From Candidatus Fervidifonticultor primus (GTDB lineage Bacteria; Sysuimicrobiota; Sysuimicrobiia; Sysuimicrobiales; Humicultoraceae): DNA of 64,000 nucleotides. Made by a program: the position numbers and the translations under genes. The DNA lies in NCBI GenBank assembly GCA_031459855.1, contig JAVKHP010000001.1, positions 1,993,078 through 2,057,077 of the forward strand. Direction: 5' to 3'. This document shows positions 1 through 64,000 of the stretch, piece by piece; the stretch's first letter is position 1; each line of letters starts with the position of its first letter. The notes beneath the pieces are model-generated. The model searched no databases and was not told where the DNA came from. It saw nothing but the letters and a program-made list of their open reading frames with translations.

Positions 1-1924
1 CAAGGGCCCTCGCCAGTTGCAGGGCCATGTCGGTGACCCGTCGGGTGTGGTCGTGGGTCTCCCGGTGGCGCAGATCCAACGCGCGGGCCCACCCCTCGAT
101 GGTGGCGTCGTAGGCCACGGTCAGCTCCAGGCTGGACCGTTGGGCGCGCTCGAAGAGTTGGGCGTTGTCGATGGCGATGGCGCCCTGGCCGGCCAGCGCG
201 TCCAACAGGTCCAGCCACTCGGCGTCGGGGGTGAAGGGCGCCCGGTGAAACCCCTCCAAGACCCCTTTGATCTCCGCCTTGGCGACGAGCGGCACCGCGA
301 AGTGCGTCTGGAATCCTTCCACGTCCAGCAGCGCCGTCTTGGTGTAGGCCGGCGCCTGCGTCGGGTGCGTGACGATCACCCTCTGTTTCTCAAGGGCCGC
401 GCGGCCGGCCACGCCCTCTCCGAACCGCAGCCGGCCTCCCGCATACGCGCGCGTCCGGAACCCCCGGCTTGCCGCCGGTTCCAGCAGGTTGAGGCGGGGC
501 TGCGCCAGCAACACCCCGGCGGCGTCCAGGCGAAGCTGGATCACGGCCTGATCCAGCAGGATGTCCAACGTCAGGCGGAGGTCGAGACTGCCGCTGATGG
601 CCCGGTCCACGGTGCGCAGCGCCTGCAGGTGGGCTAGCCGGCGGAGGGTCTCCTCGTGCAGGCGCATCCGGCGCAACGCGGCGCCGGCCATCTCGGCCAG
701 AGCCAGCAGAAGCGCCATCTCCTCGGTCGTCACCTCCCTGGGGCGCGGAACCGCCACGAACAGGACACCGACCACCTCGGCCTCGACGCGGATCGGGACG
801 CACGCACCACCCCACCCCGGCGGCACCCCGGTCACGGTGGCGCTCAAAGGGTCGCGGGCGAACTCCGGGCTCCGGTGAGGTGCACCGGTGGCAAAGACCG
901 TGCCGGCGATGCCTTCGCCGGGCCGCAGCGGCGCATCGTGCAGCCCCGCAAACCATCCGCGGGTCACCGCGCTGCGCAGGTGTCCGGCGGCACGGTCGTA
1001 GAGCGAGACGGCCCCGCTGTCCGTCTCCAGGATGGCCAGGGTCTCGTCCAGGAGGATGGGCAGGGCGGCGTCCGTGGTGTCCGCCGTGCGGAGGGCAAAC
1101 GACACCCGGAGGAGAGCCTCCAACTCGGCCAATCGCCGTTCCTGCCGCTCTTGAGCTCGCCTGCGGTCTGTGATGTCGAAGCCGGTGGCGAGTCCCGCCG
1201 GCTGGCCCTCCCAATCGATCAGGCCAGCGGTGAAGTCCACCCAGCGCTCTTCGCCATCCTTGCACACGATCTTGAACTCGTACCGCTCCGGGACGTTCTC
1301 CCCGCGCTGTCGGGCCAGGCCGCGGTCGCGCACCAGGTCCTGGAACTCCGGGTGCACCACATCCCAGAATCGCTGGCCCAGCAGTTCGTCAAACGAGTAT
1401 CCGGTGAGCACCTGGGCGGCGCGGTTGGCGTAGACCACACGCTCGCCCTGGTAGATGACGATGGCGGTTGACGTGATGTCCGCCAGACGGCGGAACCACT
1501 CCTCGCGCTCGCGCAGCTGCTGCTCGATGCGCCGACGGTCGGTGACGTCCTCGATGGCCAGCAGGATCATGGGGGCCTTCTGACCGCGGCGGAACATGCG
1601 TCTGGCGTTGAGCAGCATGGTCCGGCGGCCGATGTGAGGGAAGTCGTGCACGACCTCGAAGTCGTCGAACGACGTGTTGAGGGGAAGGATCTCCTCCAGT
1701 AGCCGCCGCAGGGCGGGAATGTCCCACTGTCGGTTCCCCAGCTCGTAGAGCCGCCGCCCCTCTGTTTCGGCGGGCGTCGTCTGGAAGACCCGGTAGAACG
1801 CCCGGTTGGCGGTCAGGACGCAGAGCTCGGGGTCCAGGACGAGCAGCGGCTCGCGGATCGTAGCCACGATCGCCCCGGCCAGCCCGCGACCGCCACCTGG
1901 GATCCGTCTTCCCGATTCGGTCAC
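1..1924 (-). CDS. Sensor protein, PAS/GAF-like regions with HD(-GYP)-type C-terminal domain; partial, C-terminus beyond window edge
   Basis: Minus-strand frame stays open from the window edge to a GTG at 1922-1924 preceded by AGGAGG; absent from ORF track because it has no in-window stop. My hand translation gives ...MILLAIEDVTDRRRIEQQLRERE... and an HD-like ...HTRRVTDMALQLA... segment; antisense shadow ORFs in the track match this frame. An in-frame ATG near 2025 is an alternative start. Confidence 0.5.
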   Translation of the reverse strand, partial: MTESGRRIPGGGRGLAGAIVATIREPLLVLDPELCVLTANRAFYRVFQTTPAETEGRRLYELGNRQWDIPALRRLLEEILPLNTSFDDFEVVHDFPHIGRRTMLLNARRMFRRGQKAPMILLAIEDVTDRRRIEQQLREREEWFRRLADITSTAIVIYQGERVVYANRAAQVLTGYSFDELLGQRFWDVVHPEFQDLVRDRGLARQRGENVPERYEFKIVCKDGEERWVDFTAGLIDWEGQPAGLATGFDITDRRRAQERQERRLAELEALLRVSFALRTADTTDAALPILLDETLAILETDSGAVSLYDRAAGHLRSAVTRGWFAGLHDAPLRPGEGIAGTVFATGAPHRSPEFARDPLSATVTGVPPGWGGACVPIRVEAEVVGVLFVAVPRPREVTTEEMALLLALAEMAGAALRRMRLHEETLRRLAHLQALRTVDRAISGSLDLRLTLDILLDQAVIQLRLDAAGVLLAQPRLNLLEPAASRGFRTRAYAGGRLRFGEGVAGRAALEKQRVIVTHPTQAPAYTKTALLDVEGFQTHFAVPLVAKAEIKGVLEGFHRAPFTPDAEWLDLLDALAGQGAIAIDNAQLFERAQRSSLELTVAYDATIEGWARALDLRHRETHDHTRRVTDMALQLARAL

Positions 1925-2170
1925 TGGCGCGCCTCCTGGTGGGAGGTGGGAGAGGGGAATGTTCAGAGCGTCGTGGGCGGAGATTCCTGACCCCGCCGGC
2001 GGACCAGCCCCCGGTCCCTGAGGCACACCAATAATCATTAATTAGTTACCATGAATAGCACACCTGCGGCAAGGTGAGGGCAATGCCGGGGAAAGCACCC
2101 CAGCAGTCATTGGGCCACCATCACCTGGGAGAGATGAGTTCGCCCGACTGGAGGGTCACGGATGCGGCCG

Positions 2171-2449
2171 TTAGGCTGATGCGCCCGGCTCCCACGGGTG
2201 GTCGGGGTGGTGCGTGAACCGGGGCTGAAGTTGCCGACCCCGCACACCCAGGCGCTCTGCGTACTGCTGGGCGATGATCAGCTCCAGCAGCAGGCCCCAC
2301 TTCGCGGCCTCGGTCTGCGGGGGCGGTTTGCTGGGCCCTAACTTGTCCAGCCAGGCGTCGTGGGAGTCTTCCAGGGGGAAAGCCCGCAACGCGCCGTGTG
2401 TCCAGGACACCCCCGCGCGGTGCCAGCCGGCATTGCGCAATAGACGCAC
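2171..2449 (-). CDS. Small hypothetical protein (about 92 aa), possibly coupled to upstream permease
   Basis: Track ORF 2171..2482; central codons show high GC3 typical of coding; a GTG lies 1-2 nt after the permease stop. No recognisable domain. Confidence 0.25.
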   Translation of the reverse strand: MRLLRNAGWHRAGVSWTHGALRAFPLEDSHDAWLDKLGPSKPPPQTEAAKWGLLLELIIAQQYAERLGVRGRQLQPRFTHHPDHPWEPGASA

Positions 2450-2450
2450 C

Positions 2451-3506
2451 TCAGTATCCGAAGCGTGGGTCCAGGTAGTCACGCAGCGCGTCGCCGAACG
2501 CCCCCGCGGCCAGCACCGCCAGGGTCATCACGCCGCCGGGGATGGTGGCGATCCACCAGGCGTTCTGGAGGTAGTCACGCCCCTGGCTGATCGTCACGCC
2601 CCACGACGGCAGCGGGTGGGGGATGCCCAGGCCCAGGAACGAGAGGGCGGCTTCGGCCAGCATCTGCAGCGCGATCTGCAGGGTGGCCAGGATCACCAGC
2701 GGGGTCAGGATGTTCCGGAGGAGGTGGCGGCCCATGATGCGGGCGTGGCTGGCGCCCAGCGCCCGTGCCGCCTCCACGAACTCCTTCTCGCGCAGCGCGA
2801 GGGTCGAGCCGCGGGCCAGCCGGGCGAAGACCGCCCACCGGATGACCGACAGGGTGAGGATGACGTTGGGCACCGAGGGGCCCAGCATGGCCGCCATGAG
2901 GATGGCCAGCAGCAGCGGCGGGATGGCCAGCTGCACGTCGACCAGCGCCATCAGCACCGTGTCGGTCGTCCCCCCGGTGTAGCCCGCCACCAGGCCCAGG
3001 GCCGTGCCCACCACACCGGCGATGCCCACGGTGCTGGCGGCGACGAGCATCGAGACCCGCGCGCCGTGCACCACCTGCCCGAGCAGGTCGCGACCCAGCT
3101 GGTCGGTGCCAAACCACGCGATACTACCGTCGGGCAGCCGGGCGAGCGGCGGGTGCAGCCGCGCGTCCAGGCGCACGCTCAGCGGATTGTAGGGCACGGC
3201 CGCCGGGCCGACGAGCCCCGCCACCGCCGCAAGCAGCAGCAGCGCACCGGTGAGCACCACGCGCCGCCCCTTGCGGGTCGTCCACAGCCGGCGGCGGGGA
3301 CGCGCGGCGTCGCGCGCCTCGGCGTCGGCAGCCGCGCGTCGGCGACCCGCGCGGGCGGACGCGCCACCCGGTGCAGGTCCTGGTGCGGCTGCGGTGGGAG
3401 CGGTCGGCGCGGCGGGGCCTGCCGCAGCGTCCGACGCAGGACGCTCCGCCGGACGTCCGGCAGCTGCCGTGGGGTCGGGGGGCGTGGTGCGGTGGAGCGA
3501 GGTCAC
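2451..3506 (-). CDS. ABC transporter permease, DppC/OppC family (peptide/nickel type)
   Basis: C-terminal ...LLRNILTPLVILATLQIALQMLAEAALSFLGLGI...DYLDPRFGY typical of DppC; GTG start overlaps upstream permease stop (GTGA). N-terminal roughly 90 aa are Ala/Pro/Arg-rich and may be over-called. Confidence 0.85.
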   Translation of the reverse strand: MTSLHRTTPPDPTAAAGRPAERPASDAAAGPAAPTAPTAAAPGPAPGGASARAGRRRAAADAEARDAARPRRRLWTTRKGRRVVLTGALLLLAAVAGLVGPAAVPYNPLSVRLDARLHPPLARLPDGSIAWFGTDQLGRDLLGQVVHGARVSMLVAASTVGIAGVVGTALGLVAGYTGGTTDTVLMALVDVQLAIPPLLLAILMAAMLGPSVPNVILTLSVIRWAVFARLARGSTLALREKEFVEAARALGASHARIMGRHLLRNILTPLVILATLQIALQMLAEAALSFLGLGIPHPLPSWGVTISQGRDYLQNAWWIATIPGGVMTLAVLAAGAFGDALRDYLDPRFGY

Positions 3507-4423
3507 GTGTAGCGGATGCGCGGGTCGAGGTAGGCGTAGACCAGGTCGACCAGGAGGTTGAGCGCCACCACCGCCAGCGCGGCGAACGTCACCGCGGCCT
3601 GCACCACCGGGTAGTCGCGGTTGTTGATGGCGGTCACGATCAGCCGGCCCAGGCCCGGCCAGGCGAAGACCGTCTCCAGCACGACCACGCCGCCCAGCAG
3701 CGCCCCCAGCTGCAGGCCCAGCATCGTGACCACCGGGATGAGCATGTTGCGGTAGACGTGCCGCACGAGCACCGCCGGCTCCGCCAGCCCTTTGGCCCGG
3801 GCGGTGCGCACGAACTCCTGGCCCAGCGTCTCCAGCAGCCCGGCCCGGACGAGCCGGGTCATGACGCCGATCAGCTGCACCGAGAGCGTGATGGTGGGCA
3901 GCACCAGGTGCCAGACGGTGCCGCGCCCAAACGACGGCAGCCAGTGCAGCATGCGGGCGAAGACGATGATGAGCACCAGCCCCAGCCAGAAGTTCGGCAC
4001 GGCCTGGCCGACCAGCGAGAACACGCCGATGGCACGGTCCACGGGCGTCTGCACCCGGCGCGCGGCCGCAGACCCCAGCACGAAGCTGACCACGGTGGTG
4101 AGCGCGATCGCCGCGGCGGCCAGCTCGAGCGTGGCGGGCAGTCGCTCTACCACCATGGCAAAGGCCTGACGGCCCTCATGGTAGGACCGGCCCCAGTCGC
4201 CCGCGACCGCCTGGCGCAGGAAGAGGAGGTACTGGACCGCCAGCGGCCGATCCAGGCCCATCTTCGCCCGCTGCTCGGCCACCAGGTCGGGGGTCGCGAA
4301 CGTCCCCAGCAGCACCGCTGCCGGATCGCCGGGAATCACGCGGACGACCAGGAAGATGGCGGTGAGCACGCCCCAGACGACCAGCGTGGCGGCGAGGAGC
4401 CGGCGCAGCAGGTAGGTGCCCAT
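3503..4423 (-). CDS. ABC transporter permease, DppB/OppB family
   Basis: MGTYLLRRLL...VIPGDPA...LDPRIRY hallmark DppB N- and C-termini; 306 aa. Confidence 0.9.
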   Translation of the reverse strand: MGTYLLRRLLAATLVVWGVLTAIFLVVRVIPGDPAAVLLGTFATPDLVAEQRAKMGLDRPLAVQYLLFLRQAVAGDWGRSYHEGRQAFAMVVERLPATLELAAAAIALTTVVSFVLGSAAARRVQTPVDRAIGVFSLVGQAVPNFWLGLVLIIVFARMLHWLPSFGRGTVWHLVLPTITLSVQLIGVMTRLVRAGLLETLGQEFVRTARAKGLAEPAVLVRHVYRNMLIPVVTMLGLQLGALLGGVVVLETVFAWPGLGRLIVTAINNRDYPVVQAAVTFAALAVVALNLLVDLVYAYLDPRIRYT

Positions 4424-4482
4424 GGAGGCCGGGGACGGGGGCGGGCGCGGCGATGCCGCGCCCGCCCCCCAGGCGCGTGGCC

Positions 4483-6000
4483 CTACGGCGTCACCGAGAC
4501 CTCCGAGAGCGTGAAGATCTCACTGGGCGGCAGCTTGAAGCCCTGGACGCGCGTGCGGTAGGCGTAGCTCTCCAGCGCCTCGAAGAGGAACACCGCCGGC
4601 CCGTCGGTCCAGAGGATCTCCTGCACCCGCCTGTACAGCTCGCACCGGCGGTCGAGGTCCACCGTGGCCGCGGCCTGTTCCAGCAGCCGGTCGACCTCCG
4701 GGTTGGCGTAGCCGGTGCGCCGCGCCCGCGAGTGGTACAGGCGCCCCAGCGTGTAGTCGGCGTCGCCGGTGACGGCACCGGTGCCCAGCAGGTTCAGGTC
4801 CCAGTTGAGCTTGAGCAGGTCGTCCAGCCAGATGGCCCGCGGCTGCAGCGTGTTCTTCACCCGGATCCCTACCAGGGCCAGCTGGCCCGTGATGGCATCG
4901 GCGACCTCGCGCTCCTTGGGCAGCGCGTCGTTCCACTTCAGTTCGGTCTCGAACCCCCCGGGGTAGCCCGCCTCGGCCAGCAGCTTGCGGGCCAGCGGCG
5001 TGTTGAAGCCATGGAGGGGGAACTCCACGGCGCACAGGACGTTGGCCGCGATCGGGCCCCGCGCCGGCTTGGCGATGCCCGCCAGCAACGAGCTGGTGAT
5101 GGCGGGGATGTTCAGGGCGTGTCGGAGGGCCTGCCGGACCTTGGGGTGGTCGAAGGGCTTGCGGGTCGGATTGATCCACAGGAAGCGTGTGTAGTAGGTG
5201 GGGCCGATCTCGATCTTGATCTGCGCGTTGCCGCGCAGGCGCTTGATCTCCTCCGGGGTGAGCTGGACGGTCATGTCGATCTCGCCGGTCTCCAGCGCCG
5301 TGACCCGCGCCGACAGCTCGGGGATGTCCACGAAGACCAGCCGCTGCAGTTTCGGGATCCCGCGCTGCCAGTAGGCGGGGTTGGCCTCCAGCACCACGCG
5401 CGTGTCGCGCACGAACTCCACGAACCGGAACGGCCCGGTGCCCACCGGCCGTTCGGCGAACGCCGGCGTGGGCGGCGTGCCAGCCGGCACGATGTAGAGC
5501 ATCGTCAGGTTGGACAGCAGCGTCCCCATGGGTCCTTGCGTCCGGATCACCACCCGGTAGGAGTCGGGGGTCTCCACCGCCGTCACCGGGGTGAACAGCG
5601 GGGTGAGGGGGCCGCGCAGGGCGACCACCCGCTCCAGCGACGTCTTCACCGCGGCGGCGGTGAACTCGCTGCCGTCGTGGAAGCGTACGCCGCGGCGCAG
5701 CTGGAACTCCCACGTGGTGGGATCGACGATCCGCCAGCGCTCGGCCAGCGCGGGCTGGAACTTCTTGGCCGCCGGGTCCCAGGTCACCAGGGTGTCGTAG
5801 AGGTGACGGCCGAGAATGATTGAGATGCGCTCAGCGGCGGCAGGGCCGTGGGCGTCGAGGGAGACCACCCGCTGGGGGTAGGCGATGCGCAGCGTCCCCG
5901 GCGGGGCCGCGGGACCAGCGGGCGCGCCGCCCGCAGCCGCCAGGATCACCACCACCACCAGGGCGACGGCACTGCGACCAGCGGTTACCAGGTTCACCAT
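4483..6000 (-). CDS. ABC transporter substrate-binding protein, family 5 (peptide/nickel)
   Basis: 505 aa with N-terminal signal-like hydrophobic stretch and ...LRRGVRFHDGSEFTAAAV... motif typical of OppA/DppA-type binding proteins. Confidence 0.9.
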   Translation of the reverse strand: MVNLVTAGRSAVALVVVVILAAAGGAPAGPAAPPGTLRIAYPQRVVSLDAHGPAAAERISIILGRHLYDTLVTWDPAAKKFQPALAERWRIVDPTTWEFQLRRGVRFHDGSEFTAAAVKTSLERVVALRGPLTPLFTPVTAVETPDSYRVVIRTQGPMGTLLSNLTMLYIVPAGTPPTPAFAERPVGTGPFRFVEFVRDTRVVLEANPAYWQRGIPKLQRLVFVDIPELSARVTALETGEIDMTVQLTPEEIKRLRGNAQIKIEIGPTYYTRFLWINPTRKPFDHPKVRQALRHALNIPAITSSLLAGIAKPARGPIAANVLCAVEFPLHGFNTPLARKLLAEAGYPGGFETELKWNDALPKEREVADAITGQLALVGIRVKNTLQPRAIWLDDLLKLNWDLNLLGTGAVTGDADYTLGRLYHSRARRTGYANPEVDRLLEQAAATVDLDRRCELYRRVQEILWTDGPAVFLFEALESYAYRTRVQGFKLPPSEIFTLSEVSVTP

Positions 6001-6045
6001 GCACCTCCGTGATCTGCGCTCGATGTCCGTAGTCCGCGCTCGATC

Positions 6046-6062
6046 GAGTCACCGCGTGACTC
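6046..6062. promoter_or_regulatory. Perfect inverted repeat GAGTCAC-CGC-GTGACTC upstream of the peptide ABC operon; candidate operator
   Basis: 7-bp arms with 3-bp spacer about 50 bp upstream of the binding-protein start; adjacent direct repeat GCGCTCGAT occurs twice (about 6015-6043). Confidence 0.3.
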
Positions 6063-6142
6063 CACGTTCATCGTACCCGCCGGCACCCGCGAGCGTCTAC
6101 CGGCAGGACGCGCGCAGCCGTCTTGGGAATCGCTGCCCCGCG

Positions 6143-6385
6143 ATGCAGTTGGGGCTGACGGCGGCGTTGTGCGCCGCCCGTCCCGGTCCGGACCTGCGCA
6201 CGCGGATCCTCCATGACACCTCAGCGGTCCTGTTCGGCGCGTGGTGCCCGGGGGACGTGCCGGTCGACGCGGTCCGGGCGCACGTCGCGGAGCTCACGCG
6301 GCTCGCCCGGCGCGAGTGGTCCGAGGCCGCCATCGAGGCGCCGGTGGTGCTGGAGGCGGCGCGGGCGGGGTCCCAGGATTGCTAG
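6143..6385 (+). CDS. Small hypothetical protein (80 aa)
   Basis: In-frame ATG inside track ORF 5885..6385; very high GC3 across the 80 codons; stop lies 17 nt before the GTPase start, suggesting co-transcription. Confidence 0.4.
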   Translation: MQLGLTAALCAARPGPDLRTRILHDTSAVLFGAWCPGDVPVDAVRAHVAELTRLARREWSEAAIEAPVVLEAARAGSQDC

Positions 6386-6401
6386 AATAGAGGCCGGTAC
6401 C

Positions 6402-7379
6402 ATGCCTGCGAACCTGACGCCAGAGTACCTGGCCGCCGACCGGAAGTTCAAAGAGGCCACCACGCTCCAGGCCAAGCTCGCGGCGCTGGAAGAGATGCTG
6501 GCGGTGATCCCCAAGCACAAGGGGACCGAGAAGATGCAGGCCGACCTCAAGCGCCGCATCGCCAAGCTGCGCCAGGAAGCCCAGCGCCGGCGCGGTGCCG
6601 CCCGGGCCCGACCCTTCTACCACGTCGACCGTGAGGGGGCCGGCCAGCTCGTCCTCGTGGGCGGGCCGAACGTCGGCAAGTCGTCGCTCCTGGCGGCGCT
6701 CACCAACGCCCAGCCCGAGATCGCCGACTACCCCTTCACGACACGGGTGCCGCTGGCCGGGATGACGGCGTTCGAGGACGTGCCGATCCAGCTGGTCGAT
6801 CTGCCGCCCGTGAGTCCCGAGATGACCGAGGGCTGGCTGTACGCGCTGATCCGCGGCGCCGACGGCGCGCTGGTGGTGGTCGACCTGGCCGACCCCGACC
6901 TGCTGTCGTCCACCGAGCAGGTGCTGGCGCTGCTGGCGGCTGGCGGCGTCGAGATTACACCGCCGGGGACACCGCGCGGCCCGCGGCAGACGCCAGGGCT
7001 GTTCGTCGCGGCCAAGCTCGACGCGCCCGGTGCCCGGGACGCTCTGGAGATCTTCAAGGAGTTCTACGCTGCCCGCCTGCCGGTGCTCCCTGTCTCCGCC
7101 CAGCAGGACGTGAACCTCGGCGAGCTGCGCCGCGAGATGTTCCGGCTGCTGGGCAAGATCCGGGTCTACAGCAAGAAGCCCGGCAAGAAGCCAGACCTCG
7201 ACGTGCCCTTCATCCTCCCGCAGGGGACCACCGTCCAGGAAGCGGCGGGCGCCGTCCACAAGGACTTCGCAGAACGCCTGCGCTACGCGCGCCTGTGGCG
7301 GGCCGGCGAGTACGACGGCCAGATGGTCGGCCGCGACCACGTGCTGCGCGACCGCGACATCCTCGAACTCCACATGTGA
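6402..7379 (+). CDS. DRG-like (Obg superfamily) GTPase with C-terminal TGS domain
   Basis: N-terminal helical region ...KHKGTEKMQADLKRRIAKLRQE..., P-loop GGPNVGKSSL, TGS-like C-terminus. G3 reads DLPP and G4 reads AKLD, both deviating from consensus. Start chosen at internal ATG 6402 (AGAGG upstream); track ORF begins at 6213. Confidence 0.75.
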   Translation: MPANLTPEYLAADRKFKEATTLQAKLAALEEMLAVIPKHKGTEKMQADLKRRIAKLRQEAQRRRGAARARPFYHVDREGAGQLVLVGGPNVGKSSLLAALTNAQPEIADYPFTTRVPLAGMTAFEDVPIQLVDLPPVSPEMTEGWLYALIRGADGALVVVDLADPDLLSSTEQVLALLAAGGVEITPPGTPRGPRQTPGLFVAAKLDAPGARDALEIFKEFYAARLPVLPVSAQQDVNLGELRREMFRLLGKIRVYSKKPGKKPDLDVPFILPQGTTVQEAAGAVHKDFAERLRYARLWRAGEYDGQMVGRDHVLRDRDILELHM

Positions 7380-7547
7380 GCGGCAGGATGCGCCGGCTCC
7401 CGGGCCAGCCGGCGATCCGCGGGCAGCCACCGGGGCGTTCCGTGCAGGGATGGCCACGGCCCCATGGCGCAGCCGGTTCGGAGGTTCCGCCGGGACACAC
7501 GGCCGGAGGCTGTCGCCGGTCACCGGCCGTTGAGCGTCGGGCCTGCT

Positions 7548-8186
7548 CTACCAGCGGAGCAGACCCCGCAGGAATGCCAGCAAGCTGACCAGCAGGCCGA
7601 CCGTCACCAGCAAGATGGCCAGCGAGGCGGCGGCCACCGCGAGCCCGGCCAGCAGGAAGAGCACGTCCCGGTTCAGCAGCGCCAGGCCCAGCAGCATCAC
7701 CGCCACGGCCGGGGGCGTGTTCAGGAAGGGGAACGGTCCCAGCAGGATCAGGCCCATGAGCAGCATCGCCGCCGCCACGATGCGCACGCCGACCCGCTCG
7801 CCCGGCCAGAACCCGCGCGGCCGTGACCAGCGCTCGAGCGCCCGGATCATCGGCAGGCCGCGGTCCCGGAGGAGCTGGACCGTCCGCGGCGAGAGCACAC
7901 GGTCCCGCAGGGCTGCGGGCAGCCAGGGCCGCCCGCTCCCCCGCAGCATCTGGATCGCGAACACCGCGTAGATGGGGCCGACCACCGTTGATGACCCCGG
8001 GGGCAGCACCGGGATCAGCATGGGCAGGCCCAGCACGAGCATCAACAGCCCAAAGCCCCGGTCGGCGGCTTGGTCGAGCAGGTCGCCCAGCCGCAGGGGG
8101 CGGTCACCGGCGTCGCGCAGCGCCGTCTCGAGGATCGCGGAGAGGGAGGGGATCTCGGGGTCCGTGGTCACGCGTGCGGCGGCCAC
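7548..8186 (-). CDS. ExoD-family membrane protein (exopolysaccharide synthesis-related)
   Basis: 212-aa hydrophobic protein with ExoD-like pattern (...GFGLLMLVLGLPMLIPVLPPGSS...); family assignment from memory of the motif. Confidence 0.55.
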   Translation of the reverse strand: MAAARVTTDPEIPSLSAILETALRDAGDRPLRLGDLLDQAADRGFGLLMLVLGLPMLIPVLPPGSSTVVGPIYAVFAIQMLRGSGRPWLPAALRDRVLSPRTVQLLRDRGLPMIRALERWSRPRGFWPGERVGVRIVAAAMLLMGLILLGPFPFLNTPPAVAVMLLGLALLNRDVLFLLAGLAVAAASLAILLVTVGLLVSLLAFLRGLLRW

Positions 8187-8195
8187 CGTGCAGGA

Positions 8196-9089
8196 TCAGG
8201 GAAGCCGCATGCGGGGATCCAGGGCATCGCGCAGGCCGTCGCCCAGCAGGTTGAACGCCAGCACCGTCAGGAAGATGGCCAGGCCCGGGAACGTGGCCAT
8301 GTACCAGGACGAGAACAAGTAGGTCTGGCCCTCGCCCAGCATCGTTCCCCACTCGGGCGTGGGCGGCTTCACGCCCAGGCCGAGGAACCCCAGCCCCGCG
8401 GCCGTCAGGATGGCCGTCCCCAGCTGGAGGGTGGACTGCACGATCACCGGGGCCAGGCAGTTGGGCAGCACGTGTCGTCGCAGCACGCGCGGTGCCGAGG
8501 CCCCCAGGGCCCGCGCGGCCTCCACGTACACCTGGGTGCGGATCGACAGCGCCACCCCGCGCACCAGCCGGACGTACACCGGCGCGGTGGCCAGCCCCAC
8601 GGCCACCACCACGTTGGTGACGCCGACGCCCAGCACCGCGATCAGCGTCAGCGCCAGCAGGAAGCCCGGGAAGGCCAGCATCAGGTCCACCAGCCGCTGG
8701 ATTACGATGTCCACGCTGCCACCATAGTACCCGGAGACCAGGCCCACCGGCACGCCCAGGGCGGCGCTCAGGCTGACCGCCAGCACCCCGATCAGGAACG
8801 AGACCCGGGCGCCGTAGACGATGCGCACCAGCAGGTCGCGGCCCAGGTTGTCGGTGCCCAGCAGGTGCACCCGCGAGGGCGGCTGCAACACGCGCTCGAA
8901 GTTGGCCTCCGTCGGGTCCTCGGTGAAGAGCACGGGGGCCAGCAGCGAGCCGGCCAGGAAGGCCGCGAGAATCGTCAGGCCCACCACGGCGGTGCGGTGC
9001 CGGCGCAATCGGCGCCAGACGCCGGGCCGCGCCCGCACCTCCGCGGGGGCGGGCAGCCACCTAACCGTAGTGGATGCGCGGGTCGACAT
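8196..9089 (-). CDS. ABC transporter permease, DppC/OppC family
   Basis: ...LGTDNLGRDLL..., ...EAARALGAS..., ...GDGLRDALDPR... DppC motifs; overlaps upstream permease. Confidence 0.9.
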   Translation of the reverse strand: MSTRASTTVRWLPAPAEVRARPGVWRRLRRHRTAVVGLTILAAFLAGSLLAPVLFTEDPTEANFERVLQPPSRVHLLGTDNLGRDLLVRIVYGARVSFLIGVLAVSLSAALGVPVGLVSGYYGGSVDIVIQRLVDLMLAFPGFLLALTLIAVLGVGVTNVVVAVGLATAPVYVRLVRGVALSIRTQVYVEAARALGASAPRVLRRHVLPNCLAPVIVQSTLQLGTAILTAAGLGFLGLGVKPPTPEWGTMLGEGQTYLFSSWYMATFPGLAIFLTVLAFNLLGDGLRDALDPRMRLP

Positions 9090-9981
9090 AGGCGTAGAGG
9101 ACGTCCACGACGAGGTTCACCAGCGTGAAGAGCCCGGCGAACACGAGCACCACGCCCTGGACCACCGCGTAGTCGCGGGCCGTGATGGCGCTGACCAGCA
9201 GCCGCCCCATGCCGGGCCAGGCGAACACGGTCTCGGTGAGGATCGCGCCGCCCAGCAGCGCGCCGAACTGCAGGCCGATGACGGTGATCACCGGGATCAG
9301 GGCGTTCTTGAGGGCGTGGCGGAGGATCACCACGCGGCCGTGCAGTCCCTTGGCGCGCGCCGTGCGGATGTAGTCCTGGGTGAACACCTCCAGCAGGCTG
9401 CTGCGGGTCATGCGGGCGATGATGGCGATGGAGAACGCCGCCAGCGCCACCGTAGGCAGGACCAGGTGCGCGGGCGTCCCGTAGCCGCCGGCCGGCAGCC
9501 AGTTGAGGTAGACGGAGAAGAGTAGCATCAGCATCAGGCCCAGCCAGAAGACCGGGAGCGAGACGCCAAACAGCGCCACGGTCATCACCACGTAGTCGAC
9601 CGCGGAGTACTGACGGGTGGCCGAGAGCACGCCGGCGGCCATGCCCACCAGCGTCGCCACCACGATGCTGGAGACCGCCAGCTGCACCGTGGCGGGCAGC
9701 CGGCTGCCGATCTCGCCGATGACCGGCTCGCGGGTGACGGCCGAGTACCCGAGGTCGCCCCGCAGCAGCCGGGCGAAGAACCGCGCGTACTGGACGTACA
9801 GCGGGCGGTCCAGCCCCAACTCCACCCGCAGCCGCTGCACCTCCTCCTCGGAGGCCTGCAGCCCCAAAATCAACCGCGCCGGGTCGCCGGGGATCAGCCG
9901 GATGAGGGCAAAGACGACCACCGTGACGCCAAGCAGCGTCGGGACGGCGAGCCCAAGACGACGCAGCAGGTAGAGGCCCAT
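9061..9981 (-). CDS. ABC transporter permease, DppB/OppB family
   Basis: MGLYLLRRLGLAVPTLLGVTVVVFALIRLIPGDPA... and C-terminal ...YAYVDPRI. Confidence 0.9.
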   Translation of the reverse strand: MGLYLLRRLGLAVPTLLGVTVVVFALIRLIPGDPARLILGLQASEEEVQRLRVELGLDRPLYVQYARFFARLLRGDLGYSAVTREPVIGEIGSRLPATVQLAVSSIVVATLVGMAAGVLSATRQYSAVDYVVMTVALFGVSLPVFWLGLMLMLLFSVYLNWLPAGGYGTPAHLVLPTVALAAFSIAIIARMTRSSLLEVFTQDYIRTARAKGLHGRVVILRHALKNALIPVITVIGLQFGALLGGAILTETVFAWPGMGRLLVSAITARDYAVVQGVVLVFAGLFTLVNLVVDVLYAYVDPRIHYG

Positions 9982-10076
9982 GGGAGATGTCCGGGCAACG
10001 CACCGGCCCGGGGCGACGCCTGCGGCGCGCCCCGGGCCAGCGTCACGTCGTGGGGACGTCGATCGTCACGTCCACG

Positions 10077-11672
10077 TCACTTCCACGTCACGCAGTGGTG
10101 GCTGACCGCGGGCGCCTCCGGCTCGCACAGCGCCGTCCACTTCTCGATGGGGTGGATCAGGACCCCTTCGAGGTTCTTCACGGTCACGACGTACCACTTC
10201 TGGCTCCACAGCCAGATCCACGGGGCGTCCTGCCAGATGATCTCCTGGGCTTCCTTCATGAGGGCCTTGCGCCGCTCGACGTTGGCCTCCTGGCGCTCGC
10301 GCTCCAGCAGCTGGTCGACCTTCGGGTTGTTGTAGAAGGCCGGCCCCAGGCCCCGGGGCGGGTGGCTGGAGGAGTGGAACTGGCCGTAGAGCACGCCGTC
10401 GCAGTCCAGCACCGGCCACGCCCAGCCCAGCACGATCATCTGGACCCGGGTGCGCTCCGGCGGCGTCTGGATCATGGCGACGTAGGAGGGCCAGTCCATG
10501 GTGCTGACGTTGGCCCGCACGTTGACGTTGCGCAGCTGGGCGGCGATCGCCTGGGCGAACTGGAAGTCCTGGATGTAGCGGCCCGTGGGCGAGAAGAAGT
10601 TGACCTCGAACCCGTCCTTGTACCCCGCCTCGGCCAGCAGCTGCTTGGCCTTGATGGGGTTGAAGGGCCAGCCGCCGTCCTGCACCTTGGAGTAGCCGAA
10701 CATCATGGACGGGCAGGGCGAGTCCACCACGGTGCCCAGGTCGAACAGCACGCTGGCCAGGATCGCCTTCTTGTTGACGGCGTAGTTCATGGCCTGGCGG
10801 ACCCGGACGTCCTTGAACGGCCCCCACTGCGTGTTCATGAGCACGGAGATCACGCGGTCGCTGGGCGCCTCGACCACCGTCACCCGGGGGTTGCGGCGCA
10901 GCCCCTTGACGTCGGGGGCCGGCGGCAGCATCGCCTGGTGGACGTCGCCCGCCAGGACCTGTGTCAGGCGGGTGCCGGCGTCGGGCACGACGCGGAAGAG
11001 GATCTCGTCGAAGATCGGCTTCTTGCCCCAGTAGTTGGGGTTGCGCTCCAGCAAGATCGAGTCACCCCGCCGCCACTCCTTGAAGACGTAGGGGCCGGTG
11101 CCCCCGCCCACCGGCGCCGCCCGCCAGCGGTCGCCGGCGCGCTGGACGGCCGCGGGCGAGAGGATGGCGAACTGGGTCGTGCTCAGGTCGGACAGGAACG
11201 TCGGGGTAACCTTGCTGAGCGTGATCCGCACCGTGTCGTCGCCGACGGCCTCGATGCTCTTGATGGGCTGCACCAGGAAGCGCAGCGCCACCGCGACCCG
11301 GGGATCCTGGAGCCGCTCGAAGGTGAACTTCACTGCCTCGGCGTTGAACGGCGTGCCGTCGTGGAAGCGCACGCCGCGCCGCAGCGTGAAGGTGTAGGTC
11401 AGGCCGTCGCGCGAGATCTGCCAGCGGGTCGCCAGCCGCGGCACGATCTCGTTCTTGACGGGGTGGAGGTCCACCAACGTCTCAAACATGTAGTCGACGA
11501 CGTTGGCGATGGTGGTGGTCGTCTGCTCGGCCGGATCGAGCCGGTCGGCGTCGATTCCGATCGCCACACGCAACTGCCGGGGCACCGCCTGGGCGGTGGC
11601 CTGCACCTGCTGCAGACCCAGCAGGCCTGCCACCAGCACCAGCGCCAGCGCGACGCGCATCCCTGTCCTCAC
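10077..11672 (-). CDS. ABC transporter substrate-binding protein, family 5
   Basis: 531 aa, signal peptide, ...LRRGVRFHDGTPFNAEAVKFTFERL... family-5 motif. Confidence 0.9.
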   Translation of the reverse strand: MRTGMRVALALVLVAGLLGLQQVQATAQAVPRQLRVAIGIDADRLDPAEQTTTTIANVVDYMFETLVDLHPVKNEIVPRLATRWQISRDGLTYTFTLRRGVRFHDGTPFNAEAVKFTFERLQDPRVAVALRFLVQPIKSIEAVGDDTVRITLSKVTPTFLSDLSTTQFAILSPAAVQRAGDRWRAAPVGGGTGPYVFKEWRRGDSILLERNPNYWGKKPIFDEILFRVVPDAGTRLTQVLAGDVHQAMLPPAPDVKGLRRNPRVTVVEAPSDRVISVLMNTQWGPFKDVRVRQAMNYAVNKKAILASVLFDLGTVVDSPCPSMMFGYSKVQDGGWPFNPIKAKQLLAEAGYKDGFEVNFFSPTGRYIQDFQFAQAIAAQLRNVNVRANVSTMDWPSYVAMIQTPPERTRVQMIVLGWAWPVLDCDGVLYGQFHSSSHPPRGLGPAFYNNPKVDQLLERERQEANVERRKALMKEAQEIIWQDAPWIWLWSQKWYVVTVKNLEGVLIHPIEKWTALCEPEAPAVSHHCVTWK

Positions 11673-11989
11673 CGCGCTCCCTCCTTCCGTCGTGCCGACA
11701 CGTGAAGTCTGCTCGTGCAGGATTCAGCCTGAAGACTACCACAGACGCCCACAGACTACCACGCCGGGCCCGCATTCCCTCTGAGTCCCACGAGGCGCCC
11801 GCGGTGCTCGGCGCAGGCGCTTCCCGGGCGCGGCCTGGTCTTGGACCGTCGCCCCCGGCCCGGAGATCCCGGCGATCGCAGGGCCATCACGTACCCCACC
11901 GCGAACACCGGGGGCATACGGGCGTTCGCTCCGGCCCCCGCGGCCCCGACGCCAGCAGGACCCCCGGGTGGGATGCCGAACGCCTGGTC

Positions 11990-12406
11990 ATGGCTCCCCT
12001 GTGGTTGCGTCCGGCGGTCTGGGCGGCTGCGGTGCTGGTCGCGGTGGCGGCCGCCGTCTCCCCCTCAGGCACCGCCCGGGCGGAGGACCGGGCGACCATC
12101 GCCCGCAACCTCGCCGAGAACATCCTGGGCAAGGGGATGGTGCGCAGCAGCCGCCTGATCGAGGACGGCCGCGCCGTGGCCCTGGTGTGGGAGTCGGCGA
12201 CGTTCAAGGCGACCAACAGCGTGGCCGTAACCCGAGAGCTGCTGCAGGCCGAGGTGCAGCTGGCTGTCGGCGCCATCTTCCACGTGCTGCGCGACGTCGA
12301 GGGCGTGCAGTTCGTGATCGTCCACGGGCACCGTCGCCTGTGTGCCGGCCGGGCCAGCCGCGTGCGGCCGTTGCTGATCCGCTACGCCAGGGACCTGGAC
12401 GGGTAG
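11990..12406 (+). CDS. Hypothetical secreted protein (138 aa)
   Basis: Internal ATG of track ORF 11702..12406 followed by signal-peptide-like MAPLWLRPAVWAAAVLVAVAAA; no recognised domain. Confidence 0.4.
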   Translation: MAPLWLRPAVWAAAVLVAVAAAVSPSGTARAEDRATIARNLAENILGKGMVRSSRLIEDGRAVALVWESATFKATNSVAVTRELLQAEVQLAVGAIFHVLRDVEGVQFVIVHGHRRLCAGRASRVRPLLIRYARDLDG

Positions 12407-12426
12407 CCCGGTCGTCCCCGGCGGGG

Positions 12427-12858
12427 TCAGGGTGCCGGCGCCCCGACGATCAGCATCCCCGTCTGCCCCCGCGCGGCGTGGTCGAAGAGCGTGCACAGGA
12501 ACGCGTACGACCCCCGTCCGCGGACGGTGAACTCCACCTCAGCGGTCTTGCCGGCTTCCACCGACACGAACTTGCGCCCCTCGGCGATCCCTTCCAGACC
12601 GTCGCCCCGCACGACCAGCGGGATGTTGAGCAGGAAGGCCGAGGCGAAGTTGTGCGTCCGCCCGAACTGGTCGGCGTTGCGCAGCCGCAGGATCACCGTG
12701 TCGCCCTCGGTGACCCGGATCTGGTTCGGTTCGAACTTGAACGACGTCATCGTGATCTCGTAGACCTTGGGCGCGCGCGTCTGCGCCGGGGTGCGCGCCG
12801 GCGTCGCCAGCGTCACCAGCCCGGCCAGGAGCACGACGCCTGCAAGTCGGATCCCCAT
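12427..12858 (-). CDS. Cupredoxin-like (type-1 copper) secreted protein
   Basis: Signal peptide MGIRLAGVVLLAGLVTLA, then beta-rich domain ending ...YAFLCTLFDHAARGQTGMLIV with Cys/His/Met spacing typical of blue-copper sites; GGAGG upstream of ATG. Confidence 0.55.
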   Translation of the reverse strand: MGIRLAGVVLLAGLVTLATPARTPAQTRAPKVYEITMTSFKFEPNQIRVTEGDTVILRLRNADQFGRTHNFASAFLLNIPLVVRGDGLEGIAEGRKFVSVEAGKTAEVEFTVRGRGSYAFLCTLFDHAARGQTGMLIVGAPAP

Positions 12859-13204
12859 GGCGTCCTCCACTCCGTCAGGTAGTCTGCCCGCGCCGCGCGG
12901 CGCAGGCCAGCCGGCCCCTTTCGTAGCGTCGGCATGTATCGAACGTGTCACGCCGCCCCAACCGGTGCGGTCCGGGACCCAACACGCCCCCGCGGCCCCG
13001 GGCCGCCCGCGTTGTTGGGGTGGAGGCCGTCGCCCTGCGGCGCGGCGGGCCGCCGATGCCGGCGCCGCGCCGGGCTGCCTGGGCACGGGGGATCACCCCC
13101 TCTGCATCGGATGTGCGGGGCCGCCGCCGACCGGGTCCGGCACCTCGTCCCACCGGCACGGCGGTCTGACGGTGCGATCCCCGCGTGGTAGCCGCGTGTG
13201 CGCG

Positions 13205-14125
13205 CTACGGCGCCACGATGCGGTTGCGCAGCACCCCGATGCCCTCGATCTCGGCTTCCACCACGTCGCCCGGCTGCAACCACGGCGGCGGCGTGCGGCC
13301 CATGGCGACGCCCTCGGGCGTGCCGGTGGCCAGCAGGTCGCCGGGCTCGAGCGTCATGCCCGCAGAGAGCACCGAGATCAGCTGCGCCACCGAGAAGACC
13401 ATGCTGCCCGTGGAGGCGTTCTGGCGTTCCTCGCCGTTGACCCGCAGCCGCAGGCGCAGGTTCTGGGGGTCGGGGATCAGCGACCGGTGGACGACGGCCG
13501 GCCCCAGCGGCGCGAACGTGTCCAGGGACTTCCCCTTGAACCACTGCAGGTGGCGGCGCTGGAGGTCGCGCGCCGTGATGTCGTTCATGATGGTGTACCC
13601 GAAGACGTAGTCCAGCGCGCGCTCGACGGGGATGTCGCGGCCCCGCCGGCCGATGACCACGGTGAGCTCGACCTCGTAGTCGAGCTGCTCGGTCACCCGG
13701 TGGTGGACGACCGGCGCGTCGGGACCCACCACGGCGGTGGGCGGCTTGGTGAAGAACACCGGCACCGTGGGCACCTCGTGCCCGCCCTCGCGGGCGTGCT
13801 CGGCGTAGTTGCGCCCCATGCAGAAGATGTTCTTGCGCGGCCGCGGGATCGGCGCGAGCAGCCGCGTGCGGGCCAGAGGCACCACGAGGCCGCGTGCGCG
13901 GCCCTCCCGCAGGAGCCGGCGGCCCAGCGCGAGGGCAGCCCGGGCCTGCGCCAGGGAGCCTCGCTCGATGAAGCTCACCAGATCGTCGGGGATCTGGTCC
14001 CCGGGGCCGCGTCCGCGTCCGGCGCGGGCGGCCTGGCGGGCCAGGGGGGCGAAGGCGAAGACGTGCTCACCGTCCAGCACCCCCAGGTGCGCCTGGCCCC
14101 GGAACTCGTACGTGACGAACCGCAT
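13205..14125 (-). CDS. Fumarylacetoacetate hydrolase (FAH) family protein
   Basis: 306 aa; ...FCMGRNYAEHA..., ...YEVELTVVIG..., ...LLATGTPEGV... classic FAH-fold motifs. Confidence 0.9.
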   Translation of the reverse strand: MRFVTYEFRGQAHLGVLDGEHVFAFAPLARQAARAGRGRGPGDQIPDDLVSFIERGSLAQARAALALGRRLLREGRARGLVVPLARTRLLAPIPRPRKNIFCMGRNYAEHAREGGHEVPTVPVFFTKPPTAVVGPDAPVVHHRVTEQLDYEVELTVVIGRRGRDIPVERALDYVFGYTIMNDITARDLQRRHLQWFKGKSLDTFAPLGPAVVHRSLIPDPQNLRLRLRVNGEERQNASTGSMVFSVAQLISVLSAGMTLEPGDLLATGTPEGVAMGRTPPPWLQPGDVVEAEIEGIGVLRNRIVAP

Positions 14126-14400
14126 GGATCACCTCGCTGACTTCCGTGGAATGACGCCTACGGGAGTTTTCGAACGGGCGGGGAAATTCCCTGGTGCGCG
14201 ATGTGGGACGCGGGGCACCGCCGGTGCTCTGCCGTGTACGCGGGTGCGCCAGGTGGGATCGCGGCCGCCGCGCACCGCAGGTCCACGGTAGTCAGGTCGC
14301 GGAGGGTCGTGGACCACCGATGGAGCGCCGGCGGATGACCGACAGAGGACCTGACGAAGGGTCGGTGGAGAACACACGGAGGACCGACGGAGGACCAACG

Positions 14401-14724
14401 ATGGACGCACAGGTGTGGGACGCCTTTCGGGTCGCCGACGCCATGGACGGCCCCGCCCAGCAGTTTCAGCGGCTGCTGGGCCGGCCCGACCTCACGGTGG
14501 GCGTGCTCCGCGTGCTACCCGGCGGCCTCGACCTGCAGGGGACGCACCAGCAGGACGAGGTGTACGCCTGCGTGGGCGGCCGCGGCCTCGTACGGCTTGG
14601 CGACCGCGACGTCCCGGTCGGACCCGGGGCGGTGATCTTCGTGCCCGCGGGCGTCCCGCATCGCTTCCACGGCAACAAGGAGCCGCTGGTGCTGGCGTAC
14701 GTGCTGGTGCCGCCGGCCGGGTGA
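14401..14724 (+). CDS. Cupin-domain protein
   Basis: Internal ATG with GGAGGA upstream; ...GTHQQDEVYACVGGRGLV...GAVIFVPAGVPHRF... cupin two-motif pattern. Confidence 0.6.
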   Translation: MDAQVWDAFRVADAMDGPAQQFQRLLGRPDLTVGVLRVLPGGLDLQGTHQQDEVYACVGGRGLVRLGDRDVPVGPGAVIFVPAGVPHRFHGNKEPLVLAYVLVPPAG

Positions 14725-14744
14725 GGCGGCCCGACCGGACCGGA

Positions 14745-16259
14745 TCAGCCCGAGGCCGATGCCGGGACCGCATGCGGCCGTGCAGCGACCTCGGCGAAGT
14801 GACGGGCCTCGAGGGCGGCCGCCGCGGGTGGAGGGTCGCCAAAGCGCAGGTGAGCGACCAGCCCCGGGTGCACCGCCCGGACGGCCTCGTAGAGCTGGAG
14901 GGCGATGCGCCGGTAGGAGAAGTGCCCGCTCTCCCGTGCCCGCAGCGGCACCACGCTGTAGAGCTCGCGCAGGTTCATGGTGGCCAGGAACCGGCGGTTG
15001 TGGGCGTTGGTGACCAGGTAGGCGGCCTCGTGCGGCAGGTCGGCGGCGAGGCGGTGGTAGGCCTCCGTGGCCTGCTCGACCGCGGCGCGGAATGCGCCCT
15101 CCAGGCCGGCCTCGACGATGGCGCGGGGCACCGCGTAGCCCAGGTCCACCGTGGGGGCCTGGGGGCTCTGGGTCATCATGCGGTGACGCTTGAGGTCGAA
15201 GTAGGCGCCCTGGTCGCAGACGATGTCGAAGGTGTAGGTGACGTGCTCGAGCTCGCGTAGCGGCGCATCGTGGCGCCGGAGCCGCCCCAGCGCCTCACAG
15301 ACGATGGCTGCGCGCCCATGCGGGTCAAGCGCGGCCGCCCGCGCCCAGGCCCGGCGGTACGACGTCCGGCCGTAGCGATACAAGCATGCGGCCACGATGC
15401 GCAGTTCCGCATCCCGGTCGTAGTGCACCAGGCGAACCCCGGGCGACGCCTCGCCGTCCAGGAGGTCGGCCTCCGCCGGCTCGTCCTCGCCCCTGGCCAG
15501 GGCGGTCAGGGCCGCGGCCGTCTCGATCAGGTAGGGGCTGGGCTCGGCGTACTTGACGAGGGTGGGCACCTCGGTGCGGGCCACGGCCTTGACCTCGGCG
15601 CCGATGGCCCGGACCTCTTCGAGGGGGTGCGACAGCATCTTGGTGATGGCATGCTCGAGGGCGCGGGCGTTGGCCGTCATGCCCACGTTGGCGAGCGTGG
15701 CGCAGGGCAGGAGGAAGCGGCAGACGTCGATGTACCTGGAGCGGATCCGCGCGGCATACGCCCGGTCGGCCTCCCCCTCGTGGCGCGGGTACCACGTCTC
15801 GATGACGCGCCGCACGGGCTCGAGGCTGGCCCGGTACGTCTCGAACAGGCGCCGGCAGGTCTGCACGTAGAGCTCGGCGTGCGGGGAGGCGGCGACCGTC
15901 GGCGGGACGTAGAAGGCGTCGAAGATCTGGTAGCGGGTGGACTTCTCGGTGTACGAGCAGAGACGGTTGCTCTCCAGGCACTCGATGGCCAGGCGCGACA
16001 CGTTCTCCAGCGCCAGGTGGAGGACGGCGTGCTCGGCCACCGAGCCGTGCCCGTACCCCAGCACCCACTTCTCGTGGAACTCGCTGGACGACTCCTCCGT
16101 CAGTTCCGCCGCGATCTCCCGAAAGGGCTTGGGGCTACGGGAGGTCTTGGCGAAGGCGACGGCGATGACCTCGGGGGGAAGGAGCCTGGGGCTAAGGAGG
16201 TAGATGTCGCGGCGGCGCAGCGATGGAGTACCGTCGATCGAGGCGAACTGTGGTAGCAT
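14745..16259 (-). CDS. ThyX-like (flavin-dependent thymidylate synthase family) protein with two Thy1-like halves
   Basis: N-terminal half GHGSVAEH...VSRL...ESNRLCSYTEKSTRY mirrors the ThyX signature but with SNR in place of RHR; second half contains ...DLKRHRMMTQSPQ.... 504 aa, about twice ThyX length. Confidence 0.5.
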   Translation of the reverse strand: MLPQFASIDGTPSLRRRDIYLLSPRLLPPEVIAVAFAKTSRSPKPFREIAAELTEESSSEFHEKWVLGYGHGSVAEHAVLHLALENVSRLAIECLESNRLCSYTEKSTRYQIFDAFYVPPTVAASPHAELYVQTCRRLFETYRASLEPVRRVIETWYPRHEGEADRAYAARIRSRYIDVCRFLLPCATLANVGMTANARALEHAITKMLSHPLEEVRAIGAEVKAVARTEVPTLVKYAEPSPYLIETAAALTALARGEDEPAEADLLDGEASPGVRLVHYDRDAELRIVAACLYRYGRTSYRRAWARAAALDPHGRAAIVCEALGRLRRHDAPLRELEHVTYTFDIVCDQGAYFDLKRHRMMTQSPQAPTVDLGYAVPRAIVEAGLEGAFRAAVEQATEAYHRLAADLPHEAAYLVTNAHNRRFLATMNLRELYSVVPLRARESGHFSYRRIALQLYEAVRAVHPGLVAHLRFGDPPPAAAALEARHFAEVAARPHAVPASASG

Positions 16260-16423
16260 GGCCTTCCCCCCGGGGTCGCCGCCTCATATTCCACGTCCGA
16301 TCGGGTTTTCCTTCTAGATCTAGTGCGAAGAGCCAAAATTCCCTCAAGATTTTGTAGGCGGCCCCTGGCCGGGAGTCTTCTGCCCTGGCAGGAGTCCCGA
16401 GGCCAGACGGCCAACACGCAGAC

Positions 16424-17029
16424 GTGAGCCTGCTGGCCCGACTGCGGGAGCAGCTGCGGGAGTACCGTCCGCGTGACCTGCCGCCCCATTCGTGGCGCCG
16501 GGCGGCGGTGCTCGTCCCGGTGTTCGAGCAGGACGGGGTGGCACACCTGCTCCTCACCAAGCGGACGGAGACCGTCGAGCACCACAAGGGGCAGATCTCC
16601 TTCCCCGGGGGCGGCGAGGAGCCGGGAGACGCCTCGCTCCAGGAGACCGCGCTCCGGGAGACGTACGAGGAGCTCGGGTTGGAGCCGTCGGCCGTGGAGG
16701 TGCTCGGGCGCCTGGACGAGGTCGAGACGATCGTGTCGGGGTTCGCGGTCACCCCCTTCGTGGGTGCCGTGCCGCCGCCGGATCGCCTGCGGCCCAATCC
16801 GAACGAGATCGACGAGGTCGTGACCCTGCCCCTGGCGATCTTCCAGGACCCGGGGCGGGTGCGCGCAGAGCGCGTGGTGCGTGGGGGCCGGGTGGTGGAG
16901 CTGCTCTACTACGACTGCGGCCGCTGGACCGTGTGGGGGCTCACGGCGCGGATCATCCGGAACCTGCTGGACGTGGTGGAGGGAAAGGTCCCGGAGGCGC
17001 CCGAGCCGCCCGCGGCCAACGAGCCGTGA
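16424..17029 (+). CDS. NUDIX hydrolase, CoA pyrophosphatase (NudL-like)
   Basis: ...LLLTKRTETVEHHKGQISFPGGG... CoA-pyrophosphatase motif plus Nudix box ...ETALRETYEELGL...; GTG start. Confidence 0.85.
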   Translation: MSLLARLREQLREYRPRDLPPHSWRRAAVLVPVFEQDGVAHLLLTKRTETVEHHKGQISFPGGGEEPGDASLQETALRETYEELGLEPSAVEVLGRLDEVETIVSGFAVTPFVGAVPPPDRLRPNPNEIDEVVTLPLAIFQDPGRVRAERVVRGGRVVELLYYDCGRWTVWGLTARIIRNLLDVVEGKVPEAPEPPAANEP

Positions 17030-17079
17030 GGGCCGCGGCCCAGCCGGGCCAGGATGACACGGGAAGGGACGGGTTCGAC

Positions 17080-17595
17080 GTGGCAGTACGGTTGGTGATC
17101 CTCGACTGCGACCTGACGCTATGGAACCATGCCAACGTCACGGCGCTGCGGCGGCCGTTCGAGCGGGACGGCGAGGACGCGGTGCGCGATCAGGATGGCG
17201 TCCGCGTCGCGCTGTACCCGGGCGTCCGGCGGCTGCTGGACGGCCTGCGGGCGCGGCGGGTGCTGGTGGCAGCCGCGTCCTGGAACCGGCCCGAGCCGGT
17301 CGACGAGATCTTCGCGCTGCTGGGGCTGGAGTCGTACTTCGACCTCAAGAAGGTCGAGCCGCACCCCCACAAGGAGCGGCTCGTCGCCGCCCTCGTCGCC
17401 GACCTGGCCGCCCGCGGGTGCGTCCTGCGGCCGGACGAGATCCTCTACGTCGACGACCGGCGCATCCACCTCGACGCGATCCACGCCACGGTGGGGCCGG
17501 TGCGGTTCCTCCAGATGGGCCACGACATCCAGCGCCCCGACGAGGTGCTCGCGCACCTCGACGCCCTGGGCGTGGGGGCCGCACCGCAGGCCTGA
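17080..17595 (+). CDS. HAD-superfamily phosphatase, MDP-1 family
   Basis: N-terminal VRLVILDCDLTLW motif; GTG start inside track ORF 16492..17595, GGAAGGG upstream. Confidence 0.7.
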   Translation: MAVRLVILDCDLTLWNHANVTALRRPFERDGEDAVRDQDGVRVALYPGVRRLLDGLRARRVLVAAASWNRPEPVDEIFALLGLESYFDLKKVEPHPHKERLVAALVADLAARGCVLRPDEILYVDDRRIHLDAIHATVGPVRFLQMGHDIQRPDEVLAHLDALGVGAAPQA

Positions 17596-17707
17596 AGGCG
17601 CCGCGGCCGTTCGCGCCTCTACCACGATCGCCGCACGGGGCACAGAGCACCGCCGACGCGGCGCGCCATGCGCACCTCCGTGCCCCCCGCGGTATACTGG
17701 GACCGGT

Positions 17708-18895
17708 ATGAGGGTGACATCGTCGATCCCCCCGCGGCCCTACGTGGGGCGCTACCTCGACTACGCGGCTACGACGCCAGTCGACCCGCGCGTGGTGGAC
17801 GCCATGCAGCCCTACTTCAGCCAGCACTTTGGCAACGCCGGCAGCGTCCACCAGTTCGGTCAGGCCGCGCGCGCGGCGGTCGACGAGGCCCGGGCGGCGG
17901 TCGCCCGGCTGATCGGTGCCGAGCCAGCGGAGATCGTCTTCACCTCGGGCGCGACCGAGGCGAACACCACCGCCCTCCTGGGCGCGGTCTGGGCCAGCCC
18001 GCACGCGACGCCGCACGTCATTACCGCCGCCACCGAGCACCACGCGGTGCTGGAACCGTGCCGCTGGCTGGCCGAGCGGGGTATCGCAGTTACGATCCTG
18101 CCCGTGGACGGGCAGGGCCTGGTGGACCCGGACGACGTGCGGCGAGCCCTGCGGCCCCACACGGTGCTGATCAGCATCATGCACGGCAACAACGAGATCG
18201 GCACCCTGGGGCCGGTGGCCGAGGTGGCGGCCATCGCCCGCGACGCCGGGGTGCTGTTCCACACCGACGCCACCCAGAGCGCGGGCATCGTACCGATCGA
18301 CGTCCGGGCCCTCGGGGTCGACCTGCTCTCGCTATCGGCCCACAAGCGCTACGGCCCCAAGGGCATCGGCGCCCTGTACGTCCGCCGCGGCGTGACCCTG
18401 GCGCCGCTGCTCCGCGGGGGCAGCCAGGAGCGCGGCCGCCGGGCTGGCACCGAGAACACGCCCGCCATCGTGGGGTTCGGCGTGGCGGCCGCCCTCGCGC
18501 AGGCCGCCATGGCGGAGGAGGCGGCGCGCATCGCGGCGTTGCGCGACCGGCTGGCCGCGGGGCTCGCCGCCCTGCCGGGCGCGCGGCTCAATGGCCATCC
18601 CACCCGACGGCTGCCGGGCATCGTCAACGTCTCGTTCGCCGATGCCGACAGCGAGTCGCTGTTGCTGGCGCTCGATCTGGAGGGGATCGCCGCCTCGTCG
18701 GGCTCGGCGTGCACCTCGGGCAGGCTGGAGCCCTCCCACGTGATCGCGGCCCTGGGCGTGCCCCCAGCCCATGCGGCCGGCACGGTGCGGTTCTCGCTGG
18801 GCCGCTGGAGCACCGAGGACGACGTCGACGCCGTGCTGGACGTGCTCCCGCGGATTCTGGCATCGGTGCGGGCCGTGACCGCGCGCCCCCGGTGA
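17708..18895 (+). CDS. Cysteine desulfurase (IscS/NifS family, PLP-dependent)
   Basis: ...YLDYAATTP..., ...SAHKRYGPKGIGALYV... (PLP lysine), ...SSGSACTS... (catalytic Cys). ATG inside track ORF 17129..18895; TATACT about 9 nt upstream. Confidence 0.9.
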   Translation: MRVTSSIPPRPYVGRYLDYAATTPVDPRVVDAMQPYFSQHFGNAGSVHQFGQAARAAVDEARAAVARLIGAEPAEIVFTSGATEANTTALLGAVWASPHATPHVITAATEHHAVLEPCRWLAERGIAVTILPVDGQGLVDPDDVRRALRPHTVLISIMHGNNEIGTLGPVAEVAAIARDAGVLFHTDATQSAGIVPIDVRALGVDLLSLSAHKRYGPKGIGALYVRRGVTLAPLLRGGSQERGRRAGTENTPAIVGFGVAAALAQAAMAEEAARIAALRDRLAAGLAALPGARLNGHPTRRLPGIVNVSFADADSESLLLALDLEGIAASSGSACTSGRLEPSHVIAALGVPPAHAAGTVRFSLGRWSTEDDVDAVLDVLPRILASVRAVTARPR

Positions 18896-18969
18896 GCCGC
18901 CGCGCCCCGCGGTGCGGCGTGCGACGCCCGTGGGCAGCGGGTGCGCGGGCCTGCTGCGGCGTCCGCGTG

Positions 18970-18998
18970 TTGACGCTCTTCTGCAACTCTGCGATGAT
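18970..18998 (+). promoter_or_regulatory. Candidate sigma-70-type promoter for the nuo operon
   Basis: TTGACG, 17-bp spacer, GATGAT, about 45 bp upstream of nuoA ATG. Sequence-only prediction. Confidence 0.3.
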
Positions 18999-19040
18999 GG
19001 GGACTGGCCTGCCGCGCGGGCGGGACGGGGCGTTCTGCCG

Positions 19041-19403
19041 ATGACGGTGCTGGTCGACTACCTCCCCATTCTCGTGCACCTCGTGCTGGCCGTCGGGCTG
19101 ACGGCGGCCCTGCTTGGGGCCCACGCGCTGCTGGGCGGCCGCCGCCCGACGCCGGCGAAGGTCGAGCCCTACGAGTCGGGGATGTGGGCGATCGGGACCG
19201 CGCGGGAGCGCGTGCCCATCCGGTACTACCTGATCGCGATGCTGTTCATCCTGTTCGACCTGGAGATCGTCTTCCTGTTCCCCTGGGCCGTGGTTTTCCG
19301 CCGGCTGGGCGTCTTCGGCTTGGTGGAGATGCTGGTGTTCGTCGGCGTGCTGGGCCTGGGGCTCCTCTACGCCTGGAAGCGGCAGGCGCTGGAATGGCAG
19401 TGA
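19041..19403 (+). CDS. nuoA: NADH-quinone oxidoreductase subunit A
   Basis: 120 aa; ...YESGMWAIG...[21 protein letters not shown]... NuoA signature. Confidence 0.9.
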
Positions 19404-19888
19404 CCACCGTCGAGCCCGCCGAGGTCCGCGAGGTCGAGCGGCGCGTGTTGACCACCACCGTGGAGAAGATGGTGGCGTGGGCGCGCTCGGGCAGCATCTG
19501 GCCAGCGCAGTTCGGCCTGGCGTGCTGCGCCATCGAGATGATGGCCAGCGCCGGGGCGCGCTTCGACATCGCGCGCTTCGGCAGCGAGCTGTTCCGCGCC
19601 TCGCCCCGCCAGGCCGACCTGCTGATCGTCTCGGGCCGCGTCTCCCAGAAGATGGCGCCTGTGCTGCGTCACATCTACGACCAGATGCTGGAACCCAAGT
19701 GGGTCATCGCCATGGGCGACTGCGCCTCGTGCGGCGGGGTGTTCAACAACTACGCGCTGGTCCAGGGGGTCGACAAGATCGTGCCGGTCGACGTCTACGT
19801 GGCCGGGTGCCCGCCGCGACCCGAGGCGCTGCTCTACGGCGTGTTGAAGCTCCGGGAGAAGATCGCCGCCGGCGGAGGCCGTCGCTGA
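19394..19888 (+). CDS. nuoB: NADH-quinone oxidoreductase subunit B
   Basis: ...[15 protein letters not shown]...[10 protein letters not shown]...[12 protein letters not shown]...GCPPRPEA... Fe-S motifs. Confidence 0.95.
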
Positions 19889-20409
19889 TGGACGCCGGGG
19901 CGCTGGCGGCCCGGGTGCAGGCGCACCTGGGAGGCGAGCTGGAGCGCGTCGAGTTCCGCGGGGAGGTCACGGTGGTCGTGCCGGCCGACCGCGTGCTGGA
20001 CGCGCTCGAGGCGGTGCGAACCGCACCCGGCGGTCCGTGGATGCTCACGGATCTCACGGCGGTGGACCGCCATCCGGCCGAGCCGCGGTTCGAGGTGGTC
20101 TACCTGCTGGCCGGGCTGCAGCCGCCGGTGCGGTTGCGCCTCAAGGCGCGGCTGCCGGGCGCCCGGCCGGTGATCGCCAGCGCCACCGGGCTGTGGCCCG
20201 GCGCCAACTGGCTGGAACGCGAGGTCTACGACCTGTTCGGGATCCGCTTCGAGGGCCACCCGCACCTGACGCGGATCCTGTTGCCGGACGACTGGGAGGG
20301 ACACCCGCTGCGCAAGGACTACCCGCTGACCGAGGAGCCGGTGCAGTTCATCGGGCACGTCCCCAAGGTCCCCAGCGCGATCATTCCCACGTCGCCGCCG
20401 CGGCCCTAG
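19888..20409 (+). CDS. nuoC: NADH-quinone oxidoreductase subunit C
   Basis: ...[42 protein letters not shown]...; ATG overlaps nuoB stop (TGATG). Confidence 0.9.
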
Positions 20410-20468
20410 CCGCGGACGCGTCCCGGCACCCGCAGGACGGGCGCGGGCGCGCGGGCGGGTGAGCGAGC

Positions 20469-21647
20469 ATGACAACGCGCCAGACCGAGACGCTGACCAT
20501 CAACGTGGGACCGCAGCACCCCGCCACCCACGGGGTGTTGCGGGTGGTGCTGGACCTCGAGGGCGAGGTGATCGTCGGCTGCCGGCCGGTGATCGGCTAC
20601 CTCCACACCGGCTTCGAGAAGACCATGGAGCACCGCACCTACCATCAGAACATCGTCTTCCCGGCGCGCATCGAGTACCTCGCCACCTTCATCGAGGAGT
20701 GCGCCTACGTGCTGGCCGTGGAGAAGCTGATGGGGATCACGCCGCCGGAGCGGGCGCAGGTGGCCCGGGTGATCCTCATGGAGCTCTCGCGCATCGCCAG
20801 CCACCTGGTCTGGCTGGGCACCAGCGTGCTGGAACTCAACGTCACCAGCGGGTTCTTCTACTGCTTCCAGGCCCGTGAGCCGATCCTCGACCTGTTCGAG
20901 ATGGTCTCCGGCCAGCGCATGATGCACGGCTACATCCGCATCGGCGGGCTGGCCTGGGACCTGCCCGAGGGCTTCGTCCCGCGGGTCCGGCAGGTGATGG
21001 AGCACCTGCCCCGCCAGCTGGACGACCTGGAGGCCATGCTCACCGACAACCTGATCTGGCGGCGGCGCACCGAGGGCGTGGGGGTGCTGTCGGCGGCCGA
21101 CGCGCTCCGCTTGGGGTGCACGGGCCCGCTGCTGCGCGGCTCGGGCGTCGCCTACGACGTGCGCAAAGCGTTTCCGTACAGCGGCTACGAGCAGTACGCG
21201 TTCGACGTCCCGGTGGGCACCGCCGGCGACTCGTTCGAGCGGTACCGGCTGCGCATGGAGGAGATGCGTCAGGCGCGCCGCATCGTCCTCCAGGCCCTCG
21301 AGCGGCTGCCCGGGGGCCCGTGGATCGTCGACGACCGCAAGGTGGCCCTGCCCCCGCGGTCGGAGCTCGTCCGCAGCATGGAGGCGGTGATCCACCAGTT
21401 CAAACTGGTGAGCGAGGGCCTGCACCCGCCGGCGGGCGAGGTGTACCACGCGGTGGAGTCCCCGCGCGGCGAGAAAGGGTACTATCTGGTGAGCGACGGT
21501 AGCAACCGGCCGGTGCGGGTCCGGGTGCGCTCGGCGTCGTTCAACAACCTCCAGGCGCTGCCCGTCATGCTCCAGGGACACACCATGGCCGACGTCGTGG
21601 TGGTGATCGCCACCATCGATCCCGTCCTGGGGGACGTGGACCGATGA
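20469..21647 (+). CDS. nuoD: NADH-quinone oxidoreductase subunit D
   Basis: 392 aa; ...NVGPQHPATHGVLR..., ...ESPRGEKGYYLVSDGSNRP... Confidence 0.95.
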   Translation: MTTRQTETLTINVGPQHPATHGVLRVVLDLEGEVIVGCRPVIGYLHTGFEKTMEHRTYHQNIVFPARIEYLATFIEECAYVLAVEKLMGITPPERAQVARVILMELSRIASHLVWLGTSVLELNVTSGFFYCFQAREPILDLFEMVSGQRMMHGYIRIGGLAWDLPEGFVPRVRQVMEHLPRQLDDLEAMLTDNLIWRRRTEGVGVLSAADALRLGCTGPLLRGSGVAYDVRKAFPYSGYEQYAFDVPVGTAGDSFERYRLRMEEMRQARRIVLQALERLPGGPWIVDDRKVALPPRSELVRSMEAVIHQFKLVSEGLHPPAGEVYHAVESPRGEKGYYLVSDGSNRPVRVRVRSASFNNLQALPVMLQGHTMADVVVVIATIDPVLGDVDR

Positions 21648-21672
21648 GCGGCGCCCCGCAGGCCCAGGCGGC

Positions 21673-22221
21673 ATGCGGCCGCGCGGCAGGGACGTCGGCG
21701 AGGATGCGATGCCGGTGAGCGTCCCACCTGCGGCTGCCGCCCGCGCCGACCGGCGACCGCTCAGCGAAGCCGCCCGCCAGGAGATCCGGCAGCTGGCGGC
21801 CCGGTACGAGCACCGGCAGTCGGCGCTGCTGCCGGCGCTCTTCGTGGCCCAGGCGGAGTACGGGTGGCTGCCGCCCGAGGCACTGGAGGGCGTGGCGCAG
21901 ACGCTGGACCTGCCGCTGGCCGAGGTCGTGTCGGTGGCGTCGTTCTACCACCTCTTCTACCTCGCGCCCGTCGGCCGGCACGTCGTCCAGGTGTGCACCA
22001 ACGTCTCGTGCATGCTGGCAGGGTGCGGGGCGGTGGTGGCGCGCCTGCGCGAGCGGCTGGGCGTGGGCCCCGGGAGCACCACGCCCGACGGGCGGTTCAC
22101 GTGGCGGACGGCGGAGTGCCTCGCCGCCTGCGACGAGGCGCCGGTGGTGCTCGTGGACGAGGACCGCTGGCCGCGTGTGCAGCCCGAGGCCGTGGACGAC
22201 CTGCTGGCGCGCTACCCGTGA
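21673..22221 (+). CDS. nuoE: NADH-quinone oxidoreductase subunit E
   Basis: ...VCTNVSCMLAGCGAVV... and ...AECLAACDEAPV... 2Fe-2S motifs; internal ATG at 21709 is an alternative start. Confidence 0.9.
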   Translation: MRPRGRDVGEDAMPVSVPPAAAARADRRPLSEAARQEIRQLAARYEHRQSALLPALFVAQAEYGWLPPEALEGVAQTLDLPLAEVVSVASFYHLFYLAPVGRHVVQVCTNVSCMLAGCGAVVARLRERLGVGPGSTTPDGRFTWRTAECLAACDEAPVVLVDEDRWPRVQPEAVDDLLARYP

Positions 22222-22230
22222 GGCGTCCCG

Positions 22231-23514
22231 ATGCCTGAGTCCATCCTGTTGAAGTGGACGCGCGACGGCGGGGTGCACGACCTGACGGCCTACTGCCGGG
22301 CCGGCGGGTACGCGGCGGCCCGGCGCGTGGCCACGGGCGAGCTGCCGCCGGAGTCGGTGATCGACCTGCTGGTGCAGTCGGGGCTGCGGGGCAAGGGCGG
22401 GGCAGGCTTCCCCACGGGCCAGAAGTGGAAGTTCATCCCCCGCAGCGCCCCGATCAAGTACGTGGTGGTGAACGCCGACGAGGGCGAGCCCGGCACCTTC
22501 AAGGACCGGACGCTCCTGGAAGGCTGCCCGCACCTGCTGATCGAGGGCATCATCATCGCTGCGGTGACCGTGGGGGCCCGCAAGGCGTACGTCTACCTGC
22601 GCCGGGAGTTCCACCGGGCGCGCCGGCTGCTGGAGCAGGCGGTGGCCCAGGCCCGGGCCGCGGGCTTCGTCGGCGAGCGCATCTTCGGGGGCGAGCACAC
22701 CGTGGAGATCGTGGTGCACACCGGCGCCGGTGCCTACATCGCCGGGGAGGAGTCGGCGCTGCTCGAGTCGCTGGAGGGCCGCCGCGCGCTGCCGCGGCTG
22801 CGCCCGCCGTTCCCGGCGCAGGCCGGGCTCTACCAGCAGCCGACGCTGGTGAACAACGTGGAGACCCTCTGTCACGTGCCCGCGATCCTCACGCTGGGCC
22901 CCGAGCGCTACCGCGAGCTGGGCCCGCCCGCGCTGTTCTCCATCAGCGGCCACGTGACCCGCCCCGGGGTCTACGAGCTGCCGCTGGGTACGCCGCTGCG
23001 CGCGATGATCTTCGAGCACGCCGGCGGCCTGCGGCCCGGCCGTCGCGTCCAGGCGGTGTTTCCGGGCGGCTCGTCGTCGATGCTGCTGACCGCCGACCAG
23101 CTGGACGTGCCCATGGACTACGACAGCCTGCGCGCGGTGGGCTCGATGCTGGGGTCGGCGGCGGTGATCGTCATCGACGACTCCGCCGACATCGTCGAGG
23201 TCATCGCCCGCGTCGTCGAGTTCTACCGCGACGAGTCCTGCGGCAAGTGCACGCCCTGCCGCGAGGGCACCGTGTGGATCACCCAGGTGTTCGACCGCCT
23301 GCTGGGCGGCCGGGGCCGCCCCGCAGACCTGGACCTCCTGGAGGGGATCGCCCGGGGCATGACCGGCACGTGTTTCTGCCCCCTGGGCGAGAGCGTGCCG
23401 CCGAGCCTGGTGGCGTCGCTACGCCACTTCCGCCATGCCTACGAGCGCCACATCGCGCGGGCCGGCGCCGGGGTCGCGGCACCGCCCGCTGCAGGAGCTG
23501 CCCATGGCCACTAG
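22231..23514 (+). CDS. nuoF: NADH-quinone oxidoreductase subunit F
   Basis: ...GLRGKGGAGFPTGQKWKF..., ...VVNADEGEPGTFKDR..., ...ESCGKCTPCREG... Confidence 0.95.
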   Translation: MPESILLKWTRDGGVHDLTAYCRAGGYAAARRVATGELPPESVIDLLVQSGLRGKGGAGFPTGQKWKFIPRSAPIKYVVVNADEGEPGTFKDRTLLEGCPHLLIEGIIIAAVTVGARKAYVYLRREFHRARRLLEQAVAQARAAGFVGERIFGGEHTVEIVVHTGAGAYIAGEESALLESLEGRRALPRLRPPFPAQAGLYQQPTLVNNVETLCHVPAILTLGPERYRELGPPALFSISGHVTRPGVYELPLGTPLRAMIFEHAGGLRPGRRVQAVFPGGSSSMLLTADQLDVPMDYDSLRAVGSMLGSAAVIVIDDSADIVEVIARVVEFYRDESCGKCTPCREGTVWITQVFDRLLGGRGRPADLDLLEGIARGMTGTCFCPLGESVPPSLVASLRHFRHAYERHIARAGAGVAAPPAAGAAHGH

Positions 23515-25933
23515 CCCGCCCGAGACCGTGACCCTCACCATCGACGGGCGGACCGTCACCGTGCCCAAGGGCACCACCGTCTACCAGGCGGCGCGCGCCG
23601 CGGGGATCGAGATCCCCATCTTCTGCTATCACGACCGGATGCCCCCGCTGGGGGCCTGCCGCATGTGCCTGGTGAAGGTCGAGAAGATGCCCAAGTTGCA
23701 GACCTCGTGCACGCTGCCCGCGGCCGAGGGCATGGTGGTGGACACCCGCGCGCCGGAGGTGCGGGCCGGGCAGGAGGCCATCCTGGAGTTCCTCCTGATC
23801 AACCACCCGCTGGACTGCCCCGTCTGCGACAAGGGCGGCGAGTGCCCGCTGCAGGATCAGACGCTGCGGTGGGGGCCCGGCCGCAGCCGCTTCGTGGAGG
23901 CCAAGCGCGACTTCGCCAAGCCGGTGGCGCTGGGGCCCGTGCTCGTGCTGGACCGCGAGCGGTGCATCCTGTGCTGGCGGTGCGTCCGGTTCGGCGAACT
24001 GGTCGCCGGCGACCACGCCCTGAAGGGCTTCGCCCGCGGGTTCTCCAGCGAGATCAACACCCCGTTCGCGCTCCCGGTCGAGTCCAAGTTCATCGGGAAC
24101 ACCATCGCCATCTGTCCCGTCGGCGCCCTGACCAGCCGGACCTACCGCTTTCGGGCCCGGCCATGGGACAACCGGCCGGTGGCGTCCACCTGCACGCACT
24201 GCGGGCTGGGCTGCGCGATCTGGCTGGACGTGCGGGGCGACGAGGTGGTGCGCACCCGCGCCCGCGAGCTGGCAGCGATCAACGACATCTGGCTGTGCGA
24301 CCTGGGCTTCTTCGGCCACGACTACGTGGGCGCTCCCGACCGGCTGCGCGCGCCGCTCGTGCGGCGCCACGGGCGGCTCGAGGAGGCCACCTGGGATGAG
24401 GCCCTGGACCTGGTGAGCGCTCGCCTGGCCGACGCCCGCGCCCGCGCGCCCGGGCGCGTGGCGTTCCTGGGCGGCCGGCGCCTGGCCAACGAGGACGTCG
24501 TGCTGGCCGCGGCGCTCTTCCGCGAGGTCGTGGGGACCCCGCACCTCGACCACCGCACCGACGTGCCCGCGGGCAGCCCCAGCCTGGAGGTCGCCTGGGG
24601 CCTGCGGGCGCCGATCGACGAGATCGCGCGCGGCGACGTGTTCGTGCTGGTCGGCTGCGACCTCACCGAGGAGTACCCGGTGCTGTGGCTGCGCCTGAAG
24701 CCGGCGATCGACCGCGGCGCGCGGCTCGTCGTGGTGCACGCCCGGCGGCCCGAGATCGCCCGCTGGGCCCAGTGGACGATCGTGCGTCCCTACGACCGCC
24801 TCGCCCAGGCGGTCATGGAGCTGCGCGCGGCCACGTCCGCTGCCCGGGACGGCCGCGCGACCGCGCTGGCCGCGACGCTCGACCGCGACGCCACGGCGAT
24901 CGCCGCCGCCGGCAGCGCGGTGGCCGCCGGTGGGCGCGTGCACGTCTTCCTGGGCCGCCTTGCCCTCGACGGACCGTCGGGCCGGCCGATCCTGCGCGCT
25001 GCGGCCGATCTGGCGGCGCGGGTCGGCGGCGTGGTGCACGTGCTGCGCGGCCGCGGCAACGACATCGGCGCGCAGCGCCTGGGGCTGCTGCCCGGTGACG
25101 GCGGCTGGACCGCCCCGGAGATCCTGCAGCGCGCGGGAGCGGGCGAGGTGGACGTGCTGTACGTCGCCGGCGCCGATCCCGCCACCGATGCCGCCGATGC
25201 CACCGCCTGGACGTCGGCCCGTGCCGGCGCGCGCTTCGTGGTGGTGCACGACGCGTTCCTCTCGCCGACCGCCGAGACCGCCGACGTGGTGCTGCCGGCG
25301 CTGGTGCTCCCAGAACGCGACGGCACGGTGATGAACCTGGAAGGACGGGTGCTGTCGCTGCGGGCCGCCGTGGTCGGACCCGGGCAGGCGCGGGCGGACG
25401 CCGAGATCTTCGCCCGGCTGGCCGAGCGCCTGGGCGCCGTGCTGGCGCCCGCCGTGCCCGACGAGTTGCTGGCGCGGATGCGCCGGCTGGTGCCCGGGCT
25501 TGCACTGGACGCCGTGGCCCCGATCGAGCCGGTGCGGATGCCTCCGCCCCTGCCCGCTGGCGAGCCCACCGGCACCGGTCCCGGCGGCGACGGGTGGCTC
25601 GTGCTTCCCGTCGACGCGCTGTTCACCCGGGGCACGATGACCGGCCGCTGCCCGGGTATCGCCGGGCTGGCCGGGCCCCCGCGGTGTGTCGTCCATCCCG
25701 ACGACGCGGTCCGCCTGGGGCTGGTCGACGGCGCGCTGGTGGAAGTGGCCACGGACGCGGGTGCGGTGGTGTTGCAGGCGCGGATCAGCGACGAGACGCC
25801 GTCCGGGCAGGTCCTGGTGCCACGGCGGGCCGAAGGCACGCCCGTGGGTCGGCTCGTGCGCTGGCCCCAGATCGCCGCCCGGGGCACGGTGCGGGTGCTG
25901 CTGCCGGCCGCCGCCGCAGGAGGCGGCACATGA
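23504..25933 (+). CDS. nuoG: NADH-quinone oxidoreductase subunit G
   Basis: ...FCYHDRMPPLGACRMCLV..., ...HPLDCPVCDKGGECPLQD...; internal ATG with GGAG upstream, overlaps nuoF end. Confidence 0.95.
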   Translation: MATSPPETVTLTIDGRTVTVPKGTTVYQAARAAGIEIPIFCYHDRMPPLGACRMCLVKVEKMPKLQTSCTLPAAEGMVVDTRAPEVRAGQEAILEFLLINHPLDCPVCDKGGECPLQDQTLRWGPGRSRFVEAKRDFAKPVALGPVLVLDRERCILCWRCVRFGELVAGDHALKGFARGFSSEINTPFALPVESKFIGNTIAICPVGALTSRTYRFRARPWDNRPVASTCTHCGLGCAIWLDVRGDEVVRTRARELAAINDIWLCDLGFFGHDYVGAPDRLRAPLVRRHGRLEEATWDEALDLVSARLADARARAPGRVAFLGGRRLANEDVVLAAALFREVVGTPHLDHRTDVPAGSPSLEVAWGLRAPIDEIARGDVFVLVGCDLTEEYPVLWLRLKPAIDRGARLVVVHARRPEIARWAQWTIVRPYDRLAQAVMELRAATSAARDGRATALAATLDRDATAIAAAGSAVAAGGRVHVFLGRLALDGPSGRPILRAAADLAARVGGVVHVLRGRGNDIGAQRLGLLPGDGGWTAPEILQRAGAGEVDVLYVAGADPATDAADATAWTSARAGARFVVVHDAFLSPTAETADVVLPALVLPERDGTVMNLEGRVLSLRAAVVGPGQARADAEIFARLAERLGAVLAPAVPDELLARMRRLVPGLALDAVAPIEPVRMPPPLPAGEPTGTGPGGDGWLVLPVDALFTRGTMTGRCPGIAGLAGPPRCVVHPDDAVRLGLVDGALVEVATDAGAVVLQARISDETPSGQVLVPRRAEGTPVGRLVRWPQIAARGTVRVLLPAAAAGGGT

Positions 25934-25976
25934 CCCCGCCTGCCCTGCGGTCCGCGTCGGGACGCGGGAGGCGGCC

Positions 25977-26963
25977 GTGACGGGCGCGGTCGCAGCCGCG
26001 GCAGCCAAGAGCGTGGTGCTGCTGGCGTTGCTGCTCACCGCCTGCGCCTACATGACGCTGCTCGAGCGCCGCCTGCTGGCGAAGTTCCAGCTGCGCTACG
26101 GGCCCAACCGGGTCGGTCCCTTCGGCCTGCTCCAGCCCCTGGCCGACGGGATCAAGCTGCTCTTCAAGGAGAGCTTCGTCCCGGCCCGGGCCGACGTGCT
26201 GGTGTACTGGGCGGCGCCGGCGATCTCGATGACCGCCGCGCTGTTCGTGTACGCGGTGCTGCCGCTGGGGCCCGAGATCACGGTGGCCGGGCAGCGGATT
26301 CCCCTCTACCTGGCCGACGTGAACGTGGGCATCCTGCTGGTGCTGGCCGCGTCCTCGATCGGCGTCTACGGCATCATCCTGGGCGGCTGGGCGGCCGACA
26401 ACAAGTACGCGCTGCTGGGCAGCCTGCGCTCCAGCGCGCAGCTCATCAGCTACGAGCTGGCCATCGGGCTCGCGGTGGTGTCGGTGGTCCTGACCGCCGG
26501 CACGCTCAGCCTGGTGGAGATCGTGGAGGCCCAGGCACGGACGTGGTTCGTGGTGCTGCAACCGGTGGGGTTCCTGCTCTTCCTCGTCGGCGCCGTGGCC
26601 GAGACCAACCGCGCGCCGTTCGACCTCCCCGAGGCCGAGCAGGAGCTCATCGCCGGGTTCCAGACCGAGTACGGTGGCTTCAAGTTCGCGATGTTCTACA
26701 TCGGCGAGTACGTCGGCATCGTCACCATGAGCCTGCTGGCCACGACCCTCTTCTTCGGCGGGTGGCACGGGCCGCTGCTGCCCGGGCCGGTGTGGGTCGC
26801 CCTGAAGACCTTGCTGTTCGCGGCGTTCTTCATCTGGCTGCGGGCGGCGGTGCCGCGCGTGCGGCACGACCAGCTGATGGCGCTGGGGTGGAAGGTCCTG
26901 GTGCCCGTGGGGCTGATCAACGTGGTGGTCACGGCGACGCTCGTGGCGCTGCGCGGAGGCTAG
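25977..26963 (+). CDS. nuoH: NADH-quinone oxidoreductase subunit H
   Basis: ...LERRLLAKFQLRYGPNRVGPFGLLQPLADGIKL...; GTG with GGGAGG 7 nt upstream. Confidence 0.95.
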   Translation: MTGAVAAAAAKSVVLLALLLTACAYMTLLERRLLAKFQLRYGPNRVGPFGLLQPLADGIKLLFKESFVPARADVLVYWAAPAISMTAALFVYAVLPLGPEITVAGQRIPLYLADVNVGILLVLAASSIGVYGIILGGWAADNKYALLGSLRSSAQLISYELAIGLAVVSVVLTAGTLSLVEIVEAQARTWFVVLQPVGFLLFLVGAVAETNRAPFDLPEAEQELIAGFQTEYGGFKFAMFYIGEYVGIVTMSLLATTLFFGGWHGPLLPGPVWVALKTLLFAAFFIWLRAAVPRVRHDQLMALGWKVLVPVGLINVVVTATLVALRGG

Positions 26964-27027
26964 GCCGCTGGCGGGGCAGTGGTCGGTGCGCAGCGGGGAA
27001 GAGGCCGCAGGCATCGCCTCCACGGTC

Positions 27028-27129
27028 GGGGGGATCTGGTCCGTGGCCTGGGGGATCCTGCCCGGGGCCGGGGGAATCCTGCGCCCGGCCGGGCAGGGCC
27101 TGGCGCGCGGCGGAGGATCCCGACCCTGG
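27028..27129. repeat. Degenerate tandem repeats (about 20-bp unit GGGGGATCCTG..CCGGGCC, 3-4 copies) in the nuoH-nuoI spacer
   Basis: Three adjacent copies at about 27028-27090 and a partial fourth at about 27112-27129 inside a 195-bp spacer. Confidence 0.5.
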
Positions 27130-27158
27130 ATGGCGCAGTGCGCGGTGGGGTGAGTGCG

Positions 27159-27632
27159 ATGGGGCGGCTGTGGCAGCAGACGGCGGCGCTGGTGCGTGGC
27201 TTGCTGGTGGTGGGCCGCTACGCGCTGCGACGCCCCGTCACGACGCAGTACCCCGACGAGAAGACGCGGGTGGAGGCGCGCTTCAAGGGCCGCCACTGGC
27301 TGACCCGCTACGCCGATGGGCTGGAGCGCTGCGTGGGGTGCGAGCTGTGCGTGATCGTCTGCCCTTCGCAGGCGATCTACGTGAAGGCCGCGGAGAACAC
27401 CCCGGAGCACCAGGTGAGCAAGGGCGAGCGCTACGCCGAGGAGTTCCAGATCAACATGCTGCGCTGCATCTTCTGCGGGTTCTGCGAGGAAGCCTGTCCG
27501 ACGGGGGCCATCGTCCTGGGCCACGAGTACGAGCTGGCCGCCTACAGTCGGGAGGCGATGATCTACACCAAGCCCATGCTCACCGAGCCCTACCCCGGGG
27601 CGTCGGGACGCGACCCGCGGAGGGAGGTCTAG
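27159..27632 (+). CDS. nuoI: NADH-quinone oxidoreductase subunit I
   Basis: ...[12 protein letters not shown]... and ...[12 protein letters not shown]... two 4Fe-4S motifs; internal ATG of track ORF 26979..27632. Confidence 0.95.
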
Positions 27633-27633
27633 C

Positions 27634-28146
27634 GTGGAGTGGGCGGTCTTCCTGGTGGCCGCGGCCCTGGCGCTGGCCGGCGCGGTCGGGGTCGTCGCCG
27701 CCCGGGCGCCGGTGCACAGCGCCCTGGCCCTGCTGGTGGTGCTGGCCGCGCTGGCCGTGACGTACCTGCTGCTGGCCGCCCAGTTCATCGCCGTGCTCCA
27801 GGTCATCGTCTACGCCGGCGCCATCGTCGTGCTGTTCCTGTTCGTGATCATGCTGCTGCACGCGCACTCGGGCGAGGGACCCACCGAGAAGTTGCCGCGC
27901 CAGCGCCGCGCGGCTGCGCTGCTCGCCGCGCTCTACCTGGTGGTGCTCCTGGGGGGGGTGCTGGCGGCGGCCGGTCCGTTCGGACCGCTGCCCGCGGGGT
28001 TCGGCACGGCCCAGCAGGTCGGCGAGGCGCTGTTCCTCACCTACCTGCTGCCCTTCGAACTGGCCTCGGTGCTCCTGCTGGTGGGCATCGTGGCCGCGGT
28101 GGTCCTCGGCCGGCGTCCCGAGGGCCCGTCGGGCGGGACAGGGTGA
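27634..28146 (+). CDS. nuoJ: NADH-quinone oxidoreductase subunit J
   Basis: 170-aa hydrophobic protein, ...[18 protein letters not shown]... NuoJ pattern. Confidence 0.9.
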
Positions 28147-28374
28147 GCCGGGTGCACGCGGACATGGGCATCGGGAACGGCGAGACGGCGAGCACGGGCG
28201 GGCCAGGCGCGCCCGCGGCGTGCGGTGCGGGCGTGCGAGGGCCGGGGAGGGCCGTGGCCCGTGCCCAAGCGGTGCGGATGCGGAGGCACCCGCGTGACGC
28301 TCGGGGACCCGGGCGAGAGGCGGTCGGTGTCGATGCCCGCACCGGGCGGCGCGCCGGCGGGGTAGGGGACTGAG

Positions 28375-28677
28375 ATGGTGCCGGCTGGCGCCTACCTGAC
28401 GCTGAGTGCCGCGCTCTTCGTGCTGGGGGCCGCGGGCGTCCTCGTGCGCCGCAACGCCCTCATCGTCTTCATGAGCGTCGAGGTCATGCTGAACGCCGTC
28501 AACCTGGCGTTCGTGACCTTCGCGCGCCAGCACGGCGCGCCCGATGGGCAGGTGGTCGTCTTCTTCGTGCTGGTGGTGGCCGCCGTCGAGGTGGTCGTGG
28601 GGCTGGCGTTGATCGTGAACATCTTCCGTGCCCGCGCCACCGTCGACATCGATGACGTGGACCTGTTGCGCGGGTAG
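28375..28677 (+). CDS. nuoK: NADH-quinone oxidoreductase subunit K
   Basis: 100 aa; ...[21 protein letters not shown]...[15 protein letters not shown]... Confidence 0.9.
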
Positions 28678-28681
28678 GCCC

Positions 28682-30547
<1,866 letters not shown>

Positions 30548-30548
30548 C

Positions 30549-32249
30549 ATGCTGTCCTGGTTGATCTTCCTGCCTCTTGCCGGTGCCCTGGTGGTGGCGC
30601 TGCTGCCCCGCGACCGCCAGGACCTCGTGCGGTGGGTCGGGCTCGCGGCCAGCCTGGCCACGCTGGCGGTGTTCGCGGCGGTCTGGGTCGCGTTCGACCC
30701 CGCATCGAGCGCGCTGCAGTTCGTGGAGCGCGTCCCGTGGGTGCCGCAGCTGGGCATCGGCTACGCCGTGGGGGTCGACGGGATCTCCCTGCTGCTGGCG
30801 GGCCTGACGGTGGTGACCTTCCCGGTGGCGTTGCTGGGCGCCTGGAGCGACGTCACCGAGCGCGTGAAGGCGTTCACGGTGGCCATGCTGGGGCTGGAGA
30901 CCGCGGTGCTCGGCACGTTCCTCAGCCTGGACCTGATCCTCTTCTACGTCTTCTGGGAAGCCGTGCTGATCCCCATGGCGTTCCTCATCGGGCTGTGGGG
31001 GAGCGAGCACCGCCGCTACGCGGCGCTGAAGTTCTTCCTCTACACGATGGCGGCCAGCGTGCTGATGCTGGTGGCGATCCTGGCGCTCCACGTGCTGGCC
31101 GCCGGCCCGCTGGGCGCCCGGAGCTTCGACCTGGAGCGCCTGGCGACGGTGCGGCTCGCCCCCGCGGTGCAGGGGTGGCTCTTCGCCGCGTTCGCGCTGG
31201 CGTTTGCCGTGAAGGTGCCGGTCTGGCCGTTCCACACCTGGCTGCCCGATGCGCACACCGAGGCACCCACGCCGGGCAGCGTCATCCTGGCCGCCCTGCT
31301 CCTGAAGATGGGCACCTACGGCTTCCTCCGGTTCGGCCCCACGCTGTTCCCCGCGGCCCTGGCGCAGGCCGCGCCGGTGCTGGCAGCGCTGGCCATCGTC
31401 GGCATCCTCTACGGCGCGGCGGTCTCGTGGGCACAGGCCGACCTCAAGCGGCTGGTGGCGTTCTCCAGCGTCAGCCACCTGGGCTTCGTGATGCTGGGCC
31501 TGGCTGCCCTCAACGTGCAGGGCCTGCAGGGCAGCCTGCTCCAGATGGTCAACCACGGCATCAGCACCGGCGCGCTGTTCCTCATCGTGGGGGTGCTGTA
31601 CGAGCGCACCCACACGCGCCGGCTCGCCGACTACGGCGGGGTCGCGGCGCTGATGCCGCGGTTTGCCGCGGTGTTCACCATCGTCATGCTGTCGTCGGCG
31701 GCGCTGCCCGGGACCAACGGCTTCGCCGGCGAGTTCCTGATCCTGCTCGGCGCGTTCCGCACCTCGCGCTGGTGGGCAGCGCTGGCCGCCGGCGGGGTGA
31801 TCCTCTCGGTGGTGTACCTGCTGTGGGCCTACCAGCAGGTGATGCACGGCCCGGTGCGGGCAGCCCAGCGCGAGCGGCTGGTCGACCTGCGGCCCCGCGA
31901 GCTGGTGGTGTTCGCGCCGCTGCTGGTCCTGATCGTCGTCATCGGCCTGTACCCGCGCCTGCTGCTCGACCGCTCGGAGGCCACCGTCGCCGCGGTCGTG
32001 CAGCGGGTGGCGGCGGGAGCGCCACCAGCCGCTGTGGCGGGCGCGCCGGTGCCCGTCGGGCGTGAGGTGCATCCTGCACCTCGTGCCCATGGCGCGGGCG
32101 TGGCGCCGGTCCCCCGGCGGCCTGCAGACCGGGGATTCCCCACGCCTGCATCCACGTGGCAGCAGCCGCAGTCGGGTACGTCCCAGGATACGCTACGACC
32201 GATGCGATCCGCGCCCCAGACGGCGAGCAGCCGGGAGCCCGTGCGATGA
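30549..32249 (+). CDS. nuoM: NADH-quinone oxidoreductase subunit M, with roughly 75-aa low-complexity C-terminal extension
   Basis: ...FYVFWEAVLIPMAFLIGLWG..., ...VPVWPFHTWLPDAHTEAPTPGSV...; frame continues without a stop to 32249 where it overlaps nuoN ATG (ATGA). Confidence 0.9.
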   Translation: MLSWLIFLPLAGALVVALLPRDRQDLVRWVGLAASLATLAVFAAVWVAFDPASSALQFVERVPWVPQLGIGYAVGVDGISLLLAGLTVVTFPVALLGAWSDVTERVKAFTVAMLGLETAVLGTFLSLDLILFYVFWEAVLIPMAFLIGLWGSEHRRYAALKFFLYTMAASVLMLVAILALHVLAAGPLGARSFDLERLATVRLAPAVQGWLFAAFALAFAVKVPVWPFHTWLPDAHTEAPTPGSVILAALLLKMGTYGFLRFGPTLFPAALAQAAPVLAALAIVGILYGAAVSWAQADLKRLVAFSSVSHLGFVMLGLAALNVQGLQGSLLQMVNHGISTGALFLIVGVLYERTHTRRLADYGGVAALMPRFAAVFTIVMLSSAALPGTNGFAGEFLILLGAFRTSRWWAALAAGGVILSVVYLLWAYQQVMHGPVRAAQRERLVDLRPRELVVFAPLLVLIVVIGLYPRLLLDRSEATVAAVVQRVAAGAPPAAVAGAPVPVGREVHPAPRAHGAGVAPVPRRPADRGFPTPASTWQQPQSGTSQDTLRPMRSAPQTASSREPVR

Positions 32250-33697
32250 GCGCGCCGCCGCCCGTCGAGCTGGCGTTACTGCGCCCCGAGCTGATCGTGC
32301 TCGGGACGGCACTGGTCCTGCTGGTGGCCGACCTGTGGCTGCCGCCGTCTGGCCGTGGGTGGCTGGTCGCCGCCGGCGTCGCTGGGGCAGCCTGGGCGGG
32401 GTGGGCGGCCGTCGTCGCACCGGAGGGCGTGGGGTTTGCCGGCATGTACGTGCGCGACGATCTGACGCGCACGATCCAGGCCATCGCCGCGGCGGTGGGC
32501 GCGCTGGGCCTGCTGGTGGCGCCCGACTACCTGCGCCGTGTGGGGCTGGAGCGCGGGGAGTACTACGTGCTGGTGCTGGTGGCTACAGCAGGCGCGATGC
32601 TGATGGCCGCCAGCCGCGACCTGTTGCTGCTGTTCCTCGCGCTGGAGACGCTGTCGATCCCCCTCTACGTGCTGGCGGCGTGGGCGCGCAGCCTGCCGCG
32701 TTCGCAGGAGGCCGGTATGAAGTACTTCCTGCTGGGCGCCTTCGCCAGCGCGTTCCTGCTCTTTGGCGTGGCCTTGCTCTACGGGGTTGGCGGGACGACG
32801 CGCCTGCCCGAGCTGGCCGCGGCGCTGGCCCGGCGGCCGCTCGATCCCGCGGCAGCGGCGGGCATGGGGCTGGTGGTCATCGGGCTGGGCTTCAAGGCCG
32901 CGGCCGTGCCCTTCCATACGTGGGCGCCCGACGCGTACGAGGGCGCGCCGCTGCCCGCCGCGGCGTTCATGTCGGTGATCGCCAAGGCAGGCGCGTTCGC
33001 GGCGCTGCTGCGGGTCTTCCCGCTGGCGCTGGATCCGCTCGCCGACCAGTGGCGCCCGGTGGCGGGGACGCTGGCGGTCGTCACCATGGTGGTGGCGAAC
33101 CTGGCCGCGCTGGCCCAGACCAACTACAAGCGCCTGCTGGCCTACTCCAGCATCGCGCACACCGGCTACCTGCTCATCGGCGTCGCCACGGGCACCGCCG
33201 CGGCCGCCGCGGCCGTCGTCACCTACCTGGCCATCTACGCCGCCATGACGCTGGGTGCGTTCGCCGTCGCCGTCGGGCTCGAGCGGGCGGGCAGCGAGGC
33301 CGACCGCATCGACGACTACGCCGGGCTGGCGTCGCGCGCGCCGCTGCTGGCGTTTGCGACCGCCGTGTGCATGGTCTCACTGGCAGGGCTCCCGCCGTCG
33401 GGTGGGTTCGTCGCCAAGCTCGGGGTCTTCGCGGCGGCCATCGAGGGCGGCGGCCGACTCGGCCTGGGCCTGGCGCTGGTGGGCGTGCTGACCAGTGTGG
33501 TCTCGGTCTACTACTACCTGCGAGTGGCCTACGTGATGTACGCGGGCGAGCCGTCGGCGGGCGTGCGCGTGCACCGCAGTCCGCTGGCGGCTGCCGCCCT
33601 GGCCCTGGCAGTGCTGGCGATCGTGCAGGTGGGCGTGCTGCCCGCTGCGGTCACCGGCTTCGCGCAACAGGTGGGCTCGCTGGTGGGCGGACGCTAG
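32246..33697 (+). CDS. nuoN: NADH-quinone oxidoreductase subunit N
   Basis: ...LLLFLALETLSIPLYVLA..., ...FKAAAVPFHTWAPDAYEGAPLP...; an upstream in-frame start at 32156 is possible. Confidence 0.9.
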   Translation: MSAPPPVELALLRPELIVLGTALVLLVADLWLPPSGRGWLVAAGVAGAAWAGWAAVVAPEGVGFAGMYVRDDLTRTIQAIAAAVGALGLLVAPDYLRRVGLERGEYYVLVLVATAGAMLMAASRDLLLLFLALETLSIPLYVLAAWARSLPRSQEAGMKYFLLGAFASAFLLFGVALLYGVGGTTRLPELAAALARRPLDPAAAAGMGLVVIGLGFKAAAVPFHTWAPDAYEGAPLPAAAFMSVIAKAGAFAALLRVFPLALDPLADQWRPVAGTLAVVTMVVANLAALAQTNYKRLLAYSSIAHTGYLLIGVATGTAAAAAAVVTYLAIYAAMTLGAFAVAVGLERAGSEADRIDDYAGLASRAPLLAFATAVCMVSLAGLPPSGGFVAKLGVFAAAIEGGGRLGLGLALVGVLTSVVSVYYYLRVAYVMYAGEPSAGVRVHRSPLAAAALALAVLAIVQVGVLPAAVTGFAQQVGSLVGGR

Positions 33698-33884
33698 CCC
33701 GGGGGCCCGACCGCGCCGGCCGCGGCCCGGACGTCCGTGCCGCACTGGGCACGCCGACGTGTGAACCGGGCACGCCGACGTCCCCGCCAGGCCGACGCCG
33801 ACCGGCAGGGTGCAGCCACACCGCAGGCCACACCAGCACGCTGTGCCAGGGCGATGGGGCGACGGGCCGTTGCCTTCCGTGGTC

Positions 33885-34790
33885 CTACCGGTCGTCCAGC
33901 AGCGCCCGCAACATGGCCAGACTGCGCCGCGCGCTGTGCAGCGTGTCGGTCTGTGGCTGCACCACCCGGTCCTGCTCGACGACGATCCACCCGGTGTAGG
34001 CGGCATCCCGCAGCGCTGCCAGCAGCGCCCGCAGGTCCAGCGTGCCGCGGCCGAGTTCCACGAACACGTCCTGCCGGGCGGCGTCGACGTAGGACGCGCC
34101 GCCGGCCAGCAGCGCCCGCAGCCGCGGGAGGTCGACGTCCTTGAGGTGCACGTAGCCCAGCCGCGCCGCATGCGCGCGGGCCAGCGCCACGGGGTCGCCG
34201 CCACCGAAGGCCACGTGCCCGCTATCGAGGCACAGCTTCACCAGGTGGGGATCGCAGCGCTCCAGCAGCGTGCGGATCTCGTCGGGGTGCTCGATGTAGG
34301 TGCCGCCGTGCGGGTGGAACGAGGGCACGAGCCCGTAGTCGAACCGGCAGAGCTGGGCCAGGCGTTCCAGCCGGGTCGCGTACCCTGGCCACTCGTGCGG
34401 CCGCAGCCCGTGCGCGCGGGTCTCGTCGGGCCGGCCGGCGATGCGCGTGCGCAGCTCGTCGCCGGCGTCGGCCAGCAGGATGTCGCGCGCGCCCAGACGC
34501 TGCAGGAGTTCGGCCGTCGCGCGGACGCGGCGTTCGCACTCGGGGTAGGCGGCCGGATCCTTGAGGGGGAGCGGCACGAAGGCCGCAGCCAGGGCCAGGC
34601 TCCGACGCGCCAGCGCCTCGGCCAGCACCGCGGGGTCAGTCGGCAGGAACCCCCAAGGCCCCAGCTCCGTGCCCGCGTAGCCCGCAGCCTGCATCTCGTC
34701 CAGCACGCGCTCGTACGGCAGCTGCGGGCCCCAGCCCGGGATCTCGCAGACACCCCAGCTGATCGGCGCTGCGCCGATGCGGACGTTCAT
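33885..34790 (-). CDS. Sugar phosphate isomerase/epimerase (xylose-isomerase-like TIM barrel; IolE-like)
   Basis: MNVRIGAAPISWGV... N-terminus and overall 301-aa pattern typical of IolE/AP-endonuclease-2 TIM-barrel family. Confidence 0.75.
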   Translation of the reverse strand: MNVRIGAAPISWGVCEIPGWGPQLPYERVLDEMQAAGYAGTELGPWGFLPTDPAVLAEALARRSLALAAAFVPLPLKDPAAYPECERRVRATAELLQRLGARDILLADAGDELRTRIAGRPDETRAHGLRPHEWPGYATRLERLAQLCRFDYGLVPSFHPHGGTYIEHPDEIRTLLERCDPHLVKLCLDSGHVAFGGGDPVALARAHAARLGYVHLKDVDLPRLRALLAGGASYVDAARQDVFVELGRGTLDLRALLAALRDAAYTGWIVVEQDRVVQPQTDTLHSARRSLAMLRALLDDR

Positions 34791-34797
34791 GGCGCAC

Positions 34798-35550
34798 CTA
34801 GTGCGCTCGTTGCCGGCATTTACTGCGGCGCCCGCGCCACAGCGCCCACGTCCCCCAGCCCGCGAGCGCCAGCGCCGGCAGCTGCCCCAGCGTCAGCGGC
34901 CCCAGCGCCCGCATCTCGCTGCGCAGCGCGTCGAAGGCCAGCCGTCCCACCGAGGTGGGCACCACGATGTGCCAGAAGACCTCCCCGGGGAAGCGCCGGC
35001 GGGCGGCGACGCGCCGCGCCCACAGCAGGACGACGACCGCCAGGAGCATCTCGTAGATCTGCAGCGGATGGCGCGGCGCGTCGGGCATCGTCGGGAAGAC
35101 CACACCCCACGGCAGCCCCGTCGGGTCACCGTACAGCTCCCCGTTCATGAAGTTGCCGAACCGCACGAAGACGTTGCCGATCGGCAGTGCCCACCCGAAC
35201 GTGTCGGCGAACTGCCAGACCGAGACCCCCGTGCGGCGCGCCGCCCACAGGGCATAGAGCAGCCCGGCCGCGAGCGCACCGTGCGACGACAGCCCGCCCC
35301 GGTCGACCCGGACGATCTCCCAGAGCGCCGGGACGAACTCGCCCGGGTGGGAGACGACGTAGCCCAGCCGCGCGCCCACGAACATCACGAGCACCGCGGG
35401 AGTGGCGGTGCGGTCGAGCACGGCGGTCGGCACGCCCAGCCGCGGTCCCATGCGGTACGCGACCCACAGGCTCACGCCGATGGTCACAGCGAGCATCACG
35501 CCGTACCAGCGGATCGCCAGGGGACCGAGCTGGACGATCACGGGGTCCAT
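34798..35550 (-). CDS. lgt: Prolipoprotein diacylglyceryl transferase
   Basis: ...LAIRWYGVMLA..., ...GGLSSHGALAAG..., ...FGNFMNGELYG... Lgt signatures. Confidence 0.9.
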   Translation of the reverse strand: MDPVIVQLGPLAIRWYGVMLAVTIGVSLWVAYRMGPRLGVPTAVLDRTATPAVLVMFVGARLGYVVSHPGEFVPALWEIVRVDRGGLSSHGALAAGLLYALWAARRTGVSVWQFADTFGWALPIGNVFVRFGNFMNGELYGDPTGLPWGVVFPTMPDAPRHPLQIYEMLLAVVVLLWARRVAARRRFPGEVFWHIVVPTSVGRLAFDALRSEMRALGPLTLGQLPALALAGWGTWALWRGRRSKCRQRAH

Positions 35551-35675
35551 GCCGGAGCCAGTCTAGCACCGCATGCTGGCCTGCGACAAACGTGCCTGTC
35601 CTTCGGCCACCGCTCGGTCCATGGCGCGGGGCCCTCACAGGAGGACGGGCGTCGCGGGGCAAAAGTGATACCGGC

Positions 35676-37139
35676 ATGAGCGCACGCACCCGTTCCGACG
35701 CCCTCGAGCACGTCCTCGCCGAACTCCGGGGGCTGCTGGGCGACCGCCTCTCGACCGCCGCCGCCGTGCGCGCCCACCACAGCCGGGGCGAGACGTACCT
35801 GCCGCCGCAGCCGCCGGACGCGGTGGCGTTCCCGCAGTCCCTCGACGAGGTGCGCGCCATCGTCGAGGCCTGCGCGCGCTGGCACCTGCCCGTGATCCCC
35901 TACGGGGCGGGCACGTCGCTGGAAGGGCACGTGGCCGCCCCGCACGGCGGGCTCTGCATCGACCTCTCACAGATGACCCGCATCCTGCGCGTCAGCCCTG
36001 AGGACATGGACGCCACCGTCGAGGCGGGGGTCACGCACCGGCAGCTGAACCGCCACCTGCGCCGCTTCGGGCTCTTCTTCTCCGTCGACCCGGGCGCCGA
36101 CGCCACGCTGGGCGGCATGGCCGCCACGCGGGCCTCGGGCACTACCGCGGTGCGCTACGGCACCATGCGCGAGAACGTCCTGGGCCTCACCGTGGTGCTC
36201 GCCGACGGCCGCGTGATCCGCACCGGCACCCGCGCGCGCAAGTCGGCCGCGGGCTACGACCTGACGCGGCTGTTCGTGGGCTCGGAGGGTACGCTCGGGG
36301 TGATCACCGAGGTCACGGTGCGGCTACACGGGGTGCCCGCGGCGGTGGCAGCCGCCACCTGCGCGTTCGCGACGATCGCGGGGGCCGTGGACACCGTCAT
36401 CACCACGGTCCAGCTGGGCATCCCGGTGGCCCGCATCGAGCTCCTCGACGAGGTGCAGATGGACGCCTGCAACCGCTACGCGGGCCTCGACTGCCCGGTG
36501 GCGCCGACGCTCTTCCTGGAGTTCCACGGGCCCAGCGAGCGCAGCGTCGCCGAGCAGGCGGAGATGGTGCGGGAGGTGGCCGCCCAGCACGGCGGACACG
36601 AGTTCCGCTGGGCCACCGACGCCGGGGCGCGCGAGCGGTTGTGGAAGGCGCGGCACGACGCCTACTGGGCGGCGCTCGCCCTGCGGCCCGGCGCCAGCGG
36701 GCTGACCACCGACGTGTGCGTGCCCATCTCACGCCTGACCGAATGCATCGTGGAGACCAAACGCGACCTGGCGACGTCGCCGGTGCCCGTGGCGCTGGTG
36801 GGCCACGTCGGCGACGGCAACTTCCACCTGGTGTTCGTGGTCAATCCCGACGACCCCGCCGAGATGGCCGCGGTCAAGCAGCTCAACGAGCGCATGGTCC
36901 TGCGGGCGCTGGCCCTGGGCGGCACCTGCACCGGCGAGCACGGCGTGGGCCTCGGCAAGCTGCCCTACATGGCCCGGGAACACGGCGAGGCGCTGGAGGT
37001 CATGCGGGCCCTCAAGCGGGCCCTCGATCCGCACGACATCATGAACCCCGGCAAGCTGGTGGCCGGTGGGGGCACGACCGATGTGGCGCACGACCTGGCC
37101 CCGCCGGTTGACACCGGGTGCGGCCCGCGCGTAGACTGA
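35676..37139 (+). CDS. FAD-linked oxidase (GlcD / D-lactate dehydrogenase family)
   Basis: FAD-binding PCMH pattern ...PVIPYGAGTSLEGHV... and C-terminal ...GTCTGEHGVGLGKLPYM...; internal ATG of track ORF 35187..37139. Confidence 0.85.
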   Translation: MSARTRSDALEHVLAELRGLLGDRLSTAAAVRAHHSRGETYLPPQPPDAVAFPQSLDEVRAIVEACARWHLPVIPYGAGTSLEGHVAAPHGGLCIDLSQMTRILRVSPEDMDATVEAGVTHRQLNRHLRRFGLFFSVDPGADATLGGMAATRASGTTAVRYGTMRENVLGLTVVLADGRVIRTGTRARKSAAGYDLTRLFVGSEGTLGVITEVTVRLHGVPAAVAAATCAFATIAGAVDTVITTVQLGIPVARIELLDEVQMDACNRYAGLDCPVAPTLFLEFHGPSERSVAEQAEMVREVAAQHGGHEFRWATDAGARERLWKARHDAYWAALALRPGASGLTTDVCVPISRLTECIVETKRDLATSPVPVALVGHVGDGNFHLVFVVNPDDPAEMAAVKQLNERMVLRALALGGTCTGEHGVGLGKLPYMAREHGEALEVMRALKRALDPHDIMNPGKLVAGGGTTDVAHDLAPPVDTGCGPRVD

Positions 37140-37201
37140 GCGGTGACAGCCGCATAGTGGTGGCGATGGAGCTCGCCAAGCGCCCGGGCGTGCGGGCTGA
37201 T

Positions 37202-37240
37202 AGCTCCTACTGACCGGCAGGTCGGTAGGAGCTTTTTGAT
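37202..37240 (+). terminator. Rho-independent terminator downstream of the FAD-oxidase gene
   Basis: AGCTCCTAC-T-GACC [GGCA] GGTC-G-GTAGGAGCT giving a 14-bp stem (one U-G wobble) followed by TTTTT. Confidence 0.7.
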
Positions 37241-37253
37241 TCTGGGGCGGACC

Positions 37254-37757
37254 ATGGCGCAGACCTCGACGATCGCGATCGAGTTGCTCGAGGACGACGC
37301 CCGCGCCGTCGTGCAGGCGGCAGGCGGCGATGGCCCCGACCTGCCCCACCGGCTGGCCGCGCTGGTGGCCGAGGGCCTGGACCAGTACCTCCGCGACGAG
37401 GCTGCCTGGGAGGTCGCGGCGGGCACGGGTGCTGGAGTCGGAGCCCAGACGCCCTCAGTGGTCCTCCAGCACCGGGAGGCCGAGGCGCTGGTGGTCGTCA
37501 TGCGGGCGCGCACCATCACCAGCGAACGGCACGTCGAGGCCCTGCAAGCACGTGTCCGCGAGCTGGCCCGCGAGCACGCAGCGTACAGGGAGCACATGGC
37601 GCGCCTGCGCACGGCAGCCGGGCACCTGCGGCAACGGCGCGCTCAGCTGCGTGCCGTGCTACATGGCGGGGCGTCGGCCGACGCGGCGACACGCCCGCTC
37701 GCGGTGCGGATCGCTGCCCGCCTGCGCGGGATGCTGCGGCGTGGAACGCCGCCATGA
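37254..37757 (+). CDS. Hypothetical protein, RHH-like N-terminus plus coiled-coil (167 aa)
   Basis: N-terminal strand-helix pattern (...STIAIELLEDDARAVV...) then Arg/Ala/Glu-rich heptad-like region; stop overlaps next gene start (ATGA). Confidence 0.45.
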   Translation: MAQTSTIAIELLEDDARAVVQAAGGDGPDLPHRLAALVAEGLDQYLRDEAAWEVAAGTGAGVGAQTPSVVLQHREAEALVVVMRARTITSERHVEALQARVRELAREHAAYREHMARLRTAAGHLRQRRAQLRAVLHGGASADAATRPLAVRIAARLRGMLRRGTPP

Positions 37758-38260
37758 CGACGCTGATCTTCCCCAAGGTGGCGCAGGTGACCGTGGCACT
37801 GCCCGATGGGCTGCGGCAGCGGTTGGAGACGTTCGCCGCTGCGCGCGGGTGGGGTGTGGACGAGGCCGCGAGGCTGCTGCTGGCCTACGCGGTCGTCACC
37901 CGCGCGGGCCGTGCCCTGACGCCCGAGGAAACGGTCAACAGCTGGAGCGCGGCCCGTGCCGAGCTGGCCCTGTTGCGGCACCGGGCCTACCTGGCCGACG
38001 ACGCCGCGCGGACCCTGCGCATGAACGTCACAGGACTGGAGGCGTCCAACACCCAGTACCGGCGCTCGCTGCCTGCCGTCGAAGCGGAGGTTGCGCGGCT
38101 GGAGGCGGAGATCCGGGACCTGGAAGCCCAGTGCATCCGGCGTGGCCTGCCGGTCCCGGCGCCGGAGCCGGTGGAGCCGCCACCCGCTGCCGCACCGCTG
38201 GACTTCTTCCGGCGCACCCGCGCCGCCGACGGTCGAGGTGATCCGGGTGGCGGCCGGTGA
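37754..38260 (+). CDS. Hypothetical protein, RHH-like N-terminus plus coiled-coil (168 aa)
   Basis: ...VTVALPDGLRQRLETFAAARGWGVDEAARLLLAYAV... resembles ribbon-helix-helix DNA-binding fold; ...AVEAEVARLEAEIRDLEAQ... coiled-coil; same architecture as the preceding gene. Confidence 0.5.
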   Translation: MTTLIFPKVAQVTVALPDGLRQRLETFAAARGWGVDEAARLLLAYAVVTRAGRALTPEETVNSWSAARAELALLRHRAYLADDAARTLRMNVTGLEASNTQYRRSLPAVEAEVARLEAEIRDLEAQCIRRGLPVPAPEPVEPPPAAAPLDFFRRTRAADGRGDPGGGR

Positions 38261-39023
38261 GTCCGCCCTCGCACGGGACTTCGTGTACCACGCGCTGGTG
38301 GCGGGGCTCCATCCCGATCACTGCGTCGTCTGCCGCCTCAGTCTGGACAGTGTCGAGCGCCACTTTCAGGCGTTCTTCTACGAGCAGGTGAACGACCCAT
38401 GGGTGCGGCACGCGCTGGTCGCCGCGCGCGGGTTCTGCCCGACGCACGCCTGGCGGCGTCCCGGGCTGCACGACGCCTCCGGGATCTCCATTGTCTACCA
38501 TCACCTGCTCTCGGAGCTCGTCACGGTGTTTCGGGCTGCCGCCGACAGTGCCGCGCACGCGCGCGCAGGCAGCGCGCCGGTGCGGCGGCGGTGGCGCCTG
38601 CGCCCTGGCCGCCGGGTCGCCGGCGCCCTCGCCGCATGGATGACCCCCCGGGGACCGTGCCCGATGTGCGTGACCCAGTGGGAGGCCGAGGACCGGTATG
38701 CCGCGGTGCTGGTCCGCGCAGCGGCTGCCGACGAGTTCCGGGATCGCTACCGGGACAGCTTCGGCGTGTGCATGCCGCACCTGGTCTTGGCCCTCGGACA
38801 GGGTGCGGCTCCAGCGGCCTGCGACTGGTTGGTGGCCACGGAAGGCGCAAAGCTCGCCCGCCTGCTCTGGGAGCTGTCGGAGTACATTCGCAAGCTGGAC
38901 TACCGGTTCCGGCACGAGACCGTGCTGCGAGAAGCCACGGCGTGGCAGCGCGCCATCGAGAAGCTGGTCGGGGCGCCGGGCATGGTGTGGCGGCGGTCGC
39001 CGACGTCGGCGGATACCCGCTGA
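38238..39023 (+). CDS. Cys/His-rich hypothetical protein with two CxxC...CxxH motif pairs (putative metal-binding)
   Basis: ...HPDHCVVC...(31 aa)...FCPTHAW... and ...CPMC...(32 aa)...CMPHL...; start taken at a GTG overlapping the previous gene's end (38247 also possible); track ORF 38091..39023. Confidence 0.5.
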   Translation: MIRVAAGESALARDFVYHALVAGLHPDHCVVCRLSLDSVERHFQAFFYEQVNDPWVRHALVAARGFCPTHAWRRPGLHDASGISIVYHHLLSELVTVFRAAADSAAHARAGSAPVRRRWRLRPGRRVAGALAAWMTPRGPCPMCVTQWEAEDRYAAVLVRAAAADEFRDRYRDSFGVCMPHLVLALGQGAAPAACDWLVATEGAKLARLLWELSEYIRKLDYRFRHETVLREATAWQRAIEKLVGAPGMVWRRSPTSADTR

Positions 39024-39190
39024 GGACGATGGCCACCGATGCCCGCCCGCGGCCGCGGGGTTGTCGTGCCCACGTCACTACGGTTCACCGTGGAGCCACC
39101 TGATGGAAAGGTGTCCCCGCCGGCGGCCGCGCGGCCGGCAGGCGTGCATGGCGGCCGACGGCGTCGGCACCCTCCCCGCGGCCACGGCCC

Positions 39191-40372
39191 TCACCCGCGT
39201 CTGCGCACCACCACGAAGAGGGGCACAGCCGCCAGCTGCGCCGCCAGCGAGAACACCACGACGGCCGCGACCGCACGATCGTAGAGCGCGCCCATCAACG
39301 CGCTCCCGAGGAACCACGCGATCCCGTACGCGGCGTTGAGCGCGCCGTAGGCGGCACCCCGCCGGTCGGCTGGCGCCATCTCCGCCACCGCGGCCCGCAT
39401 GATCGACTCCTGCGCGCCCAGCCCCACGCCCCACAGCAGCACGCCCGCAAGCGCCAGGGTCGGGCTCCCCAGGAAGGCCAGGGGCACAAACCCCGCCCCA
39501 AGCAGCGTCGCGGGCACCAGCACGGTGACTCCTGCCCGGTCGAACCACCGGCCGAGCCCGAGGGCCGCGACGGCGTCGGCGCCCATGGCGAGGGCGTAGA
39601 AGAGGGGTATCCAGGTCGCTGGGACCACGGCGCGCGCCTCGAAGTGGAAGGCGATGAGGGCGAAGTCCGCATAGCCCGCGCCCACCAGCGCCACGGCCGC
39701 CACGTACAGCCAGAACCGGCGTCCCAGGCCGGCTGGCGCGAGCGGCGGCGTCGCCACGTCCAGGTCGCGCGGACGCGGGTACAGGCGGCGGGCCACCACG
39801 AGCACGCCCAGGGCTAGCGCCGCCGGGACGATCAGGAGGACGAACCCGTCCCGGTACGTGCCCCGGGTGCCCACGGCCGCCGCCACGACGAGCGGGCCCA
39901 GCACGGCCCCGACCTGGTCCAGCGCCTCGTGGAGGCCGAATCCGTAGCCGCGCCCGACCTGCTGGGTGGCATGTGACAGCATGGCGTCGCGGGCCGGCGT
40001 CCGGATCGCCTTGCCGACGCGCTCGGCGACCACCAGCGCGGCGGCCGTGGTCCAGTGCCCTGCCAGCGCCAGCGCCGGGACCGCCGCGAGGTTCACCACG
40101 TAGCCGGTGATCGTGATCGCCCAGTAGCGACGGGTGCGGTCGGCCAGGCGGCCGGAGACCAGGCGCAGCGCGTAGCCGACCAACTCGCCCAGGCCCGCGA
40201 CGACGCCCACCGCAGTGGCGCTGGCTCCCAGCACCGCCAGATAGGGGCCGGTCACGCTGCGCGAGCCCTCGTAGGTGGCGTCGGCGAGCAGGCTCACCAC
40301 GCCCAGCAGGACCACGAACCGGAGGGCTGTCCGGCGGCTGTCCTCGGCGGTGGGTGGCGCGGCGACCATCAC
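39191..40372 (-). CDS. MFS transporter
   Basis: 393 aa, about 12 predicted hydrophobic segments, ...GRLADRTRRY... MFS motif-A-like loop. Confidence 0.85.
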   Translation of the reverse strand: MMVAAPPTAEDSRRTALRFVVLLGVVSLLADATYEGSRSVTGPYLAVLGASATAVGVVAGLGELVGYALRLVSGRLADRTRRYWAITITGYVVNLAAVPALALAGHWTTAAALVVAERVGKAIRTPARDAMLSHATQQVGRGYGFGLHEALDQVGAVLGPLVVAAAVGTRGTYRDGFVLLIVPAALALGVLVVARRLYPRPRDLDVATPPLAPAGLGRRFWLYVAAVALVGAGYADFALIAFHFEARAVVPATWIPLFYALAMGADAVAALGLGRWFDRAGVTVLVPATLLGAGFVPLAFLGSPTLALAGVLLWGVGLGAQESIMRAAVAEMAPADRRGAAYGALNAAYGIAWFLGSALMGALYDRAVAAVVVFSLAAQLAAVPLFVVVRRRG

Positions 40373-40435
40373 CGTACGCTCCGGGTATCAGTGCACCAGC
40401 AGGACCATCGTAGCCGACCAGGATGCGCCGGAACA

Positions 40436-41638
40436 TCAGTCCGCGCCCGTCGTCGCCAGGGCCGTGCTCGACTCCGCCTTGCCCGTCGCCTCGGCGAGGT
40501 GGCGGACCGGGAGGAAGAACCGGTTGGCGATCCAGGTGGGTACCACGGCGCTGGCGATCACCGTCGCCACCAGGAAGGAGTACTGGGCCGGAGTGATGAT
40601 GCCGTGCGACAGGCCGTACAGCGCCGAGATGGTGCCGAACGTGAGGCCGGTGGACATGAGCAGGGTAGTGTACATGCCCTCGGCGTGGGGGTAGCGGTAG
40701 AGGCGGGTCAGGGGGAAGATGCCCACGAACTTACTGACGGCCTTGGCCAGGAAGAGCACCGCGAAGATCCCCGGCGCACCGGCCACCACCGGGACGTTCA
40801 CGAGCGCGCCCGCCCGGAGGAAGTAGAACGGGGTCAGCAGCCCGAAGGTCAGGGTGCGCAGCCGCCGCACCAGCGCATGCTCCCGGCCGACAGTCCCCGC
40901 CAGGACCATGCCGAGGAGGTAGGCCGGGAGGACGGCTTCCGAGCCCGACCACACCGCCAGCCCGCCCAGCACGAACAGCGAGAAGAGCAGGAACCTGGCC
41001 TCGAGTTCCGAGGTACGCCCGCCGTACCGCGCGAAGAACGGACCGGTGGCCCTGAAGAGCACGACCAGCGCGGCCAGTAGCGCGCCAGTGAAGACGAGCG
41101 TGCGCGGCCCAAACGGCGCGAAGATGATGCCCAACGCTACGACCGTGCCGAGGTCGTTGATGAAGCACGCGGCCAGGATGACCTTGCCAAACGGCGACCG
41201 GTTGAGCCCCAGCTCCACCATCACCGCGTAGACGACCGCCACGGACGTCGTCGAGAGGGCCACCCCGGCCAGGAGGCTGGCCTGGAGGTCCCATCCCAAG
41301 AGGGTCCGTGCGGCCCACGCGGCTCCCAGGAACGGAGCCAGGAACCCGACCAGCCCCACGGCCGTCGCTTCCCGCCAGCTGCGGCGAAATGCGTCGGGGT
41401 CGAGTTCCACCCCGGCCAGGAACGTGAGCACGATCGACCCCAGTCCGGCGAGGAAGGCGATCCAGTCGCGGCGCACGCCCAGCGCGTCCACCCCGAGCAG
41501 GGTGCTGAAGACCACCTGCGCGACGGTGCCGACGACGATCTCCGCAAGCGCCACCGAGACCTTGAGCCAGGTGGACAGCAGCGTGGCGATGAGCGCGAGG
41601 CCCAGCCAGACGGCCGCACTGAACCACACGTGGTCCAT
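40436..41638 (-). CDS. Cation:proton antiporter (CPA2 / Na+-H+ exchanger family)
   Basis: ...LGLALIATLLSTWLKVSVALAEIVVG... and overall 400-aa hydrophobic pattern of KefB/NapA-type exchangers; ATG at 41638 inside track ORF 40436..41707. Confidence 0.85.
   Translation of the reverse strand: MDHVWFSAAVWLGLALIATLLSTWLKVSVALAEIVVGTVAQVVFSTLLGVDALGVRRDWIAFLAGLGSIVLTFLAGVELDPDAFRRSWREATAVGLVGFLAPFLGAAWAARTLLGWDLQASLLAGVALSTTSVAVVYAVMVELGLNRSPFGKVILAACFINDLGTVVALGIIFAPFGPRTLVFTGALLAALVVLFRATGPFFARYGGRTSELEARFLLFSLFVLGGLAVWSGSEAVLPAYLLGMVLAGTVGREHALVRRLRTLTFGLLTPFYFLRAGALVNVPVVAGAPGIFAVLFLAKAVSKFVGIFPLTRLYRYPHAEGMYTTLLMSTGLTFGTISALYGLSHGIITPAQYSFLVATVIASAVVPTWIANRFFLPVRHLAEATGKAESSTALATTGAD
41351..41391. 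repeat. 41-bp repeat copy 1, inside the antiporter coding sequence
   Basis: About 90% identical (37/41) to 47281..47321; here it encodes ...DAFRRSWREATAVG... of the antiporter. Confidence 0.5.
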
Positions 41639-42077
41639 GGGTACGCTCCTGTGGGGTAGCGGCACGCGACGGGCGGCCCCTACCCGCGGAATGTGGGTAG
41701 GAGCCATCAGCCCGAAGAGGGCGGTTCAGGCGGGCCCCATCGCCTGGGCTGGATTATAGGTGCTCCCGGGAGAGTGCGTCCAGTCCTCCTGGCCGCAGAG
41801 GCCATCCTCGTCGCAGGGGTCACCGGCATCCGGCCGTACCAGGCCCCGCGGCGACCGTAGCGGCGCATCACCCGCGCCACACCAGGTTGTTACCCAGGGC
41901 TGCAGAGCCGCTGGCAGTAGACTCTGCGCACCTCTCGCGTCCGTATTCGGGATGCTGCGGCGCGCGCATGACGCGGAAAGCGCTCTGGGGGAGAGGCGGT
42001 GTGCATCTTCTGGCCCGGGGGAGATGGCCCTGACCTTACGCCATCAAGTTAGATGGCGGATGGCGCGATTCGCGCGG

Positions 42078-42107
42078 TAGCCAGGGCTGTCCGTTGCCAC
42101 GTATAAT
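42078..42107 (+). promoter_or_regulatory. Candidate promoter for the sugar ABC operon
   Basis: TATAAT at about 42102-42107 with a weak -35-like TAGCCA 18 bp upstream; about 75 bp before the binding-protein start. Confidence 0.25.
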
Positions 42108-42182
42108 TCACTATAGGAACATGGAGTCCGCATTGTGGACAGATGCAGAGGTTGCCGAGCCCGATACCGGGAGGTGAGCAGG

Positions 42183-43490
42183 ATGCGTAGGCAGGGACTG
42201 AGTGATTTCGCCCGGATCCTAACGGTCCTCGTAGTCGGCATCGTAGTTGGCTCCTCCCCCGCCTGGTCCGCAGAAGTCGTCACGTTGCGATTCTCCAACT
42301 GGCACCTGGTGGAGACCGTCTGGGGGCGCTCTCTGCGCGAGGCGATTGCGATCTTCGAGAGTCAGAACCCTGGCATCCGGATCGTTCCCGAGCCGATTTC
42401 CTACGCGGAGAAAGAACCGCGTTACCAGGCCGAGTGCGCCGCCCGACGTATGCCCGACGTGGTGAAGTTGCACAACTTCTCGCTGACCATGTTCTTCGAA
42501 CTGGGCTGCGCCGCCGACCTCACGCCCTTCGTGCAGCGCGAGGGGCCGGACTTCCTCAGGACCTGGTACGAAACGCCGATCAAGACCCTGACCTACAAGG
42601 GCAGACTCCTGGCGATGCCAGGGGACTTCATGTCGATGGTCCTGATCTACAACCGGGAACTGTTCCGGGCCGCGGGGCTGGATCCCAACAGGCCTCCGCG
42701 GAACTGGACTGAGTTCCTCGACTACGCGAAGCGGCTTACCCGCGACACCGACGGTGACGGCCGGACCGACCAGTGGGGCTTCAGCATGCCGGCGTCCAAG
42801 AACCCCGGTTTGCCGCTACGCATTGCACCAATCGTTTGGAGCTTTGGCGCCGACTTCCTGACGCCTGACGGCCGGCGCTCGGCCATGGACACACGCGAGT
42901 TTCGAGAAGCTTTCTCCTACATTGTCGACTTGGCGACGGCACACCGTGTGGTCCCGCCAGGGGTCACCACCTTTGGCCCCGGCGACGTGCGCACGCAGAT
43001 GGCGCATCGGCGGGTGGCGATGAAGATCGGGTCGGGCTGGTCGTACCCCATCATCAACGACATCAACCCGGCCCTGAAGGCCTACGAGACGCTGGAGGCT
43101 GCGCCCGTACCCGTCGGGCGCAAGCAGGTCACCATGGCGTGGCTTTCGGGGTGGATCATGAGTCCGCACACCCGGTACCCCGAGGCCGCGTGGAAGTTCA
43201 TCAAGTTCCTCACCAGCAAGGAGACCGAGAAGAAGTTTTTCTTCGACAACCGGGTGATTTCGTCGCGCAAGGACGTCAACACGTTGCCCATGGTCCAAAC
43301 CGACAAGTTCTCGAAGGTGATTGTGTCACAGCTCCAGTACGCGAGACTCGAGCCGCTCATCCCGGAGTGGCCCGAGATCTTCGACACCTTCGCCACCGCG
43401 CTGCAGGAGGCGATCACCGGGGCGAAAGCTCCTGATCGGGCCCTTGCCGAGGCCCACGCGAGGGTCAATACGATCCTGGGGGTGCGGTGA
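42183..43490 (+). CDS. Sugar ABC transporter substrate-binding protein (family 1)
   Basis: Signal peptide, 436 aa, family-1 carbohydrate-binding pattern; GGGAGGTGA upstream of ATG; GC3 visibly lower than neighbouring genes. Confidence 0.9.
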   Translation: MRRQGLSDFARILTVLVVGIVVGSSPAWSAEVVTLRFSNWHLVETVWGRSLREAIAIFESQNPGIRIVPEPISYAEKEPRYQAECAARRMPDVVKLHNFSLTMFFELGCAADLTPFVQREGPDFLRTWYETPIKTLTYKGRLLAMPGDFMSMVLIYNRELFRAAGLDPNRPPRNWTEFLDYAKRLTRDTDGDGRTDQWGFSMPASKNPGLPLRIAPIVWSFGADFLTPDGRRSAMDTREFREAFSYIVDLATAHRVVPPGVTTFGPGDVRTQMAHRRVAMKIGSGWSYPIINDINPALKAYETLEAAPVPVGRKQVTMAWLSGWIMSPHTRYPEAAWKFIKFLTSKETEKKFFFDNRVISSRKDVNTLPMVQTDKFSKVIVSQLQYARLEPLIPEWPEIFDTFATALQEAITGAKAPDRALAEAHARVNTILGVR

Positions 43491-44413
43491 ACATCGTGAG
43501 AGGCCGGCCCGCGCCGGCCTCTCACGGCTTCAGAGCTCGCGGGCGCGCCGCGTGCCTGCCGCGGCTGCGCGACGCGCACCTCGGGTACGTCTTCATCGCC
43601 CCGACGCTCCTGCTACTGGGTGTGGTCCTGGCGTACCCCGCCTACGAGAGCGTGCGCCTGAGCCTCAGCCCGCGTGGAGGCGGGGGAGTCACCCTCGTCC
43701 AGTACGTGGGGCTGGTGCAGTCCGACCTCTTCCGGCAGGTGGTCTGGCAAACGGCGGTCTTCGTGACGGCCAGCGTGACGGCGCACGTTGTGCTGGGGCT
43801 TGCCGTGGCCCTGGTGCTCAACCGGCCGCTGTGGGGACGGACGGGCTTCAGGATCCTGGCCTTGTTACCGTGGGTGGTCCCTGATGTCGTAGCCGGGATC
43901 ATCTGGAAGTGGATTCTAAACCCCCTGTACGGGGTGCTCAACGACGCCCTGGCCCGGTTGGGACTGATTGCGCACCCGGTGGAGTGGCTGACCAATCCGT
44001 CGCTGGTCTTGTTCAGCGTGATCCTGGCCAACGTCTGGCGAGGCTTCCCCTTCGTCATGATCATTTTCCTGGCGGGCCTGCAGAGCATCCCGACCGAACT
44101 GTACGAAGCCGCGGCCATCGACGGGGCGGGGACCCTCCAGCGCTTTCGGCACGTAACCTTGCCCGGACTGCGCCGGGTCTTCATCGTGGCCCTGGCCCTC
44201 GACACCATCTGGGAGACGCGCCGGTTCGGTCTCGTCCAGGCAATGACCGGTGGCGGCCCGGGCACCCTCAGTGAGGTCCTCTCGACCCAGGTGTTCAAGC
44301 AGTACTTCCAGTTCTTCAAGTTCGAGTTCGCGTCGGCGATGGCCATCGCGATGACGGGACTGCTGCTGTTCGTGTCAATTCCGTACGTGCGGATGATCGT
44401 TCGAGAGGAGTAG
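43487..44413 (+). CDS. Sugar ABC transporter permease (MalF/UgpA-like)
   Basis: ...EAAAIDGAGTLQRFRHVTLPGL... EAA-loop region; start overlaps binding-protein stop. Confidence 0.9.
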   Translation: MNIVRGRPAPASHGFRARGRAACLPRLRDAHLGYVFIAPTLLLLGVVLAYPAYESVRLSLSPRGGGGVTLVQYVGLVQSDLFRQVVWQTAVFVTASVTAHVVLGLAVALVLNRPLWGRTGFRILALLPWVVPDVVAGIIWKWILNPLYGVLNDALARLGLIAHPVEWLTNPSLVLFSVILANVWRGFPFVMIIFLAGLQSIPTELYEAAAIDGAGTLQRFRHVTLPGLRRVFIVALALDTIWETRRFGLVQAMTGGGPGTLSEVLSTQVFKQYFQFFKFEFASAMAIAMTGLLLFVSIPYVRMIVREE

Positions 44414-44420
44414 CCTGCCC

Positions 44421-45269
44421 GTGGACCTGCCAGCCATCTACAGCCGCTCGCGTCTCGTCTTGGCCTTGGTGTACGTCTTCGCGGGACTCGTGGGCATCTT
44501 AGTCTTCTTCCCTTTCGTGTGGATGGTGCTGACCTCGCTCAAGACGGAGACCGAGGCCTTGCGGATTCCGGTGGTGTGGCTGCCGGACCGCCCCACCCTG
44601 GCTGCCTACGTCACCATGTGGTTGCGAAAGAACTACGCGACGTACTTCTTCAACAGCGCAGTAGTGTCGTTGACCACAGCGGTGATCTCGACACTGTTGG
44701 GCGCCATGGCCGGCTACGGGTTCTCGCGCTTCGCGCTGCGCGGGCGCGGGGTCCTCATGGGGCTGGTGCTCATCAGCCAGATGCTCCCCGGGGTCCTGGT
44801 GGTGGGGCCCTACTTCAAGATCCTCTCGGCCGTTGGTCTCTACGACACCCGCACCGGCCTCATCATCGCATTCCTGACCATCTGCCTGCCCTTTGCCACC
44901 TGGATGCTCAAGGGCTTCATCGACGGTGTGCCGCGGGAACTGGACGAGGCGGCGATGGTCGACGGCTGCAGTCGGTGGCGTATCTTCGTGGGAATCGTCC
45001 TCCCGCTGATCCGTCCGGGCATGGTGGCCACCATGCTCTTTGCGTTTCTGCTGGCATGGGGTGACCTGTTGTGGGTGTCGACTCTCACGCACAGCGAGGG
45101 CATGGTGACCGTCACGCTGGCCATTGCCCGGACGGTCCTCGAGTTCTACGTAAACTGGCCCGAACTGATGGCGGGTGCCCTCATGGGTGGGTTCCCCGGA
45201 ATCGTGTTGTACTTGTTAATGCAGCGGTGGCTGGTCGCCGGACTGACGGCGGGCGCCATCAAACAGTAG
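44421..45269 (+). CDS. Sugar ABC transporter permease (MalG/UgpE-like)
   Basis: ...DEAAMVDGCSRWRIFVGIVLPL... EAA-loop; 282 aa. Confidence 0.9.
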   Translation: MDLPAIYSRSRLVLALVYVFAGLVGILVFFPFVWMVLTSLKTETEALRIPVVWLPDRPTLAAYVTMWLRKNYATYFFNSAVVSLTTAVISTLLGAMAGYGFSRFALRGRGVLMGLVLISQMLPGVLVVGPYFKILSAVGLYDTRTGLIIAFLTICLPFATWMLKGFIDGVPRELDEAAMVDGCSRWRIFVGIVLPLIRPGMVATMLFAFLLAWGDLLWVSTLTHSEGMVTVTLAIARTVLEFYVNWPELMAGALMGGFPGIVLYLLMQRWLVAGLTAGAIKQ

Positions 45270-45279
45270 GAGGCGGTCG

Positions 45280-46350
45280 ATGCGCGGCGTTATGAAGGTG
45301 GGACGCGGCCCCGGCCTCGTAGAACTCCACGAGGTCCCCGACCCGCAGCCGGGGCCGGGCGAAGTGCTGATCGCGGTGGCGGCGGCGGCCATTTGCGGGA
45401 GCGACCTGCACATCTTCCACGATCGTCATCCGTACTGGCCGCCGGTCATCCTCGGCCACGAGTTCGCGGGAACTGTCGCGGCAGTGGGGGAAGGCGTCAG
45501 TGGTTATGCCATCGGGGATCGGGTCGTTTCCGAGACCAGCACAGGGAGCTGCGGCGTGTGTTTCCTGTGCCGCAGCGGCAACAGGCAGATTTGCGAGCAC
45601 AAGCGCGCGCTGGGGATCGGGACGAATGGGGCGTTTGCGCACTACGTGGTTGCGCCTGCCTCGTTGCTCCATCGAGTCCCTGACGGGGTGCCGCTGGAAG
45701 AAGCCGCCCTTACCGAGCCGACGGCCATTGCCGTCCACGCTATCGTTGAGCGCATGAAGGTGGCGCCGGGCGAAACCGTCGTCATCAGCGGCCCCGGGCC
45801 CATTGGCCTGCTGTGCCTGCAGGTGGCCCGGGCGGCAGGCGCCGGTCTGATCGTCGTCAGCGGGACACCCACCAGCGCGCGCCTGCGGTTGCAAGTGGCC
45901 CGGACGGTCGGTGCAGACGTGATCGTCAACATTGGGGAGGAAGACTTGGTCCACCGGGTCCTAGCCCTGACCGACGGTCGCGGGGCCGACGTGGCGGTGG
46001 AAACCTCCGGGGCACCGCAGGCCGTGGAGGCCCTGCCACGCCTGACCAGGCGGCTGGGGCGCATCGGCCTGCTGGGCGTGACCGGACACCCGACGGTACC
46101 GTTCCCTGCCGATGTCGCGCTCTTCAAGGGCCTGGAGGTGCAGTGCTCGTTCAGCAGCAAGCACACCAGCTGGGTGACGGCACTCCGTCTGCTGGCATCC
46201 GGTCAGGTGCGGGTGCGACCGCTTCTGACGACGGCGGTCCCACTGGAACGATGGCAAGAGGCCTTCGAGGCGCAAGAGCAGGGCAGGGCGATCAAGACGT
46301 TGCTGATGCCCTCCCGGTGGCCGCAGAACCTGGCGGAGGGACGAGGATGA
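45280..46350 (+). CDS. Zinc-dependent alcohol/polyol dehydrogenase (MDR family, sorbitol-dehydrogenase-like)
   Basis: ...ICGSDLHIF...GHEFAGTV... catalytic-zinc motif, ...CGVCFLCRSGNRQIC... structural-zinc motif, ...ISGPGPIGL... Rossmann motif. Confidence 0.9.
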   Translation: MRGVMKVGRGPGLVELHEVPDPQPGPGEVLIAVAAAAICGSDLHIFHDRHPYWPPVILGHEFAGTVAAVGEGVSGYAIGDRVVSETSTGSCGVCFLCRSGNRQICEHKRALGIGTNGAFAHYVVAPASLLHRVPDGVPLEEAALTEPTAIAVHAIVERMKVAPGETVVISGPGPIGLLCLQVARAAGAGLIVVSGTPTSARLRLQVARTVGADVIVNIGEEDLVHRVLALTDGRGADVAVETSGAPQAVEALPRLTRRLGRIGLLGVTGHPTVPFPADVALFKGLEVQCSFSSKHTSWVTALRLLASGQVRVRPLLTTAVPLERWQEAFEAQEQGRAIKTLLMPSRWPQNLAEGRG

Positions 46351-47255
46351 GCAGGAGCAGCCGCCGGGACGTGCAGTCTGTCGACCGCGCCATGGTACTC
46401 CTGGCCGCGCTGGGCGAGGCTGGATGTCCACTGGGCGTCCGCGAGCTCAGCGCCCGGGTCATGCTTCCTCGGCCTACCGTCTACCGCCTCCTGCAAACGC
46501 TGGAACACCACGGTGCCGTCACTGCCGCCGACGGACGTTTCATGATCGGGCCTCGCATCCTGTGGCTGGCGGCCCAACGTCTCGAACACATCGAACTGCG
46601 CACCGTCGGACGGCCGTTTCTCCTGGACCTGCGGGACCGGACCGGCGAGACGGTTCACCTGGCCGTCCTGGAGCAGGGTCAGGTCGTCTACGTGGACAAG
46701 GTCGAGCCACCGGGCCCGATGCGCATGGCCTCGGCGGTCGGAAAGATCATGCCGGCACATTGTACGGCGCTGGGCAAGGCCATGCTGGCCCATCTGCCTC
46801 GGGAGCAGGTCCGCGAGGTCCTCGCCCGCCATGGGATGCCGCAGCGCACGCGGCAGACGATCACCAATGCCGACGTGCTGTTGGCGGAACTGGACGCTGT
46901 CCGCGCACGCGGGTATGCCGTTGACAACGTGGAGAACGAAGAGGGTATCCGCTGCGTGGGGGCTGCCATCTTCGACCACCGAGGCGAGGTGGTGGGCGCT
47001 GTCAGCGTGTCTGGAGCCGTCCGCGCCCTGACGCTGGAGCGGATTCGCCGTGACCTCGGCCCATGTGTCCGGGACACGGCAGAGTGGATATCGCGGGCCA
47101 TGGGCTGGCAGACGCCTCGACGATCGGCGACCGCCGAGGGGCGACCGGGGGATCGCCGGACGCAGACCCGCCTGCCGGGACGCATGATCCCGCGGCGTGG
47201 CCAGGCGGCCGTGGTCTCGGGTCGCACGCGTGGGCCGGCGCGCGCCGGAGGCTGA
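46347..47255 (+). CDS. IclR-family transcriptional regulator
   Basis: N-terminal wHTH ...SVDRAMVLLAAL...VRELSARVMLPRPTVYRLLQTL... and IclR effector domain; ATG overlaps ADH stop (ATGA). Confidence 0.85.
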   Translation: MSRSSRRDVQSVDRAMVLLAALGEAGCPLGVRELSARVMLPRPTVYRLLQTLEHHGAVTAADGRFMIGPRILWLAAQRLEHIELRTVGRPFLLDLRDRTGETVHLAVLEQGQVVYVDKVEPPGPMRMASAVGKIMPAHCTALGKAMLAHLPREQVREVLARHGMPQRTRQTITNADVLLAELDAVRARGYAVDNVENEEGIRCVGAAIFDHRGEVVGAVSVSGAVRALTLERIRRDLGPCVRDTAEWISRAMGWQTPRRSATAEGRPGDRRTQTRLPGRMIPRRGQAAVVSGRTRGPARAGG

Positions 47256-47280
47256 CTGCGTTCACCGCACCGGACTCTTC

Positions 47281-47321
47281 CAAGCCCACGGCCGTCGCTT
47301 GCCGCTAGCTGCGGCGAAATG
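47281..47321. repeat. 41-bp repeat copy 2, between IclR gene end and IS fragment
   Basis: About 90% identical to 41351..41391; a mismatch creates the TAG that ends the truncated transposase ORF. Confidence 0.5.
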
Positions 47322-47652
47322 TCTGGCGGGGAAACCGGAGGCCCTCGCGCTCCCAGAGCAACTCGGTGAGGTGATGATCGTTCACGCCCGCATAGGTGGT
47401 GCGGGCCAGGGTGAGGACGCTGACCCGGACAGCCTCGGGGAGGCGCCGCGAGGAGGGGCGGCCGCGGTTGCCATGGACGAGGGCTGCGAGGCCCTGCTGG
47501 CGCAGGCGGGCCAGCAGCCCGCGGAGGTGGCGAAGCGACAGCCCCAACAGCACGGCGGCCTCTGTCGCCCGGAGCACCCCGTGCTGCACCCGGACCAAGA
47601 CCTGGACACGGTGTTGCTCTTTGCGGGTCAAGGCAATCGTCTCCCTAGTCAT
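47305..47652 (-). mobile_element. IS transposase N-terminal HTH fragment (truncated, likely pseudogene)
   Basis: 115-aa ORF ...LTRKEQHRVQVL...EAAVLLGLSLRHLRGLLARLRQQGLAALVHGNRGRPSSRRLP... matches the N-terminal HTH of IS transposases as I remember them; ORF ends after 115 aa inside the repeat, with no catalytic domain. Confidence 0.55.
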
Positions 47653-47781
47653 GCCCTCAGGGTGACAGATTCACTGAGCCGTTAGGGGGTGACAAAATCA
47701 ATGAGCTATTACACACCCGCGCACAGGGGTTGACGCCCACGTCAGGCTGTGCTAGTTTGACACTCAAACTGCATAGGCGTG

Positions 47782-47886
47782 CTCTTATCAAGAGTGGGTG
47801 AGGGACGGGCCCGATGACCCCCGGCAACCTGCCGCCGCCGCGGTAAGGTGCCAAGCCCCGCGGAACCCAGTTCCGGCGGATAAGAG
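47782..47886 (+). promoter_or_regulatory. SAM-I (S-box) riboswitch aptamer
   Basis: CTCTTATCAAGAG..GGGTGAGGGAC.GGCCCGATGA..CCCGGCAACC...GGTGCCAA..CCCGCGGAA...GGATAAGAG: P1 pairing and conserved S-box core elements; candidate promoter TTGACG-17-TAGTTT at about 47730-47758. Confidence 0.8.
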
Positions 47887-47891
47887 GGTGG

Positions 47892-47930
47892 AACCCCTCC
47901 AAGCGCAGGAAGTGGAGGGGTTTCTTGTTA
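47892..47930 (+). terminator. Riboswitch expression-platform terminator
   Basis: AACCCCTCCA / TGGAGGGGTT 10-bp stem with 11-nt loop followed by T-rich TCTTGTT, ending just before the thrB-like GTG at 47932. Confidence 0.7.
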
Positions 47931-47931
47931 C

Positions 47932-48852
47932 GTGTGGCAGCGGGAGATGGGCGTGGCGGTTGCGCTGGAACGGGTCACGGTGCACGTGCCGGCGACGGTG
48001 GCGAACCTCGGGCCGGGCTTCGATTGCCTGGGCGCGGCGGTGAACCTGTTCGCCGAGGTCACCCTGGCGCCGGCGTCGACGCCGCGCGTCGAGGTGGCCG
48101 GCGTCGACGTGCCGCAGGACGCCACGAACCTGATCTACCGTAGCGCCCAGGCGGCAGCGGCGGCGGCGGGCTGGCAGGGGGCGTTCGCGCTGCGCGCGCG
48201 CTGGCCGATCCCGCTGCGCAGCGGCTTGGGCAGCAGCGCGGCAGCCATCGTCGGCGGGCTCGTGGCGGCGCACCGGCTGCTGGGCGACGCCCTGGACGCC
48301 CAGACGCTGCTGCGGCTGGCCACCGACCTCGAAGGCCACCCGGACAACGTGGCGGCAGCGCTGTTCGGCGGCGTGGTGGTCGTGGCACGTGACGGATCGG
48401 AGGTGCGGTGGGCGCGCATCGCGCCGGTGCTGCCGCTGGCCGTGGTGCTGGCGGTGCCCGCCCTCGAGATCGAGACCGCCGCAGCGCGGCGGGTGCTGCC
48501 AGCACAGGTCGCGCACGCCGACGCGGTGTTCAACGTGGCGCGCACGGCGCTGGTGGTGACGGCGCTGGCCACCGGGCAGGCGCAGGCCCTGCGGGGCGCC
48601 CTGCGCGACCGGCTGCACCAGCCGTACCGCGCGCCGCTGGTGCCGGGGTTCGCCGCAGTGGTCGCCGCGGCGGAAGACGCAGGCGCCTACGGTGCGGTGC
48701 TCAGCGGCTCGGGGCCTACGGTGGCGGCCCTGACGCCCCCCGCAGCGGCGGGCGCGGTGGGCGCGGCCATGGTGGCGGCGTTCGCGGCAGCCGGCGTGCA
48801 GAGCCGCGCGCTCGAGACGCAGATCGAGTTGCGGGGGGCGCTGGGGGGCTAG
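47932..48852 (+). CDS. thrB: Homoserine kinase (GHMP kinase); possibly MetM-type in a methionine pathway
   Basis: ...VPATVANLGPGFDCLGAAV... and GHMP motif ...RSGLGSSAAAIVGG...; 306 aa. Confidence 0.85.
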   Translation: MWQREMGVAVALERVTVHVPATVANLGPGFDCLGAAVNLFAEVTLAPASTPRVEVAGVDVPQDATNLIYRSAQAAAAAAGWQGAFALRARWPIPLRSGLGSSAAAIVGGLVAAHRLLGDALDAQTLLRLATDLEGHPDNVAAALFGGVVVVARDGSEVRWARIAPVLPLAVVLAVPALEIETAAARRVLPAQVAHADAVFNVARTALVVTALATGQAQALRGALRDRLHQPYRAPLVPGFAAVVAAAEDAGAYGAVLSGSGPTVAALTPPAAAGAVGAAMVAAFAAAGVQSRALETQIELRGALGG

Positions 48853-49132
48853 GCCGACGGCCGGGCACCTGCCGGTGGAGGGGCCCGTGGGTGACCGTGC
48901 AGTGCGCGATGGACTCTGACTGCGCGATCCAGGCGGCCTGGCGGGTCTAGTGAGTGCGACCGGCAGCCGGTGCTGATGCAGTGTGCCGCACGTTCACCGC
49001 GCGCGATCGCGTCGCAGCCCGCGGCGCCTGGACGCACGGGCAAGCCCTGTGGGGCGCGCGGGAAGCCGACGCGTGCGGTGGGAGCCGGCGGGTCGGCTGA
49101 ATGGCACGACGACGGCGTGGGGGAGGCGGGAG

Positions 49133-50359
<1,227 letters not shown>

Positions 50360-50370
50360 GGAGGACGACA

Positions 50371-50655
50371 GTGGCAACGATCCGCATTCCCACGCCCATG
50401 CGGCGGTACACCAATGGCGAGCGTCTGGTGACGGTCGAGGCGTCGACGCTGGCGGCGGCGATCGACGAGCTGGGCCGGCGCTTCCCCGGGCTGCGCGAGC
50501 GCCTGGTGAACGGCGACGGACAGCTGCACCACTTCGTGAACGTCTTCGTCAACGAGCAGGACGTGCGCACGCTGCAGGGCCTCGACACCCCGCTGGACGA
50601 GCGCGCCGAGGTGTCCATCATTCCCGCCATGGCCGGAGGTGCGCCGGCGTGGTAG
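50371..50655 (+). CDS. MoaD/ThiS-family sulfur-carrier protein (CysO-like)
   Basis: ...GQLHHFVNVFVNEQDVRTLQGLDTPLDERAEVSIIPAMAGG-APAW resembles CysO (...LHRFVNIYVNDEDVR...AVAGG) as I recall it; GTG with GAGGAGG upstream; Gly-Gly is followed by four residues. Confidence 0.65.
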   Translation: MATIRIPTPMRRYTNGERLVTVEASTLAAAIDELGRRFPGLRERLVNGDGQLHHFVNVFVNEQDVRTLQGLDTPLDERAEVSIIPAMAGGAPAW

Positions 50656-52725
<2,070 letters not shown>

Positions 52726-52739
52726 GGCGGGAGGCAGGC

Positions 52740-53285
52740 GTGCAGCGGGGAGCGGGCGAGCGACGGAGAGGGGGCGTGCGGCGGGTCCTCCTCTGGGCCC
52801 TGGTACTCGTCGTCGCGGCGGTCGTGCTGTGGTGGACGCAGCTGCGGCCGCGCGAGGCGCGCGTCGAGGTGTTCTTCGTAGGGCCGGCCGACGGCGGCAC
52901 CACACTGGTGCCGGTCGCGCGCAGGGTGTCCGGGCGGCGAGCGGACGAGCTCCTGACGGCAGCGCTCGAGGCCCTGCTGGCCGGGCCCACACCGGAGGAA
53001 CGCGCCCGGGGCCTGGGCACCGAGATCCCCGCGGGCACGCGGCTGCGCGCGCTGCAGCTGCGCGAAGGAGTGGTGGTGGTCGACCTGAGCGGCGAGGTGG
53101 AACGCGGCGGCGGCGCGACCAGCATGCAGGCGCGGCTGTGGCAGCTGGTCTACACCGCCACCCAGCTACCGGATGCCCGGCAGGTCCGGCTCCTCATCGA
53201 CGGGGAGGCGCGACCGGCTCTGGGCGGTGAGGGGCTGGTGATCGATCGGCCCCTCGGGCGTCCGCCCGTGTTCCCCCGGTTCTGA
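52740..53285 (+). CDS. GerMN-domain protein (membrane-anchored)
   Basis: N-terminal anchor ...RRVLLWALVLVVAAVVLWW... then GerMN-like ...LTAALEALLAGPTPEERARGLGTEIPAGTRL...; GTG with GGGAGG 6 nt upstream (alternative GTG at 52776). Confidence 0.6.
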   Translation: MQRGAGERRRGGVRRVLLWALVLVVAAVVLWWTQLRPREARVEVFFVGPADGGTTLVPVARRVSGRRADELLTAALEALLAGPTPEERARGLGTEIPAGTRLRALQLREGVVVVDLSGEVERGGGATSMQARLWQLVYTATQLPDARQVRLLIDGEARPALGGEGLVIDRPLGRPPVFPRF

Positions 53286-53334
53286 ACCTTCACGCGTCCC
53301 CAAGGCGCGATCCCGGGGCCTTGAGCCTAAGGGT

Positions 53335-54657
53335 GTGCCCCGGGCCCTGCGGCGTCTGACATCAATCCGGGCAGGAGACGCGCGGGCTCCGCAGAACGTA
53401 GCGGAGGTCGTCGAGTGTACTACTGGGGAGTCGCCGGTGCCCCGCGAGGTCTTCGCCGAAGAGATCGAGACGTTCCTGGAGCGGCTGGACGCCGTCGCGG
53501 CCGCCCGCGTGGTGGCCAACGACGACGGCGAGATCGAGCGCATCTACGTCACCACGGAGTCGACGCGTGACGACGGCGTCATCCGGCGCGCCATCACCTC
53601 GGCGTTGATCAGCCAGTACGGGTTGCCGGTGGACAGCTGGCGGATCCAGGTGGCTCACCTCGAGCCGCAGCCGTCTCTCGAGCCGATTCCGCCCTGCCAC
53701 CTCGTCCGGCTGGAGGAGACCCTCACCGAAACCCTCGCCCGCGCCGTGGTCGAGTTGCGCTACGAGCGCGAGGGCGGACAGAAGACCGTCACCGGCGCGG
53801 CCCAGGCCCCGCCCGGGCAGGTGCACCGGCTGCGGACGGTGGCGCTGGCCACGCTGGAGGCGCTGCGGCCGCTGGCGGAGCGCGCGGGCTTGCGGCCGAC
53901 GCTGGAGGCGCTGACGCTGACGCCGTTTGGCGGCGCGACCGTGGCGCTGGCGGCGGTGTCGCTGGCCGCCGAGCGCGGCACGGTGCTCACGGTGGGCGCG
54001 GAGACCGTCGAGGCCAGCGAGGCCGAGGCCGTGGTGGCGGCCGTCGTGGACGCCGTCCGCAAGGCGCGGCGGGCGCGTCCGGGCCAGCGCCCGCGGCCCG
54101 ACCGGCGCCAGCAGGTCGAGGGGCTGCGACGGCACTACGAGCGGCTGCTCCGTCCCGAGGGTGCTACCGCTTCTCCCGCGCCCGCGGGCGAGGTGGCGGC
54201 CCAGGCCGGTGGCACGTGGGCGACTGCCGTCACCCTGGAGACGCCGCCAGCCGACCGTCCCGCCAGCCCGCACCCGGAAGAAGAGGAGTCCGCGCGGCCC
54301 TTCCCTGCCCCCGACGACGTCGTCAGTGACCTGCGCGAGATCCGTCCCGAACGTGAGGGAGGTGCAGCCACCGTGATGCGCGAGGAAGCACGGCCCGACG
54401 CCGCACCGGGCAGCCGGGCCACTGTGGGGCGGCTGTCCGTCGAGGACGCGTTCTACCGGCGTCTGGTGCTCTCGGGCGCGCCGGTCCACATTCGCTGCCG
54501 GGACGGCTACGAGATCCCGTCGGCGGTCGTGCGCGAGTACGGCACCTACAGCCTGATCGTCGAGGTCAACGGCGTGCAGGAGCTGCTCTTCAAGCACGGG
54601 ATCATCGCGATCCGGCCCCACGGCCCGCTGCCCTCCGATCCCGACGTCACCGCCTGA
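53335..54657 (+). CDS. Hypothetical 440-aa protein with C-terminal Hfq-like (Sm) domain
   Basis: C-terminal ...[60 protein letters not shown] aligns with Hfq (...QDQFLN...VTVFLLNG...LIYKHAISTFAP); high GC3 through the whole ORF supports one coding unit. N-terminal 350 aa unassigned. Confidence 0.45.
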
Positions 54658-54679
54658 CCGGCGCGGGCACGGACGCGTC

Positions 54680-56227
54680 GTGCCGGGCGACCGCCTGGAG
54701 GACCTGCGCCGCCGCCGGGAGCGCATTCTCGCCATGGGCGGGCCCGACCGGGTCCGCCGCCAGCACGAGAGCGGCAAGCTCACGGCGCGTGAGCGCCTGG
54801 ACGTGCTGCTGGACCCCGGGTCGTTCGTCGAGCTCGACCCCTTCGTCACCCCGCGCGCCCGCGACTTCGGCCTGGACCGCGTGGAGGCCCCGGCCGACGG
54901 CGTCGTCACCGGGTGGGGCACGATCGACGGCAGGCCGGTGCACGTGTTCTCGCAGGACTTCACGGTGCTGGGCGGCTCGCTGGGCGAGGCGCACGCCGAG
55001 AAGATCTGCAAGGTCATGGACCTGGCCCTGCGCACCGGCACGCCCCTCATCGGGCTGAACGACTCGGGGGGCGCGCGCATCCAGGAAGGCGTGATGAGCC
55101 TGGGTGGGTACGCCGAGATCTTCTGGCGGAACACCCAGGCCAGTGGCGTCATCCCGCAGATCTCGGCCATCATGGGGCCCTGCGCGGGGGGCGCCGTCTA
55201 CTCGCCGGCCATCACCGACTTCGTCGTCATGGTGCGGGGCACGTCGTACATGTTCGTCACCGGGCCGCAGGTCGTGAAGGCCGTGACCCGCGAGGACGTC
55301 TCCTTCGAGGCGCTGGGCGGCGCCGACGTGCACGCCGCCCGCAGCGGCGTGGCGCACTTCGTCGCCGACGACGACGAGGCGGCGCTGGCGGTGATTCGTC
55401 GCCTGCTCGGCTTCCTGCCCTCCAACAACCTCGACGAGCCGCCGCGCCGGCCGTCCGGCGACGACCCGGCGCGGGCCGACCCCGCCCTCGACGATCTGGT
55501 GCCCGAGGACCCTGCCAAGCCCTACGACATGCACGAGGTGATCCGGCGCGTCGTCGACGATGGCGACTTCCTCGAGGTCCACGCGCAGTTCGCGCGCAAC
55601 CTGCTGTGCGGCTTCGCGCGGCTGGCGGGGCGGCCCGTGGGCGTGGTGGCGCAGCAGCCGGCGGTGCTGGCCGGGGTGCTCGACATCGACGCCTCGGTGA
55701 AGGGCGCACGGTTCGTCCGGTTCTGCGACGCGTTCAACCTGCCGCTGGTCACGTTCGTGGACGTCCCCGGCTTCCTGCCGGGCGTGGCGCAGGAGCACGG
55801 CGGCATCATCCGGCACGGGGCCAAGCTGCTCTACGCCTACTGCGAGGCCACGGTGCCCAAGCTGACGGTGATCACCCGCAAGGCCTACGGCGGCGCCTAC
55901 GACGTCATGGCCAGCAAGCACATTCGGGGTGACCTGAACCTCGCCTGGCCCACGGCCGAGATCGCCGTGATGGGGCCCGAGGGCGCCATCGACATCATCT
56001 TCCGCAAAGAGCTGGCCGAAGCCGACGATCCCGACGCGCGGCGGCGCGAGCTGGTCGCCGAGTACCGCGCGCAGTTCGCCACGCCCTACGTGGCGGCCGC
56101 CCGGGGGTACGTCGACGACGTCATCCCGCCGCGCGAGACGCGCCGCCGCCTGATCGCGGCCCTCGAGGTGCTGCACCGCAAGCGGGTCCAGGTGCCCCGC
56201 CGCAAGCACGGCAACATCCCCCTGTGA
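54680..56227 (+). CDS. Acyl-CoA carboxylase carboxyltransferase subunit (propionyl-CoA carboxylase beta-like)
   Basis: 515 aa; ...[30 protein letters not shown]... and ...[23 protein letters not shown]... carboxyltransferase motifs. Confidence 0.9.
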
Positions 56228-56314
56228 GCCGCACCGGCCGGTGCGCCCTGCCGGCTCACCGGCCCGCGGGCGAGGAGTCCCCCCGGCGCAGGTGGAATTC
56301 CTCACCTGACGCCC

Positions 56315-56833
56315 GTGCGAGCGCTTGCGCCCATGACGCTGGAACCCGTCGCTGCTGGCGACCCCCGCTTCCGCGACTGGCTGCGCCGGTACCGCGAGGA
56401 AATCACCGGCGAGCCCCCGCCCGAAGGGTGGCTGGACCGCTACCTGCAGGTGCTCTTCGCCGACCAGGGCACGCGGCGGTTCATCTGGTGGGGCGTGGAC
56501 AACGGGCGCAAGGTGGGCTTCGCGGTGGCGGTCCTCACCCGGCACTGGGCCGACCAGTCGCGCACCGTGGGGCAGATCGGCGAGTTCTTCATCTACCCCG
56601 AGTTTCGCCGCGAGGGCCGGGGACGCAAGCTGGCGCAGGCAGTCATCGACTGGCTGCAGCAGCACGGCGCCGACGAGATCCAGTCGGGCGTCGTGGCCGG
56701 CAACCTGCGCGGCCTGCGCTTCTGGGAAGCCTGCGGGTTCCAGATCGCCCGCTACTCGCTGGTGTACCGGCCGGATCGCCCGCGCGCCCCCGACGAGGAC
56801 GACGAAGACGACGAGGAGCGGGACGACGCGTGA
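56315..56833 (+). CDS. GNAT-family N-acetyltransferase
   Basis: ...IGEFFIYPEFRREGRGRKLAQAVIDWL... acetyl-CoA-binding motif; acidic C-terminal tail. Confidence 0.75.
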   Translation: MRALAPMTLEPVAAGDPRFRDWLRRYREEITGEPPPEGWLDRYLQVLFADQGTRRFIWWGVDNGRKVGFAVAVLTRHWADQSRTVGQIGEFFIYPEFRREGRGRKLAQAVIDWLQQHGADEIQSGVVAGNLRGLRFWEACGFQIARYSLVYRPDRPRAPDEDDEDDEERDDA

Positions 56834-56843
56834 GCGGGGCGCG

Positions 56844-58313
56844 ATGCGGCCCATCCGTCGCCTGCTGATCGCCAACCGGGGAGAGATCGCGGTGCGCGTG
56901 GTTCGCGCGTGCCGCGAGCTGGGGATCGCGCCGCTCGCCGTGTACGCGCCGGTGGATGCCGACGCGCCGCACGTGCGGATGGCCGATGCGGCCCTGCCGT
57001 TGCCCGGCGACGCCCCCGCCGACAGCTACCTGAACCTGTCTCTGCTCGTCGAGCTCGCCCGCCGTGCCGGCGCCGACGCGGTGCACCCGGGCTACGGGTT
57101 CCTGGCCGAGAACCCGGCCTTCGCGGCCGCGTGCGAGGCCGCCGGGCTGGTGTTCGTGGGACCGCCGTCGGCCGTGCTGGCCCGCTGCGGCGACAAGGCC
57201 GCCGCGCGCGCCGCCGCCGCGGCGGCTGGGGTTCCGGTACTGCCGGGGACCGGGCCGGTGACCGACGACGAGGCTGTGCGCGCGGCCGCCGCGCTGGGGT
57301 TCCCGCTGCTCATCAAGGCGGTGGGCGGGGGCGGGGGGAAGGGCATCCACCACGTGGCGGCGCCCGAGGCGCTGCCGGCCGCCCTGCGGCTGGCCCGCGG
57401 CGAGGCGCAGGCAGCCTTCGGCGATCCCCGGGTCTACCTCGAGCGATGGCTGACCGCCCCGCGCCACGTGGAGGTCCAGGTGCTGGCCGATGCTGCGGGC
57501 CACGTCGTGCACCTGGGTGAGCGTGCGTGCTCGGTGCAGCGACGGCACCAGAAGCTGATCGAGGAGGCGCCGGCGCCCGGCGTGGATCCGGCGCTGCGGG
57601 CGGCCCTGGGCGAGGCCGCGGTGGCGGTGGCGCGCGCGCTGGAGTACCGGGGTGCCGGGACCATGGAGTTCCTGCTGGAGGGCGACCGCTTCTACTTCAT
57701 CGAGGTGAACGCCCGCATCCAGGTCGAGCACCCGGTGACCGAGGCGGTGACCGGGTGCGATCTGGTGGCCTGGCAGCTCCGCCTGGCCGGCGGGGAGCCC
57801 CTCGACTTCCAGCAGGCCGACGTGACCTGGCGGGGGGCGGCGCTCGAGTGCCGTATCAGCGCCGAAGACCCCCACGCGCAGTTCCTGCCATCGCTGGGCG
57901 CCATCGACGGGCTGGCCGAGCCCGCGGGGCCCGGCATCCGGGTGGACAGTGGCCTGTGGGTCGGCCAGCGGGTCTCGCGCCACTACGACCCGCTGCTCGC
58001 GAAGGTCGTCGCGTGGGGGCCGAGCCGCGAGGTGGCGCTGGCCCGCATGCGATGTGCCCTGCGCGAGTACTACATCTCGGGAGTCGACACGACGATTCCC
58101 TTTCACCTGTGGGCGTTGGACCAGCCGGCGTTTTGCGCCGGCGTCTACGACGTGCGGTTCGCCGAGCACTGGGACGGCGGTGGCGCGCTCGACGAGACCG
58201 CCGTGCTCGCCGCGGCCGCGTGGTACTCCCGGCGCCTGCGGACGCCGCGGTTGCCCGCCGACGGTGCGGGCGAGCGCTGGGCCGCAACGGCCCGCCTGGA
58301 GGCCCTGCGATGA
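56844..58313 (+). CDS. Biotin carboxylase (acetyl/propionyl-CoA carboxylase alpha-type, ATP-grasp)
   Basis: ...RLLIANRGEIAVRVVRAC..., ...LLIKAVGGGGGKGI..., ...MEFLLEGDRFYFIEVNARIQVEHPVTE... Confidence 0.9.
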   Translation: MRPIRRLLIANRGEIAVRVVRACRELGIAPLAVYAPVDADAPHVRMADAALPLPGDAPADSYLNLSLLVELARRAGADAVHPGYGFLAENPAFAAACEAAGLVFVGPPSAVLARCGDKAAARAAAAAAGVPVLPGTGPVTDDEAVRAAAALGFPLLIKAVGGGGGKGIHHVAAPEALPAALRLARGEAQAAFGDPRVYLERWLTAPRHVEVQVLADAAGHVVHLGERACSVQRRHQKLIEEAPAPGVDPALRAALGEAAVAVARALEYRGAGTMEFLLEGDRFYFIEVNARIQVEHPVTEAVTGCDLVAWQLRLAGGEPLDFQQADVTWRGAALECRISAEDPHAQFLPSLGAIDGLAEPAGPGIRVDSGLWVGQRVSRHYDPLLAKVVAWGPSREVALARMRCALREYYISGVDTTIPFHLWALDQPAFCAGVYDVRFAEHWDGGGALDETAVLAAAAWYSRRLRTPRLPADGAGERWAATARLEALR

Positions 58314-58837
58314 TCCTCGAGGTCGCCCTGGGCGGGCGCCGCCACACGGTGGCCGTGACGGAGGACGCCGATGGCATGGTCGTCGCCTGGGACGGGACCC
58401 GTCGACACGTGCGGCTGGCACCCCTCGTGGGCTCCGAATGGTGGCGGCTGGAGGTCGACGGGCGGCGCTATGATGTGCGCCTTCAGCCTTACGACGATGG
58501 CGTGCGGGTGACGGTGGGCGCGTCGCGGGCCGAGGTGCTCGTGCGGCGGGCGCTGCCGGTACCGTCGCGGCGGGCACGCGACCCCGCGGTGGCCACGGCG
58601 GTCGAGGTGCGTGCGCCGATGCCGGGGCTGGTCGTCGCCACGCCGCTGGCCGCGGGGCAGCCGGTGGCGGCGGGCCAGGCGGTCGTCGTCGTCGAAGCCA
58701 TGAAGATGCAGATGGAGGTACCGGCGCCCGTCTCGGGGCAGGTCGCCGAGGTGCGGGTGCGGCCCGGCCAGGAAGTGACCGGCTCCCAGGTGCTGGTGGT
58801 GCTGCACACGGGGCCGGGCGCCGGGGAGAGCCGATGA
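58310..58837 (+). CDS. Biotin carboxyl carrier protein (biotinyl domain)
   Basis: C-terminal ...[28 protein letters not shown]... biotinyl-lysine motif; ATG overlaps biotin carboxylase stop (ATGA). Confidence 0.8.
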
Positions 58838-60426
58838 GCGACCAGGTCCGGCAGGTGACAACGACCGACGGCATGCCGCTGGCCGTCGTGTACGGCCCCG
58901 ACGACGCGCGCATCGACTACGCCCGCGACCTGGGCGCGCCCGGCCAGTTCCCCTTCACGCGGGGCATCTACCCCACCATGTACCGCGGTCGGCTGTGGAC
59001 GATGCGTCAGTACGCCGGCTACGGCACGGCGGAGGAATCCAACCGCCGCTTCCACTACCTGTTGGACCAGGGTCAGACCGGCCTCTCGATCGCGTTCGAC
59101 CTCCCCACCCAGATGGGCTACGACTCCGACCACCCCCTGGCCGAGCCCGAGGTCGGCAAGGTCGGCGTCGCCATCGACTCCCTGGCCGACATGGAGGTCC
59201 TGCTGGAAGGCATTCCCCTCGACCGGGTGTCGACCTCCATGACCATCAACGCCACGGCGGCGATCCTGCTGGCGATGTACGTGGCCGTGGCGCGCAAACA
59301 GGGCGTGCCACCCGACCGCATCGCCGGGACCACGCAGAACGACATCCTCAAGGAGTACGTCGCCCGCGGCACTTACATCTACCCCCCGGGCCCGTCCCTG
59401 CGCCTGGTCACCGACCTGTGTGCCTACTGCGTGCGCTTCCTGCCCCGCTGGAATCCCATCAGCATCAGCGGCTACCACATCCGGGAGGCTGGCGCCACGG
59501 CCGCGCAGGAGGTGGCTTTCACGCTGGCCAACGGGCTGACCTACTTCCAGGCCGCGGTGGACGCTGGGCTGGACCCCGACGAGATCGGCCCGCGGCTGTC
59601 GTTCTTCTTCGCAGCCCAGATGCCGCTGCTCGAGGAAGTGGCGAAGTTCCGCGCGGCGCGTCGGCTGTGGGCGCGCCTGGTGCGCGAGCGGTTCGCCCCG
59701 GCCGATCTCCGGGCGGCGATGTTGCGGTTCCACACCCAGACCGCCGGTGCAGCCCTGACGGCCCAGCAGCCCGAGAACAACGTGGTCCGGGTGACCGTGC
59801 AGGCGCTGGCCGCGGTGCTGGGCGGGACACAGTCGTTGCACACCAATGCCCGCGACGAGGCGCTGGGCCTTCCCACCGAGGAGGCGGCGCTGCTGGCCCT
59901 GCGCACACAGCAGATCCTGGCCTACGAGACCGACGTGGCGGCCACGGTCGATCCCCTGGCCGGGGCCTACGTGATCGAGCACCTCACCGACGCCATCGAA
60001 CGCCAGGCCCGCGAGCGGATCCGGCAGGTGGAAGCCGCGGGCGGGGTGCTGCGGGCGATCGAGGCGGGGGTGATCCAGCGCGAGATCGCCGAGAGCGCTT
60101 TCCGCGAGGCCCAGGCCATAGAACGGGGGGACAAGGTGGTAGTCGGCGTCAATCGGTTCCAGAGCGCGTCGCCGGTGCGCGTCGCGACGTTGCGCGTCGA
60201 CCCCGCGGTGGTGGCGCGCCAGCAGGCGCGGCTGCGGCAGGTGCGCGCCGGCCGCGACGCCGCCGCGGTCCGGGGGGCCCTGCGCCGCCTGGAGGAGGCG
60301 GCGCGGGGCACTGACAACCTCATGCCCCCCATCCTCGAGGCCGTGGAGGCCTACGCCACCATCGGCGAGCTGTGCGACGTGCTGCGGCGCGTGTTCTCCA
60401 CCTACCGGCCGCCCGTGGTGGTGTGA
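58834..60426 (+). CDS. Methylmalonyl-CoA mutase large (catalytic) subunit, no B12-binding domain
   Basis: ...[61 protein letters not shown]... substrate-binding barrel; 530 aa ends before any DxHxxG B12 domain. Confidence 0.9.
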
Positions 60427-61373
60427 GCGCGCCGCTGGCCCGCCAGCTCGTGGCCGCCGTGCTGGCCGGGTCGGCCCAGGCGGTCGCCCGGCTCATCTCG
60501 CTGGTCGAGAACGACGGCGCGGCGGCGCAAGACGCGAGGGCGGCCCTGCATCGGCACACGGGCCGGGCCCACGTGGTGGGCATCACCGGACCGCCGGGGT
60601 CGGGCAAGAGCACCCTGGTCAACGCCGCGATCCGGGCGTTGCGCCAGGCCGGACAGCGGGTGGGTGTGGTCGCCATCGACCCCACCAGCCCGTTCACCGG
60701 CGGCGCGCTGCTCGGCGACCGCATCCGCATGATGGATCACAGCACCGACCCCGAGGTGTTTGTGCGCTCGATGGCGACCCGCGGCAGCCTCGGGGGGCTG
60801 GCACCGGCGACCAGCGATGCCGTGGCGATCCTCGACGCATGGGGCGCGGCCACGGTGCTGGTGGAGACGGTCGGCACCGGCCAGGCCGAGGTGGACGTCG
60901 TCTCCGCGAGTGATTCGGTCGTCGTGGTGGCGGTGCCGGGAACGGGCGACGCCATCCAGACCCTGAAAGCGGGCGTGATGGAGATCGCCGACCTGTTCGT
61001 CGTGAACAAGGCCGACCGCCCCGATGCCAGCCGGCTCGTGGCCGATCTGGAGATGGCGGTGCGCCTGCTGCCCGCGGGCGGCTGGCGCCCGCCGGTGCTC
61101 ACCACCGTGGCCACGACAGGGGAGGGGGTCGATGCCGTGCTGGCCGCCCTGGCTGAGCACCGCCGCCACCTGGAACAGACCGGTGCGCTGCAGGCCCGGC
61201 GGCGCGCCCGCTGGCGGCGCGAGATCCTGCGCATCGCCGAGGGGCGGATGCGCGCGCGCCTGCTGGAGGACGCTGGCCCGCTGCTGGAGGAGCTGGCGGC
61301 CCGCGTGGCCGCGGGCGACCTCGATCCCTATGCGGCGGCCGAGCGGCTGCTGCAGGCCGGCACGCCACACTAG
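60423..61373 (+). CDS. meaB: Methylmalonyl-CoA mutase-associated GTPase (MeaB/ArgK)
   Basis: ...[15 protein letters not shown]..., ...[15 protein letters not shown]..., ...FVVNKADR...; GTG overlaps mutase stop (GTGA). Confidence 0.9.
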
Positions 61374-61376
61374 GCC

Positions 61377-61778
61377 GTGCGGCTGCACCACGTGGGCATC
61401 GCCGTCCGAGACCTCGAGGCGGCTGCGCGGGTCTATCGCGAGGCGTTTGGCCTCCAGCCCGGGGTCCCCGAGCGCGTCGAGCGCGACGCCGTCGCGGTGC
61501 TGTTCGTCCCGGCAGGTGGGGTCCTGCTGGAGCTGCTGCAGCCGCTGGACGAGGACGGACCGGTCGCGCGATTCCTCGCACGGCGTGGGGAAGGCGTGCA
61601 CCACGTGGCCTTTGCGGTGCCCGACGTGGCCGCAGCCCTGGACCGGGCGCGCGCTGCCGGGATGCGCCCGGTAGACGCTGCGCCCCGCCCCGGCGCCCAT
61701 GGCTGGTGGGTCGCCTTCCTCCACCCACGCGACCTGCACGGCGTGCTCGTGGAGCTGGTGGAGGACCCGGGCGCGTAG
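61377..61778 (+). CDS. Methylmalonyl-CoA epimerase (VOC/glyoxalase family)
   Basis: ...LHHVGIAVRDLEAAARVY... and ...HHVAFAVPDVAAAL... VOC motifs; 133 aa. Confidence 0.8.
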   Translation: MRLHHVGIAVRDLEAAARVYREAFGLQPGVPERVERDAVAVLFVPAGGVLLELLQPLDEDGPVARFLARRGEGVHHVAFAVPDVAAALDRARAAGMRPVDAAPRPGAHGWWVAFLHPRDLHGVLVELVEDPGA

Positions 61779-61850
61779 CGCGTCACCGAAAAGCGAGCGC
61801 CCGCCGCGGAGCGACCACGGCGGAGGACCCGGCCGCGTAGCGCGTCACCG
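61760..61850. repeat. 29-bp direct repeat (two copies, 1 mismatch) duplicating the epimerase 3' end including its stop
   Basis: GGAGGACCCGG[G/C]CGCGTAGCGCGTCACCG at about 61760-61788 and 61822-61850. Confidence 0.5.
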
Positions 61851-62022
61851 CCGCCGCCCTTGCGCGACCCCCAAGAGTTCTCTACACTATTGATCAGTTT
61901 CCGCACCCCGACGACGCACGCACGTACCCGGACCTGCGGCGCACAACGCACCGCGGCGCAGTCCTACGGCCTGCCGGCGCCATGGCGGCGCGGGGCCATC
62001 CTGATCGACAGCCCGAAGGGAG

Positions 62023-63036
62023 GTGAGAGGCGTGAGCGCTTCTCTGCGACGCATCGGGCTGGCATGGCTGCTCTGCACCGCCGTCACCACCGTGGCCACG
62101 GCGGCCGTTGCCGACGCCTGGAGGGCCGTCGTCGTTGCCACCCCCGATCCGCGCCTCGTGCTGACCTGGCGCGGTACGGTGGGGGAAGTGCTCGCCGATC
62201 TCGGGGTCCGGGTGGGAGCCCAGGACCGCGTCAGCCCGGCTCTGGGCGCTCCGGTGGCCTCGGGCGCGGCGATCCGCGTGCGTCGGGCGGTGCCCGTGAC
62301 GATCGCGGTGGGGCAGGCGCGGTACCGCGTGTGGAGCGCGGCAGAGACCGTGGGCGACCTCCTCGCCGAGCGCCCGGGGGGACTGGTCGTACGGCCCCGC
62401 GATCGGGTCTTTCCCGCCCGCGAGGCCGCCCTGGCCGCGCACACGGTCGTCCGGGTGATCCGCGTCGAAACACGAATCGTCGAGGAGACCGAACGGGTGG
62501 CCCCGGGACGGGTGGTGCGCGCAGACAGCGACCTGCCGCGGGGGCTGGCGCGCGTCGTGCAGGTCGGCCGTCCAGGGATACGTCTGCGTCGCGTGGCCGT
62601 CACCCTCGCGGACGGCGTCGTCATCGAGCGGCGCGAGGTGGGCAGGGTGCTCGTGCAGCCCCCGCAGGACCGGATCGTGCACGTCGGGACCCGGCGCATG
62701 ATCGCCTCGCGCGGCGAGTTCGTCGGCAGGGAGATCCTCCACATGGAAGCCACCGGGTACGCGCCGTGGACCGGCCCCGGGGTGGACGATGTCACCGCCA
62801 CGGGCATGCGCGCCGGCTACGGGGTCGTGGCCGTCGATCCAGCGGTGATCCCGTTGGGGTCGCGGCTCTACATCGAGGGCTACGGCGTCGCCATCGCGGG
62901 CGACACCGGGGGCGCCATCAAGGGCTACCGCATCGACCTGGGCTTCGACACGGCCCGGGCAGCGATCCGGTTCGGCCGACGCACGGTGCGCGTCTACATC
63001 CTGTCCACCCCGACGGCGTCCCGTCCATCACGTTGA
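62023..63036 (+). CDS. YabE-like secreted protein with G5 and 3D (RlpA-like) domains
   Basis: Signal/anchor ...IGLAWLLCTAVTTVATAAV..., G5-like ...ETRIVEETERVAPGRVVRADSDLPRGLARVVQVGRPGIR..., C-terminal 3D ...GVVAVDPAVIPLGSRLYIEGYGVAIAGDTGGAIKGYRIDL...; GTG at 62032 with AAGGGAGG upstream is an alternative start. Confidence 0.7.
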   Translation: MRGVSASLRRIGLAWLLCTAVTTVATAAVADAWRAVVVATPDPRLVLTWRGTVGEVLADLGVRVGAQDRVSPALGAPVASGAAIRVRRAVPVTIAVGQARYRVWSAAETVGDLLAERPGGLVVRPRDRVFPAREAALAAHTVVRVIRVETRIVEETERVAPGRVVRADSDLPRGLARVVQVGRPGIRLRRVAVTLADGVVIERREVGRVLVQPPQDRIVHVGTRRMIASRGEFVGREILHMEATGYAPWTGPGVDDVTATGMRAGYGVVAVDPAVIPLGSRLYIEGYGVAIAGDTGGAIKGYRIDLGFDTARAAIRFGRRTVRVYILSTPTASRPSR

Positions 63037-63908
63037 GCGCCGGCGCCCCGGCGCTGCCACCGGACGTCGACCTGGCCACCCGAGCCGGTGCCGTCGCGGT
63101 GCTGCGGGCCTTCGGCCTGCGCCTGCGGCCCGCCCGCGGGCAGCACCTCCTGGTCAGCCGGCGCATCCTCGACCGCATCGTGGCGGCAGCGGCCCTGGAC
63201 GCGCGTGACGTCGTCCTGGAGATCGGCGGCGGAATTGGCACGCTGACCCTGGCCCTGGCCCGCACGGGTGCGCGGGTGATCACCATCGAAGTGGATCCGC
63301 GCCTGGTGCCCGTGCTGCGCGCGGTCTGCGCACGGGAGCCGCGGGTGCACGTCGTGCACGGCGACGCCATGGCCCTGCCGTGGACCGCCCTCCCGTGGAC
63401 GCCGACCGCGGTCGTCGCCAACCTGCCATATGCCATCGCGTCGCCGCTGCTGGTGCGGCTGTTGGAAACCGGCACAGGACGTCGCCTGGTGGTGATGGTC
63501 CAGGAGGAGGTGGCCGACCGCCTGCTGGCCGCGCCCGGCACGCCCGCCTACGGGTTGCTGACGGTGCTGGTGCACCTCTACGCGCGCCCCACGCTGGTCG
63601 TGCGGGTGCCGCGTACGGCCTTCTACCCCATGCCCCAGGTGCGCTCGGCCGTCGTCCGCCTCGACCTCCACGTCAGGCCGGTGCGGCCGCCCGAGCGCCT
63701 GCCCGCGGTAGTGGCCGTGGCACGCGCCGCCTTCGCCAAGCGGCGCAAGATGCTGCGGGCCGCGCTGCGGCAGGTCGGCGGGCGGCGCCTGGATGCGGCG
63801 GCGGTGACGGCGTGGTGTGCCCGGGCCGGCATCGACCCGCGGCGGCGGGGCGAGACCCTCTCCGTCGAGGAGTTCGCGCGCCTGGCCGACGTCTGGGAGA
63901 CGGCGTGA
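63033..63908 (+). CDS. rsmA: 16S rRNA (adenine1518/1519-N6)-dimethyltransferase
   Basis: ...PARGQHLLVSRRILDRIV..., SAM motif ...VVLEIGGGIGTLT..., ...VVANLPYAIASPLL...; start uncertain (TTG 63033 overlapping yabE-like stop, or GTG near 63099). Confidence 0.85.
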   Translation: MSAGAPALPPDVDLATRAGAVAVLRAFGLRLRPARGQHLLVSRRILDRIVAAAALDARDVVLEIGGGIGTLTLALARTGARVITIEVDPRLVPVLRAVCAREPRVHVVHGDAMALPWTALPWTPTAVVANLPYAIASPLLVRLLETGTGRRLVVMVQEEVADRLLAAPGTPAYGLLTVLVHLYARPTLVVRVPRTAFYPMPQVRSAVVRLDLHVRPVRPPERLPAVVAVARAAFAKRRKMLRAALRQVGGRRLDAAAVTAWCARAGIDPRRRGETLSVEEFARLADVWETA

Positions 63909-64000
63909 GGCCCCGCGGCATCACGGGCCAGAGTGTACGCGCATGGCCCGTGGGGTGGGGGGTCGATTGGGGGTCATCGAGGTTGCCGGCCGGACCGTCA

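Follow-up and report, generated by a model that had tools for sequence, protein, structure and literature searches.

Orphaned gene fragments, among them orphan 3' regions and immunity genes, have been described in Rhs/T6SS arrays and attributed to homology-facilitated illegitimate recombination (HFIR; PMC5361080), with a short fragment of a neighboring gene left, in the same orientation, downstream of new DNA and between non-homologous junctions. A second point of reference is the fluoride riboswitch, for which Na+/H+ antiporters are the second commonest class of associated genes (PMC11139923). The locus presented here lies in a 64-kb stretch of DNA (the window) from a high-GC hot-spring MAG that carries the NCBI label 'Armatimonadota bacterium' and has Ca. 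Sysuimicrobiota as its nearest named relatives. It resembles the Rhs/T6SS fragments in having a same-orientation antiporter fragment stranded downstream of a sugar cassette; however, the fragment is only 42 nt long, is internal (codons 84-97) rather than a 3' end, and is not part of an array. The locus also shares features with IS-associated genomic islets: its composition is deviant, its cargo is patchy and found at different loci, an IS remnant marks one border, and the cargo at its site, between the conserved core genes lgt and thrB, varies from relative to relative. Unlike such islets, it has no integrase, no tRNA, no att site or target duplication and no second IS copy; its cassette is eroded, and some of the DNA that looks like an island in comparison with the nearest relative is probably ancestral and was lost there. 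Our overall reading, to which we give a probability of roughly 0.7, is that of an acquired cassette in a strain-variable mosaic that bears the scars of illegitimate recombination, including a repeat that was probably made locally.

The features of the locus are listed below by window coordinates, strand and supporting evidence.

37153..38260 (+): left conserved flank, with a weak fluoride riboswitch, p173 and p168 (RF01734; conserved in L105 to 38261)
38247..39023 (+): DUF6062 gene, third gene of the fluoride-riboswitch operon (PF19538, 1.2e-13)
39191..40369 (-): MFS transporter gene (PF07690)
40436..41638 (-): intact CPA2 cation:proton antiporter gene, 400 aa (PF00999, 5e-40)
41350..41391 (-): repeat copy 1, within the intact antiporter at codons 84-97 (FRRSWREATAVGL; repeat search, blastn)
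41691..41782 (-): fluoride riboswitch (41691-41753) and promoter-like site (41753-41782) of the antiporter (RF01734, promoter scan)
41783..42100 (no strand): 318-nt spacer between the antiporter promoter and the cassette
42078-42140 (+): conserved promoter/operator region of the cassette (upstream alignment)
42101..47150 (+): sugar/sugar-acid cassette (85% nt to L084 4298-8543, 80% to L084 10360-11175; Pfam/NCBIfam)
42183-43490 (+): SBP, SBP_bac_1 (Pfam/NCBIfam)
43487-44413 and 44421-45269 (+): two permeases, BPD_transp_1 (Pfam/NCBIfam)
45280-46350 (+): Zn-ADH, ADH_N/ADH_zinc_N (Pfam/NCBIfam)
46320..46336 (+): junction of a 1.8-kb deletion that took out SDR and Ldh_2 (three-way alignment with L084)
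46347-47255 (+): IclR, with a 38-aa read-through tail (Pfam/NCBIfam)
47151..47279 (no strand): 129-nt spacer, GC 0.76 (homology to L084 stops at about 47150)
47280..47321 (-): repeat copy 2, orphan antiporter fragment, codons 84-97 (repeat search)
47322..47721 (-): 5' stump of an ISNCY-family IS, comprising the terminal ~70 nt and transposase codons 1-111 (NF033594; L105)
47722..47886 (+): right conserved flank, putative promoter and SAM riboswitch ahead of thrB (RF00162, 85.7 bits)

The closest relative found (L105, 86-92% nt) lacks the 9.46 kb between 38262 and 47721. Its positions 3-2295 align with window 35952-38261 and its positions 2350-3505 with window 47722-48875, leaving 54 unmatched nucleotides between them. 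Since L105 joins window 38261 to 47722, the alignment marks 38262-47721 as strain-variable. This segment sits in a zone of accretion that lies between lgt and the thrB operon with its SAM riboswitch, and it contains the DUF6062, MFS and antiporter genes and the cassette, up to and including the IS stump, whose outer end coincides with the right edge at which L105 homology restarts. The initial annotation had drawn an island at 41351-47652; that interval is the right-hand two-thirds of the variable segment, and the unit that differs from L105 is larger, taking in the DUF6062 and MFS genes as well as the antiporter that had been regarded as native. To the right, the SAM riboswitch (47782-47886) lies in flank sequence that is conserved in L105, and a putative thrB promoter (TTGACG at 47730-47735, N17, TAGTTT at 47753-47758) can be read by eye, although the promoter scan did not call it. 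The stretch upstream of the conserved IS terminus looks similar to L097 and L098, which had suggested a thrB promoter inside the IS end; the idea was rejected, as the sequence from 47722 onward is conserved in L105, which has no IS.

L102, L103 and L105 have no sugar cassette between lgt and thrB: in L103 the SAM riboswitch directly follows lgt, and in L102 the interval contains different DNA. However, L105 very probably carries a deletion of its own, having kept p173 and p168 while the third gene of the operon is gone, so that it is not a clean empty site and does not prove ancestral absence of the cassette. Its 54-nt intergenic stretch has no counterpart anywhere in window 38255-47730; the window lacks it altogether instead of having it split by an insertion. 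In the collections searched, no same-species genome and no genome closer than ~90% nt spans the locus; for this reason we infer the direction of gain or loss and the exact insertion borders, as we do the donor and the order of events. What the data show directly are the anatomy of the locus, its homologies and breakpoints, and the statistics on composition and selection. Among 90% protein clusters, LigA, NuoF, FAH and ThyX have 98-99% partners in a near-identical strain. The antiporter, ADH, IclR and permease have no such partner, but neither do thrB, p168 and p173, which indicates that the strain assembly is incomplete; exact matches to the ThiS-like protein occur only on contigs roughly 1 kb long.

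The left third of the segment continues a fluoride-response operon that begins outside it. The weak riboswitch (37153-37216; RF01734, 37.9 bits) stands ahead of p173 (37236-37757) and p168 (37754-38260), both small hypothetical proteins; this arrangement also occurs in L002 and L091, where the DUF6062 gene is syntenic as well. The MFS transporter is syntenic in L002 at 65% aa identity, and both the 258-aa form of the DUF6062 protein and the 392-aa form of the transporter have exact matches in the collection. The riboswitch of the antiporter scores 56.8 bits against an RF01734 gathering score of 34 and stands directly upstream of the PF00999 gene, with a promoter-like site of the form TGGACG-N18-TATAAT. 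The antiporters of L002, L091 and L094 likewise follow a riboswitch, so the pairing is conserved in relatives, and by sequence this is a fluoride-riboswitch-controlled Na+/H+ (CPA2) antiporter unit. The entire block (37153-41782) matches L002 gene for gene, and its genes have normal GC3 values of 0.87-0.93; the antiporter itself is normal in composition (GC3 0.93), with a best relative at 78% aa and nothing closer in a scan of genome contigs. The antiporter belongs to a conserved fluoride-riboswitch block, part of which L105 has probably lost. The distal half of the block (DUF6062, MFS and CPA2 antiporter with its own riboswitch) is the first component of the mosaic, probably ancestral at this site and secondarily lost in L105. 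Between this block and the cassette, the 318-nt spacer does not significantly resemble the upstream regions of L084 and L099 that carry tRNA-Ser, and its ORF has no Pfam match. A degraded tRNA-Ser or other homology was considered for the spacer and rejected, as local alignments did not rise above shuffles and no tRNA was called.

In its full form the cassette, which serves carbohydrate uptake and oxidation, comprises seven genes in the order SBP, two permeases, Zn-ADH, SDR, Ldh_2 and IclR. It is known from other Ca. Sysuimicrobiota/'Armatimonadota' MAGs, in unrelated contexts. The full form is found in L084, L085/L086 and L099, while L089 has six of the seven genes with IclR located upstream; SDR and Ldh_2 occur in each of L084, L085, L086, L089 and L099. 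These loci differ in their flanks, and only L084 and L099 have a common left flank, beside tRNA-Ser. Pfam and NCBIfam confirm the gene content first proposed for the window (SBP, two permeases, Zn-ADH and IclR), and the five genes are collinear with L084 at 81-94% aa identity, the closest relatives being 85% identical at the nucleotide level. Collinear homology does not extend over all seven genes, and the window copy is a truncated derivative. A clean gap of 1816 nt against L084 corresponds to SDR and Ldh_2, and the three-way alignment places its junction at a short GC(C)GG microhomology at which both genes were lost by deletion. The stop codons of ADH and IclR are both displaced: that of ADH has changed from TGA to TGG, extending the ORF by 10 codons. 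No terminator was predicted after IclR. The cassette is akin to a CUT1-type ABC sugar uptake operon with an IclR/KdgR-like regulator in having an SBP_bac_1 protein, two BPD_transp_1 permeases, no dedicated ATPase (as in its homologues), an IclR regulator and a conserved promoter/operator, which contains a GGACA...TGTCC inverted repeat. It differs in that it is without the SDR and Ldh_2 dehydrogenases of all five homologous cassettes and the PfkB and aldolase that accompany some, leaving the catabolic route incomplete at the locus.

The composition of the cassette is deviant, in keeping with what is expected of a genomic island, although the effect is modest and stems partly from amino-acid composition. 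Its GC content is 0.655 versus 0.72-0.74, and GC per kb falls to 0.63-0.68 at 42-48 kb versus 0.69-0.78 elsewhere in the window. The lower GC3 and the greater use of A/T-ending codons suggested for the genes at 42.1-47.3 kb hold on computation: GC3 is 0.84 for SBP, 0.88 and 0.87 for the permeases, 0.81 for ADH and 0.80 for IclR, compared with 0.905±0.043 for 40 ORFs outside the segment (Mann-Whitney p=0.0025). The shift is small (z of -0.7 to -2.5), and for three of the five genes the deviation from the native mean is no more than 1.5 sd. Tetranucleotide distance, which the initial annotation had proposed as a check, peaks in the segment at 3.16 and reaches at most 1.96 elsewhere. SBP and the permeases have low GC1 (0.58-0.66), as do their orthologues in other genomes, and amino-acid composition, not codon choice, accounts for about half of the GC dip. 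Polarized third-position changes in the window copy run 122 GC>AT to 4 AT>GC. Low GC3 through pseudogene drift is rejected by a dN/dS of 0.05-0.16 for the cassette against L084. As the second component of the mosaic, the cassette would have been acquired horizontally with seven genes from a relative of lower GC3, would later have shed SDR and Ldh_2 by microhomology deletion, and otherwise remains under purifying selection. No donor is present in the sequences compared. The original proposal of a horizontally acquired or rearranged module with a scar is thus upheld in part, by foreign composition, by relatives at 85% nt in unrelated contexts, by the adjoining IS stump and by a scar that is real; it has to be corrected for the amino-acid share of the GC dip and for the erosion that the cassette has already undergone.

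That scar is the repeat. A 41-bp antiporter segment had been reported to recur at about 90% identity 5.9 kb away, and the repeat search recovers it as 42 nt at 41350-41391 and 47280-47321, 5930 nt apart and identical at 38 of 42 positions (90%). Within the window, blastn returns a 37-nt core at 94.6% identity (E 6e-11, 59 bits), compared with a best score of 28.6±2.9 bits for shuffled queries of similar length, and finds no third copy in the 64 kb. Since independent Logan contigs of run SRR27730047 are 100% identical across the two copies and the two junctions (L001 = 40274-42320; L082 = 44838-47676), an assembly artefact is unlikely. The repeat does not flank the island as first proposed. Copy 1 sits within the intact antiporter ORF, and some 750 nt separate it from the cassette edge to its right, so the two copies are not placed as att sites or target duplications at island borders would be; the span between them contains the 5' end of the antiporter, its riboswitch and promoter, the 318-nt spacer, the cassette and the 129-nt spacer. 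Copy 2 ends in two non-homologous junctions, one with the truncated transposase (a 2-nt CA microhomology), to whose ORF it gives the last residues and stop codon, and the other with the 129-nt spacer. It has derived TGG>TAG and GAA>CAA changes, a nonsense and a radical change at residues conserved among antiporter orthologues, which indicates that it decayed after function was lost. The 37-nt core has two differences, each of them a non-synonymous change in copy 2, with no synonymous one beside them; copy 2 matches copy 1 at 38 of 42 positions and any orthologue at no more than 29. The repeat is therefore a genuine recombination scar built from antiporter coding sequence; it has no function, and copy 2 is a dead coding fragment. 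The adjoining 129-nt spacer shows no similarity above shuffle background to the window, the loci, the antiporter regions or the sequence downstream of the cassette in L084 and L099. An origin of this spacer as a patchwork of templated fragments was discarded, as a 39-nt, 79% inverted match to 43481-43519 scores 29.5 bits against 28.6±2.9 for shuffles and is due to chance.

The third component of the mosaic is a 400-nt stump of an ISNCY-family IS that had once inserted just upstream of the thrB promoter. The truncated transposase noted beside the repeat proves to be an N-terminal HTH-only stump, codons 1-111, in an ORF at 47305-47652; its homologues run on into the DDE region. It matches profile positions 2-98 of 368 in NF033594 (2e-18, 66.7 bits against a cutoff of 250), and like other members of the family it has a terminal ~70 nt conserved with two metagenomic copies, L097 and L098. 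Unlike an intact element, it has only 400 nt left and lacks a DDE domain, an IRR and a target duplication. With neither a full-length DDE transposase nor two terminal repeats, and with nothing of a composite transposon, the stump is dead, yet it places a mobility gene at the right border as in genomic islands. A blastn search of 47200-47790 against the whole window matches only the antiporter, so there is no second IS copy in the 64 kb, and no inverted terminal partner or target-site duplication of the IS was found in the window. A plasmid tblastn with the transposase stump gave a single match, at 42%, from Vibrio. The locus has no tRNA or integrase, whereas the homologous cassettes in L084 and L099 adjoin tRNA-Ser. 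The IS-like genes beside the L084 cassette were tried as the same element as the window IS and show no similarity to it. Elsewhere, 5' stumps of ISNCY-family IS recur beside unrelated genes.

By the route we favor, the repeat would have arisen through a local tandem duplication from antiporter codon 97 through the cassette, followed by a deletion that took nearly all of the second duplicate and the 3' part of the IS and left 42 nt, which decayed afterwards. The 2-4 differences between the copies fit both this duplication-deletion route and one of transformation and repair, and nothing separates the two. In the latter, which is possible though we consider it doubtful, an older deletion from the IS interior to antiporter codon 84 would have killed the antiporter, and DNA of a related strain with an intact antiporter and the cassette would have recombined by HFIR, with a homologous joint within or left of the antiporter and an illegitimate joint 42 nt short of the old breakpoint, leaving 42 nt of the old allele behind. 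Such a repair would account in a single step for the arrival of the cassette, the same-orientation orphan fragment and the divergence of the copies, and restoration of the antiporter offers a selective rationale in a region whose proneness to deletion is evidenced by L105. HFIR is a documented mechanism, already invoked to explain orphaned 3' ends of genes elsewhere (PMC3240628; PMC5361080), although PMC5361080 describes it as rare relative to homologous exchange. Against it, none of the cassette loci (L084, L085, L086, L089, L099) lies beside an antiporter and none of the antiporter loci (L002, L091, L094 and others) beside a cassette, so there is no known donor arrangement; the collections contain neither a donor nor a pre-event recipient sequence, the best antiporter relative being 78% identical in amino acids. 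The exclusively non-synonymous differences in the core also look more like an identical copy that decayed than like divergence between alleles.

Delivery by the IS itself is improbable. The entire 9.46 kb, or the cassette and stump, would have arrived as a composite transposon or by one-ended ISNCY mobilization, with a later internal deletion truncating the IS. The outer IS end does coincide with the right border of what L105 lacks, the geometry fits (IRL outermost, transposase reading toward the cargo), and the recurrence of ISNCY stumps beside unrelated genes is consistent with it. However, there is no second IS copy, and neither the left border nor the surroundings of the cassette show an IRR-like end or a target duplication; the left third supplies the end of an operon that starts with two native genes, in the same arrangement as in L002, which insertion of a transposon would not yield; and the 54-nt stretch of L105 is not split in the window. 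Vertical inheritance of a native cassette, its low GC reflecting transporter amino-acid composition and the weak codon bias of poorly expressed genes and its repeat and IS being unrelated damage, is a reading we regard as quite unlikely. The low GC1 common to all SBP and permease orthologues, the modest GC3 shift, the low dN/dS and an identity to L084-type MAGs (SBP 91%) close to that of NuoD across the same MAG series (about 91%) would all suit it. Yet all five cassette genes lie below the native GC3 mean, including ADH and IclR with their normal GC1 and GC2, and the window copy has moved toward AT in a genome of higher GC3 than that of L084. The locus of the cassette moreover varies among most of the genomes sampled, a common left flank being limited to L084 and L099, and the cassette is absent at lgt-thrB in L102, L103 and L105. 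The favored reading remains that of an acquired cassette and a locally made repeat.

One speculative reading, to which we assign a very low probability, is that the 42-nt fragment may not be inert. Read-through from the cassette would be antisense to antiporter codons 84-97 (38/42), the predicted duplex is strong, and induction of the cassette could down-regulate the antiporter in trans. The recombination scar would in that event be a regulatory link between the sugar cassette and the fluoride/pH antiporter. The locus is ordinary genome patchwork, with no new kind of element or mechanism, and its importance is limited. It provides base-level breakpoints for three illegitimate-recombination events, corrects the annotation to a truncated cassette, a pseudo-transposase and an orphan gene fragment, and cautions that a 'flanking repeat' does not necessarily mark the borders of an island. 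For the organism, it describes an lgt-thrB hot spot in an uncultivated thermophilic phylum (Ca. Sysuimicrobiota/CSP1-3) in which fluoride genes, a sugar cassette and an IS appear to have accreted and eroded.

The sugar-utilisation cassette at about 42-47 kb lies between the fluoride-associated genes of the locus and a thrB operon, beside the remnant of an insertion sequence (IS). Independent Logan contigs of run SRR27730047 match 40274-42320 and 44838-47676 at 100% identity, so the junctions are not specific to one assembly. Between the two copies of a 42-nt repeat lie the start of the antiporter gene with its riboswitch and promoter, then a spacer, then the cassette, and finally a second spacer.

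Features of the locus, in window coordinates
37153-37216 (+), second, weak fluoride riboswitch (37.9 bits)
37153-39023 (+), operon behind the weak riboswitch: two small proteins and a DUF6062 gene (38247-39023)
40436-41638 (-), antiporter (PF00999)
41691-41753, fluoride riboswitch upstream of the antiporter (56.8 bits)
41753-41782, promoter-like site upstream of the antiporter, followed by a 318-nt spacer to the five cassette genes
42183-43490 (+), SBP (sugar-binding protein)
43487-44413 and 44421-45269 (+), two permeases
45280-46350 (+), Zn-dependent dehydrogenase (Zn-ADH)
46347-47255 (+), IclR regulator, with a 129-nt spacer between the cassette and repeat copy 2
47305-47652 (-), transposase-like ORF of 115 codons (NF033594)
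47782-47886, SAM riboswitch ahead of thrB
50371-50655 (+), ThiS/MoaD-family gene, 94 aa (PF02597)

Relatives of the SBP share 79-91% amino acid identity, and several come from MAGs labelled Armatimonadota or Armatimonadetes. Four cassette loci from other MAGs (L084, L085/L086, L089 and L099) were fetched and compared, and their conserved gene order is SBP, permease, permease, Zn-ADH, SDR, Ldh_2 and IclR, except that the IclR gene of L089 sits upstream. The window copy is a truncated derivative of this seven-gene family rather than a full member. It is collinear with L084 at 85% nucleotide identity over about 42101-46334, and collinearity restarts from 46334 to about 47150 at 80%, skipping L084 8544-10359. 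By three-way alignment, this 1816-nt deletion runs from the first SDR codons to the last Ldh_2 codons, with a short GC(C)GG microhomology at the junction. The ADH stop codon now reads TGG, making the protein 10 residues longer, and the IclR stop codon is also gone, adding 38 residues. The SBP promoter/operator region is conserved among the window, L084 and L099. Cassette flanks vary among loci, and only L084 and L099 have a common left side, consisting of tRNA-Arg and tRNA-Ser(GCU). In these two MAGs tRNA-Ser(GCU) (L084 4069-4163; L099 598-692) precedes the full-length cassette by about 220 nt; the tRNA is 95% identical between them, with adjacent genes at about 77%. The window copy has no tRNA alongside; elsewhere, a 94-nt 'tRNA-Asn' called by ARAGORN at 12923-13016 (-) is probably a false positive, and an Rfam gathering scan of the window returned no tRNA.

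GC per kilobase falls to 0.63-0.68 at 42-48 kb versus 0.69-0.78 elsewhere in the window, and tetranucleotide distance from the window mean peaks over the same interval. With refined gene coordinates, GC3 is 0.84 for SBP, 0.88 and 0.87 for the permeases, 0.81 for Zn-ADH and 0.80 for IclR, against a mean of 0.905±0.043 for 40 ORFs outside the segment (Mann-Whitney p=0.0025). The lower GC3 described in the initial annotation is real yet modest. Much of the drop in GC is due to low first-position GC (0.58-0.66) in SBP and the permeases, whose orthologues in other genomes have equally low GC1 yet GC3 of 0.91-0.97. Pairwise dN/dS against L084 is 0.05-0.16 (dS 0.5-0.8), so the surviving cassette genes have been under purifying selection, and pseudogene drift is ruled out as the cause of low GC3. 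With L089 as outgroup, third-position changes number 122 GC>AT versus 4 AT>GC in the window cassette, and 35 versus 15 in L084. Such an AT-ward shift is unexpected for a resident gene of the GC-richer genome and fits a past in a genome of lower GC3, for instance one like L099 (GC3 0.83-0.91) or L085 (0.68-0.82). Within L084 the cassette (4386-11167) has GC3 of 0.89-0.97, above the 0.70-0.87 of neighbouring genes, making it a compositional outlier there as in the window, in the opposite direction.

A repeat search of the window recovered the direct repeat at 41350-41391 and 47280-47321 (38/42 identical, spacing 5930 nt). Its 37-nt core is 94.6% identical by blastn within the window (E 6e-11, 59 bits), versus only 28.6±2.9 bits for shuffled queries of similar length, confirming the repeat as first noticed. 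In copy 1 the repeat codes for residues 84-97 of the antiporter (FRRSWREATAVGL); copy 2 in the same orientation translates as FRRS*RQATAVGL. Two changes in copy 2, TGG>TAG and GAA>CAA, hit a Trp and a Glu kept across antiporter orthologues; the remaining two differences, both synonymous, fall at the extreme end of the match. Since copy 2 shares 38/42 positions with copy 1 and 29/42 or fewer with any antiporter orthologue, it comes from the antiporter of this very lineage, or from a closely related allele, and has decayed since it ceased to be part of a gene. On its right, copy 2 is joined to transposase codon 111, and comparison with related copies of the IS puts a 2-nt CA overlap at the junction. 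The final four residues of the 'transposase' ORF, like its stop codon, come from antiporter sequence. Left of copy 2, antiporter codon 98 onward is absent, marking a second breakpoint. With breakpoints on both sides, copy 2 is a fragment between two illegitimate junctions; it is neither an att site nor a target duplication. An unconventional and very improbable reading, suggested by complementarity only, is that IclR read-through would make an antisense RNA to the antiporter mRNA.

Similarity of the ORF at 47305-47652 to ISNCY-family transposases is confined to their N-terminal HTH region (positions 2-98 of 368 in the NF033594 profile), and homologues run on past residue 111 into the catalytic region, in keeping with the truncated transposase already suspected. 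What the window holds is a stump of an ISNCY-family element, not an element. It extends over 47322-47721, because the right edge of the segment absent from L105, the closest relative found, and an alignment that takes in two further stumps from this IS family agree on the outer end. Metagenomic copies of the ISNCY-like element (L097 264-737, L098 321-677, protein P0144) are 5' stumps too, with different cut points and fusions to unrelated genes; in one, 68 transposase residues run into the C-terminal part of a Zn-dependent dehydrogenase. A full-length copy of the element was not recovered.

L105, a 4.4-kb JGI contig recovered by searching metagenomes for the thrC-like protein, is 86-92% identical to the window at the nucleotide level. 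It carries window 35952-38261, 54 unmatched nt and then window 47722 onward, so that 38262-47721 (9460 nt) is missing. It has the first two genes of the riboswitch operon and lacks DUF6062, MFS and antiporter, for which the simplest reading is loss by deletion. L105 thus shows regional variability and the start of the native right flank, but it is not a clean empty site; given that likely loss, it alone is no proof that the cassette was ancestrally absent. Protein-cluster comparison with a near-identical strain gave no partners for the antiporter, ADH, IclR and permease, but its assembly is fragmentary and lacks core genes such as thrB as well; further look-ups yielded contigs of at most about 1 kb. 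Among more distant relatives (72-78% nucleotide identity), lgt is followed by the SAM riboswitch within 175 nt in L103, and L102 has 3.7 kb of other genes between lgt and the SAM-riboswitch thrB operon. The same interval spans 12.2 kb in the window (34798-47782) and holds an FAD-linked oxidase, the fluoride block, the cassette and the IS. Because its content differs in all three, the lgt-thrB interval is an accretion zone, or recurrent insertion hot spot. The SAM riboswitch-thrB arrangement itself is kept in L102-L105. In the window, 47782-50655 (+) comprises the SAM riboswitch, thrB, a gene for a threonine-synthase-like protein whose N-terminus carries a Zn-ribbon, and the ThiS/MoaD-family gene. 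This set does not look like one for threonine synthesis but resembles the MetM/MetO route, which leads from O-phosphohomoserine to homocysteine, and therefore the 'thrC' label may be wrong.

The fluoride block (37153-41782) is syntenic gene for gene with Ca. Fervidifonticultor quartus (L002) and recurs partially in L091; the DUF6062-containing operon faces the MFS and antiporter genes in convergent orientation. No antiporter relative above 78% amino acid identity was found among 5.8 billion proteins; for housekeeping proteins encoded in the window, partners lie at 92-99%. The small proteins of the operon are coiled-coil hypotheticals of 173 and 168 aa. Also present in these two Ca. Sysuimicrobiota MAGs (L002 14570-12860; L091 16997-15229, where it extends into TPR and two MutS_V genes), the unit looks like an uncharacterised fluoride-response operon.

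Native DNA starts directly at the outer end of the IS (47721/47722), the IS breaks off at its position ~400, where the antiporter fragment sits, and the cassette is foreign by composition and context, with an internal microhomology deletion. The proposal of an acquired or rearranged module with a scar therefore stands for its foreign character and recombination junctions. In the overall model, the fluoride block would be ancestral at the locus, the ISNCY element would have inserted immediately upstream of the thrB promoter, the cassette would have been gained from a related lineage of lower GC3, and at least two illegitimate recombination events would then have created the antiporter fragment. 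For that fragment we favour, at a probability of roughly 0.4 within this model, a local route: the stretch from antiporter codon 97 across the cassette would have been duplicated in tandem, and a deletion would then have removed the 3' part of the IS along with all but a little of the second copy.

The main alternative, less likely though still plausible, is that homology-facilitated illegitimate recombination mended an IS-damaged antiporter and brought the cassette along (PMC3240628; PMC5361080). It calls for a donor with the antiporter adjoining the cassette, but no such arrangement occurs among the loci examined, and the unambiguous differences between the copies are decay-type changes in copy 2; the local duplication and deletion is favoured for these reasons. 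It is unlikely that the whole segment arrived as one IS-bounded unit, as no second IS copy, IRR or duplication was found and the left part of the segment completes a native operon.

Compared with a genomic island, the locus has the compositional bias and the mobility gene but lacks flanking repeats; the 42-nt repeat does not serve as the island-flanking marker it was taken for. The cassette is missing from this interval in L105, L102 and L103, with the reservation that L105 probably has a deletion of its own. The locus amounts to a small accessory cassette of an ordinary kind that occupies a chromosomal hot spot next to a dead IS and a stranded piece of a gene, and no new mechanism is needed for any of its features.

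Follow-up and report, generated by a model that had tools for sequence, protein, structure and literature searches.

The window, that is, the whole 64,000-nucleotide stretch of DNA analysed here, carries on its forward strand an open reading frame of 440 codons plus stop (53335–54657; start codon GTG 53335, stop codon 54655–54657) whose GC3 of 0.88 is coding-like, as the original prediction had described it. Immediately upstream lies a GerMN-domain gene and immediately downstream the gene for the propionyl-CoA carboxylase beta subunit, and the earlier remark that the frame sits outside the miaA–hfq context holds for these immediate neighbours. Residues 1–34 of the frame are uncovered by homologues, which are 42–89% identical to the remaining 406-aa protein and share the start MPREVF: all 23 aligned homologues start with [MVL]-P-R-E-V-F or a few residues away from it, and this motif corresponds to residue 35 of the frame (GTG 53437). 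A ribosome-binding site, GGGGAG (53424–53429), is seen in the sequence 7 nt upstream of this GTG. Because the homologue starts and the ribosome-binding site both point to GTG 53437, we take the long form to be the conserved coding sequence 53437–54657 (406 aa plus stop); codons 1–34 of the longer frame are probably untranslated. This start leaves about 300 residues before the Sm domain, against the 350 given originally. The annotated product of 406 aa compares with roughly 70–110 aa for stand-alone Hfq. A scan of 52.6–55.0 kb found no σ70-like promoter, the sole terminator-like site from the same scan was on the minus strand within ligA, away from the fusion gene, and an Rfam scan of 48–60 kb gave no match.

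The long form comprises an N-terminal module of two domains, a basic helix, a linker and the Sm domain, all encoded on the plus strand. Domain 1 (residues 1–75; 53437–53661) is a small α-β-β-α-β domain, and domain 2 (residues 87–209; 53695–54063) consists of two β-β-β-α units that resemble the allosteric domain of IPMS and citramalate synthase (CMS). The basic helix (residues 223–238; 54103–54150; consensus DRRxQxExLRxHYxRL), recognized from conservation and a predicted helix, is limited to the fused proteins. It is followed by a Pro/Ala-rich linker of variable length (residues 240–334; 54154–54438) that is predicted to be disordered (pLDDT <50) and that contains a near-invariant motif, I-R-P-E-R-E-G-G-A (residues 302–310; 54340–54366), written in rare A/T-ending codons. 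The Hfq-type Sm domain (residues 335–394; 54439–54618), an N-terminal helix and five strands, contains the Sm2 motif F-K-H-G-I (54589–54603), the counterpart of Y-K-H-A-I in canonical Hfq, which alignments to Hfq confirm as originally noted.

This architecture is shared across a phylum. We found 141 homologues of 285–473 aa (most of 355–470 aa), nearly all covering about 90% of the query. Among 44 species-level CSP1-3/Sysuimicrobiota genomes, 43 have a frame that runs uninterrupted from the N-terminal module into the Hfq domain, although linker length differs widely; the one exception (L048) has an in-frame stop. The 51 homologue loci are nearly all labelled as CSP1-3/Sysuimicrobiota, Armatimonadota or unclassified-bacterium MAGs; the lineage is known from metagenomes only. 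Within the phylum the fusion gene, X, occupies a single syntenic position, ligA–gerM–X–pccB, in a wider order thrC–ThiS–ligA–X–pccB–GNAT–accC, and genes for propionyl-CoA carboxylase and methylmalonyl-CoA mutase adjoin it. Invariant residues show that the N-terminal part is constrained as a protein, and its fold is predicted with confidence. The Hfq-type domain and the N-terminal module thus form a true fusion, encoded by a phylum-wide gene, as one of the two readings offered originally had it; a frameshift or stop upstream of the Hfq-like region, named there as grounds for rejection, is not what the genomes hold. Searches of the 64-kb window with Escherichia coli, Bacillus subtilis and Staphylococcus aureus Hfq (tblastn) found no second hfq, and neither ‘hfq’ nor ‘K03666’ is present in the supplements of the phylum paper. 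We found no relevant report of N-terminally extended Hfq or of Hfq isoforms in the literature.

Assignment of the Sm domain to the Hfq type is supported by the family profile and the predicted structure. Taken singly, the window protein scores 19.2 bits against Pfam Hfq (23.5 bits with its last 85 aa alone; gathering score of PF17209, 27 bits) and 17.4–21.7 bits against TIGR02383 (cut-off, 61.7 bits), its best PDB match has E = 0.016, and its domain is 17–24% identical to solved Hfq structures, so that the close alignment with Hfq claimed at the outset was overstated. With a family profile, 34 PDB Hfq sequences are matched (best E = 2e-6); conversely, PF17209 matches 24 of 24 family members tested at E ≤ 1 (best, 4.4e-9), and some relatives, but not the window protein itself, exceed the Pfam threshold. 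The predicted monomer shows an Sm fold, an N-terminal helix and then a five-stranded β-sheet with a strong bend, that superimposes on Hfq structures with an r.m.s.d. of 1.0–1.7 Å; lack of such a fold had been named as the other ground for rejection. The likeness, for example to the Hfqs of Thermotoga maritima (4y91), Caulobacter crescentus (6gwk) and B. subtilis (3hsb), extends to the Sm2 motif F/Y-K-H-[GA]-I, the aromatic residue at position 42 and the lysine and histidine of the proximal uridine pocket: the window protein has F385-K386-H387-G388-I389 and Y371 (position 42 equivalent), F385, K386 and H387 are invariant among 115 sequences, Y371 is at least 90% conserved, and four deep-branching homologues have YKHA[IV]IS. 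Besides its roughly 300 extra N-terminal residues with two folded domains, its scores under the curated thresholds and the lack of miaA beside its gene, the fusion protein differs from Hfq at several positions of the Sm domain itself. In HMM alignments to the T. maritima and C. crescentus proteins, Q8 is replaced by an invariant glutamate (E336) and Y25, on the distal face, by an invariant arginine (R353); D40 is replaced by glycine, and the rim arginines R16/R17/R19 have no counterpart, their positions holding V, A or G. R341 and R342 sit one helical turn before the rim positions, and the altered distal-face segment, of 10 residues, is nearly invariant in the family. Because key RNA-contact positions are changed and conserved in their changed state, canonical sRNA–mRNA matchmaking is not assured.

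The N-terminal module also occurs by itself. At E ≤ 1e-3 its profile retrieves 1,632 cluster representatives, the majority being stand-alone proteins of 205–260 aa that match both domains. Among these are uncharacterized stand-alone Firmicutes-type proteins of about 210 aa (such as HHU70347.1 from Thermoanaerobacterales, encoded between hpf and secA), which are homologous to the whole module (profile E 1e-30 to 1e-20 over both domains) and differ from the fusion in having neither linker nor Hfq domain and in their genomic context. Sequence relationships thus establish the module as an independent family, and the original suggestion that the upstream part ‘is something else’ is right in the sense that it belongs to a separate, widespread protein family. 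The stand-alone gene, X, lies in the order csp–hpf–X–secA–prfB in four distinct contexts and in X–HD_5–DUF5317 in three, one of which is shared with hpf. The position of stand-alone modules beside hpf and cold-shock genes hints at a connection with translation or with the hibernation of ribosomes; we found no published function for the hpf-adjacent gene in the literature. Pfam, NCBIfam and PHROGs scans of the module and its stand-alone relatives gave nothing significant, with no Pfam match for the N-terminal part in any of 34 proteins scanned (including 24 family members by hmmscan), and the module’s sequence profile gave nothing significant against the PDB (best, uL22, E = 0.086).

Structure comparison points to a remote relationship of domain 2. 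The top Foldseek matches of the module are LeuA-type regulatory domains (PDB 3fig, 1sr9 and 3f6g), and domain 2 contains the two tandem β-β-β-α units of the IPMS/CMS domain. With a 9-sequence LeuA template, hhalign gave a probability of 89.3% (E = 2.1e-6) and a score of 43.5, versus at most 21 for shuffled or reversed controls, the profiles aligning in register over 109 columns; the pattern G-x-[GA]-x(3)-D-x(2)-E-[AS]-x(3)-A-x(4)-N is common to both in the second unit, and at the position of the LeuA GxGP loop the module is longer by 8 inserted residues. There was no signal when the fused family alone was aligned to LeuA, and with E. coli LeuA as the only template sequence the module aligned without significance (E = 0.089). 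Searching with the E. coli LeuA regulatory domain alone (phmmer) misses other PDB LeuAs too. Domain 2 may on these grounds be regarded as a remote homologue of the dimerizing, amino-acid-binding regulatory domain of IPMS and citramalate synthase, a domain that in IPMS provides the leucine site and forms dimers (PMC9860122). In contrast to LeuA_dimer, which is appended C-terminally to DRE-TIM acyltransferases and binds Leu or Ile where two subunits meet, the module is not joined to a TIM-barrel synthase, and a catalytic domain is absent from both the fusion protein and the stand-alone family. Because the fold also resembles the dsRBD and the units of the ribosomal protein S5 N-domain, a nucleic-acid-binding role for the module may also be considered.

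A candidate second start lies just past the linker motif, roughly 20 codons before the Sm domain. The rare Gly-Gly codon pair GGA GGT within the motif forms a perfect internal Shine–Dalgarno (SD) sequence, GAGGGAGGTG (54355–54364), with in-frame candidate starts at GTG 54373 and ATG 54376 (54373–54378), 10 and 13 nt past the GGAGG core; the distance to the in-frame GTG or ATG is 7–13 nt overall. Conservation at this site points to a putative nested short Hfq (54376–54657) of 93 aa (94 aa from GTG 54373). Codon 308 is GGA in 32/44 genomes and codon 309 is GGT in 33/44, and the pair GGA GGT is used at the site in 26/44, compared with 1/112 and 2/94 of Gly-Gly pairs elsewhere (about 1–2%). Flanking arginine and alanine codons vary freely. 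GC3 falls to 0.23 at the two glycine codons against a gene mean of 0.84; the dip across codons 302–310 is the strongest in the gene, and only one further cluster of low GC3 exists, at the true start. A GGAGG followed by an in-frame start 3–14 nt downstream, most often at 7 nt, is present in 32 of the 44 genomes, whereas synonymous resampling gave an expectation of 11.4 genomes and a maximum of 21 in 2,000 trials. Deep-branching members with a changed peptide retain an SD and an ATG (AAGGAGGAGACCGAG-ATG in L049; AGAGGAGGCGCCGCG-ATG in L042). In 12 of the 44 genomes, mainly one subclade, there is just GGCGGT or no nearby start. By these comparisons, the internal SD and start are conserved at the nucleotide level beyond what the amino acids need, which suggests a nested Hfq isoform of about 94 aa. 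The second reading offered originally, Hfq made from an internal start, thereby gains comparative support and is compatible with the fusion. ClpB, IF2 and CheA are bacterial proteins whose long and short in-frame forms arise by internal initiation; the fusion gene resembles them in its in-frame internal SD and start and in a C-terminal product that keeps the oligomerizing domain, and differs in that its nested form is a prediction. We found no report of internal-initiation isoforms of Hfq in the literature.

We consider it probable that this phylum-wide gene gives rise, from one frame, to two nested proteins, the 406-aa module–Hfq protein and an Hfq of about 94 aa. In the long form, the module would be tethered by roughly 100 disordered residues to the C-terminal Sm domain. 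The short form, of ordinary Hfq size, would initiate at the GTG or ATG (54373/54376) behind the internal SD, GGAGGTG. The Sm domains are predicted to build an Hfq-like ring and the ring to bind RNA, at least through its proximal face, a proposal made because the tyrosine, lysine and histidine of the uridine pocket are kept. One ring could combine short and long subunits, and the few modules it carried would then serve as arms that dimerize, sense a ligand or bind a partner and so tie RNA binding to the state of the cell. The proteins are small and look soluble.

Several observations can be read differently. The 406-aa fusion may be the only product, with GGAGGT being a relic of the ribosome-binding site of a once separate hfq, a site where translation pauses between the two halves or a by-product of selection on the peptide IRPExxGGA; we rate this as possible but doubtful. 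IRPE..GGA stays conserved in the GGCGGT subclade that has no nearby start, which implies a protein-level constraint of its own, genes as GC-rich as these are expected to contain, by chance, about 0.9 SD-like sequences with an in-frame GTG each, the window spacing of 10/13 nt is above optimal, and local RNA folding shows only a slight, non-significant opening at the site relative to the gene average. A peptide constraint, however, leaves unexplained both the use of the two rarest glycine codons and the A/T-ending codons that precede them in a row. In a relic, synonymous changes should have accumulated as they did in neighbouring codons, and the members without the peptide motif have nevertheless retained the SD and ATG. 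That the long frame is itself the artefact, two genes merged by sequencing or assembly error or a pseudogene in which only a small hfq is real, is highly improbable. The internal ribosome-binding site and start, and the stop in L048, speak for it, but 43 of the 44 independent assemblies, from different studies, hold a single frame, linker indels, although large, are all multiples of three, GC3 stays coding-like across the linker, and independent gene callers give products of 355–470 aa for nearly all homologues. Because the frame is open in these genomes and the N-terminal part is constrained, we regard a frameshift or misassembly as effectively ruled out.

The function of the Sm domain invites a different alternative, namely that it has the Hfq fold but is no RNA chaperone and serves as a ring-forming oligomerization or protein-binding platform for the N-terminal module. 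The replacements of Q8, Y25 and D40 and the loss of the rim arginines would fit this reading, and the near-invariance of the remodelled distal-face segment suggests a new, specific partner. Cyanobacterial Hfq is a poor RNA binder, and the Synechocystis protein (3hfo) ranks among the best structural matches. A precedent is Borrelia FlgV, reported to be a flagellar component long annotated as Hfq (PMC11607428). We nonetheless think this alternative unlikely, given that the proximal-pocket tyrosine and the lysine and histidine of F/YKH[GA]I are conserved throughout, that in sequence and structure the domain comes closest to RNA-binding Hfqs of Thermotoga, Caulobacter, Bacillus and Listeria, and that stand-alone modules adjoin hpf and csp, genes related to RNA and the ribosome.

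Hfq, a homohexamer that binds U-rich and A-rich RNA and promotes the annealing of sRNA to mRNA, is among the best-studied bacterial RNA regulators and is seen as a small, stand-alone ring protein in which only a disordered C-terminal tail varies; its known extensions are C-terminal and disordered. A lone hfq-like gene at this locus with a folded, sensor-like N-terminal module would widen what Hfq can be, and a normal-sized Hfq from the same frame, if made, would widen it further; the predicted nesting of a long and a short form in one frame appears to be new for Hfq. The fusion also provides a first functional lead for about 1,600 clusters of uncharacterized, Firmicutes-type proteins of about 210 aa, through their association with Hfq, hpf and csp, and the remote relationship of domain 2 would place the IPMS/CMS allosteric domain beyond amino-acid biosynthetic enzymes. 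A more specific version of the two-protein reading, which we hold to be a long shot, is a metabolite-gated Hfq, in which the LeuA-type arms of mixed rings would dimerize on a small molecule and thereby turn RNA binding or the pairing of rings on or off. Because genes for propionyl-CoA carboxylase and methylmalonyl-CoA mutase lie next to the fusion gene, a branched-chain amino acid, or an acid related to one, is a conceivable ligand. If this reading is true, one gene would, through two nested proteins, couple metabolism directly and allosterically to a global RNA chaperone.

The open reading frame flagged in the original prediction (53335–54657, +) exists, with 440 codons and a GC3 of 0.88, but its start was misplaced. 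In the alignment, homologues start at [MVL]PREVF or only a few residues away from it, and this motif corresponds to residue 35 of that frame; the equivalent position in the window is GTG 53437, preceded by GGGGAG at 53424–53429. We therefore assign the gene to 53437–54657 and number residues along the 406-amino-acid protein read from GTG 53437. This conserved gene encodes an N-terminal module (N-module), a linker and a C-terminal Hfq domain. A search of 5.8 billion proteins returned 141 relatives (285–473 amino acids, most of them 355–470) with 42–89% identity, nearly all covering about 90% of the query. Scanning one genome per species, we found 51 loci, nearly all in MAGs of CSP1-3 (Candidatus Sysuimicrobiota, a phylum described in PMC11604079) or in MAGs deposited as Armatimonadota or unclassified ‘bacterium’; CSP1-3 loci carry the names Fervidifonticultor, Thermofontivivens, Calidihabitans, ANGP1 and ‘Armatimonadetes CSP1-3’. 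The conserved gene order runs thrC-like, ThiS-like, ligA, (GerMN gene), fusion gene, pccB, GNAT and biotin carboxylase. Despite a linker that varies by tens of residues, the N-terminal and Hfq-like parts form a single uninterrupted frame in 43 of the 44 full-length loci, which excludes a frameshift or assembly artefact and, with the 141 relatives and the synteny, bears out the reading of the gene as a novel Hfq fusion. The exception, locus L048 (6422–7481, ANGP1 MAG NP_7), is the sole homologue with an in-frame stop between N-module and Hfq domain; the locus may be a pseudogene, may have been misassembled or may have split naturally into two genes. Some relatives are automatically labelled ‘RNA chaperone Hfq’ or ‘sRNA-binding regulator protein Hfq’, others ‘hypothetical protein’, so the Hfq domain has already been noticed by software; the architecture itself is undescribed. 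Known Hfq length variants have C-terminal, mostly disordered extensions or tandem Sm domains, and a literature search found no report of Hfq with a folded N-terminal module, nor of nested Hfq isoforms.

The last roughly 65 residues match Hfq, and F-K-H-G-I occupies the place of the Hfq YKHAI motif, as originally noted; the description of this region as aligning closely with Hfq was too strong, as single-sequence scores are weak. The Pfam Hfq model scores 19.2 bits on the whole protein and 23.5 bits on the last 85 residues (gathering score 27), TIGR02383 scores 17–22 bits (cut-off 61.7) and the best single-sequence match to an Hfq in the PDB has E=0.016. An AlphaFold model from a 115-member alignment predicts an Sm-type fold, one helix and five strands, at residues 335–394 (pLDDT 96–97). 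The family profile matches 34 distinct Hfq sequences in the PDB (best E=2e-6), with no significant PDB match outside Hfq, and all 24 members tested match Pfam Hfq at E<=1 (best 4.4e-9). The C-terminal domain is thus a genuine Hfq homologue. Alignment to Hfq and conservation within the family show that the position-42 aromatic (Y371) and K56/H57 (K386/H387) are retained, so the proximal site looks usable. Q8 is replaced by an invariant Glu (E336), D40 by an invariant Gly and the distal-face Y25 by an invariant Arg (R353) inside an almost invariant ten-residue segment, and the rim arginines R16/R17/R19 are absent; judged from the alignment, the remodelled distal face and rim are themselves conserved in their new form. 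Departing from canonical Hfq in curated score, Q8, Y25 and rim patch, this is a divergent Hfq-family domain rather than a canonical Hfq.

The original prediction also offered an alternative, in which Hfq is made from an internal start and the upstream part is something else. Comparative evidence supports such a start. The linker contains a single conserved island, I-R-P-E-x-x-G-G-A (residues 302–310), which in the window leads to the candidate starts as ATC CGT CCC GAA CGT GAG GGA GGT GCA GCC ACC GTG ATG (54340–54378, +). In a codon alignment of 44 genes, per-column GC3 averages 0.84 (sd 0.11) and falls to 0.23, the lowest in the gene, at the two Gly columns; columns 302–310 form the main low-GC3 cluster, the only other being codons 3–8 at the true start. 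Gly is encoded elsewhere in these genes by GGC (45%), GGG (34%), GGA (13%) and GGT (8%), whereas at the Gly-Gly site 32/44 genes have GGA and 33/44 have GGT; the flanking Ala is spread evenly over its four codons, and the Arg draws on five. Among the other Gly-Gly pairs of the family, 1 of 112 is GGA GGT, as are 2 of 94 in other window genes. GGAGGTG at this site is a full Shine–Dalgarno sequence. An in-frame ATG, GTG or TTG lies 3–14 nt past GGAGG in 32 of 44 genomes (spacing 7 nt in 17, 10 nt in 10); synonymous resampling (2,000 trials) placed GGAGG at the site in an expected 11.4 genomes, with a maximum of 21. Two deep-branching loci retain the signal with different peptides, L049 (KEETEM) as AAGGAGGAGACCGAG-ATG and L042 as AGAGGAGGCGCCGCG-ATG, and 12 genomes conversely retain the peptide but with only GGCGGT or without a nearby start; the peptide signal can therefore be separated from the nucleotide signal, and each is under constraint. 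A signal for internal translation start is thus conserved at the nucleotide level. Chance alone yields an SD-like sequence with an in-frame GTG about 0.9 times per gene in this set, the window spacing is 10/13 nt, and the RNA around the site is only slightly less structured than average. The putative nested product, 94 residues from GTG 54373 or 93 from ATG 54376, would have the size of a normal Hfq.

The upstream part is indeed something else. The predicted model contains domain 1 (residues 1–75; alpha-beta-beta-alpha-beta), domain 2 (residues 87–209; two beta-beta-beta-alpha units, pLDDT 91–98), a conserved basic helix (residues 223–238) and a disordered Pro/Ala-rich linker, none of which has a sequence match in Pfam, NCBIfam, PHROG or the PDB. 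When 1.84 billion cluster representatives were searched with a profile of residues 1–241 (the N-module), 1,632 proteins matched at E<=1e-3, of which 632 did so at E<=1e-10. Long Hfq fusions account for only about 20; all the others stand alone, are 205–260 residues long, match both domains and are without family assignment or informative name (one is a ‘hypothetical protein, Thermoanaerobacterales’). At 50% identity this stand-alone family (which includes loci L052–L057 and L059–L062) comprises about 1,600 clusters of about 210 residues without a Pfam or NCBIfam model, and it appears uncharacterised. We read seven distinct genomic contexts. In four, the stand-alone gene comes after hpf, which encodes the ribosome hibernation promoting factor; secA-prfB lies downstream in all four, and cold-shock genes are nearby in three. 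The gene precedes an HD_5 phosphohydrolase (HD-GYP-like, MASE9) and DUF5317 in three of the seven, one also with hpf upstream, and SpoIIM in one. The match to both domains and the distinct contexts therefore identify a separate, widespread module that was joined to Hfq in one phylum.

Domain 2 shows two structural resemblances. Foldseek ranked three MtLeuA (isopropylmalate synthase, IPMS) entries first (E 1.8e-5 to 6e-5). Comparing a 104-sequence N-module alignment with a template of nine diverse LeuA/CimA regulatory domains from E. coli and plasmid records, hhalign gave a probability of 89.3% (E=2.1e-6, score 43.5) over 109 columns spanning the whole of domain 2, in the register of the structures; no reversed, column-shuffled or block-shuffled template scored above 21.1. 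Both families share G-x-[GA]-x(3)-D-x(2)-E-[AS]-x(3)-A-x(4)-N in the second unit. Remote homology to the IPMS-type regulatory domain, which in IPMS carries the leucine site and forms dimers (PMC9860122), is likely but falls short of proof, because the template is small, the fused family alone gave no hhalign signal against it, and the N-module, unlike LeuA, carries an eight-residue insertion at the loop equivalent to LeuA’s GxGP. The beta-beta-beta-alpha unit also resembles those of dsRBDs and the ribosomal protein S5 N-domain, so domain 2 may instead bind nucleic acid. When the LeuA regulatory domain was searched against the PDB, the second unit of E. coli LeuA itself weakly matched the dsRBD-like S5 N-terminal domain (hGvGlatDivEssaKA versus hGlGkskDvsEAiaKA), which hints at a common origin of the IPMS and S5_N/dsRBD units.

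Immediately upstream of the fusion gene lies a gene (52761–53285) for a protein that has a GerMN (Germane) domain and a hydrophobic segment at its N-terminus; the gene's position is conserved in the two related loci with ORFs read, including L049. GerMN domains are typical of spore-formers, yet CSP1-3 is not known to sporulate. Only 22 nt separate the fusion gene from the carboxyltransferase gene, so the two may be co-transcribed. The latter opens a propionyl-CoA carboxylase-type cluster followed by methylmalonyl-CoA mutase (54680–60426), with carboxyltransferase, GNAT acetyltransferase, biotin carboxylase and a separate BT plus biotinyl-carrier protein; most loci across the phylum keep GNAT between the carboxylase subunits. 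Further upstream (47782–50655), a SAM riboswitch (85.7 bits) directly precedes three genes for a GHMP kinase, a threonine-synthase-like PLP enzyme whose N-terminus resembles a Cys4 zinc ribbon, and a ThiS-family protein. This trio resembles the MetM/MetO route, which uses a sulfur-carrier protein to make homocysteine from O-phosphohomoserine, so the gene originally called thrC may encode a methionine-pathway enzyme. Elsewhere in the window, two fluoride riboswitches lie less than 5 kb apart on opposite strands (41691–41753, −, 56.8 bits; 37153–37216, +, 37.9 bits), and an ARAGORN tRNA-Asn(GTT) call (12923–13016, −) is 94 nt long, about 20 nt above normal tRNA length, and may reflect an insertion or a miscall.

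The original observation is thus confirmed and its interpretation supported; the start needed correction, and the match of the single sequence is weaker than claimed. For function, we infer a model in which one gene would yield both the 406-residue and a roughly 94-residue protein. The Sm domains would form a ring that binds RNA via the retained proximal pocket, mixing of short and long subunits would avoid crowding six 300-residue arms on one ring, and the N-module arms might modulate the ring by dimerising, by binding a ligand or partner, or by both. The neighbouring genes for propionyl-CoA carboxylase and methylmalonyl-CoA mutase might point to a metabolite, a hint to which we give little weight because the synteny block also holds unrelated genes (ligA, gerM). 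Stand-alone relatives beside hpf and csp genes point, by genomic context, to a link to translation or ribosome hibernation. The fusion is of real interest to RNA biologists and provides a lead on a large uncharacterised family, that of the N-module.
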